DNA of 64,000 nt from Auanema rhodensis (taxonomy: Eukaryota > Animalia > Nematoda): positions 9,796,001 to 9,860,000 of the forward strand of contig OZ059895.1 of the NCBI GenBank assembly GCA_964057225.1, in the 5' to 3' direction. Under the pieces are notes generated by a model. It was not told the origin of the DNA, made no database searches, and saw only the letters and a list, made by a program, of their open reading frames with translations. Position 1 is the stretch's first letter. Each line of letters opens with the position of its first letter. Shown piece by piece: positions 1 to 64,000 of the stretch. The position numbers and the translations under genes were made by a program.

Positions 1-182
1 ATAAACCAGTAGTTGTTGAACCTTCATCTTAACTTTACTGTTTCTATCTATTTCCTATCGAAACAAACATTGTTCAAACACTATGCAACTATGAAACCTT
101 TTTTAATTTATTGTATTTGGAGCTCATAAAATTTGATATCATTGAGGGATCCAGATGAAACGTGGAAAATTACATAACTAAC

Positions 183-330
183 ATGAAATTGGAAAAAAAA
201 GTATAACGAGGATAAGTAGGTAAACCATTGAATATCAGATATTTTCGCTTACGACCATACCACGTTGAAAGTACGCCATACAGCTGATATTCAATTTTAT
301 CTCTTCCGTAACAAATGTTTTCAATTTTCA
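183..330. repeat. Imperfect inverted repeat (fold-back) centred on the 5S-like fragment, in every monomer
   Basis: ATTGAATATCAG (227-238) is the exact reverse complement of CTGATATTCAAT (284-295), with one mismatch in the commoner CTGATTTTCAAT variant. Outer pairings are GATAA (211-215)/TTATC (297-301) and TGAAATTGGAAAA (184-196)/TTTTCAATTTTCA (318-330). Confidence 0.7.
247..279 (+). pseudogene. 5'-terminal 33-nt fragment of 5S rRNA embedded in the monomer (representative copy; recurs once per monomer, e.g. 647, 1047, 1448); not a complete 5S gene
   Basis: GCTTACGACCATACCACGTTGAAAGTACGCCAT versus the C. elegans 5S 5' end as I recall it, GCTTACGACCATATCACGTTGAATGCACGCCAT, gives 30/33 identity (31/33 for the ATATCAC variant at 1448-1480). 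Similarity stops before the conserved C(C/T)CGTCCGATC and box A region. The comparison is from memory, not a search. Confidence 0.8.
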
Positions 331-3300
331 AGCAGTTTTACTTAAATAGCTCAACCAAAGGAGAGCAAATTATCTTCAATCTTATTTCTATATTACAGTT
401 ATAAACCAGTAGTTGTTGAACCTTCATCTTAACTTTACTGTTTCTATCTATTTCCTATCGAAACAAACATTGTTCAAACACCATGCAACTATAAAACCTT
501 TTTTAATTTATTGTATTTGGAGCTCATAAAATTTGATATCATTGAGGGATCCAGATGAAACGTGGAAAATTACATAACTAACATGAAATTTGAAAAAAAA
601 CTATAACGGGGATAAGTATGTTAACGATTGAATATCAGATATTTTCGCTTACGACCATACCACGTTGAAAGTACGCCATACAGCTGATTTTCAATTTTAT
701 CTCTTCCGTAACATATGTTTCCAATTTTCAAGCAGTTTTACTTAAATAGCTCAACCAAAGGAAAGCAAATTATCTTCAATCTCATTTCTATATTACAGTT
801 ATAAACCAGTAGTTGTTGAACCTTCATCTTAACTTTACTGTTTCTATCTATTTCCTATCGAAACAAACATTGTTCAAACACTATGCAACTATGGAACCTT
901 TTTTAATTTATTGTATTTGGAGCTCATAAAATTTGATATCATTGAGGGATCCAGATGAAACGTGGAAAATTACATAACTAACATGAAATTGGAAAAAAAA
1001 GTATAACGAGGATAAGTAGGTAAACCATTGAATATCAGATATTTTCGCTTACGACCATACCACGTTGAAAGTACGCCATACAGCTGATTTTCAATTTTAT
1101 CTCTTCCGTAACATATGTTTTCAATTTTCAAGCAGTTTTACTTAAATAGCTAAACCAAAGGAGAGCAAATTATCTTCAATCTTATTTCTATATTACAGTT
1201 ATAAACCAGTAGTTGTTGAACCTTCATCTTAACTTTACTGTTTCTATCTATTTCCTATCAAAACAAACATTGTTTAAACACTATGCAACTATGAAACCCT
1301 TTTTAATTTATTGTATTTGGAGCTCATAAGAATTGATATCATTGAGGGATCCAGATGAAACGTGGAAAGTTACGTAACTAACATGAAATTGGAAAAAAAA
1401 ACTATAACGGGGATAAGTATGTTAACGATTGAATATCAGATATTTTCGCTTACGACCATATCACGTTGAAAGTACGCCATACAGCTGATTTTCAATTTTA
1501 TCTCTTCCGTAACATATGTTTTCAATTTTCAAGCAGTTTTACTTAAATAGCTAAACCAAAGGAGAGCAAATTATCTTCAATCTTATTTCTATATTACAGT
1601 TATAAACCAGTAGTTGTTGAACCTTCATCTTAACTTTACTGTTTCTATCTATTTCCTATCAAAACAAACATTGTTTAAACACTATGCAACTATGAAACCT
1701 TTTTTAATTTATTCTATTTGGAGCTCATAAAATTTGATATCATTGAGGGATCCAGATAAAACGTGGAAAATTACATAACTAACATGAAATTGGAAAAAAA
1801 AGTATAACGAGGATAAGTAGGTAAACCATTGAATATCAGATATTTTCGCTTACGACCATACCACGTTGAAAGTACGCCATACAGCTGATTTTCAATTTTA
1901 TCTTTTCCGTAACAAATGTTTTCAATTTTCAAGCACTTTTACTTAGATAGCTCAACCAAAGGAAAGCAAATTATCTTCAATTTTATTTCTATATTACAGT
2001 TATAAACCAGTAGGTAATGAAACCTTCATATTGAATTTACTGTTTCTATCTATTTCCTATTAAAACAAACATTGTTCAAACACTATGCAACTATGAAACC
2101 TTCTTTAGTTTATTGTATTTGGAGCTCATAAAATTTGATATCATCGAGGGATCCAGATGGAACGTGGAAAATTACATAACTAAAATGAAATTGGAAAAAA
2201 AAGTATAACAAGGATAAGTATGTTAACGATTGAATATCAGATATTTTCGCTTACGACCATACCACGTTGAAAGTACGCCATACAGCTGATTTTCAATTTT
2301 ATCTTTTCCGTAACAAATGTTTTCAATTTTCAAGCACTTTTACTTAGATAGCTCAACCAAAGGAAAGCAAATTATCTTCAATTTTATTTTTATATTACAG
2401 TTATAAACCAGTAGGTAATGAAACCTTCATCTTGAATTTACTGTTTCTATCTATTTCCTATCAAAACAAACATTGTTCAAACACTATGCAACTATGAAAA
2501 CTTTTTTAATTTATTGTATTTGGAGCTCATAAAATTTGATATCATCGAGGGATCCAGATGGAACGTGGAAAATTACATAACTAACATGAAATTGGAAAAA
2601 AAGTATAACGAGGATAAGTATGTTAACGATTGAATATCAGATATTTTCGCTTACGACCATACCACGTTGAAAGTATGCCATACAGCTGATTTTCAATTTT
2701 ATCTTTTCCGTAACAAATGTTTTCAATTTTCAAGCACTTTTACTTAGATAGCTCAACCAAAGGAAAGCAAATTATCTTCAATCTTATTTCTATATTACAG
2801 TTATAAACCAGTAGTTGTTGAACCTTCATCTTAACTTTACTGTTTCTATCTATTTCCTATCAAAACATCATTGTTTAAACACTATACAACTGTGAAACCT
2901 TTTTTAATTTATTGTATTTGGAGCTCATAATATTTGATATCATCGAGGAATCCAGATGGAAAGTGGAAAATTACATAACTAACATGAAATTGGAAAAAAA
3001 AGTATAACAAGGAGAAGTATGTTAACGATTGAATATCAGATATTTTCGCTTACGACCATACCACGTTAAAAGTACGCCATACAGCTGATTTTCAATTTTA
3101 TCTCTTCCGTAACAAATGTTTTCAATTTTCAAGCACTTTTACTTAGATAGCTCAACCAAAGAAAAGCAAATTATCTTCAATTCTTTTTCTATATTACAGT
3201 TATAAACCAGTAGATAATGAACCTTCATCTCGACTTTACTGTTTCTATCTATTTCCTATCGAAACAAACATTGTTTAAACACTATACAACTGTGAAACCT

Positions 3301-3399
3301 TTTTTAATTTATTGTATTTGTAGCTCATAAAATTTTATATCATCGAGGGATCCAGATGGAAGGTGGAAAATTACATAACTAACATGAAATTTGAAAAAA

Positions 3400-6300
3400 A
3401 ACTATAACGGGGATAAGTATGTTAACGATTGAATATCAGATATTTTTGCTTACGACCATACCACGTTGAAAGTACGCCATACAGCTGATATTCAATTTTA
3501 TCTCTTCCGTAACAAATCTTTTCAATTTTCAAGCACTTTTACTTGGATAGCTCAACCAAAGGAAAGCAAATTATCTTCAATCTCATTTCTATATTACAGT
3601 TATAAACCAGTAGTTGTTGAACCTTCATCTTAACTTCACTGTTTCTATCTATTTCCTATCGAAACAAACATTGTTCAAACACTATGCAACTATGAAACCT
3701 TTTTAAATTTATTGTATTTGGAGCTCATAAAATTTGATATCATTGAGGGATCCAGATGAAACGTGGAAAATTACATAACTAACATGAAATTGGAAAAAAA
3801 AGTATAACGAGGATAAGTAGGTAAACCATTGAATATCAGATATTTTCGCTTACGACCATACCACGTTGAAAGTACGCCATACAGCTGATATTCAATTTTA
3901 TCTCTTCCGTAACATATGTTTTCAATTTTCAAGCAGTTTTACTTAAATAGCTCAACCAAAGGAGAGCAAATTATCTTCAATCTTATTTCCATATTACAGT
4001 TATAAACCAGTAGTTGTTGAACCTTCATCTTAACTTTACTGTTTCTATCTATTTCCTATCAAAACAAAGATTGTTTAAACACTATGCAACTATGAAACCT
4101 TTTTTAATTTATTGTATTTGGAGCTCATAAGAATTGATTTCATTGAGGGATACAGATGAAACGTGGAAAGTTACATAACTAACATGAAATTTGAAAAAAA
4201 ACTATAACGGGGATAAGTATGTTAACGATTGAATATCAGATATTTTCGCTAACGACCATACCACGTTGAAAGTACGCCATACAGCTGATTTTCAATTTTA
4301 TGTTTTCCGTAACAAATGTTTTCAATTTTCAAGCACTTTTACTTAGATAGCTCAACCAAAGGAAAGCAAATTATCTTCAATTTTATTTCTATATTACAGT
4401 TATAAACCAGTAGATAATGAACCTTCATCTCGACTTTACTGTTTCTATCCATTTCCTATCGAAACAAACATTGTTTAAACACTATACAACTGTGAAACCT
4501 TTTTTAATTTATTGTATTTGTAGCTCATAAAATTTGATATCATCGAGGGATCCAGATGGAACGTGGAAAATTACATTACTAACATGAAATTGGAAAAAAA
4601 AGTATAACAAGGATAAGTATGTTAACGATTGAATATCAGATATTTTCGCTTACGACCATACCACGTTGAAAGTACGCCATACAGCTGATTTTCAATTTTA
4701 TCTTTTCCGTAACAAATGTTTTCAATTTTCAAGCACTTTTACTTAGATAGCTCAACCAAAGGAAAGCAAATTATCTTCAATTTTATTTTTATATTACAGT
4801 TATAAACCAGTAGGTAATGAAACCTTCATCTTGAATTTACTGTTTCTATCTATTTCCTATCAAAACAAACATTGTTCAAACACTATGCAACTATGAAACC
4901 TTTTTAAATTTATTGTATTTGGAGCTCATAAAATTTGATATCATCGAGGGATCCAGATGGAACGTGGAAAATTACATAACTAAAATGAAATTGGAAAAAA
5001 AAGTATAACAAGGATAAGTATGTTAACGATTGAATATCAGATATTTTCGCTTACGACCATACCACGTTGAAAGTACGCCATACAGCTGATTTTCAATTTT
5101 ATCTTTTCCGTAACAAATGTTTTCAATTTTCAAGCACTTTTACTTAGATAGCTCAACCAAAGGAAAGCAAATTATCTTCAACTTTATTTCTATATTACAG
5201 TTATAAACCAGTAGGTAATGAAACCTTCATCTTGAATTTACTGTTTCTATCTATTTCCTATCAAAACAAACATTGTTCAAACACTATGCAACTATGAAAC
5301 CTTTTTTAATTTATTGTATTTGGAGCTCATAAAATTTGATATCATCGAGGGATCCAGATGGAACGTGGAAAATTACATAACTAAAATGAAATTGGAAAAA
5401 AAAGTATAACAAGGATAAGTATGTTAACGATTGAATATCAGATATTTTCGCTTACGACCATACCACGTTGAAAGTACGCCATACAGCTGATTTTCAATTT
5501 TATCTTTTCCGTAACAAATGTTTTCACTTTTCAAGCACTTTTACTTAGATAGCTCAACCAAAGGAAAGCAAATTATCTTCAATTTTATTTCTATATTACA
5601 GTTATAAACCAGTAGGTAATGAAACCTTCATATTGAATTTACTGTTTCTATCTATTTCCTATTAAAACAAACATTGTTCAAACACTATGCAACTATGAAA
5701 CCTTTTTTAGTTTATTGTATTTGGAGCTCATAAAATTTGATATCATCGAGGGATCCAGATGGAACGTGGAAAATTACATAACTAAAATGAAAATGGAAAA
5801 AAAAGTATAACAAGGATAAGTATGTTAACGATTGAATATCAGATATTTTCGCTTACGACCATACCACGCTGAAAATACGCCATACAGCTGATTTTCAATC
5901 TTATCTTTTCCGTAACAAATGTTTTCAATTTTCAAGCACTTTTACTTAGATAGCTCAACCAAAGGAAAGCAAATTATCTTCAATTTTATTTCTATATTAC
6001 AGTTATAAACCAGTAGGTAATGAAACCTTCATCTTGAATTTACTGTTTCTATCTATTTCCTATCAAAACATCATTGTTTAAACACTATACAACTGTGAAA
6101 CCTTTTTTAATTTATTGTATTTGGAGCTCATAAAATTTTATATCATCGAGGGATCCAGATGGAAGGTGGAAAATTACATAACTAACATGAAATTGGAAAA
6201 AAAACTATAACGGGGATAAGTATGTTAACGATTGAATATCAGATATTTTCGCTTACGAGCATACCACGTTGAAAGTACGCCATACAGCTGATATTCAATT

Positions 6301-9300
6301 TTATCTCTTCCGTAACAAATCTTTTCAATTTTCAAGCACTTTTACTTGGATAGCTCAACCAAAGGAAAGCAAATTATCTTCAATCTCATTTCTATATTAC
6401 AGTTATAAACCAGTAGTTGTTGAACCTTCATCTTAACTTCACTGTTTCTATCTATTTCCTATCAAAACAAACATTGTTCAAACACTATGCAACTATGAAA
6501 CCTTTTTAAATTTATTGTATTTGGAGCTCATAAAATTTGATATCATTGAGGGATCCAGATGAAACGTGGAAAATTACATAACTAACATGAAATTGGAAAA
6601 AAAAGTATAACGAGGATAAGTAGGTAAACCATTGAATATCAGATATTTTCGCTTACGACCATACCACGTTGAAAGTACGCCATACAGCTGATATTCAATT
6701 TTATCTCTTCCGTAACATATGTTTTCAATTTTCAAGCAGTTTTACTTAAATAGCTCAACCAAAGGAGAGCAAATTATCTTCAATCTTATTTCCATATTAC
6801 AGTTATAAACCAGTAGTTGTTGAACCTTCATCTTAACTTTACTGTTTCTATCTATTTCCTATCAAAACAAACATTGTTTAAACACTATGCAACTATGAAA
6901 CCTTTTTTAATTTATTGTATTTGGAGCTCATAAGAATTGATTTCATTGAGGGATACAGATGAAACGTGGAAAGTTACATAACTAACATGAAATTGGAAAA
7001 AAAACTATAACGGGGATAAGTATGTTAACGATTGAATATCAGATATTTTCGCTTACGACCATATCGCGTTGAAAGTACGCCATACAGCTGATTTTCAATT
7101 TTATCTCTTCCGTAACATATGTTTTCAATTTTCAAGCAGTTTTACTTAAATAGCTCAACCAAAGGAGAGCAAATTATCTTCAATCTTATTTCTATATTAC
7201 AGTTATAAACCAGTAGATAATGAACCTTCATCTTGACTTTACTGTTTCTATCCATTTCCTATTGAAACAAACATTGTTTAAACACTGTACAACTGTGAAA
7301 CCTTTTTTAATTTATTGTATTTGGAGCTCATAAAATTTGATATCATCGAGGGATCCAGATGAAACGTGGAAAATTACATAACTAACATGAAATTTGAAAA
7401 AAAACTATAACGGGGATAAGTATGTTAACGATTGAATATCAGATATTTTCGCTAACGACCATACCACGTTGAAAGTACGCCATACAGCTGATTTTCAATT
7501 TTATGTTTTCCGTAACAAATGTTTTCAATTTTCAAGCACTTTTACTTAGATAGCTCAACCAAAGGAAAGCAAATTATCTTCAATTTTATTTCTATATTAC
7601 AGTTATAAACCAGTAGATAATGAACCTTCATCTCGACTTTACTGTTTCTATCTATTTCCTATCGAAACAAACATTGTTTAAACACTATACAACTGTGAAA
7701 CCTTTTTTAATTTATTGTATTTGTAGCTCATAAAATTTGATATCATCGAGGGATCCAGATGGAACGTGGAAAATTACATTACTAACATGAAATTGGAAAA
7801 AAAAAGTATAACAAGGATAAGTATGTTAACGATTGAATATCAGATATTTTCGCTTACGACCATACCACGTTGAAAGTACGCCATACAGCTGATTTTCAAT
7901 TTTATCTTTTCCGTAACAAATGTTTTCAATTTTCAAGCACTTTTACTTAGATAGCTCAACCAAAGGAAAGCAAATTATCTTCAATTTTATTTTTATATTA
8001 CAGTTATAAACCAGTAGGTAATGAAACCTTCATCTTGAATTTACTGTTTCTATCTATTTCCTATCAAAACAAACATTGTTCAAACACTATGCAACTATGA
8101 AACCTTTTTAAATTTATTGTATTTGGAGCTCATAAAATTTGATATCATCGAGGGATCCAGATGGAACGTGGAAAATTACATAACTAAAATGAAATTGGAA
8201 AAAAAAGTATAACAAGGATAAGTATGTTAACGATTGAATATCAGATATTTTCGCTTACGACCATACCACGTTGAAAGTACGCCATACAGCTGATTTTCAA
8301 TTTTATCTTTTCCGTAACAAATGTTTTCAATTTTCAAGCACTTTTACTTAGATAGCTCAACCAAAGGAAAGCAAATTATCTTCAACTTTATTTCTATATT
8401 ACAGTTATAAACCAGTAGGTAATGAAACCTTCATCTTGAATTTACTGTTTCTATCTATTTCCTATCAAAACAAACATTGTTCAAACACTATGCAACTATG
8501 AAACCTTTTTTAATTTATTGTATTTGGAGCTCATAAAATTTGATATCATCGAGGGATCCAGATGGAACGTGGAAAATTACATAACTAAAATGAAATTGGA
8601 AAAAAAAGTATAACAAGGATAAGTATGTTAACGATTGAATATCAGATATTTTCGCTTACGACCATACCACGTTGAAAGTACGCCATACAGCTGATTTTCA
8701 ATTTTATCTTTTCCGTAACAAATGTTTTCACTTTTCAAGCACTTTTACTTAGATAGCTCAACCAAAGGAAAGCAAATTATCTTCAATTTTATTTCTATAT
8801 TACAGTTATAAACCAGTAGGTAATAAAACCTTCATATTGAATTTACTGTTTCTATCTATTTCCTATTAAAACAAACATTGTTCAAACACTATGCAACTAT
8901 GAAACCTTTTTTAGTTTATTGTATTTGGAGCTCATAAAATTTGATATCATCGAGGGATCCAGATGGAACGTGGAAAATTACATAACTAAAATGAAAATGG
9001 AAAAAAAAGTATAACAAGGATAAGTATGTTAACGATTGAATATCAGATATTTTCGCTTACGACCATACCACGTTGAAAGTACGCCATACAGCTGATTTTC
9101 AATCTTATCTTTTCCGTAACAAATGTTTTCAATTTTCAAGCACTTTTACTTAGATAGCTCAACCAAAGGAAAGCAAATTATCTTCAATTTTATTTCTATA
9201 TTACAGTTATAAACCAGTAGGTAATGAAACCTTCATCTTGAATTTACTGTTTCTATCTATTTCCTATCAAAACATCATTGTTTAAACACTATACAACTGT

Positions 9301-9410
9301 GAAACCTTTTTTAATTTATTGTATTTGGAGCTCATAAAATTTTATATCATCGAGGGATCCAGATGGAAGGTGGAAAATTACATAACTAACATGAAATTGG
9401 AAAAAAAAGT
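3400..9410. repeat. Nested 7/8-monomer duplication (~3400-6200 vs ~6200-9410), itself repeated in the second 12.4-kb unit
   Basis: The same ordered variants occur in both blocks: ACTTGGAT, AACTTCACT, GGATACAG, GCTAACG, CATTACT, CAACTTT, TTCACTTT, GAAAATGG. Confidence 0.85.
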
Positions 9411-12400
9411 ATAACAAGGAGAAGTATGTTAACGATTGAACTTCAGATATTTTCGCTTACGACCATACCACGTTAAAAGTACGCCATACAGCTGATTTTC
9501 AATTTTATCTCTTCCGTAACAAATCTTTTCAATTTTCAAGCACTTTTACTTAGATAGCTCAACCAAAGAAAAGCAAATTATCTTCAATTCTTTTTCTATA
9601 TTACAGTTATAAACCAGTAGATAATGAACCTTCATCTTGACTTTACTGTTTCTATCCATTTCCTATCGAAACAAACATTGTTTAAACACTGTACAACTGT
9701 GAAACCTTTTTTAATTTATTGTATTTGGAGCTCATAAAATTTGATATCATCGAGGGATCCAGATGGAACGTGGAAAATTACATAACTAACATGAAATTGG
9801 AAAAAAAAGTATAACAAGGATAAGTATGTTAACGATTGAATATCAGATATTTTCGCTTACGACCATACCACGTTGAAAGTACGCCATACAGCTGATTTTC
9901 AATTTTATCTTTTCCGTAACAAATGTTTTCAATTTTCAAGCACTTTTACTTAGATAGCTCAACCAAAGGAAAGCAAATTATCTTCAATTTTATTTCTATA
10001 TTACAGTTATAAACCAGTAGGTAATGAAACCTTCATCTTGAATTTACTGTTTCTATCTATTTCCTATCGAAACAAACATTGTTCAAACACTATGCAACTA
10101 TGAAACCTTTTTTAATTTATTGTATTTGGAGCTCATAAAATTTGATATCATCGAGGGATCCAGATGGAACGTGGAAAATTACATAACTAACATGAAATTG
10201 GAAAAAAAAGTATAACAAGGATAAGTATGTTAACGATTGAATATCAGATATTTTCGCTTACGACCATATCACGTTGAAAGTACGCCATACAGCTGATTTT
10301 CAATTTTATCTCTTCCGTAACATATGTTTTCAATTTTCAAGCAGTTTTACTTAAATAGCTCAACCAAAGGAAAGCAAATTATCTTCAATCTCATTTCTAT
10401 ATTACAGTTATAAACCAGTAGTTGTTGAACCTTCATCTTAACTTTACTGTTTCTATCTATTTCCTATCGAAACAAACATTGTTTAAACACTATACAACTG
10501 TGAAACCTTTTTTAATTTATTGTATTTGGAGCTCATAAAATTTGATATCATCGAGGGATCCAGATGGAACGTGGAAAATTACATAACTAACATGAAATTG
10601 GAGAAAAAAACTATAACGAGGATAAGTAGGTAAACCATTGAATATCAGATATTTTCGCTTACGACCATACCACGTTGAAAGTACGCCATGCAACTGATTT
10701 TCAATTTTATCTTTTCCGTAACAAATGTTTTCAATTTTCAAACAGTTTTACTTAGATAGCTCAACCGAGGGAAAGCAAATTATCTTCAATTTTATTTCTA
10801 TATTACAGTTATAAACCAGTAGGTAATGAACCTTCATCTTGAATTTACTTATTCTATCCATTTCCTATCAAAACAAACATTGTTCAAACACTATGCAACT
10901 ATGAAACCTTTTTTAATTTATTGTATTTGGAGCTCATAAGATTTGATATCATCGAGGGATCCAGATGAAACGTGGAAAATTACATAACTAACATGAAATT
11001 GGAAAAAAAAGTATAACGAGGATAAGTAGGTAAACCATTGAATATCAGATATTTTCGCTTACGACCATACCACGTTGAAAGTACGCCATACAGCTGATTT
11101 TCAATTTTATCTCTTCCGTAACATATGTTTTCAATTTTCAAGCAGTTTTACTTAAATAGCTAAACCAAAGGAGAGCAAATTATCTTCAATCTTATTTCTA
11201 TATTACAGTTATAAACCAGTAGTTGTTGAACCTTCATCTTAACTTTACTGTTTCTATCTATTTCCTATCGAAACAAACATTGTTCAAACACTATGCAACT
11301 ATGAAACCTTTTTTAATTTATTGTATTTGGAGCTCATAAAATTTGATATCATTGAGGGATCCAGATGAAACGTGGAAAATTACATAACTAACATGAAATT
11401 GGAAAAAAAAGTATAACGAGGATAAGTAGGTAAACCATTGAATATCAGATATTTTCGCTTACGACCATACCACGTTGAAAGTACGCCATACAGCTGATAT
11501 TCAATTTTATCTCTTCCGTAACAAATGTTTTCAATTTTCAAGCAGTTTTACTTAAATAGCTCAACCAAAGGAGAGCAAATTATCTTCAATCTTATTTCTA
11601 TATTACAGTTATAAACCAGTAGTTGTTGAACCTTCATCTTAACTTTACTGTTTCTATCTATTTCCTATCGAAACAAACATTGTTCAAACACCATGCAACT
11701 ATAAAACCTTTTTTAATTTATTGTATTTGGAGCTCATAAAATTTGATATCATTGAGGGATCCAGATGAAACGTGGAAAATTACATAACTAACATGAAATT
11801 TGAAAAAAAACTATAACGGGGATAAGTATGTTAACGATTGAATATCAGATATTTTCGCTTACGACCATACCACGTTGAAAGTACGCCATACAGCTGATTT
11901 TCAATTTTATCTCTTCCGTAACATATGTTTCCAATTTCAAGCAGTTTTACTTAAATAGCTCAACCAAAGGAAAGCAAATTATCTTCAATCTCATTTCTAT
12001 ATTACAGTTATAAACCAGTAGTTGTTGAACCTTCATCTTAACTTTACTGTTTCTATCTATTTCCTATCGAAACAAACATTGTTCAAACACTATGCAACTA
12101 TGAAACCTTTTTTAATTTATTGTATTTGGAGCTCATAAAATTTGATATCATTGAGGGATCCAGATGAAACGTGGAAAATTACATAACTAACATGAAATTG
12201 GAAAAAAAAGTATAACGAGGATAAGTAGGTAAACCATTGAATATCAGATATTTTCGCTTACGACCATACCACGTTGAAAGTACGCCATACAGCTGATTTT
12301 CAATTTTATCTCTTCCGTAACATATGTTTTCAATTTTCAAGCAGTTTTACTTAAATAGCTAAACCAAAGGAGAGCAAATTATCTTCAATCTTATTTCTAT

Positions 12401-15400
12401 ATTACAGTTATAAACCAGTAGTTGTTGAACCTTCATCTTAACTTTACTGTTTCTATCTATTTCCTATCGAAACAAACATTGTTCAAACACTATGCAACTA
12501 TGAAACCTTTTTTAATTTATTGTATTTGGAGCTCATAAAATTTGATATCATTGAGGGATCCAGATGAAACGTGGAAAATTACATAACTAACATGAAATTG
12601 GAAAAAAAAGTATAACGAGGATAAGTAGGTAAACCATTGAATATCAGATATTTTCGCTTACGACCATACCACGTTGAAAGTACGCCATACAGCTGATATT
12701 CAATTTTATCTCTTCCGTAACAAATGTTTTCAATTTTCAAGCAGTTTTACTTAAATAGCTCAACCAAAGGAGAGCAAATTATCTTCAATCTTATTTCTAT
12801 ATTACAGTTATAAACCAGTAGTTGTTGAACCTTCATCTTAACTTTACTGTTTCTATCTATTTCCTATCGAAACAAACATTGTTCAAACACCATGCAACTA
12901 TAAAACCTTTTTTAATTTATTGTATTTGGAGCTCATAAAATTTGATATCATTGAGGGATCCAGATGAAACGTGGAAAATTACATAACTAACATGAAATTT
13001 GAAAAAAAACTATAACGGGGATAAGTATGTTAACGATTGAATATCAGATATTTTCGCTTACGACCATACCACGTTGAAAGTACGCCATACAGCTGATTTT
13101 CAATTTTATCTCTTCCGTAACATATGTTTCCAATTTTCAAGCAGTTTTACTTAAATAGCTCAACCAAAGGAAAGCAAATTATCTTCAATCTCATTTCTAT
13201 ATTACAGTTATAAACCAGTAGTTGTTGAACCTTCATCTTAACTTTACTGTTTCTATCTATTTCCTATCGAAACAAACATTGTTCAAACACTATGCAACTA
13301 TGAAACCTTTTTTAATTTATTGTATTTGGAGCTCATAAAATTTGATATCATTGAGGGATCCAGATGAAACGTGGAAAATTACATAACTAACATGAAATTG
13401 GAAAAAAAAGTATAACGAGGATAAGTAGGTAAACCATTGAATATCAGATATTTTCGCTTACGACCATACCACGTTGAAAGTACGCCATACAGCTGATTTT
13501 CAATTTTATCTCTTCCGTAACATATGTTTTCAATTTTCAAGCAGTTTTACTTAAATAGCTAAACCAAAGGAGAGCAAATTATCTTCAATCTTATTTCTAT
13601 ATTACAGTTATAAACCAGTAGTTGTTGAACCTTCATCTTAACTTTACTGTTTCTATCTATTTCCTATCAAAACAAACATTGTTTAAACACTATGCAACTA
13701 TGAAACCCTTTTTAATTTATTGTATTTGGAGCTCATAAGAATTGATATCATTGAGGGATCCAGATGAAACGTGGAAAGTTACGTAACTAACATGAAATTG
13801 GAAAAAAAAACTATAACGGGGATAAGTATGTTAACGATTGAATATCAGATATTTTCGCTTACGACCATATCACGTTGAAAGTACGCCATACAGCTGATTT
13901 TCAATTTTATCTCTTCCGTAACATATGTTTTCAATTTTCAAGCAGTTTTACTTAAATAGCTAAACCAAAGGAGAGCAAATTATCTTCAATCTTATTTCTA
14001 TATTACAGTTATAAACCAGTAGTTGTTGAACCTTCATCTTAACTTTACTGTTTCTATCTATTTCCTATCAAAACAAACATTGTTTAAACACTATGCAACT
14101 ATGAAACCTTTTTTAATTTATTCTATTTGGAGCTCATAAAATTTGATATCATTGAGGGATCCAGATAAAACGTGGAAAATTACATAACTAACATGAAATT
14201 GGAAAAAAAAGTATAACGAGGATAAGTAGGTAAACCATTGAATATCAGATATTTTCGCTTACGACCATACCACGTTGAAAGTACGCCATACAGCTGATTT
14301 TCAATTTTATCTTTTCCGTAACAAATGTTTTCAATTTTCAAGCACTTTTACTTAGATAGCTCAACCAAAGGAAAGCAAATTATCTTCAATTTTATTTCTA
14401 TATTACAGTTATAAACCAGTAGGTAATGAAACCTTCATATTGAATTTACTGTTTCTATCTATTTCCTATTAAAACAAACATTGTTCAAACACTATGCAAC
14501 TATGAAACCTTCTTTAGTTTATTGTATTTGGAGCTCATAAAATTTGATATCATCGAGGGATCCAGATGGAACGTGGAAAATTACATAACTAAAATGAAAT
14601 TGGAAAAAAAAGTATAACAAGGATAAGTATGTTAACGATTGAATATCAGATATTTTCGCTTACGACCATACCACGTTGAAAGTACGCCATACAGCTGATT
14701 TTCAATTTTATCTTTTCCGTAACAAATGTTTTCAATTTTCAAGCACTTTTACTTAGATAGCTCAACCAAAGGAAAGCAAATTATCTTCAATTTTATTTTT
14801 ATATTACAGTTATAAACCAGTAGGTAATGAAACCTTCATCTTGAATTTACTGTTTCTATCTATTTCCTATCAAAACAAACATTGTTGAAACACTATGCAA
14901 CTATGAAAACTTTTTTAATTTATTGTATTTGGAGCTCATAAAATTTGATATCATCGAGGGATCCAGATGGAACGTGGAAAATTACATAACTAACATGAAA
15001 TTGGAAAAAAAGTATAACGAGGATAAGTATGTTAACGATTGAATATCAGATATTTTCGCTTACGACCATACCACGTTGAAAGTATGCCATACAGCTGATT
15101 TTCAATTTTATCTTTTCCGTAACAAATGTTTTCAATTTTCAAGCACTTTTACTTAGATAGCTCAACCAAAGGAAAGCAAATTATCTTCAATCTTATTTCT
15201 ATATTACAGTTATAAACCAGTAGTTGTTGAACCTTCATCTTAACTTTACTGTTTCTATCTATTTCCTATCAAAACATCATTGTTTAAACACTATACAACT
15301 GTGAAACCTTTTTTAATTTATTGTATTTGGAGCTCATAATATTTGATATCATCGAGGAATCCAGATGGAAAGTGGAAAATTACATAACTAACATGAAATT

Positions 15401-18400
15401 GGAAAAAAAAGTATAACAAGGAGAAGTATGTTAACGATTGAATATCAGATATTTTCGCTTACGACCATACCACGTTAAAAGTACGCCATACAGCTGATTT
15501 TCAATTTTATCTCTTCCGTAACAAATGTTTTCAATTTTCAAGCACTTTTACTTAGATAGCTCAACCAAAGAAAAGCAAATTATCTTCAATTCTTTTTCTA
15601 TATTACAGTTATAAACCAGTAGATAATGAACCTTCATCTCGACTTTACTGTTTCTATCTATTTCCTATCGAAACAAACATTGTTTAAACACTATACAACT
15701 GTGAAACCTTTTTTAATTTATTGTATTTGTAGCTCATAAAATTTTATATCATCGAGGGATCCAGATGGAAGGTGGAAAATTACATAACTAACATGAAATT
15801 TGAAAAAAAACTATAACGGGGATAAGTATGTTAACGATTGAATATCAGATATTTTTGCTTACGACCATACCACGTTGAAAGTACGCCATACAGCTGATAT
15901 TCAATTTTATCTCTTCCGTAACAAATCTTTTCAATTTTCAAGCACTTTTACTTGGATAGCTCAACCAAAGGAAAGCAAATTATCTTCAATCTCATTTCTA
16001 TATTACAGTTATAAACCAGTAGTTGTTGAACCTTCATCTTAACTTCACTGTTTCTATCTATTTCCTATCGAAACAAACATTGTTCAAACACTATGCAACT
16101 ATGAAACCTTTTTAAATTTATTGTATTTGGAGCTCATAAAATTTGATATCATTGAGGGATCCAGATGAAACGTGGAAAATTACATAACTAACATGAAATT
16201 GGAAAAAAAAGTATAACGAGGATAAGTAGGTAAACCATTGAATATCAGATATTTTCGCTTACGACCATACCACGTTGAAAGTACGCCATACAGCTGATAT
16301 TCAATTTTATCTCTTCCGTAACATATGTTTTCAATTTTCAAGCAGTTTTACTTAAATAGCTCAACCAAAGGAGAGCAAATTATCTTCAATCTTATTTCCA
16401 TATTACAGTTATAAACCAGTAGTTGTTGAACCTTCATCTTAACTTTACTGTTTCTATCTATTTCCTATCAAAACAAAGATTGTTTAAACACTATGCAACT
16501 ATGAAACCTTTTTTAATTTATTGTATTTGGAGCTCATAAGAATTGATTTCATTGAGGGATACAGATGAAACGTGGAAAGTTACATAACTAACATGAAATT
16601 TGAAAAAAAACTATAACGGGGATAAGTATGTTAACGATTGAATATCAGATATTTTCGCTAACGACCATACCACGTTGAAAGTACGCCATACAGCTGATTT
16701 TCAATTTTATGTTTTCCGTAACAAATGTTTTCAATTTTCAAGCACTTTTACTTAGATAGCTCAACCAAAGGAAAGCAAATTATCTTCAATTTTATTTCTA
16801 TATTACAGTTATAAACCAGTAGATAATGAACCTTCATCTCGACTTTACTGTTTCTATCCATTTCCTATCGAAACAAACATTGTTTAAACACTATACAACT
16901 GTGAAACCTTTTTTAATTTATTGTATTTGTAGCTCATAAAATTTGATATCATCGAGGGATCCAGATGGAACGTGGAAAATTACATTACTAACATGAAATT
17001 GGAAAAAAAAGTATAACAAGGATAAGTATGTTAACGATTGAATATCAGATATTTTCGCTTACGACCATACCACGTTGAAAGTACGCCATACAGCTGATTT
17101 TCAATTTTATCTTTTCCGTAACAAATGTTTTCAATTTTCAAGCACTTTTACTTAGATAGCTCAACCAAAGGAAAGCAAATTATCTTCAATTTTATTTTTA
17201 TATTACAGTTATAAACCAGTAGGTAATGAAACCTTCATCTTGAATTTACTGTTTCTATCTATTTCCTATCAAAACAAACATTGTTCAAACACTATGCAAC
17301 TATGAAACCTTTTTAAATTTATTGTATTTGGAGCTCATAAAATTTGATATCATCGAGGGATCCAGATGGAACGTGGAAAATTACATAACTAAAATGAAAT
17401 TGGAAAAAAAAGTATAACAAGGATAAGTATGTTAACGATTGAATATCAGATATTTTCGCTTACGACCATACCACGTTGAAAGTACGCCATACAGCTGATT
17501 TTCAATTTTATCTTTTCCGTAACAAATGTTTTCAATTTTCAAGCACTTTTACTTAGATAGCTCAACCAAAGGAAAGCAAATTATCTTCAACTTTATTTCT
17601 ATATTACAGTTATAAACCAGTAGGTAATGAAACCTTCATCTTGAATTTACTGTTTCTATCTATTTCCTATCAAAACAAACATTGTTCAAACACTATGCAA
17701 CTATGAAACCTTTTTTAATTTATTGTATTTGGAGCTCATAAAATTTGATATCATCGAGGGATCCAGATGGAACGTGGAAAATTACATAACTAAAATGAAA
17801 TTGGAAAAAAAAGTATAACAAGGATAAGTATGTTAACGATTGAATATCAGATATTTTCGCTTACGACCATACCACGTTGAAAGTACGCCATACAGCTGAT
17901 TTTCAATTTTATCTTTTCCGTAACAAATGTTTTCACTTTTCAAGCACTTTTACTTAGATAGCTCAACCAAAGGAAAGCAAATTATCTTCAATTTTATTTC
18001 TATATTACAGTTATAAACCAGTAGGTAATGAAACCTTCATATTGAATTTACTGTTTCTATCTATTTCCTATTAAAACAAACATTGTTCAAACACTATGCA
18101 ACTATGAAACCTTTTTTAGTTTATTGTATTTGGAGCTCATAAAATTTGATATCATCGAGGGATCCAGATGGAACGTGGAAAATTACATAACTAAAATGAA
18201 AATGGAAAAAAAAGTATAACAAGGATAAGTATGTTAACGATTGAATATCAGATATTTTCGCTTACGACCATACCACGCTGAAAATACGCCATACAGCTGA
18301 TTTTCAATCTTATCTTTTCCGTAACAAATGTTTTCAATTTTCAAGCACTTTTACTTAGATAGCTCAACCAAAGGAAAGCAAATTATCTTCAATTTTATTT

Positions 18401-21400
18401 CTATATTACAGTTATAAACCAGTAGGTAATGAAACCTTCATCTTGAATTTACTGTTTCTATCTATTTCCTATCAAAACATCATTGTTTAAACACTATACA
18501 ACTGTGAAACCTTTTTTAATTTATTGTATTTGGAGCTCATAAAATTTTATATCATCGAGGGATCCAGATGGAAGGTGGAAAATTACATAACTAACATGAA
18601 ATTGGAAAAAAAACTATAACGGGGATAAGTATGTTAACGATTGAATATCAGATATTTTCGCTTACGAGCATACCACGTTGAAAGTACGCCATACAGCTGA
18701 TATTCAATTTTATCTCTTCCGTAACAAATCTTTTCAATTTTCAAGCACTTTTACTTGGATAGCTCAACCAAAGGAAAGCAAATTATCTTCAATCTCATTT
18801 CTATATTACAGTTATAAACCAGTAGTTGTTGAACCTTCATCTTAACTTCACTGTTTCTATCTATTTCCTATCAAAACAAACATTGTTCAAACACTATGCA
18901 ACTATGAAACCTTTTTAAATTTATTGTATTTGGAGCTCATAAAATTTGATATCATTGAGGGATCCAGATGAAACGTGGAAAATTACATAACTAACATGAA
19001 ATTGGAAAAAAAAGTATAACGAGGATAAGTAGGTAAACCATTGAATATCAGATATTTTCGCTTACGACCATACCACGTTGAAAGTACGCCATACAGCTGA
19101 TATTCAATTTTATCTCTTCCGTAACATATGTTTTCAATTTTCAAGCAGTTTTACTTAAATAGCTCAACCAAAGGAGAGCAAATTATCTTCAATCTTATTT
19201 CCATATTACAGTTATAAACCAGTAGTTGTTGAACCTTCATCTTAACTTTACTGTTTCTATCTATTTCCTATCAAAACAAACATTGTTTAAACACTATGCA
19301 ACTATGAAACCTTTTTTAATTTATTGTATTTGGAGCTCATAAGAATTGATTTCATTGAGGGATACAGATGAAACGTGGAAAGTTACATAACTAACATGAA
19401 ATTGGAAAAAAAACTATAACGGGGATAAGTATGTTAACGATTGAATATCAGATATTTTCGCTTACGACCATATCGCGTTGAAAGTACGCCATACAGCTGA
19501 TTTTCAATTTTATCTCTTCCGTAACATATGTTTTCAATTTTCAAGCAGTTTTACTTAAATAGCTCAACCAAAGGAGAGCAAATTATCTTCAATCTTATTT
19601 CTATATTACAGTTATAAACCAGTAGATAATGAACCTTCATCTTGACTTTACTGTTTCTATCCATTTCCTATTGAAACAAACATTGTTTAAACACTGTACA
19701 ACTGTGAAACCTTTTTTAATTTATTGTATTTGGAGCTCATAAAATTTGATATCATCGAGGGATCCAGATGAAACGTGGAAAATTACATAACTAACATGAA
19801 ATTTGAAAAAAAACTATAACGGGGATAAGTATGTTAACGATTGAATATCAGATATTTTCGCTAACGACCATACCACGTTGAAAGTACGCCATACAGCTGA
19901 TTTTCAATTTTATGTTTTCCGTAACAAATGTTTTCAATTTTCAAGCACTTTTACTTAGATAGCTCAACCAAAGGAAAGCAAATTATCTTCAATTTTATTT
20001 CTATATTACAGTTATAAACCAGTAGATAATGAACCTTCATCTCGACTTTACTGTTTCTATCTATTTCCTATCGAAACAAACATTGTTTAAACACTATACA
20101 ACTGTGAAACCTTTTTTAATTTATTGTATTTGTAGCTCATAAAATTTGATATCATCGAGGGATCCAGATGGAACGTGGAAAATTACATTACTAACATGAA
20201 ATTGGAAAAAAAAAGTATAACAAGGATAAGTATGTTAACGATTGAATATCAGATATTTTCGCTTACGACCATACCACGTTGAAAGTACGCCATACAGCTG
20301 ATTTTCAATTTTATCTTTTCCGTAACAAATGTTTTCAATTTTCAAGCACTTTTACTTAGATAGCTCAACCAAAGGAAAGCAAATTATCTTCAATTTTATT
20401 TTTATATTACAGTTATAAACCAGTAGGTAATGAAACCTTCATCTTGAATTTACTGTTTCTATCTATTTCCTATCAAAACAAACATTGTTCAAACACTATG
20501 CAACTATGAAACCTTTTTAAATTTATTGTATTTGGAGCTCATAAAATTTGATATCATCGAGGGATCCAGATGGAACGTGGAAAATTACATAACTAAAATG
20601 AAATTGGAAAAAAAAGTATAACAAGGATAAGTATGTTAACGATTGAATATCAGATATTTTCGCTTACGACCATACCACGTTGAAAGTACGCCATACAGCT
20701 GATTTTCAATTTTATCTTTTCCGTAACAAATGTTTTCAATTTTCAAGCACTTTTACTTAGATAGCTCAACCAAAGGAAAGCAAATTATCTTCAACTTTAT
20801 TTCTATATTACAGTTATAAACCAGTAGGTAATGAAACCTTCATCTTGAATTTACTGTTTCTATCTATTTCCTATCAAAACAAACATTGTTCAAACACTAT
20901 GCAACTATGAAACCTTTTTTAATTTATTGTATTTGGAGCTCATAAAATTTGATATCATCGAGGGATCCAGATGGAACGTGGAAAATTACATAACTAAAAT
21001 GAAATTGGAAAAAAAAGTATAACAAGGATAAGTATGTTAACGATTGAATATCAGATATTTTCGCTTACGACCATACCACGTTGAAAGTACGCCATACAGC
21101 TGATTTTCAATTTTATCTTTTCCGTAACAAATGTTTTCACTTTTCAAGCACTTTTACTTAGATAGCTCAACCAAAGGAAAGCAAATTATCTTCAATTTTA
21201 TTTCTATATTACAGTTATAAACCAGTAGGTAATAAAACCTTCATATTGAATTTACTGTTTCTATCTATTTCCTATTAAAACAAACATTGTTCAAACACTA
21301 TGCAACTATGAAACCTTTTTTAGTTTATTGTATTTGGAGCTCATAAAATTTGATATCATCGAGGGATCCAGATGGAACGTGGAAAATTACATAACTAAAA

Positions 21401-23629
21401 TGAAAATGGAAAAAAAAGTATAACAAGGATAAGTATGTTAACGATTGAATATCAGATATTTTCGCTTACGACCATACCACGTTGAAAGTACGCCATACAG
21501 CTGATTTTCAATCTTATCTTTTCCGTAACAAATGTTTTCAATTTTCAAGCACTTTTACTTAGATAGCTCAACCAAAGGAAAGCAAATTATCTTCAATTTT
21601 ATTTCTATATTACAGTTATAAACCAGTAGGTAATGAAACCTTCATCTTGAATTTACTGTTTCTATCTATTTCCTATCAAAACATCATTGTTTAAACACTA
21701 TACAACTGTGAAACCTTTTTTAATTTATTGTATTTGGAGCTCATAAAATTTTATATCATCGAGGGATCCAGATGGAAGGTGGAAAATTACATAACTAACA
21801 TGAAATTGGAAAAAAAAGTATAACAAGGAGAAGTATGTTAACGATTGAACTTCAGATATTTTCGCTTACGACCATACCACGTTAAAAGTACGCCATACAG
21901 CTGATTTTCAATTTTATCTCTTCCGTAACAAATCTTTTCAATTTTCAAGCACTTTTACTTAGATAGCTCAACCAAAGAAAAGCAAATTATCTTCAATTCT
22001 TTTTCTATATTACAGTTATAAACCAGTAGATAATGAACCTTCATCTTGACTTTACTGTTTCTATCCATTTCCTATCGAAACAAACATTGTTTAAACACTG
22101 TACAACTGTGAAACCTTTTTTAATTTATTGTATTTGGAGCTCATAAAATTTGATATCATCGAGGGATCCAGATGGAACGTGGAAAATTACATAACTAACA
22201 TGAAATTGGAAAAAAAAGTATAACAAGGATAAGTATGTTAACGATTGAATATCAGATATTTTCGCTTACGACCATACCACGTTGAAAGTACGCCATACAG
22301 CTGATTTTCAATTTTATCTTTTCCGTAACAAATGTTTTCAATTTTCAAGCACTTTTACTTAGATAGCTCAACCAAAGGAAAGCAAATTATCTTCAATTTT
22401 ATTTCTATATTACAGTTATAAACCAGTAGGTAATGAAACCTTCATCTTGAATTTACTGTTTCTATCTATTTCCTATCGAAACAAACATTGTTCAAACACT
22501 ATGCAACTATGAAACCTTTTTTAATTTATTGTATTTGGAGCTCATAAAATTTGATATCATCGAGGGATCCAGATGGAACGTGGAAAATTACATAACTAAC
22601 ATGAAATTGGAAAAAAAAGTATAACAAGGATAAGTATGTTAACGATTGAATATCAGATATTTTCGCTTACGACCATATCACGTTGAAAGTACGCCATACA
22701 GCTGATTTTCAATTTTATCTCTTCCGTAACATATGTTTTCAATTTTCAAGCAGTTTTACTTAAATAGCTCAACCAAAGGAAAGCAAATTATCTTCAATCT
22801 CATTTCTATATTACAGTTATAAACCAGTAGTTGTTGAACCTTCATCTTAACTTTACTGTTTCTATCTATTTCCTATCGAAACAAACATTGTTTAAACACT
22901 ATACAACTGTGAAACCTTTTTTAATTTATTGTATTTGGAGCTCATAAAATTTGATATCATCGAGGGATCCAGATGGAACGTGGAAAATTACATAACTAAC
23001 ATGAAATTGGAGAAAAAAACTATAACGAGGATAAGTAGGTAAACCATTGAATATCAGATATTTTCGCTTACGACCATACCACGTTGAAAGTACGCCATGC
23101 AACTGATTTTCAATTTTATCTTTTCCGTAACAAATGTTTTCAATTTTCAAACAGTTTTACTTAGATAGCTCAACCGAGGGAAAGCAAATTATCTTCAATT
23201 TTATTTCTATATTACAGTTATAAACCAGTAGGTAATGAACCTTCATCTTGAATTTACTTATTCTATCCATTTCCTATCAAAACAAACATTGTTCAAACAC
23301 TATGCAACTATGAAACCTTTTTTAATTTATTGTATTTGGAGCTCATAAGATTTGATATCATCGAGGGATCCAGATGGAAGGTGGAAAATTACATAACTAA
23401 CATGAAATTGGAAAAAAAACCATAACGGGGATAAGTATGTTAACGATTGAATATCAGATATTTTCGCTTACGACCATATCACGTTGAAAGTACGCCATAC
23501 AGCTGATTTTCAATTTTATCTCTTCCGTAACATATGTTTTCAATTTTCAAGCAGTTTTACTTAAATAGCTCAACCAAAGGAAAGCAAATTATCTTCAATC
23601 TCATTTCTATATTACAGTTATAAACCAGT

Positions 23630-26600
23630 AGTTGTTGAACCTTCATCTTAACTTTACTGTTTCTATCTATTTCCTATCGAAACAAACATTGTTTAAACAC
23701 TATGCAACTATGAAACCTTTTTTAATTTATTGTATTTGGAGCTCATAAGAATTGATATCATTGAGGGATCCAGATGAAACGTGGAAAGTTACATAACTAA
23801 CATGAAATTGGAAAAAAAAACTATAACGGGGATAAGTATGTTAACGATTGAATTTCAGATATTTTCGCTTACGACCATATCACGTTGAAAGTACGCCATA
23901 CAGCTGATTTTCAATTTTATCTCTTCCGTAACATATGTTTTCAATTTTCAAGCAGTTTTACTTAAATAGCTCAACCAAAGGAGAGCAAATTATCTTCAAT
24001 CTTATTTCTATATTACAGTTATAAACCAGTAGTTGTTGAACCTTCATCTTAACTTTACTGTTTCTATCTATTTCCTATCAAAACAAACATTGTTTAAACA
24101 CTATGCAACTATGAAACCTTTTTTAATTTATTCTATTTGGAGCTCATAAAATTTGATATCATTGAGGGATCCAGATGAAACGTGGAAAATTACATAACTA
24201 ACATGAAATTGGAAAAAAAAGTATAACGAGGATAAGTAGGTAAACCATTGAATATCAGATATTTTCGCTTACGACCATACCACGTTGAAAGTACGCCATA
24301 CAGCTGATTTTCAATTTTATCTCTTCCGTAACAAATGTTTTCAATTTTCAAGCACTTTTACTTAGATAGCTCCACCAAAGGAAAGCAAATTATCTTCAAT
24401 TTTATTTCTATATTACAGTTATAAACCAGTAGATAATGAACCTTCATCTTGAATTTACTTATTCTATCTATTTCCTATCGAAACAAACATTGTTTAAACA
24501 CTATACAACTGTGAAACCTTTTTTAATTTATTGTATTTGGAGCTCATAAAATTTGATATCATCGAGGGATCCAGATGGAACGTGGAAAATTACATAACTA
24601 ACATGAAATTGGAGAAAAAAACTATAACGAGGATAAGTAGGTAAACCATTGAATATCAGATATTTTCGCTTACGACCATACCACGTTGAAAGTACGCCAT
24701 GCAACTGATTTTCAATTTTATCTTTTCCGTAACAAATGTTTTCAATTTTCAAACAGTTTTACTTAGATAGCTCAACCGAGGGAAAGCAAATTATCTTCAA
24801 TTTTATTTCTATATTACAGTTATAAACCAGTAGGTAATGAACCTTCATCTTGAATTTACTTATTCTATCCATTTCCTATCAAAACAAACATTGTTCAAAC
24901 ACTATGCAACTATGAAACCTTTTTTAATTTATTGTATTTGGAGCTCATAAGATTTGATATCATCGAGGGATCCAGATGGAAGGTGGAAAATTACATAACT
25001 AACATGAAATTGGAAAAAAAACCATAACGGGGATAAGTATGTTAACGATTGAATATCAGATATTTTCGCTTACGACCATACCACGTTAAAAGTACGCCAT
25101 ACAGCTGATTTTCAATTTTATCTCTTCCGTAACAAATCTTCTCAATTTTCAAGCAGTTCTACTTAGATAGCTCAACCAAAGGAGAGCAAATTATCTTCAA
25201 TCTTATTTCCATATTACAGTTATAAACCAGTAGTTGTTGAACCTTCATCTTAACTTTACTGTTTCTATCTATTTCCTATCAAAACAAACATTGTTTAAAC
25301 ACTATGCAACTATGAAACCTTTTTTAATTTATTGTATTTGGAGCTCATAAGAATTGATTTTCATTGAGGAATCCAGATGAAACGTGGAAAGTTACATAAC
25401 TAACATGAAATTGGAAAAAAAACTATAACGGGGATAAGTATGTTAACGATTGAATATCAGATATTTTCGCTTACGACCATACCACGTTGAAAGTACGCCA
25501 TACAGCTGATTTTCAATTTTATCTCTTCCGTAACATATGTTTTCAATTTTCAAGCAGTTTTACTTAAATAGCTCAACCAAAGGAAAGCAAATTATCTTCA
25601 ATCTCATTTCTATATTACAGTTATAAACCAGTAGTTGTTGAACCTTCATCTTAACTTTACTGTTTCTATCTATTTCCTATCGGAACAAACATTGTTCAAA
25701 CACTATGCAACTATGAAACCTTTTTTAATTTATTGTATTTGGAGCTCATAAAATTTGATATCATTGAGGGATCCAGATGAAACGTGGAAAATTACATAAC
25801 TAACATGAAATTGGAAAAAAAAGTATAACGAGGATAAGTAGGTAAACCATTGAATATCAGATATTTTCGCTTACGACCATACCACGTTGAAAGTACGCCA
25901 TACAGCTGATTTTCAATTTTATCTCTTCCGTAACATATGTTTTCAATTTTCAAGCAGTTTTACTTAAATAGTTCAACCAAAGGAGAGCAAATTATCTTCA
26001 ATCTCATTTCTATATTACAGTTATAAACCAGTAGTTGTTGAACCTTCATCTTAACTTTACTGTTTCTATCTATTTCCTATCGAAACAAACATTGTTTAAA
26101 CACTATGCAACTATGAAACCTTTTTTAATTTATTGTATTTGGAGCTCATAAGAATTGATATCATTGAGGGATCCAGATGAAACGTGGAAAGTTACATAAC
26201 TAACATGAAATTGGAAAAAAAAACTATAACGGGGATAAGTATGCTAACGATTGAATATCAGATATTTTCGCTTACGACCATATCACGTTGAAAGTACGCC
26301 ATACAGCTGATTTTCAATTTTTTCTCTTCCGTAACATATGTTTTCAAATTTCAAGCAGTTTTACTTAAATAGCTCAACCAAAGGAGAGCAAATTATCTTC
26401 AATCTTATTTCTATATTACAGTTATAAACCAGTAGTTGTTGAACCTTCATCTTAACTTTACTGTTTCTATCTATTTCCTATCAAAACAAACATTGTTTAA
26501 ACACTATGCAACTATGAAACCTTTTTTAATTTATTCTATTTGGAGCTCATAAAATTTGATATCATTGAGGGATCCAGATGAAACGTGGAAAATTACATAA

Positions 26601-27224
26601 CTAACATGAAATTGGAAAAAAAAGTATAACGAGGATAAGTAGGTAAACCATTGAATATCAGATATTTTCGCTTACGATCATACCACGTTCAAAGTACGCC
26701 ATACAGCTGATTTTCAATTTTATCTCTTCCGTAACAAATGTTTTCAATTTTCAAGCACTTTTACTTAGATAGCTCCACCAAAGGAAAGCAAATTATCTTC
26801 AATTTTATTTCTATATTACAGTTATAAACCAGTAGATAATGAACCTTCATCTTGAATTTACTTATTCTATCTATTTCCTATCGAAACAAACATTGTTTAA
26901 ACACTATACAACTGTGAAACCTTTTTTAATTTATTGTATTTGGAGCTCATAAAATTTGATATCATCGAGGGATCCAGATGGAACGTGGAAAATTACATAA
27001 CTAACATGAAATTGGAGAAAAAAACTATAACGAGGATAAGTAGGTAAACCATTGAATATCAGATATTTTCGCTTACGACCATACCACGTTGAAAGTACGC
27101 CATGCAACTGATTTTCAATTTTATCTTTTCCGTAACAAATGTTTTCAATTTTCAAACAGTTTTACTTAGATAGCTCAACCGAGGGAAAGCAAATTATCTT
27201 CAATTTTATTTCTATATTACAGTT
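23630..27224. repeat. Higher-order repeat with a ~2,403-bp (6-monomer) period
   Basis: Chance ORFs at 24528 and 26931 (offset 2403), with the same order of the TTCTATTTGG, GCTCCACC and GGAGAAAAAAA markers. Confidence 0.75.
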
Positions 27225-30200
27225 ATAAACCAGTAGGTAATGAAACCTTCATCTTGAATTTACTGTTTCTATCTATTTCCTATCGAAACAAACATTGTTT
27301 AAACACTATACAACTGTGAAACCTTTTTTAATTTATTGTATTTGGAGCTCATAAAATTTGATATCATCGAGGGATCAAGATGGAAGGTGGAAAATTACAT
27401 AACTAACATGAAATTGGAGAAAAAAACTATAACGAGGATAAGTAGGTAAACCATTGAATATCAGATATTTTCGCTTACGACCATACCACGTTGAAAGTAC
27501 GCCATGCAACTGATTTTCAATTTTATCTTTTCCGTAACAAATGTTTTCAATTTTCAAACAGTTTTACTTAGATAGCTCAACCGAGGGAAAGCAAATTATC
27601 TTCAATTTTATTTCTATATTACAGTTATAAACCAGTAGGTAATGAACCTTCATCTTGAATTTACTTATTCTATCCATTTCCTATCGAAACAAACATTGTT
27701 CAAACACTATGCAACTATGAAACCTTTTTTAATTTATTGTATTTGGAGCTCATAAGATTTGATATCATCGAGGGATCAAGATGGAAGGTGGAAAATTACA
27801 TAACTAACATGAAATTGGAAATAAAACCATAACGGGGATAAGTATGTTAACGATTGAATATCAGATATTTTCGCTTACGACCATACCACGTTAAAAGTAC
27901 GCCATACAGCTGATTTTCAATTTTATCTCTTCCGTAACAAATCTTCTCAATTTTCAAGCAGTTCTACTTAGATAGCTCAACCAAAGGAAAGCAAATTATC
28001 TTCAATTTTATTTCTATATTACAGTTATAAACCAGTAGGTAATGAAACCTTCATCTTGAATTTACTGTTTCTATCTATTTCCTATCAAAACAAACATTGT
28101 TTAAACACTATGCAACTGTGAAACCTTTTTTAATTTATTGTATTTGGAGCTCATAAAATTTGATATCATCGAGGGATCCAGATGGAACGTGGAAAATTAC
28201 ATAACTAACATGAAATTGGAAAAAAAAGTATAACAAGGATAAGTATGTTAACGATTGAATATCAGATATTTTCGCTTACGACCATACCACGTTGAAAGTA
28301 CGGCATACAGCTGATTTTCAATTTTATCTTTTCCGTAACAAATGTTTTCAATTTTCAAGCACTTTTACTTAGATAGCTCAACCAAAGGAAAGCAAACTAT
28401 CTTCAATTTTATTTCTATATTACAGTTATAAACCAGTAGGTAATGAAACCTTCATCTTGAATTTACTGTTTCTATCTATTTCCTATCGAAACAAACATTG
28501 TTCAAACACTATGCAACTATGAAACCTTTTTTAATTTATTGTATTTGGAGCTCATAAAATTTGATATCATCGAGGGATCCAGATGGAACGTGGAAAATTA
28601 CATAACTAACATGAAATTGGAAAAAAAAGTATAACAAGGATAAGTATGTTAACGATTGAATATCAGATATTTTCGCTTACGACCATACCACGTTGAAAGT
28701 ACGACATACAGCTGATTTTCAATTTTATCTCTTCCGTAACATATGTTTTCAATTTTCAAGCAGTTTTACTTAAATAGCTCAAACAAATGAGAGCAAATTA
28801 TCTTCAATCTTATTTCTATATTACAGTTATAAACCAGTAGTTGTTGAACCTTCATCTTAACTTTACTGTTTCTATCTATTTCCTATCAAAACAAACATTG
28901 TTTAAACACTATGCAACTGTGAAACCTTTTTTAATTTATTGTATTTGGAGCTCATAATATTTGATATCATCGAGGAATCCAGATGGAAGGTGGAAAATTA
29001 CATAACTAACATGAAATTGGAAAAAAAAGTATAACAAGGAGAAGTATGTTAACGATTGAACATCAGATATTTTCGCTTACGACCATACCACGTTAAAAGT
29101 ACGCCATACAGCTGATTTTCAATTTTATCTTTTCCGTAACAAATGTTTTCAATTTTCAAACAGTTTTACTTAGATAGCTCAACCGAGGGAAAGCAAATTA
29201 TCTTCAATTTTATTTCTATATTACAGTTATAAACCAGTAGGTAATGAAACCTTCATCTTGAATTTACTGTTTCTATCTATTTCCTATCGAAACAAACATT
29301 GTTTAAACACTATACAACTGTGAAACCTTTTTTAATTTATTGTATTTGGAGCTCATAAAATTTGATATCATCGAGGGATCAAGATGGAAGGTGGAAAATT
29401 ACATAACTAACATGAAATTGGAGAAAAAAACTATAACGAGGATAAGTAGGTAAACCATTGAATATCAGATATTTTTGCTTACGACCATACCACGTTGAAA
29501 GTACGCCATACAGCTGATTTTCAATTTTATCTTTTCCGTAACAAATGTTTTCAATTTTCAAACAGTTTTACTTAGATAGCTCAACCGAGGGAAAGCAAAT
29601 TATCTTCAATTTTATTTCTATATTACAGTTATAAACCAGTAGGTAATGAACCTTCATCTTGAATTTACTTATTCTATCCATTTCCTATCAAAACAAACAT
29701 TGTTCAAACACTATGCAACTATGAAACCTTTTTTAATTTATTGTATTTGGAGCTCATAAGATTTGATATCATCGAGGGATCAAGATGGAAGGTGGAAAAT
29801 TACATAACTAACATGAAATTGGAAATAAAACCATAACGGGGATAAGTATGTTAACGATTGAATATCAGATATTTTCGCTTACGACCATACCACGTTAAAA
29901 GTACGCCATACAGCTGATTTTCAATTTTATCTCTTCCGTAACAAATCTTCTCAATTTTCAAGCAGTTCTACTTAGATAGCTCAACCAAAGGAAAGCAAAT
30001 TATCTTCAATTTTATTTCTATATTACAGTTATAAACCAGTAGGTAATGAAACCTTCATCTTGAATTTACTGTTTCTATCTATTTCCTATCAAAACAAACA
30101 TTGTTTAAACACTATGCAACTGTGAAACCTTTTTTAATTTATTGTATTTGGAGCTCATAAAATTTGATATCATCGAGGGATCCAGATGGAAGGTGGAAAA

Positions 30201-33200
30201 TTACATAACTAACATGAAATTGGAAAAAAAACCATAACGGGGATAAGTATGTTAACGATTGAATATCAGATATTTTCGCTTACGACCATACCACGTTAAA
30301 AGTACGCCATACAGCTGATTTTCAATTTTATCTCTTCCGTAACAAATCTTCTCAATTTTCAAGCAGTTCTACTTAGATAGCTCAACCAAAGGAGAGCAAA
30401 TTATCTTCAATCTTATTTCCATATTACAGTTATAAACCAGTAGTTGTTGAACCTTCATCTTAACTTTACTGTTTCTATCTATTTCCTATCAAAACAAACA
30501 TTGTTCAAACACTATGCAACTATGAAACCTTTTTTAATTTATTGTATTTGGAGCTCATAAAATTTGATATCATTGAGGGATCCAGATGAAACGTGGAAAA
30601 TTACATAACTAACATGAAATTGGAAAAAAAAGTATAACGAGGATAAGTAGGTAAACCATTGAATATCAGATATTTTCGCTTACGACCATACCACGTTGAA
30701 AGTACGCCATACAGCTGATTTTCAATTTTATCTCTTCCGTAACATATGTTTTCAATTTTCAAGCAGTTTTACTTAAATAGTTCAACCAAAGGAGAGCAAA
30801 TTATCTTCAATCTCATTTCTATATTACAGTTATAAACCAGTAGTTGTTGAACCTTCATCTTAACTTTACTGTTTCTATCTATTTCCTATCGAAACAAACA
30901 TTGTTTAAACACTATGCAACTATGAAACCTTTTTTAATTTATTGTATTTGGAGCTCATAAGAATTGATATCATTGAGGGATCCAGATGAAACGTGGAAAG
31001 TTACATAACTAACATGAAATTGGAAAAAAAAACTATAACGGGGATAAGTATGTTAACGATTGAATATCAGAAATTTTCGCTTACGACCATATCACGTTGA
31101 AAGTACGCCATACAGCTGATTTTCAATTTTATCTCTTCCGTAACATATGTTTTCAAATTTCAAGCAGTTTTACTTAAATAGCTCAACCAAAGGAGAGCAA
31201 ATTATCTTCAATCTTATTTCTATATTACAGTTATAAACCAGTAGTTGTTGAACCTTCATCTTAACTTTACTGTTTCTATCTATTTCCTATCAAAACAAAC
31301 ATTGTTTAAACACTATGCAACTATGAAACCTTTTTTAATTTATTCTATTTGGAGCTCATAAAATTTGATATCATTGAGGGATCCAGACGAAACGTGGAAA
31401 ATTACATAACTAACATGAAATTGGAAAAAAAAGTATAACGAGGATAAGTAGGTAAACCATTGAATATCAGATATTTTCGCTTACGACCATACCACGTTGA
31501 AAGTACGCCATACAGCTGATTTTCAATTTTATCTCTTCCGTAACAAATGTTTTCAATTTTCAAGCACTTTTACTTAGATAGCTCCACCAAAGGAAAGCAA
31601 ATTATCTTCAATTTTATTTCTATATTACAGTTATAAACCAGTAGATAATGAACCTTCATCTTGAATTTACTTATTCTATCTATTTCCTATCGAAACAAAC
31701 ATTGTTTAAACACTATACAACTGTGAAACCTTTTTTAATTTATTGTATTTGGAGCTCATAAAATTTGATATCATCGAGGGATCCAGACGAAACGTGGAAA
31801 ATTACATAACTAACATGAAATTGGAAAAAAAAGTATAACGAGGATAAGTAGGTAAACCATTGAATATCAGATATTTTCGCTTACGACCATACCACGTTGA
31901 AAGTACGCCATACAGCTGATTTTCAATTTTATCTCTTCCGTAACAAATGTTTTCAATTTTCAAACAGTTTTACTTAGATAGCTCAACCGAGGGAAAGCAA
32001 ATTATCTTCAATTTTATTTCTATATTACAGTTATAAACCAGTAGGTAATGAAACCTTCATCTTGAATTTACTGTTTCTATCTATTTCCTATCGAAACAAA
32101 CATTGTTTAAACACTATACAACTGTGAAACCTTTTTTAATTTATTGTATTTGGAGCTCATAAAATTTGATATCATCGAGGGATCAAGATGGAAGGTGGAA
32201 AATTACATAACTAACATGAAATTGGAGAAAAAAACTATAACGAGGATAAGTAGGTAAACCATTGAATATCAGATATTTTCGCTTACGACCATACCACGTT
32301 GAAAGTACGCCATGCAACTGATTTTCAATTTTATCTTTTCCGTAACAAATGTTTTCAATTTTCAAACAGTTTTACTTAGATAGCTCAACCGAGGGAAAGC
32401 AAATTATCTTCAATTTTATTTCTATATTACAGTTATAAACCAGTAGGTAATGAACCTTCATCTTGAATTTACTTATTCTATCCATTTCCTATCGAAACAA
32501 ACATTGTTCAAACACTATGCAACTATGAAACCTTTTTTAATTTATTGTATTTGGAGCTCATAAGATTTGATATCATCGAGGGATCAAGATGGAAGGTGGA
32601 AAATTACATAACTAACATGAAATTGGAAATAAAACCATAACGGGGATAAGTATGTTAACGATTGAATATCAGATATTTTTGCTTACGACCATACCACGTT
32701 AAAAGTACGCCATACAGCTGATTTTCAATTTTATCTCTTCCGTAACAAATCTTCTCAATTTTCAAGCAGTTCTACTTAGATAGCTCAACCAAAGGAAAGC
32801 AAATTATCTTCAATTTTATTTCTATATTACAGTTATAAACCAGTAGGTAATGAAACCTTCATCTTGAATTTACTGTTTCTATCTATTTCCTATCAAAACA
32901 AACATTGTTTAAACACTATGCAACTGTGAAACCTTTTTTAATTTATTGTATTTGGAGCTCATAAAATTTGATATCATCGAGGGATCCAGATGGAACGTGG
33001 AAAATTACATAACTAACATGAAATTGGAAAAAAAAGTATAACAAGGATAAGTATGTTAACGATTGAATATCAGATATTTTCGCTTACGACCATACCACGT
33101 TGAAAGTACGCCATACAGCTGATTTTCAATTTTATCTTTTCCGTAACAAATGTTTTCAATTTTCAAGCACTTTTACTTAGATAGCTCAACCAAAGGAAAG

Positions 33201-36200
33201 CAAATTATCTTCAATTTTATTTCTATATTACAGTTATAAACCAGTAGGTAATGAAACCTTCATCTTGAATTTACTGCTTCTATCTATTTCCTATCGAAAC
33301 AAACATTGTTCAAACACTATGCAACTATGAAACCTTTTTTAATTTATTGTATTTGGAGCTCATAAAATTTGATATCATCGAGGGATCCAGATGGAACGTG
33401 GAAAATTACATAACTAACATGAAATTGGAAAAAAAAGTATAACAAGGATAAGTATGTTAACGATTGAATATCAGATATTTTCGCTTACGACCATACCACG
33501 TTAAAAGTACGCCATACAGCTGATTTTCAATTTTATCTTTTCCGTAACAAATGTTTTCAATTTTCAAACAGTTTTACTTAGATAGCTCAACCGAGGGAAA
33601 GCAAATTATCTTCAATTTTATTTCTATATTACAGTTATAAACCAGTAGGTAATGAAACCTTCATCTTGAATTTACTGTTTCTATCTATTTCCTATCGAAA
33701 CAAACATTGTTTAAACACTATACAACTGTGAAACCTTTTTTAATTTATTGTATTTGGAGCTCATAAAATTTGATATCATCGAGGGATCAAGATGGAAGGT
33801 GGAAAATTACATAACTAACATGAAATTGGAGAAAAAAACTATAACGAGGATAAGTAGGTAAACCATTGAATATCAGATATTTTCGCTTACGACCATACCA
33901 CGTTGAAAGTACGCCATACAGCTGATTTTCAATTTTATCTTTTCCGTAACAAATGTTTTCAATTTTCAAACAGTTTTACTTAGATAGCTCAACCGAGGGA
34001 AAGCAAATTATCTTCAATTTTATTTCTATATTACAGTTATAAACCAGTAGGTAATGAAACCTTCATCTTGAATTTACTGTTTCTATCTATTTCCTATCGA
34101 AACAAACATTGTTTAAACACTATACAACTGTGAAACCTTTTTTAATTTATTGTATTTGGAGCTCATAAAATTTGATATCATCGAGGGATCAAGATGGAAG
34201 GTGGAAAATTACATAACTAACATGAAATTGGAGAAAAAAACTATAACGAGGATAAGTAGGTAAACCATTGAATATCAGATATTTTCGCTTACGACCATAC
34301 CACGTTGAAAGTACGCCATACAGCTGATTTTCAATTTTATCTTTTCCGTAACAAATGTTTTCAATTTTCAAACAGTTTTACTTAGATAGCTCAACCGAGG
34401 GAAAGCAAATTATCTTCAATTTTATTTCTATATTACAGTTATAAACCAGTAGGTAATGAACCTTCATCTTGAATTTACTTATTCTATCCATCTCCTATCA
34501 AAACAAACATTGTTCAAACACTATGCAACTATGAAACCTTTTTTAATTTATTGTATTTGGAGCTCATAAGATTTGATATCATCGAGGGATCAAGATGGAA
34601 GGTGGAAAATTACATAACTAACATGAAATTGGAAATAAAACCATAACGGGGATAAGTATGTTAACGATTGAATATCAGATATTTTCGCTTACGACCATAC
34701 CACGTTAAAAGTACGCCATACAGCTGATTTTCAATTTTATCTCTTCCGTAACAAATCTTCTCAATTTTCAAGCAGTTCTACTTAGATAGCTCAACCAAAG
34801 GAAAGCAAATTATCTTCAATTTTATTTCTATATTACAGTTATAAACCAGTAGGTAATGAAACCTTCATCTTGAATTTACTGTTTCTATCTATTTCCTATC
34901 AAAACAAACATTGTTTAAACACTATGCAACTGTGAAACCTTTTTTAATTTATTGTATTTGGAGCTCATAAAATTTGATATCATCGAGGGATCCAGATGGA
35001 ACGTGGAAAATTACATAACTAACATGAAATTGGAAAAAAAAGTATAACAAGGATAAGTATGTTAACGATTGAATATCAGATATTTTCGCTTACGACCATA
35101 CCACGTTGAAAGTACGCCATACAGCTGATTTTCAATTTTATCTCTTCCGTAACATATGTTTTCAATTTTCAAGCAGTTTTACTTAAATAGTTCAACCAAA
35201 GGAGAGCAAATTATCTTCAATCTCATTTCTATATTACAGTTATAAACCAGTAGTTGTTGAACCTTCATCTTAACTTTACTGTTTCTATCTATTTCCTATC
35301 GAAACAAACATTGTTTAAACACTATACAACTGTGAAACCTTTTTTAATTTATTGTATTTGGAGCTCATAAAATTTGATATCATCGAGGGATCCAGATGGA
35401 ACGTGGAAAATTACATAACTAACATGAAATTGGAGAAAAAAACTATAACGAGGATAAGTAGGTAAACCATTGAATATCAGATATTTTCGCTTACGACCAT
35501 ATCACGTTGAAAGTACGCCATACAGCTGATTTTCAATTTTATCTCTTCCGTAACATATGTTTTCAAATTTCAAGCAGTTTTACTTAAATAGCTCAACCAA
35601 AGGAGAGCAAATTATCTTCAATCTTATTTCTATATTACAGTTATAAACCAGTAGTTGTTGAACCTTCATCTTAACTTTACTGTTTCTATCTATTTCCTAT
35701 CAAAACAAACATTGTTTAAACACTATGCAACTATGAAACCTTTTTTAATTTATTCTATTTGGAGCTCATAAAATTTGATATCATCGAGGGATCCAGATGG
35801 AACGTGGAAAATTACATAACTAACATGAAATTGGAGAAAAAAACTATAACGAGGATAAGTAGGTAAACCATTGAATATCAGATATTTTCGCTTACGACCA
35901 TACCACGTTGAAAGTACGCCATGCAACTGATTTTCAATTTTATCTTTTCCGTAACAAATGTTTTCAATTTTCAAGCACTTTTACTTAGATAGCTCCACCA
36001 AAGGAAAGCAAATTATCTTCAATTTTATTTCTATATTACAGTTATAAACCAGTAGATAATGAACCTTCATCTTGAATTTACTTATTCTATCTATTTCCTA
36101 TCGAAACAAACATTGTTTAAACACTATACAACTGTGAAACCTTTTTTAATTTATTGTATTTGGAGCTCATAAAATTTGATATCATCGAGGGATCAAGATG

Positions 36201-39200
36201 GAAGGTGGAAAATTACATAACTAACATGAAATTGGAGAAAAAAACTATAACGAGGATAAGTAGGTAAACCATTGAATATCAGATATTTTCGCTTACGACC
36301 ATACCACGTTGAAAGTACGCCATGCAACTGATTTTCAATTTTATCTTTTCCGTAACAAATGTTTTCAATTTTCAAACAGTTTTACTTAGATAGCTCAACC
36401 GAGGGAAAGCAAATTATCTTCAATTTTATTTCTATATTACAGTTATAAACCAGTAGGTAATGAACCTTCATCTTGAATTTACTTATTCTATCCATTTCCT
36501 ATCGAAACAAACATTGTTCAAACACTATGCAACTATGAAACCTTTTTTAATTTATTGTATTTGGAGCTCATAAGATTTGATATCATCGAGGGATCAAGAT
36601 GGAAGGTGGAAAATTACATAACTAACATGAAATTGGAAATAAAACCATAACGGGGATAAGTATGTTAACGATTGAATATCAGATATTTTCGCTTACGACC
36701 ATACCACGTTAAAAGTACGCCATACAGCTGATTTTCAATTTTATCTCTTCCGTAACAAATCTTCTCAATTTTCAAGCAGTTCTACTTAGATAGCTCAACC
36801 AAAGGAAAGCAAATTATCTTCAATTTTATTTCTATATTACAGTTATAAACCAGTAGGTAATGAAACCTTCATCTTGAATTTACTGTTTCTATCTATTTCC
36901 TATCAAAACAAACATTGTTTAAACACTATGCAACTGTGAAACCTTTTTTAATTTATTGTATTTGGAGCTCATAAAATTTGATATCATCGAGGGATCCAGA
37001 TGGAACGTGGAAAATTACATAACTAACATGAAATTGGAAAAAAAAGTATAACAAGGATAAGTATGTTAACGATTGAATATCAGATATTTTCGCTTACGAC
37101 CATACCACGTTGAAAGTACGCCATACAGCTGATTTTCAATTTTATCTTTTCCGTAACAAATGTTTTCAATTTTCAAGCACTTTTACTTAGATAGCTCAAC
37201 CAAAGGAAAGCAAATTATCTTCAATTTTATTTCTATATTACAGTTATAAACCAGTAGGTAATGAAACCTTCATCTTGAATTTACTGTTTCTATCTATTTC
37301 CTATCGAAACAAACATTGTTCAAACACTATGCAACTATGAAACCTTTTTTAATTTATTGTATTTGGAGCTCATAAAATTTGATATCATCGAGGGATCCAG
37401 ATGGAACGTGGAAAATTACATAACTAACATGAAATTGGAAAAAAAAGTATAACAAGGATAAGTATGTTAACGATTGAATATCAGATATTTTCGCTTACGA
37501 CCATACCACGTTGAAAGTACGACATACAGCTGATTTTCAATTTTATCTCTTCCGTAACATATGTTTTCAATTTTCAAGCAGTTTTACTTAAATAGCTCAA
37601 ACAAATGAGAGCAAATTATCTTCAATCTTATTTCTATATTACAGTTATAAACCAGTAGTTGTTGAACCTTCATCTTAACTTTACTGTTTCTATCTATTTC
37701 CTATCAAAACAAACATTGTTTAAACACTATGCAACTGTGAAACCTTTTTTAATTTATTGTATTTGGAGCTCATAATATTTGATATCATCGAGGAATCCAG
37801 ATGGAAGGTGGAAAATTACATAACTAACATGAAATTGGAAAAAAAAGTATAACAAGGAGAAGTATGTTAACGATTGAACATCAGATATTTTCGCTTACGA
37901 CCATACCACGTTAAAAGTACGCCATACAGCTGATTTTCAATTTTGTCTTTTCCGTAACAAATGTTTTCAATTTTCAAACAGTTTTACTTAGATAGCTCAA
38001 CCGAGGGAAAGCAAATTATCTTCAATTTTATTTCTATATTACAGTTATAAACCAGTAGGTAATGAAACCTTCATCTTGAATTTACTGTTTCTATCTATTT
38101 CCTATCGAAACAAACATTGTTTAAACACTATACAACTGTGAAACCTTTTTTAATTTATTGTATTTGGAGCTCATAAAATTTGATATCATCGAGGGATCAA
38201 GATGGAAGGTGGAAAATTACATAACTAACATGAAATTGGAGAAAAAAACTATAACGAGGATAAGTAGGTAAACCATTGAATATCAGATATTTTCGCTTAC
38301 GACCATACCACGTTGAAAGTACGCCATACAGCTGATTTTCAATTTTATCTTTTCCGTAACAAATGTTTTCAATTTTCAAACAGTTTTACTTAGATAGCTC
38401 AACCGAGGGAAAGCAAATTATCTTCAATTTTATTTCTATATTACAGTTATAAACCAGTAGGTAATGAACCTTCATCTTGAATTTACTTATTCTATCCATT
38501 TCCTATCAAAACAAACATTGTTCAAACACTATGCAACTATGAAACCTTTTTTAATTTATTGTATTTGGAGCTCATAAGATTTGATATCATCGAGGGATCA
38601 AGATGGAAGGTGGAAAATTACATAACTAACATGAAATTGGAAATAAAACCATAACGGGGATAAGTATGTTAACGATTGAATATCAGATATTTTCGCTTAC
38701 GACCATACCACGTTAAAAGTACGCCATACAGCTGATTTTCAATTTTATCTCTTCCGTAACAAATCTTCTCAATTTTCAAGCAGTTCTACTTAGATAGCTC
38801 AACCAAAGGAAAGCAAATTATTTTCAATTTTATTTCTATATTACAGTTATAAACCAGTAGGTAATGAAACCTTCATCTTGAATTTACTGTTTCTATCTAT
38901 TTCCTATCAAAACAAACATTGTTTAAACACTATGCAACTGTGAAACCTTTTTTAATTTATTGTATTTGGAGCTCATAAAATTTGATATCATCGAGGGATC
39001 CAGATGGAACGTGGAAAATTACATAACTAACATGAAATTGGAAAAAAAAGTATAACAAGGATAAGTATGTTAACGATTGAATATCAGATATTTTCGCTTA
39101 CGACCATACCACGTTGAAAGTACGCCATACAGCTGATTTTCAATTTTATCTTTTCCGTAACAAATGTTTTCAATTTTCAAGCACTTTTACTTAGATAGCT

Positions 39201-42200
39201 CAACCAAAGGAAAGCAAATTATCTTCAATTTTATTTCTATATTACAGTTATAAACCAGTAGGTAATGAAACCTTCATCTTGAATTTACTGTTTCTATCTA
39301 TTTCCTATCAAAACAAACATTGTTCAAACACTATGCAACTATGAAACCTTTTTTAATTTATTGTATTTGGAGCTCATAAAATTTGATATCATCGAGGGAT
39401 CCAGATGGAACGTGGAAAATTACATAACTAACATGAAATTGGAAAAAAAAGTATAACAAGGATAAGTATGTTAACGATTGAATATCAGATATTTTCGCTT
39501 ACGACCATACCACGTTGAAAGTACGACATACAGCTGATTTTCAATTTTATCTCTTCCGTAACATATGTTTTCAATTTTCAAGCAGTTTTACTTAAATAGC
39601 TCAAACAAAGGAGAGCAAATTATCTTCAATCTTATTTCTATATTACAGTTATAAACCAGTAGTTGTTGAACCTTCATCTTGAATTTACTTATTCTATCTA
39701 TTTCCTATCGAAACAAACATTGTTTAAACACTATACAACTGTGAAACCTTTTTTAATTTATTGTATTTGGAGCTCATAAAATTTGATATCATCGAGGGAT
39801 CCAGATGGAACGTGGAAAATTACATAACTAACATGAAATTGGAGAAAAAAACTATAACGAGGATAAGTAGGTAAACCATTGAATATCAGATATTTTCGCT
39901 TACGACCATACCACGTTGAAAGTACGCCATGCAACTGATTTTCAATTTTATCTTTTCCGTAACAAATGTTTTCAATTTTCAAACAGTTTTACTTAGATAG
40001 CTCAACCGAGGGAAAGCAAATTATCTTCAATTTTATTTCTATATTACAGTTATAAACCAGTAGGTAATGAAACCTTCATCTTGAATTTACTGTTTCTATC
40101 TATTTCCTATCGAAACAAACATTGTTTAAACACTATACAACTGTGAAACCTTTTTTAATTTATTGTATTTGGAGCTCATAAAATTTGATATCATCGAGGG
40201 ATCAAGATGGAAGGTGGAAAATTACATAACTAACATGAAATTGGAGAAAAAAACTATAACGAGGATAAGTAGGTAAACCATTGAATATCAGATATTTTCG
40301 CTTACGACCATACCACGTTGAAAGTACGCCATGCAACTGATTTTCAATTTTATCTTTTCCGTAACAAATGTTTTCAATTTTCAAACAGTTTTACTTAGAT
40401 AGCTCAACCGAGGGAAAGCAAATTATCTTCAATTTTATTTCTATATTACAGTTATAAACCAGTAGGTAATGAAACCTTCATCTTGAATTTACTGTTTCTA
40501 TCTATTTCCTATCGAAACAAACATTGTTTAAACACTATACAACTGTGAAACCTTTTTTAATTTATTGTATTTGGAGCTCATAAAATTTGATATCATCGAG
40601 GGATCAAGATGGAAGGTGGAAAATTACATAACTAACATGAAATTGGAGAAAAAAACTATAACGAGGATAAGTAGGTAAACCATTGAATATCAGATATTTT
40701 CGCTTACGACCATACCACGTTGAAAGTACGCCATGCAACTGATTTTCAATTTTATCTTTTCCGTAACAAATGTTTTCAATTTTCAAACAGTTTTACTTAG
40801 ATAGCTCAACCGAGGGAAAGCAAATTATCTTCAATTTTATTTCTATATTACAGTTATAAACCAGTAGGTAAGGAACCTTCATCTTGAATTTACTTATTCT
40901 ATCCATTTCCTATCGAAACAAACATTGTTCAAACACTATGCAACTATGAAACCTTTTTTAATTTATTGTATTTGGAGCTCATAAGATTTGATATCATCGA
41001 GGGATCAAGATGGAAGGTGGAAAATTACATAACTAACATGAAATTGGAAATAAAACCATAACGGGGATAAGTATGTTAACGATTGAATATCAGATATTTT
41101 CGCTTACGACCATACCACGTTAAAAGTACGCCATACAGCTGATTTTCAATTTTATCTCTTCCGTAACAAATCTTCTCAATTTTCAAGCAGTTCTACTTAG
41201 ATAGCTCAACCAAAGGAAAGCAAATTATCTTCAATTTTATTTCTATATTACAGTTATAAACCAGTAGGTAATGAAACCTTCATCTTGAATTTACTGTTTC
41301 TATCTATTTCCTATCAAAACAAACATTGTTTAAACACTATGCAACTGTGAAACCTTTTTTAATTTATTGTATTTGGAGCTCATAAAATTTGATATCATCG
41401 AGGGATCCAGATGGAACGTGGAAAATTACATAACTAACATGAAATTGGAAAAAAAAGTATAACAAGGATAAGTATGTTAACGATTGAATATCAGATATTT
41501 TCGCTTACGACCATACCACGTTGAAAGTACGCCATACAGCTGATTTTCAATTTTATCTTTTCCGTAACAAATGTTTTCAATTTTCAAGCACTTTTACTTA
41601 GATAGCTCAACCAAAGGAAAGCAAATTATCTTCAATTTTATTTCTATATTACAGTTATAAACCAGTAGGTAATGAAACCTTCATCTTGAATTTACTGTTT
41701 CTATCTATTTCCTATCGAAACAAACATTGTTCAAACACTATGCAACTATGAAACCTTTTTTAATTTATTGTATTTGGAGCTCATAAAATTTGATATCATC
41801 GAGGGATCCAGATGGAACGTGGAAAATTACATAACTAACATGAAATTGGAAAAAAAAGTATAACAAGGATAAGTATGTTAACGATTGAATATCAGATATT
41901 TTCGCTTACGACCATACCACGTTGAAAGTACGACATACAGCTGATTTTCAATTTTATCTCTTCCGTAACATATGTTTTCAATTTTCAAGCAGTTTTACTT
42001 AAATAGCTCAAACAAATGAGAGCAAATTATCTTCAATCTTATTTCTATATTACAGTTATAAACCAGTAGTTGTTGAACCTTCATCTTAACTTTACTGTTT
42101 CTATCTATTTCCTATCAAAACAAACATTGTTTAAACACTATGCAACTGTGAAACCTTTTTTAATTTATTGTATTTGGAGCTCATAATATTTGATATCATC

Positions 42201-44460
42201 GAGGAATCCAGATGGAAGGTGGAAAATTACATAACTAACATGAAATTGGAAAAAAAAGTATAACAAGGAGAAGTATGTTAACGATTGAACATCAGATATT
42301 TTCGCTTACGACCATACCACGTTAAAAGTACGCCATACAGCTGATTTTCAATTTTATCTTTTCCGTAACAAATGTTTTCAATTTTCAAACAGTTTTACTT
42401 AGATAGCTCAACCGAGGGAAAGCAAATTATCTTCAATTTTATTTCTATATTACAGTTATAAACCAGTAGGTAATGAAACCTTCATCTTGAATTTACTGTT
42501 TCTATCTATTTCCTATCGAAACAAACATTGTTTAAACACTATACAACTGTGAAACCTTTTTTAATTTATTGTATTTGGAGCTCATAAAATTTGATATCAT
42601 CGAGGGATCAAGATGGAAGGTGGAAAATTACATAACTAACATGAAATTGGAGAAAAAAACTATAACGAGGATAAGTAGGTAAACCATTGAATATCAGATA
42701 TTTTCGCTTACGACCATACCACGTTGAAAGTACGCCATACAGCTGATTTTCAATTTTATCTTTTCCGTAACAAATGTTTTCAATTTTCAAACAGTTTTAC
42801 TTAGATAGCTCAACCGAGGGAAAGCAAATTATCTTCAATTTTATTTCTATATTACAGTTATAAACCAGTAGGTAATGAACCTTCATCTTGAATTTACTTA
42901 TTCTATCCATTTCCTATCAAAACAAACATTGTTCAAACACTATGCAACTATGAAACCTTTTTTAATTTATTGTATTTGGAGCTCATAAGATTTGATATCA
43001 TCGAGGGATCAAGATGGAAGGTGGAAAATTACATAACTAACATGAAATTGGAAATAAAACCATAACGGGGATAAGTATGTTAACGATTGAATATCAGATA
43101 TTTTCGCTTACGACCATACCACGTTAAAAGTACGCCATACAGCTGATTTTCAATTTTATCTCTTCCGTAACAAATCTTCTCAATTTTCAAGCAGTTCTAC
43201 TTAGATAGCTCAACCAAAGGAAAGCAAATTATCTTCAATTTTATTTCTATATTACAGTTATAAACCAGTAGGTAATGAAACCTTCATCTTGAATTTACTG
43301 TTTCTATCTATTTCCTATCAAAACAAACATTGTTTAAACACTATGCAACTGTGAAACCTTTTTTAATTTATTGTATTTGGAGCTCATAAAATTTGATATC
43401 ATCGAGGGATCCAGATGGAACGTGGAAAATTACATAACTAACATGAAATTGGAAAAAAAAGTATAACAAGGATAAGTATGTTAACGATTGAATATCAGAT
43501 ATTTTCGCTTACGACCATACCACGTTGAAAGTACGCCATACAGCTGATTTTCAATTTTATCTTTTCCGTAACAAATGTTTTCAATTTTCAAGCACTTTTA
43601 CTTAGATAGCTCAACCAAAGGAAAGCAAATTATCTTCAATTTTATTTCTATATTACAGTTATAAACCAGTAGGTAATGAAACCTTCATCTTGAATTTACT
43701 GTTTCTATCTATTTCCTATCGAAACAAACATTGTTCAAACACTATGCAACTATGAAACCTTTTTTAATTTATTGTATTTGGAGCTCATAAAATTTGATAT
43801 CATCGAGGGATCCAGATGGAACGTGGAAAATTACATAACTAACATGAAATTGGAAAAAAAAGTATAACAAGGATAAGTATGTTAACGATTGAATATCAGA
43901 TATTTTCGCTTACGACCATACCACGTTGAAAGTACGACATACAGCTGATTTTCAATTTTATCTCTTCCGTAACATATGTTTTCAATTTTCAAGCAGTTTT
44001 ACTTAAATAGCTCAAACAAAGGAGAGCAAATTATCTTCAATCTTATTTCTATATTACAGTTATAAACCAGTAGTTGTTGAACCTTCATCTTAACTTTACT
44101 GTTTCTATCTATTTCCTATCAAAACAAACATTGTTTAAACACTATGCAACTGTGAAACCTTTTTTAATTTATTGTATTTGGAGCTCATAATATTTGATAT
44201 CATCGAGGAATCCAGATGGAAGGTGGAAAATTACATAACTAACATGAAATTGGAAAAAAAAGTATAACAAGGAGAAGTATGTTAACGATTGAACATCAGA
44301 TATTTTCGCTTACGACCATACCACGTTAAAAGTACGCCATACAGCTGATTTTCAATTTTATCTCTTCCGTAACAAATCTTTTCAATGTTCAAGCACTTTT
44401 ACTTAGATAGCTCAACCAAAGGAAAGCAAATTATCTTCAATTTTATTTCTATATTACAGT
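27225..44460. repeat. Domain dominated by a 2,004-bp 5-monomer higher-order repeat marked by GGATCAAG (BamHI loss) and GGAAATAAAACCAT
   Basis: ORF pairs 27375/29379, 36193/38197 and 40604/42608 are each 2004 bp apart. The recurring order is GGAGAAA+GGATCAAG, GGAAATAAAACC, plain, ACGACATA, CATAATAT/GAGGAATCC. Confidence 0.85.
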
Positions 44461-46864
44461 TATAAACCAGTAGGTAATGAAACCTTCATCTTGAATTTAC
44501 TGTTTCTATCTATTTCCTATCAAAACAAACATTGTTTAAACACTATGCAACTGTGAAACCTTTTTTAATTTATTGTATTTGGAGCTCATAAAATTTGATA
44601 TCATCGAGGGATCCAGATGGAACGTGGAAAATTACATAACTAACATGAAATTGGAAAAAAAAGTATAACAAGGATAAGTATGTTAACGATTGAATATCAG
44701 ATATTTTCGCTTACGACCATACCACGTTGAAAGTACGCCATACAGCTGATTTTCAATTTTATCTTTTCCGTAACAAATGTTTTCAATTTTCAAGCACTTT
44801 TACTTAGATAGCTCAACCAAAGGAAAGCAAATTATCTTCAATTTTATTTCTATATTACAGTTATAAACCAGTAGGTAATGAAACCTTCATCTTGAATTTA
44901 CTGTTTCTATCTATTTCCTATCGAAACAAACATTGTTCAAACACTATGCAACTATGAAACCTTTTTTAATTTATTGTATTTGGAGCTCATAAAATTTGAT
45001 ATCATCGAGGGATCCAGATGGAACGTGGAAAATTACATAACTAACATGAAATTGGAAAAAAAAGTATAACAAGGATAAGTATGTTAACGATTGAATATCA
45101 GATATTTTCGCTTACGACCATACCACGTTGAAAGTACGCCATACAGCTGATTTTCAATTTTATCTTTTCCGTAACAAATGTTTTCAATTTTCAAGCACTT
45201 TTACTTAGATAGCTCAACCAAAGGAAAGCAAATTATCTTCAATTTTATTTCTATATTACAGTTATAAACCAGTAGGTAATGAAACCTTCATCTTGAATTT
45301 ACTGTTTCTATCTATTTCCTATCAAAACAAACATTGTTCAAACACTATGCAACTATGAAACCTTTTTTAATTTATTGTATTTGGAGCTCATAAAATTTGA
45401 TATCATCGAGGGATCCAGATGGAACGAGGAAAATTACATAACTGAAATGAAATTGGAAAAAAAAGTATAACAAGGATAAGTATGTTAACGATTAAATATC
45501 AGATATTTTCGTTTACGACCATACCACGTTGAAAGTACGCCATACAGCTGATTTTCAATTTTATCTTTTCCGTAACAAATGTTTTCAATTTTCAAGCAGT
45601 TTTACTTAAATAGCTCAAACAAAGGAGAGCAAATTATCTTCAATCTTATTTCTATATTACAGTTATAAACCAGTAGTTGTTGAACCTTCATCTTAACTTT
45701 ACTGTTTCTATCTATTTCCTATCAAAACAAACATTGTTTAAACACTATGCAACTGTGAAACCTTTTTTAATTTATTGTATTTGGAGCTCATAAAATTTGA
45801 TATCATCGAGGGATCCAGATGGAACGTGGAAAATTACATAACTAACATGAAATTGGAAAAAAAAGTATAACAAGGATAAGTATGTTAACGATTGAATATC
45901 AGATATTTTCGCTTACGACCATACCACGTTGAAAGTACGCCATACAGCTGATTTTCAATTTTATCTTTTCCGTAACAAATGTTTTCAATTTTCAAGCACT
46001 TTTACTTAGATAGCTCAACCAAAGGAAAGCAAATTATCTTCAATTTTATTTCTATATTACAGTTATAAACCAGTAGGTAATGAAACCTTCATCTTGAATT
46101 TACTGTTTCTATCTATTTCCTATCGAAACAAACATTGTTCAAACACTATGCAACTATGAAACCTTTTTTAATTTATTGTATTTGGAGCTCATAAAATTTG
46201 ATATCATCGAGGGATCCAGATGGAACGTGGAAAATTACATAACTAACATGAAATTGGAAAAAAAAGTATAACAAGGATAAGTATGTTAACGATTGAATAT
46301 CAGATATTTTCGCTTACGACCATACCACGTTGAAAGTACGACATACAGCTGATTTTCAATTTTATCTCTTCCGTAACATATGTTTTCAATTTTCAAGCAG
46401 TTTTACTTAAATAGCTCAAACAAAGAAGAGCAAATTATCTTCAATCTTATTTCTATATTACAGTTATAAACCAGTAGTTGTTGAACCTTCATCTTAACTT
46501 TACTGTTTCTATCTATTTCCTATCAAAACATCATTGTTTAAACACTATACAACTGTGAAACCTTTTTTAATTTATTGTATTTGGAGCTCATAATATTTGA
46601 TATCATCGAGGAATCCAGATGGAAGGTGGAAAATTACATAACTAACATGAAATTGGAAAAAAAAGTATAACAAGGAGAAGTATGTTAACGATTGAACATC
46701 AGATATTTTCGCTTACGACCATACCACGTTAAAAGTACGCCACACAGCTGATTTTCAATTTTATCTCTTCCGTAACAAATCTTTTCAATTTTCAAGCACT
46801 TTTACTTAGATAGCTCAACCAAAGGAAAGCAAATTATCTTCAATTTTATTTCTATATTACAGTT

Positions 46865-49800
46865 ATAAACCAGTAGTTGTTGAACCTTCATCTTAACTTT
46901 ACTGTTTCTATCTATTTCCTATCAAAACATCATTGTTTAAACACTATACAACTGTGAAACCTTTTTTAATTTATTGTATTTGGAGCTCATAATATTTGAT
47001 ATCATCGAGGAATCCAGATGGAAGGTGGAAAATTACATAACTAACATGAAATTGGAAAAAAAAGTATAACAAGGAGAAGTATGTTAACGATTGAACATCA
47101 GATATTTTCGCTTACGACCATACCACGTTAAAAGTACGCCACACAGCTGATTTTCAATTTTATCTCTTCCGTAACAAATCTTTTCAATTTTCAAGCACTT
47201 TTACTTAGATAGCTCAACCAAAGGAAAGCAAATTATCTTCAATTTTATTTCTATATTACAGTTATAAACCAGTAGGTGATGAAACCTTCATCTTGAATTT
47301 ACTGTTTCTATCTATTTCCTATCAAAACAAACATTGTTTAAACACTATGCAACTGTGAAACCTTTTTTAATTTATTGTATTTGGAGCTCATAAAATTTGA
47401 TATCATCGAGGGATCCAGATGGAACGTGGAAAATTACATAACTAACATGAAATTGGAAAAAAAAGTATAACAAGGATAAGTATGTTAACGATTGAATATC
47501 AGATATTTTCGCTTACGACCATACCACGTTGAAAGTACGCCATACAGCTGATTTTCAATTTTATCTTTTCCGTAACAAATGTTTTCAATTTTCAAGCACT
47601 TTTACTTAGATAGCTCAACCAAAGGAAAGCAAATTATCTTCAATTTTATTTCTATATTACAGTTATAAACCAGTAGGTAATGAAACCTTCATCTTGAATT
47701 TACTGTTTCTATCTATTTCCTATCGAAACAAACATTGTTCAAACACTATGCAACTATGAAACCTTTTTTAATTTATTGTATTTGGAGCTCATAAAATTTG
47801 ATATCATCGAGGGATCCAGATGGAACGTGGAAAATTACATAACTAACATGAAATTAAAAAAAAAAGTATAACAAGGATAAGTATGTTAACGATTGAATAT
47901 CAGATATTTTCGCTTACGACCATACCACGTTGAAAGTACGCCATACAGCTGATTTTCAATTTTATCTTTTCCGTAACAAATGTTTTCAATTTTCAAGCAC
48001 TTTTACTTAGATAGCTCAACCAAAGGAAAGCAAATTATCTTCAATTTTATTTCTATATTACAGTTATAAACCAGTAGGTAATGAAACCTTCATCTTGAAT
48101 TTACTGTTTCTATCTATTTCCTATCAAAACAAACATTGTTCAAACACTATGCAACTATGAAACCTTTTTTAATTTATTGTATTTGGAGCTCATAAAATTT
48201 GATATCATCGAGGGATCCAGATGGAACGAGGAAAATTACATAACTGAAATGAAATTGGAAAAAAAAGTATAACAAGGATAAGTATGTTAACGATTAAATA
48301 TCAGATATTTTCGTTTACGACCATACCACGTTGAAAGTACGCCATACAGCTGATTTTCAATTTTATCTTTTCCGTAACAAATGTTTTCAATTTTCAAGCA
48401 CTTTTACTTACATAGCTCAACCAAAGGAAAGCAAATTATCTTCAATTTTATTTCTATATTACAGTTATAAACCAGTAGATAATGAACCTTCATCTTGACT
48501 TTACTGTTTCTATCTATTTCCTATCGAAACAAACATTGTTTAAACACTATACAACTGTGAAACCTTTTTTAATTTATTGTATTTGTAGCTCATAAAATTT
48601 GATATCATCGAGGGATCCAGATGGAAGGTGGAAAATTACATAACTAACATGAAATTGGAAAAATAACTATAACGGGGATAAGTATGTTAACGATTGAATA
48701 TCAGATATTTTCGCTTACGACCATACCAAGTTGAAATTACGCCATACAGCTGATTTTCAATTTTATCTCTTCCGTAACATATGTTTTCAATTTTTAAGCA
48801 GTTTTACTTAAATAGCTCAACCAAAGGAGAGCAAATTATCTTCAATCTTATTTCTATATTACAGTTATAAACCAGTAGTTGTTGAACCTTCATCTTAACT
48901 TTACTGTTTCTATCTATTTCCTATCAAAACAAACATTGTTTAAACACTATACAACTGTGAAACCTTTTTTAATTTATTGTATTTGGAGCTCATAATATTT
49001 GATATCATCGAGGGATCCAGATGGAAGGTGGAAAATTACATAACTAACATGAAATTGGAAAAAAAAGTATAACAAGGAGAAGTATGTTAACGATTGAATA
49101 TCAGATATTTTCGCTTACGACCATACCACGATGAAAGTACGCCATACAGCTGATTTTCAATTTTATCTCTTCCGTAACATATGTTTTCAATTTTCAAGCA
49201 CTTTTACTCAGATAGCTCAACCAAAGGAAAGCAAATTATCTTCAATTTTATTTCTATATTACAGTTATAAACCAAAAGATAATGAACCTTCATCTTGACT
49301 TTACTGTTTCTATCCATTTCCTATCGAAACAAACATTGTTTAAACACTATGCAACTATGAAACCTTTTTTAATTTATTGTATTTGGAGCTCATAAGAATT
49401 GATATCATTGAGGGATCCAGATGAAACGTGGAAAATTACATAACTAACATGAAATTGGAAAAAAAAACTATAACGGGGATAAGTATGTTAACGATTGAAT
49501 ATCAGATATTTTCGCTTATCGCTATATCACGTTGAAAGTATGCCATACAGCAGATTTTCAATTTTATCTCTTCCGTAACATATGTTTTCAATTTTCAAGC
49601 AGTTTCACTTAAATAGCTCAACCAAAGGAGAGCAAATTATCTTCAATCTTATTTCTATATTACAGTTATAAACCAGTAGTTGTTGAACCTTCATCTTAAC
49701 TTTACTGTTTCTATCTATTTCCTATCGAAACAAACATTATTCAAACACTATGCAACTATGAAACCTTTTTTAATTTATTGTATTTGGAGCTCATAAAATT

Positions 49801-52800
49801 TGATATCATTGAAGGATCCAGATGAAACGTGGAAAATAACATAACTAACATGAAATTGGAAAAAAAAGTATAACGAGGATAAGTAGGTAAACCATTGAAT
49901 ATCAGATATTTTCGCTCACGACCATACCACGTTGAAAGTACGCCATACAGCTGATTTTCAATTTTATCTCTTCCGTAACATATGTTTTCAATTTTCAAGC
50001 AGTTTTACTTAAATAGCTCAAACAAAGGAGAGCAAATTATCTTCAATCTTATTTCTATATTACAGTTATAAACCAGTAGTTGTTGAACCTTCATCTTAAC
50101 TTTACTGTTTCTATCTATTTCCTATCAAAACATCATTGTTTAAACACTATACAACTGTGAAACCTTTTTTAATTTATTGTATTTGGAGCTCATAAAATTT
50201 GATATCATCGAGGGATCCAGATGGAACGTGGAAAATTACATAACTAACATGAAATTGGAAAAAAAAGTATAACAAGGATAAGTATGTTAACGATTGAATA
50301 TCAGATATTTTCGCTTACGACCATACCACGTTGAAAGTACGCCATACAGCTGATTTTCAATTTTATCTTTTCCGTAACAAATGTTTTCAATTTTCAAGCA
50401 CTTTTACTTAGATAGCTCAACCAAAGGAAAGCAAATTATCTTCAATTTTATTTCTATATTACAGTTATAAACCAGTAGGTAATGAAACCTTCATCTTGAA
50501 TTTACTGTTTCTATCTATTTCCTATCGAAACAAACATTGTTCAAACACTATGCAACTATGAAACCTTTTTTAATTTATTGTATTTGGAGCTCATAAAATT
50601 TGATATCATCGAGGGATCCAGATGGAACGTGGAAAATTACATAACTAACATGAAATTGGAAAAAAAAGTATAACAAGGATAAGTATGTTAACGATTGAAT
50701 ATCAGATATTTTCGCTTACGACCATACCACGTTGAAAGTACGACATACAGCTGATTTTCAATTTTATCTCTTCCGTAACATATGTTTTCAATTTTCAAGC
50801 AGTTTTACTTAAATAGCTCAAACAAAGGAGAGCAAATTATCTTCAATCTTATTTCTATATTACAGTTATAAACCAGTAGTTGTTGAACCTTCATCTTAAC
50901 TTTACTGTTTCTATCTATTTCCTATCAAAACATCATTGTTTAAACACTATACAACTGTGAAACCTTTTTTAATTTATTGTATTTGGAGCTCATAATATTT
51001 GATATCATCGAGGAATCCAGATGGAAGGTGGAAAATTACATAACTAACATGAAATTGGAAAAAAAAGTATAACAAGGAGAAGTATGTTAACGATTGAACA
51101 TCAGATATTTTCGCTTACGACCATACCACGTTAAAAGTACGCCATACAGCTGATTTTCAATTTTATCTCTTCCGTAACAAATCTTTTCAATTTTCAAGCA
51201 CTTTTACTTAGATAGCTCAACCAAAGGAAAGCAAATTATCTTCAATTTTATTTCTATATTACAGTTATAAACCAGTAGGTGATGAAACCTTCATCTTGAA
51301 TTTACTGTTTCTATCTATTTCCTATCAAAACAAACATTGTTTAAACACTATGCAACTGTGAAACCTTTTTTAATTTATTGTATTTGGAGCTCATAAAATT
51401 TGATATCATCGAGGGATCCAGATGGAACGTGGAAAATTACATAACTAACATGAAATTGGAAAAAAAAGTATAACAAGGATAAGTATGTTAACGATTGAAT
51501 ATCAGATATTTTCGCTTACGACCATACCACGTTGAAAGTACGCCATACAGCTGATTTTCAATTTTATCTTTTCCGTAACAAATGTTTTCAATTTTCAAGC
51601 ACTTTTACTTAGATAGCTCAACTAAAGGAAAGCAAATTATCTTCAATTTTATTTCTATATTACAGTTATAAACCAGTAGGTAATGAAACCTTCATCTTGA
51701 ATTTACTGTTTCTATCTATTTCCTATCGAAACAAACATTGTTCAAACACTATGCAACTATGAAACCTTTTTTAATTTATTGTATTTGGAGCTCATAAAAT
51801 TTGATATCATCGAGGGATCCAGATGGAACGTGGAAAATTACATAACTAACATGAAATTAAAAAAAAAAGTATAACAAGGATAAGTATGTTAACGATTGAA
51901 TATCAGATATTTTCGCTTACGACCATACCACGTTGAAAGTACGCCATACAGCTGATTTTCAATTTTATCTTTTCCGTAACAAATGTTTTCAATTTTCAAG
52001 CACTTTTACTTAGATAGCTCAACCAAAGGAAAGCAAATTATCTTCAATTTTATTTCTATATTACAGTTATAAACCAGTAGGTAATGAAACCTTCATCTTG
52101 AATTTACTGTTTCTATCTATTTCCTATCAAAACAAACATTGTTCAAACACTATGCAACTATGAAACCTTTTTTAATTTATTGTATTTGGAGCTCATAAAA
52201 TTTGATATCATCGAGGGATCCAGATGGAACGAGGAAAATTACATAACTGAAATGAAATTGGAAAAAAAAGTACAACAAGGATAAGTATGTTAACGATTAA
52301 ATATCAGATATTTTCGTTTACGACCATACCACGTTGAAAGTACGCCATACAGCTGATTTTCAATTTTATCTTTTCCGTAACAAATGTTTTCAATTTTCAA
52401 GCACTTTTACTTAGATAGCTCAACCAAAGGAAAGCAAATTATCTTCAATTTTATTTCTATATTACAGTTATAAACCAGTAGATAATGAACCTTCATCTTG
52501 ACTTTACTGTTTCTATCTATTTCCTATCGAAACAAACATTGTTTAAACACTATACAACTGTGAAACCTTTTTTAATTTATTGTATTTGTAGCTCATAAAA
52601 TTTGATATCATCGAGGGATCCAGATGGAAGGTGGAAAATTACATAACTAACATGAAATTGAAAAAATAACTATAACGGGGATAAGTATGTTAACGATTGA
52701 ATATCAGATATTTTCGCTTACGACCATACCAAGTTGAAATTACGCCATACAGCTGATTTTCAATTTTATCTCTTCCGTAACATATGTTTTCAATTTTTAA

Positions 52801-54010
52801 GCAGTTTTACTTAAATAGCTCAACCAAAGGAGAGCAAATTATCTTCAATCTTATTTCTATATTACAGTTATAAACCAGTAGTTGTTGAACCTTCATCTTA
52901 ACTTTACTGTTTCTATCTATTTCCTATCAAAACAAACATTGTTTAAACACTATACAACTGTGAAACCTTTTTTAATTTATTGTATTTGGAGCTCATAATA
53001 TTTGATATCATCGAGGGATCCAGATGGAAGGTGGAAAATTACATAACTAACATGAAATTGGAAAAAAAAGTATAACAAGGAGAAGTATGTTAACGATTGA
53101 ATATCAGATATTTTCGCTTACGACCATACCACGATGAAAGTACGCCATACAGCTGATTTTCAATTTTATCTCTTCCGTAACATATGTTTTCAATTTTCAA
53201 GCACTTTTACTCAGATAGCTCAACCAAAGGAAAGCAAATTATCTTCAATTTTATTTCTATATTACAGTTATAAACCAAAAGATAATGAACCTTCATCTTG
53301 ACTTTACTGTTTCTATCCATTTCCTATCGAAACAAACATTGTTTAAACACTATGCAACTATGAAACCTTTTTTAATTTATTGTATTTGGAGCTCATAAGA
53401 ATTGATATCATTGAGGGATCCAGATGAAACGTGGAAAATTACATAACTAACATGAAATTGGAAAAAAAAACTATAACGGGGATAAGTATGTTAACGATTG
53501 AATATCAGATATTTTCGCTTATCGCTATATCACGTTGAAAGTATGCCATACAGCTGATTTTCAATTTTATCTCTTCCGTAACATATGTTTTCAATTTTCA
53601 AGCAGTTTCACTTAAATAGCTCAACCAAAGGAGAGCAAATTATCTTCAATCTTATTTCTATATTACAGTTATAAACCAGTAGTTGTTGAACCTTCATCTT
53701 AACTTTACTGTTTCTATCTATTTCCTATCGAAACAAACATTATTCAAACACTATGCAACTATGAAACCTTTTTTAATTTATTGTATTTGGAGCTCATAAA
53801 ATTTGATATCATTGAGGGATCCAGATGAAACGTGGAAAATAACATAACTAACATGAAATTGGAAAAAAAAGTATAACGAGGATAAGTAGGTAAACCATTG
53901 AATATCAGATATTTTCGCTCACGACCATACCACGTTGAAAGTACGCCATACAGCTGATTTTCAATTTTATCTCTTCCGTAACATATGTTTTCAATTTTCA
54001 AGCAGTTTTA
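46865..54010. repeat. Higher-order repeat with a 4,003-bp (10-monomer) period; a further partial copy at ~60480-63060
   Basis: Markers GGTGATGAA, AAATTAAAAAAAAA, GGAACGAGG, CCAAGTTGAAATT, ACGATGAA, ACCAAAAGAT and TTATCGCTAT recur at +4003, and the ORFs at 49756/53759 share the offset. The later markers recur again at 61.4-62.9 kb. Confidence 0.88.
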
Positions 54011-55479
54011 CTTAAATAGCTCAACCAAAGGAGAGCAAATTATCTTCAATCTTATTTCTATATTACAGTTATAAACCAGTAGTTGTTGAACCTTCATCTT
54101 AACTTTACTGTTTCTATCTATTTCTCATCAAAACAAACATTGTTTAAACACTATGCAACTATGAAACCTTTTTTAATTTATTGTATTTGGAGCTCATAAG
54201 AGTTGATATCATCGAGGGATCCAGATGGAAGGTGGAAAATTACATAACTAACATGAAATTGGAAAAAAAACTATAACGAGGATAAGTAGGTAAACCATTG
54301 AATATCAGATATTTTCGCTTACGACCATACCACGTTACAAGTACGCCATACAGCTGATTTTCAATTTTATCTCTTCCGTAACAAATGTTTTCAATTTTCA
54401 AGCACTTTTACTTAGATAGCTCAACCAAAGGAAAGCAAATTATCTTCAATTTTATTTCTATATTACAGTTATAAACCAGTAGATAATGAACCTTCATCTT
54501 GACTTTACTGTTTCTATCCATTTCCTATCGAAACAAACATTGTTTAAACACTATACAACTGTGAAACCTTTTTTAATTTATTGTTATTGGAGCTCATAAA
54601 ATTTGATATCATCGAGGGATCCAGATGGAAGGTGGAAAATTACATAACTAACATGAAATTGGAAAAATAACTATAACGGGGATAAGTATGTTAACGATTG
54701 AATATCAGATATTTTCGCTTACGACCATACCACGTTGAAATCACGCCATACAGCTGATTTTCAATTTTATCTCTTCCGTAACATATGTTTTCAATTTTCA
54801 AGCAGTTTTACTTAAATAGCTCAACCGAAGGAGAGCAAATTATCTTCAATCTCATTTCTATATTACAGTTATAAACCAGTAGTTGTTGAACCTTCATCTT
54901 AACTTTACTGTTTCTATCTATTTCCTATCGAAACAAACATTGTTTAAACACTATGCAACTATGAAACCTTTTTTAATTTATTGTATTTGGAGCTCATAAG
55001 AATTGATATCTTTGAGGGATCCAGATGAAACGTGGAAAGTTACATAACTAACATGAAATTGGAAAAAAAAACTATAACGGGGATAAGTATGTTAACGATT
55101 GAATATCAGATATTTTCGCTTACGACCATATCACGTTGAAAGTACGCCATACAGCTGATTTTCAATTTTATCTCTTCCGTAACATATGTTTTCAATTTTC
55201 AAGCAGTTTTACTTAAATAGCTCAACCAAAGGAGAGCAAATTATCTTCAATCTTATTTCTATATTACAGTTATAAACCAGTAGTTGTTGAACCTTCATCT
55301 TAACTTTACTGTTTCTATCTATTTCCTATCAAAACAAACATTGTTTAAACACTATGCAACTATGAAACCTTTTTTAATTTATTCTATTTGGAGCTCATAA
55401 AATTTGATATCATTGAGGGATCCAGATGAAACGTGGAAAATTACATAACTAACATGAAATTGGAAAAAAAAGTATAACG

Positions 55480-58093
55480 AGGATAAGTAGGTAAACCATT
55501 GAATATCAGATATTTTCGCTTACGACCATACCACGTTGAAAGTACGCCATGCAACTGATTTTCAATTTTATCTTTTCCGTAACAAATGTTTTCAATTTTC
55601 AAACAGTTTTACTTAGATAGCTCAACCGAGGGAAAGCAAATTATCTTCAATTTTATTTCTATATTACAGTTATAAACCAGTAGGTAATGAACCTTCATCT
55701 TGAATTTACTTATTCTATCCATTTCCTATCAAAACAAACATTGTTCAAACACTATGCAACTATGAAACCTTTTTTAATTTATTGTATTTGGAGCTCATAA
55801 GATTTGATATCATCGAGGGATCCAGATGGAAGGTGGAAAATTACATAACTAACATGAAATTGGAAAAAAAACCATAACGGGGATAAGTATGTTAACGATT
55901 GAATATCAGATATTTTCGCTTACGACCATACCACGTTAAAAGTACGCCATACAGCTGATTTTCAATTTTATCTCTTCCGTAACAAATCTTCTCAATTTTC
56001 AAGCAGTTCTACTTAGATAGCTCAACCAAAGGAGAGCAAATTATCTTCAATCTTATTTCCATATTACAGTTATAAACCAGTAGTTGTTGAACCTTCATCT
56101 TAACTTTACTGTTTCTATCTATTTCCTATCAAAACAAACATTGTTTAAACACTATGCAACTATGAAACCTTTTTTAATTTATTGTATTTGGAGCTCATAA
56201 GAATTGATATTCATTGAGGAATCCAGATGAAACGTGGAAAGTTACATAACTAACATGAAATTGGAAAAAAAACTATAACGGGGATAAGTATGTTAACGAT
56301 TGAATATCAGATATTTTCGCTTACGACCATACCACGTTGAAAGTACGCCATACAGCTGACTTTCAATTTTATCTCTTCCGTAACATATGTTTTCAATTTT
56401 CAAGCAGTTTTACTTAAATAGCTCAACCAAAGGAAAGCAAATTATCTTCAATCTCATTTCTATATTACAGTTATAAACCAGTAGTTGTTGAACCTTCATC
56501 TTAACTTTACTGTTTCTATCTATTTCCTATCGAAACAAACATTGTTCAAACACTATGCAACTATGAAAACTTTTTTAATTTATTGTATTTGGAGCTCATA
56601 AAATTTGATATCATTGAGGGATCCAGATGAAACGTGGAAAATTACATAACTAACATGAAATTGGAAAAAAAAGTATAACGAGGATAAGTAGGTAAACCAT
56701 TGAATATCAGATATTTTCGCTTACGACCATACCACGTTGAAAGTACGCCATACAGCTGATTTTCAATTTTATCTCTTCCGTAACATATGTTTTCAATTTT
56801 CAAGCAGTTTTACTTAAATAGTTCAACCAAAGGAGAGCAAATTATCTTCAATCTCATTTCTATATTACAGTTATAAACCAGTAGTTGTTGAACCTTCATC
56901 TTAACTTTACTGTTTCTATCTATTTCCTATCGAAACAAACATTGTTTAAACACTATGCAACTATGAAACCTTTTTTAATTTATTGTATTTGGAGCTCATA
57001 AGAATTGATATCATTGAGGGATCCAGATGAAACGTGGAAAGTTACATAACTAACATGAAATTGGAAAAAAAAACTATAACGGGGATAAGTATGTTAACGA
57101 TTGAATATCAGATATTTTCGCTTACGACCATATCACGTTGAAAATACGCCATACAGCTGATTTTCAATTTTATCTCTTCCGTAACATATGTTTTCAATTT
57201 TCAAGCAGTTTTACTTAAATAGCTCAACCAAAGGAGAGCAAATTATCTTCAATCTTATTTCTATATTACAGTTATAAACCAGTAGTTGTTGAACCTTCAT
57301 CTTAACTTTACTGTTTCTATCTATTTCCTATCAAAACAAACATTGTTTAAACACTATGCAACTATGAAACCTTTTTTAATTTATTCTATTTGGAGCTCAT
57401 AAAATTTGATATCATTGAGGGATCCAGATGAAACGTGGAAAATTACATAACTAACATGAAATTGGAAAAAAAAGTATAACGAGGATAAGTAGGTAAACCA
57501 TTGAATATCAGATATTTTCGCTTACGACCATACCACGTTGAAAGTACGCCATACAGCTGATTTTCAATTTTATCTCTTCCGTAACAAATGTTTTCAATTT
57601 TCAAGCACTTTTACTTAGATAGCTCCACCAAAGGAAAGCAAATTATCTTCAATTTTATTTCTATATTACAGTTATAAACCAGTAGATAATGAACCTTCAT
57701 CTTGAATTTACTTATTCTATCTATTTCCTATCGAAACAAACATTGTTTAAACACTATACAACTGTGAAACCTTTTTTAATTTATTGTATTTGGAGCTCAT
57801 AAAATTTGATATCATCGAGGGATCCAGATGGAACGTGGAAAATTACATAACTAACATGAAATTGGAGAAAAAAACTATAACGAGGATAAGTAGGTAAACC
57901 ATTGAATATCAGATATTTTCGCTTACGACCATACCACGTTGAAAGTACGCCATGCAACTGATTTTCAATTTTATCTTTTCCGTAACAAATGTTTTCAATT
58001 TTCAAACAGTTTTACTTAGATAGCTCAACCGAGGGAAAGCAAATTATCTTCAATTTTATTTCTATATTACAGTTATAAACCAGTAGGTAATGA
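55480..58093. repeat. Non-adjacent copy of block ~24630-27243 (offset 30,850 bp, 77 monomers)
   Basis: A rare 1-bp insertion with TCATTGAGGAATCC at 25361/56211, GCAACTG at 24701/55551 and ORFs at 26931/57781 all share the 30,850 offset. Confidence 0.85.
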
Positions 58094-61000
58094 ACCTTCA
58101 TCTTGAATTTACTTATTCTATCCATTTCCTATCAAAACAAACATTGTTCAAACACTATGCAACTATGAAACCTTTTTTAATTTATTGTATTTGGAGCTCA
58201 TAAGATTTGATATCATCGAGGGATCAAGATGGAAGGTGGAAAATTACATAACTAACATGAAATTGGAAAAAAAACCATAACGGGGATAAGTATGTTAACG
58301 ATTGAATATCAGATATTTTCGCTTACGACCATACCACGTTGAAAGTACGCCATACAGCTGATTTTCAATTTTATCTCTTCCGTAACAAATCTTCTCAATA
58401 TTCAAGCAGTTCTACTTAGATAGCTCAACCAAAGGAAAGCAAATTATCTTCAATTTTATTTCTATATTACAGTTATAAACCAGTAGGTAATGAAACCTTC
58501 ATCTTGAATTTACTGTTTCTATCTATTTCCTATCAAAACAAACATTGTTTAAACACTATGCAACTGTGAAACCTTTTTTAATTTATTGTATTTGGAGCTC
58601 ATAAAATTTGATATCATCGAGAGATCCAGATGGAACGTGGAAAATTACATAACTAACATGAAATTGGAAAAAAAAGTATAACAAGGATAAGTATGTTAAC
58701 GATTGAATATCAGATATTTTCGCTTACGACCATACCACGTTGAAAGTACGCCATACAGCTGATTTTCAATTTTATCTTTTCCGTAACAAATGTTTTCAAT
58801 TTTCAAGCACTTTTACTTAGATAGCTCAACCAAAGGAAAGCAAATTATCTTCAATTTTATTTCTATATTACAGTTATAAACCAGTAGGTAATGAAACCTT
58901 CATCTTGAATTTACTGTTTCTATCTATTTCCTATCGAAACAAACATTGTTCAAACACTATGCAACTATGAAACCTTTTTTAATTTATTGTATTTGGAGCT
59001 TATAGAATTTGATATCATCGAGGGATCCAGATGGAACGTGGAAAATTACATAACTAACATGAAATTGGAAAAAAAAGTATAACAAGGATAAGTATGTTAA
59101 CGATTGAATATCAGATATTTTCGCTTACGACCATACCACGTTGAAAGTACGCCATACAGCTGATTTTCAATTTTATCTTTTCCGTAACAAATGTTTTCAA
59201 TTTTCAAGCACTTTTACTTAGATAGCTCAACCAAAGGAAAGCAAATTATCTTCAATTTTATTTCTATATTACAGTTATAAACCAGTAGGTAATGAAACCT
59301 TCATCTTGAATTTACTGTTTCTATCTATTTCCTATCAAAACAAACATTGTTTAAACACTATGCAACTGTGAAACCTTTTTTAATTTATTGTATTTGGAGC
59401 TCATAAAATTTGATATCATTGAGGGATCCAGATGAAACGTGGAAAATAACATAACTAACATGAAATTGGAAAAAAAAGTATAACGAGGATAAGTAGGTAA
59501 ACCATTGAATATCAGATATTTTCGCTCACGACCATACCACGTTGAAAGTACGCCATACAGCTGATTTTCAATTTTATCTCTTCCGTAACATATGTTTTCA
59601 ATTTTCAAGCAGTTTTACTTAAATAGCTCAACCAAAGGAGAGCAAATTATCTTCAATCTTATTTCTATATTACAGTTATAAACCAGTAGTTGTTGAACCT
59701 TCATCTTAACTTTACTGTTTCTATCTATTTCTCATCAAAACAAACATTGTTTAAACACTATGCAACTATGAAACCTTTTTTAATTTATTGTATTTGGAGC
59801 TCATAAGAGTTGATATCATCGAGGGATCCAGATGGAAGGTGGAAAATTACATAACTAACATGAAATTGGAAAAAAAACTATAACGAGGATAAGTAGGTAA
59901 ACCATTGAATATCAGATATTTTCGCTTACGACCATACCACGTTGAAAGTACGCCATGCAACTGATTTTCAATTTTATCTTTTCCGTAACAAATGTTTTCA
60001 ATTTTCAAACAGTTTTACTTAGATAGCTCAACCGAGGGAAAGCAAATTATCTTCAATTTTATTTCTATATTACAGTTATAAACCAGTAGGTAATGAACCT
60101 TCATCTTGAATTTACTTATTCTATCCATTTCCTATCAAAACAAACATTGTTCAAACACTATGCAACTATGAAACCTTTTTTAATTTATTGTATTTGGAGC
60201 TCATAAGATTTGATATCATCGAGGGATCAAGATGGAAGGTGGAAAATTACATAACTAACATGAAATTGGAAAAAAAACCATAACGGGGATAAGTATGTTA
60301 ACAATTGAATATCAGATATTTTCGCTTACGACCATACCACGTTGAAAGTACGCCATACAGCTGATTTTCAATTTTATCTCTTCCGTAACAAATCTTCTCA
60401 ATTTTCAAGCAGTTCTACTTAGATAGCTCAACCAAAGGAAAGCAAATTATCTTCAATTTTATTTCTATATTACAGTTATAAACCAGTAGGTAATGAAACC
60501 TTCATCTTGAATTTACTGTTTCTATCTATTTCCTATCAAAACAAACATTGTTTAAACACTATGCAACTGTGAAACCTTTTTTAATTTATTGTATTTGGAG
60601 CTCATAAAATTTGATATCATCGAGGGATCCAGATGGAACGTGGAAAATTACATAACTAACATGAAATTGGAAAAAAAAGTATAACAAGGATAAGTATGTT
60701 AACGATTGAATATCAGATATTTTCGCTTACGACCATACCACGTTGAAAGTACGCCATACAGCTGATTTTCAATTTTATCTTTTCCGTAACAAATGTTTTC
60801 AATTTTCAAGCACTTTTACTTAGATAGCTCAACCAAAGGAAAGCAAATTATCTTCAATTTTATTTCTATATTACAGTTATAAACCAGTAGGTAATGAAAC
60901 CTTCATCTTGAATTTACTGTTTCTATCTATTTCCTATCGAAACAAACATTGTTCAAACACTATGCAACTATGAAACCTTTTTTAATTTATTGTATTTGGA

Positions 61001-64000
61001 GCTCATAAAATTTGATATCATCGAGGGATCCAGATGGAACGTGGAAAATTACATAACTAACATGAAATTGGAAAAAAAAGTATAACAAGGATAAGTATGT
61101 TAACGATTGAATATCAGATATTTTCGCTTACGACCATACCACGTTGAAAGTACGCCATACAGCTGATTTTCAATTTTATCTTTTCCGTAACAAATGTTTT
61201 CAATTTTCAAGCACTTTTACTTAGATAGCTCAACCAAAGGAAAGCAAATTATCTTCAATTTTATTTCTATATTACAGTTATAAACCAGTAGGTAATGAAA
61301 CCTTCATCTTGAATTTACTGTTTCTATCTATTTCCTATCAAAACAAACATTGTTCAAACACTATGCAACTATGAAACCTTTTTTAATTTATTGTATTTGG
61401 AGCTCATAAAATTTGATATCATCGAGGGATCCAGATGGAACGAGGAAAATTACATAACTGAAATGAAATTGGAAAAAAAAGTATAACAAGGATAAGTATG
61501 TTAACGATTAAATATCAGATATTTTCGTTTACGACCATACCACGTTGAAAGTACGCCATACAGCTGATTTTCAATTTTATCTTTTCCGTAACAAATGTTT
61601 TCAATTTTCAAGCACTTTTACTTAGATAGCTCAACCAAAGGAAAGCAAATTATCTTCAATTTTATTTCTATATTACAGTTATAAACCAGTAGATAATGAA
61701 CCTTCATCTTGACTTTACTGTTTCTATCTATTTCCTATCGAAACAAACATTGTTTAAACACTATACAACTGTGAAACCTTTTTTAATTTATTGTATTTGT
61801 AGCTCATAAAATTTGATATCATCGAGGGATCCAGATGGAAGGTGGAAAATTACATAACTAACATGAAATTGGAAAAATAACTATAACGGGGATAAGTATG
61901 TTAACGATTGAATATCAGATATTTTCGCTTACGACCATACCAAGTTGAAATTACGCCGTACAGCTGATTTTCAATTTTATCTCTTCCGTAACATATGTTT
62001 TCAATTTTTAAGCAGTTTTACTTAAATAGCTCAACCAAAGGAGAGCAAATTATCTTCAATCTTATTTCTATATTACAGTTATAAACCAGTAGTTGTTGAA
62101 CCTTCATCTTAACTTTACTGTTTCTATCTATTTCCTATCAAAACAAACATTGTTTAAACACTATACAACTGTGAAACCTTTTTTAATTTATTGTATTTGG
62201 AGCTCATAATATTTGATATCATCGAGGGATCCAGATGGAAGGTGGAAAATTACATAACTAACATGAAATTGGAAAAAAAAGTATAACAAGGAGAAGTATG
62301 TTAACGATTGAATATCAGATATTTTCGCTTACGACCATACCACGATGAAAGTACGCCATACAGCTGATTTTCAATTTTATCTCTTCCGTAACATATGTTT
62401 TCAATTTTCAAGCACTTTTACTCAGATAGCTCAACCAAAGGAAAGCAAATTATCTTCAATTTTATTTTTATATTACAGTTATAAACCAAAAGATAATGAA
62501 CCTTAATCTTGACTTTACTGTTTCTATCCATTTCCTATCGAAACAAACATTGTTTAAACACTATGCAATTATGAAACCTTTTTTAATTTATTGTATTTGG
62601 AGCTCATAAGAATTGATATCATTGAGGGATCCAGATGAAACGTGGAAAATTACATAACTAACATGAAATTGGAAAAAAAAACTATAACGGGGATAAGTAT
62701 GTTAACGATTGAATATCAGATATTTTCGCTTATCGCTATATCACGTTGAAAGTATGCCATACAGCTGATTTTTAATTTTATCTCTTCCGTAACATATGTT
62801 TTCAATTTTCAAGCAGTTTCACTTAAATAGCTCAACCAAAGGAGAGCAAATTATCTTCAATCTTATTTCTATATTACAGTTATAAACCAGTAGTTGTTGA
62901 ACCTTCATCTTAACTTTACTGTTTCTATCTATTTCCTATCGAAACAAACATTATTCAAACACTATGCAACTATGAAACCTTTTTTAATTTATTGTATTTG
63001 GAGCTCATAAAATTTGATATCATTGAGGGATCCAGATGAAACGTGGAAAATAACATAACTAACATGAAATTGGAAAAAAAACTATAACGAGGATAAGTAG
63101 GTAAACCATTGAATATCAGATATTTTCGCTTACGACCATACCACGTTACAAGTACGCCATACAGCTGATTTTCAATTTTATCTCTTCCGTAACAAATGTT
63201 TTCAATTTTCAAGCACTTTTACTTAGATAGCTCAACCAAAGGAGAGCAAATTATCTTCAATCTTATTTCTATATTACAGTTATAAACCAGTAGTTGTTGA
63301 ACCTTCATCTTAACTTTACTGTTTCTATCTATTTCCTATCGAAACAAACATTATTCAAACACTATGCAACTATGAAACCTTTTTTAATTTATTGTATTTG
63401 GAGCTCATAAAATTTGATATCATTGAGGGATCCAGATGAAACGTGGAAAATAACATAACTAACATGAAATTGGAAAAAAAAGTATAACGAGGATAAGTAG
63501 GTAAACCATTGAATATCAGATATTTTCGCTCACGACCATACCACGTTGAAAGTACGCCATACAGCTGATTTTCAATTTTATCTCTTCCGTAACATATGTT
63601 TTCAATTTTCAAGCAGTTTTACTTAAATAGCTCAACCAAAGGAGAGCAAATTATCTTCAATCTTATTTCTATATTACAGTTATAAACCAGTAGTTGTTGA
63701 ACCTTCATCTTAACTTTACTGTTTCTATCTATTTCTCATCAAAACAAACATTGTTTAAACACTATGCAACTATGAAACCTTTTTTAATTTATTGTATTTG
63801 GAGCTCATAAGAGTTGATATCATCGAGGGATCCAGATGGAAGGTGGAAAATTACATAACTAACATGAAATTGGAAAAAAAACTATAACGAGGATAAGTAG
63901 GTAAACCATTGAATATCAGATATTTTCGCTTACGACCATACCACGTTACAAGTACGCCATACAGCTGATTTTCAATTTTATCTCTTCCGTAACAAATGTT

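Follow-up and report, generated by a model that had tools for sequence, protein, structure and literature searches.

The satellite DNA described here, from the nematode Auanema rhodensis, raises three linked questions: what is the short, GC-richer segment that recurs in the units of a long tandem array, how did it get there, and does it have a role? They are addressed in a window of 64 kb (i.e., the whole stretch of DNA that was analyzed), whose features are collected in Table 1.

Table 1. Features of the satellite array; coordinates are window positions, unless the consensus monomer is indicated.
Feature	Position	Strand	Remarks
Tandem satellite array, 160 monomers of 399–402 bp	1..64000	+	Continues past both window ends
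Representative monomer	1..400	+	~28% GC outside the 5S piece
5S rRNA nt 1–33 (5′ strands of helices I, II and III, with loops A and B)	247..279	+	Sense; recurs every 400/401 bp
Decayed fragment, 6 changes	49514..49546	+	Same variant at 53517 and 62728
Inverted repeat, left arm, 12 nt	227..238	+	8 nt upstream of 5S +1
Inverted repeat, right arm	284..295	+	4 nt past 5S nt 33; 11/12 complementary in most monomers
T4 runs	288–291 and 295–298 (consensus monomer)	+	+42 to +52 from the 5S start

A homogeneous satellite with large duplicated blocks

The whole window consists of a single tandem satellite, for which Tandem Repeats Finder gives a period of 401 bp, 159.8 copies and 95% matches, and which is divided into 160 monomers with a spacing of 399–402 bp when anchored on two different motifs. 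The monomer consensus is 400 nt long, no open reading frame in it exceeds 53 aa, and it contains no credible Rfam match; weak matches to MIR2275, MESTIT1 and bxd (E 1–9) were discarded as noise, the first of them merely mirroring the inverted repeat of the monomer. Pairwise differences between monomers average 5.4% across the array. At a larger scale, window positions 1–25000 contain two copies, 0.6% divergent, of a block that spans 31 monomers (12.4 kb), an 11-monomer period appears in the middle of the window and a 33-monomer period in its last part, a pattern that points to recent growth by duplication of large blocks and not to a regular short higher-order repeat. The satellite is also found outside this assembly, its words reaching very high depth in DNA runs of three closely related organisms, and two satellite-specific 24-mers have zero matches in viral contigs.

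Each monomer carries a BamHI site (GGATCC; window positions 150–155 in the first), so that a 400-bp ladder is expected on BamHI digestion. A search of the monomer for internal direct sub-repeats returned nothing useful. On the 3′ side of the GC-richer segment, consensus monomer positions 288–388 hold three copies of the 9-mer TTCAATTTT (291–299, 321–329 and 375–383), the first of which overlaps the right arm of the inverted repeat; short sub-repeats of an older origin may have left this trace.

The recurrent segment is the 5′ end of 5S rRNA

The first-pass annotation of this DNA had pointed out a GC-richer island of 33 nt, repeated about 160 times, and had read it as the 5′ end of 5S ribosomal RNA (5S rRNA). 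The repetition is borne out: with up to three mismatches allowed, the 33-mer of positions 247–279 is found on the + strand in 157 of the 160 monomers, as against 0 expected from 100 shuffles, and 84 of its copies are exact. Its GC content is 48.5%, compared with 28.1% in the remaining monomer. The 33-mer exists in 20 variant forms, about half of the copies being altered and the changes being spread over all helix halves. The three monomers that fall beyond the three-mismatch cut (at 49514, 53517 and 62728) carry one common variant with six changes, whose occurrence at three sites indicates that it was copied by block duplication.

A 19-nt core of the fragment was scanned against a metagenome collection, yielding 54 loci, 20 of which were passed to Rfam. 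In 19 of these 20 the core corresponds to positions 5–23 of 5S genes of family RF00001 (91.7–120 bits), and the twentieth (L015) has no 5S match in Rfam; over all 54 matches, eight lie outside 5S genes, close to what we estimate that chance alone would give for a 19-mer in a collection this large. The best locus (L019:662-780) is identical to the satellite fragment at 32/33 positions, and of the 14 positions that did not belong to the core used to fetch it, 13 agree. Past nt 33 this type of 5S gene continues in a way that we take to be that of nematode 5S, and the 5S of a further locus (L001) is presumably equal in sequence to the C. elegans gene. In three other, eukaryotic loci (L005, L007 and L027), Rfam places the 5S genes in dense clusters with U1, U4, U5 and U6 snRNA and tRNA genes.

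Within the monomer, 5S profile HMMs find a match only at 247–279 (or 283), with nhmmer E-values of 1e-7 to 3e-9. No 5S match came out of ordinary Rfam scans of the satellite, whether at the gathering score or with E-values of up to 10, because the fragment holds only 5′ half-helices, which the covariance model is unable to score. A truncated-mode Infernal search with RF00001, proposed in the first-pass annotation as a check, was run on a stretch cut at 279, which lets Infernal treat the match as 3′-truncated; it did place 247–279 on model positions 1–33, but with 11.9 bits and an E-value of 2.9, which is not significant alone. A full-length 5S gene as represented by RF00001 (~120 nt, helices I–V, gathering score 38 bits) is absent from the satellite. 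Rfam alone, with this score and the empty ordinary scans, would be compatible with a chance likeness of an AT-poor island to 5S rRNA, an explanation to which we attach practically no credence: it is contradicted by the agreement at 32 of 33 positions with a verified 5S gene, by the nhmmer E-values, and by contigs of true 5S genes from related organisms that co-align over exactly these 33 nt. Chance likeness is refuted, and the island is indeed the 5′ end of 5S rRNA.

Abrupt edges and the 5S of the host lineage

Window positions 60–455 (396 letters) were compared with the contigs of one DNA run each from three related organisms and with those of an RNA run (X12). In runs X5 and X6, an increase in depth of up to about five-fold coincides exactly with 242–283, and no variant letter is listed in 247–279; contigs of true 5S genes thus overlie the fragment without listed difference, which implies that nt 1–33 of 5S rRNA in the host lineage are identical to the satellite consensus. 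At the left edge, three X6 contigs enter before 245 from an unrelated, GC-richer flank; true-5S contigs part from the satellite before 245–247, so that the fragment begins within 2 nt of the mature +1 position, as had been annotated. At the right edge, five X5 contigs diverge from the satellite after 279, and their next 30 letters are identical to nt 34–63 of an Rfam-verified 5S gene (L032). The fragment accordingly ends with nt 33 and does not reach the internal Pol III promoter, in agreement with the first reading. An anchored extension of the host 5S continuation beyond nt 33 into the satellite reached a score of 1, with 165 of 793 null positions as good.

The same comparison revealed rare deletion joints in run X1 (105>253, 107>256, 150>252 and 344>256), which cluster at window positions 252–256, corresponding to 5S nt 6–10, and in X5 and X6 there are loose ends ‘before 256’ that fall on the same few bases. 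Such clustering would mean that breaks recur at this place, or else that 5S sequence from nt 10 onward exists in a second context in the genome.

The remainder of the monomer

In Xenopus-type 5S genes the internal control region is established at about +50 to +97. Its elements (box A, intermediate element and box C) were not recovered in the monomer, where neither nhmmer nor Smith–Waterman comparison detected significant likeness to 5S nt 34–119. With nhmmer, no further 5S likeness appears in the monomer at E up to 100. In Smith–Waterman alignments of the other 367 nt with 5S nt 34–119 of five 5S genes, nine of ten comparisons gave the mean score of dinucleotide shuffles; the remaining one, on the minus strand and with L019, lies above the shuffle mean (6 of 300 shuffles as good) and is read as chance, being one among ten tests. 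Inspection by eye shows collinear matches downstream of the fragment, i.e., a 7-mer of 5S nt 51–57, a box-C-like stretch of 16 nt resembling nt 68–83, and a hexamer like the 5S 3′ end located exactly 120 nt from +1, which reach p of about 0.04–0.09 against some references. When alignments were chained with cheap gap extension over the downstream 141 nt, between 21 and 285 of 500 shuffles were as good (best p ~0.04 before correction, 15 tests). A full gene might have left these weak matches behind; as evidence for a gene body that survives in decayed form 3′ of the fragment they were nevertheless dropped, local and chained alignments to the five 5S genes being no better than shuffles.

Spacer sequence was likewise sought. 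The monomer with its 33-mer masked, compared with 205 kb of the 54 metagenomic 5S loci, gave a best E-value of 0.18, and the upstream flank in the satellite is unlike the 30 nt upstream of true 5S genes in organism C (run X6). Two statements of the first-pass annotation are therefore supported: that the fragment sits in otherwise unlike sequence, no likeness having been detected to the 5S gene body, to these 30 nt or to the spacers of the 54 loci, and that the monomer is not a uniformly decayed 5S rDNA unit, since an identity of 33/33 in the fragment beside chance-level identity elsewhere is incompatible with uniform decay.

A non-uniform history has to be considered, in which the whole monomer would come from a 5S gene and its spacer, the body past nt 33 having been deleted, replaced or scrambled and the spacer having diverged beyond recognition. 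In three contigs of organism C the satellite is followed to window position 427, after which 25 letters correspond to 5S nt ~65–89 with two changes, indicating a related repeat where satellite-like sequence abuts a mid-5S piece; monomer positions 28–52, in register with this piece, are identical to it at 11 of 25 positions (9 of 400 offsets as good). The weak collinear matches within the 120-nt span would also fit such a rearranged array, as would the passages cited here on satellites of this kind, which name 5SHindIII of Hoplias, PcP190 and a satellite of the Plantago B chromosome (PMC12692304, PMC11202950, PMC11675491). The sharp step from 33/33 to chance-level identity, the unlike 30 nt upstream of the true 5S genes of organism C and the lack of spacer likeness to the closest 5S loci argue against it, and we regard this history as rather unlikely.

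Variation, fold-back structure and possible function

The first-pass annotation had described the fragment as a captured ‘cargo’, a term that implies a role. Divergence from the consensus per site is 2.0% in the fragment versus 3.5% in the monomer, which places it at rank 59 of 400 among 33-nt windows; several other stretches of the monomer are more uniform, and the region 227–300 as a whole is among its less variable parts. The fragment thus varies about like the rest of the monomer, and mutated versions of it have been spread by block duplication, so that the implied role finds no backing in these data. Across the three organisms, no variant at a share of at least 10% is listed in 247–279, whereas the other 363 nt contain 27 variable places. 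The expectation for the fragment is 2.4 variants and the probability of observing none is ~0.08, but the contigs of true 5S genes add depth there and dilute variant shares, and the absence of listed variants is for this reason partly an artefact. Polymorphisms common to the three organisms indicate, moreover, that they are too close for a test of cross-species conservation. In these tests, which have low power, there is no sign of selection on the fragment, and a lack of constraint inside one homogenized array argues in turn only weakly against function.

The best inverted repeat of the monomer, with arms of 12 nt that are complementary at 11 of 12 positions, brackets the fragment. Complementarity of this degree is reached at only 13 of 400 loop positions, all of them belonging to this one repeat, and the bracketing has p of about 0.03. 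Folding of 86 nt gives z of about −2.6 as DNA or RNA, and of 131 nt a weak z of −1.8. The association between inverted repeat and fragment is real but modest.

These features could be taken to mean that the fragment is a functional module: it would be retained for an interaction of satellite transcripts, in sense or antisense orientation, with 5S rRNA or the rRNA-directed small-RNA machinery, or else for the binding of a factor to the DNA or to its fold-back. Its location in the loop of the inverted repeat, the reduced variability of 227–300 and the lack of listed variants would agree with this, and the T-runs 42–52 nt after +1 would be predicted to end a short Pol III transcript. However, the internal promoter is absent, the fragment is no conservation outlier, half of its copies are altered in all helix halves with even a six-change copy propagated, and the lack of listed variants is in part explained by true-5S depth. 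The RNA run X12, the sole one compared, has no contigs on window positions 60–455, a weak argument in view of its tiny size (20 million letters of contigs). The 5S-matching small RNAs and the landing site for 5S-derived RNAs envisaged in the first-pass annotation are conjectural. A functional module is, on balance, improbable. Still further from likely, in our judgement, is that nt 1–33 in the fold-back loop act as a hook, the 5S-identical or 5S-complementary tag of satellite transcripts feeding or attracting the nematode antisense-rRNA small-RNA or nuclear RNAi pathway, or titrating a 5S-binding factor; were this so, the array would be marked for silencing, or for programmed elimination if the species has it.

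Probable origin of the fragment

The reading that we consider probable is that the fragment is a dead, promoter-less piece of the host 5S (nt 1–33), which entered the founder monomer once and was carried along passively as the array was amplified. This single entry into the ancestral monomer may have taken place in two ways. The slightly favored one is capture, in which a short piece of 5S would have been taken up as filler at a break, at the center of a small inverted repeat in an AT-rich ancestral unit; the preference stems from the coincidence of the left edge with the 5′ end of the RNA, from the abruptness of both edges and from flanks unrelated to 5S. The captured piece would most simply be cDNA of the very abundant 5S rRNA, again in view of the left edge. 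Nearly as likely, a 5S array could have been rearranged and have left a truncated copy of the gene in the founder monomer, and such an origin at the DNA level would fit the X6 contigs in which satellite-like sequence is joined at 427 to a mid-5S piece. Under either origin, the fragment is unable to act as a type 1 Pol III gene. The 400-bp unit would then have multiplied through unequal exchange and the duplication of blocks, and the perfect consensus of the fragment would reflect youth and homogenization of the array, not selection.

Comparison with known systems

We file this array as a further 5S-derived satellite, unusual for how little of the gene is kept. It shares with such satellites a homogeneous head-to-tail organization (160 monomers, 95% matches), and its homology to the 5S transcribed region is confined to nt 1–33. 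Such satellites are on record for hyloid frogs (PcP190, in which a conserved stretch of 120 bp resembles the transcribed region as a whole; PMC11675491), for a fish, Hoplias malabaricus (5SHindIII-DNA; Martins et al. 2006), and for the B chromosome of Plantago lagopus (Kumke et al. 2016), the latter two as cited in PMC12692304 and PMC11202950. As far as these accounts go, all have in common with the present array a long tandem organization and, in every monomer, 5S-descended sequence beside non-5S sequence. In contrast with PcP190 as described there, nt 1–33 alone are recognizable here, and the array further differs from the fish, frog and plant satellites of these accounts in lacking the internal control region, in showing no detected spacer homology and in its nematode host. 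No 5S-derived satellite of a nematode is described in the literature searched, four words of the monomer are absent from the supplement of the Meloidogyne satellitome, and the related papers mention no 5S satellite. Few 5S-derived satellites are known, and with this array a nematode joins their hosts.

This has a practical side, since ~160 copies of a 5S 5′ tag per 64 kb will attract multi-mapping 5S and small-RNA reads as well as 5S probes, and the satellite should therefore be masked in annotation, rRNA filtering and small-RNA analyses of this genome.

Short pieces of abundant RNA genes can be placed in unrelated DNA by filler or templated insertions at repaired double-strand breaks and by the formation of chimeric retrocopies through template switching onto abundant small RNAs (e.g., U6/L1 chimeras). 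The fragment resembles these in being a short, abrupt-edged piece of an abundant-RNA gene in unrelated DNA, with a left edge at the RNA 5′ end as for a cDNA run to the end of its template. In the monomer, however, no poly(A), target-site duplication or other hallmark could be found, and the event itself would have preceded amplification. 5S-derived SINEs (SINE3 type) and Cassandra elements, for their part, occur at scattered sites and are transcribed from the 5S internal promoter, which they have retained. The satellite shares with them the presence of 5S-derived sequence at high copy outside 5S rDNA, but it is strictly tandem in the window and devoid of the promoter, and is neither a 5S-SINE nor a Cassandra-type element. 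The 5S sequence of Cassandra, a TRIM element, lies in its LTRs according to the paper that cites the original description (Kalendar et al. 2008, cited in PMC11202950).

Among nematodes, a parallel is offered by MelSat01 of Meloidogyne, a satellite built of the SL1b spliced-leader gene; this gene is complete, conserved and transcribed at a moderate level, and the gene part of the unit is less variable (PMC9673304). Both are nematode satellites with the sequence of a small-RNA gene in each monomer; however, while MelSat01 contains a complete gene, the present satellite carries a truncated piece without excess conservation, and it shows that even a very small, sharply delimited part of an abundant RNA gene can become fixed in a satellite monomer.
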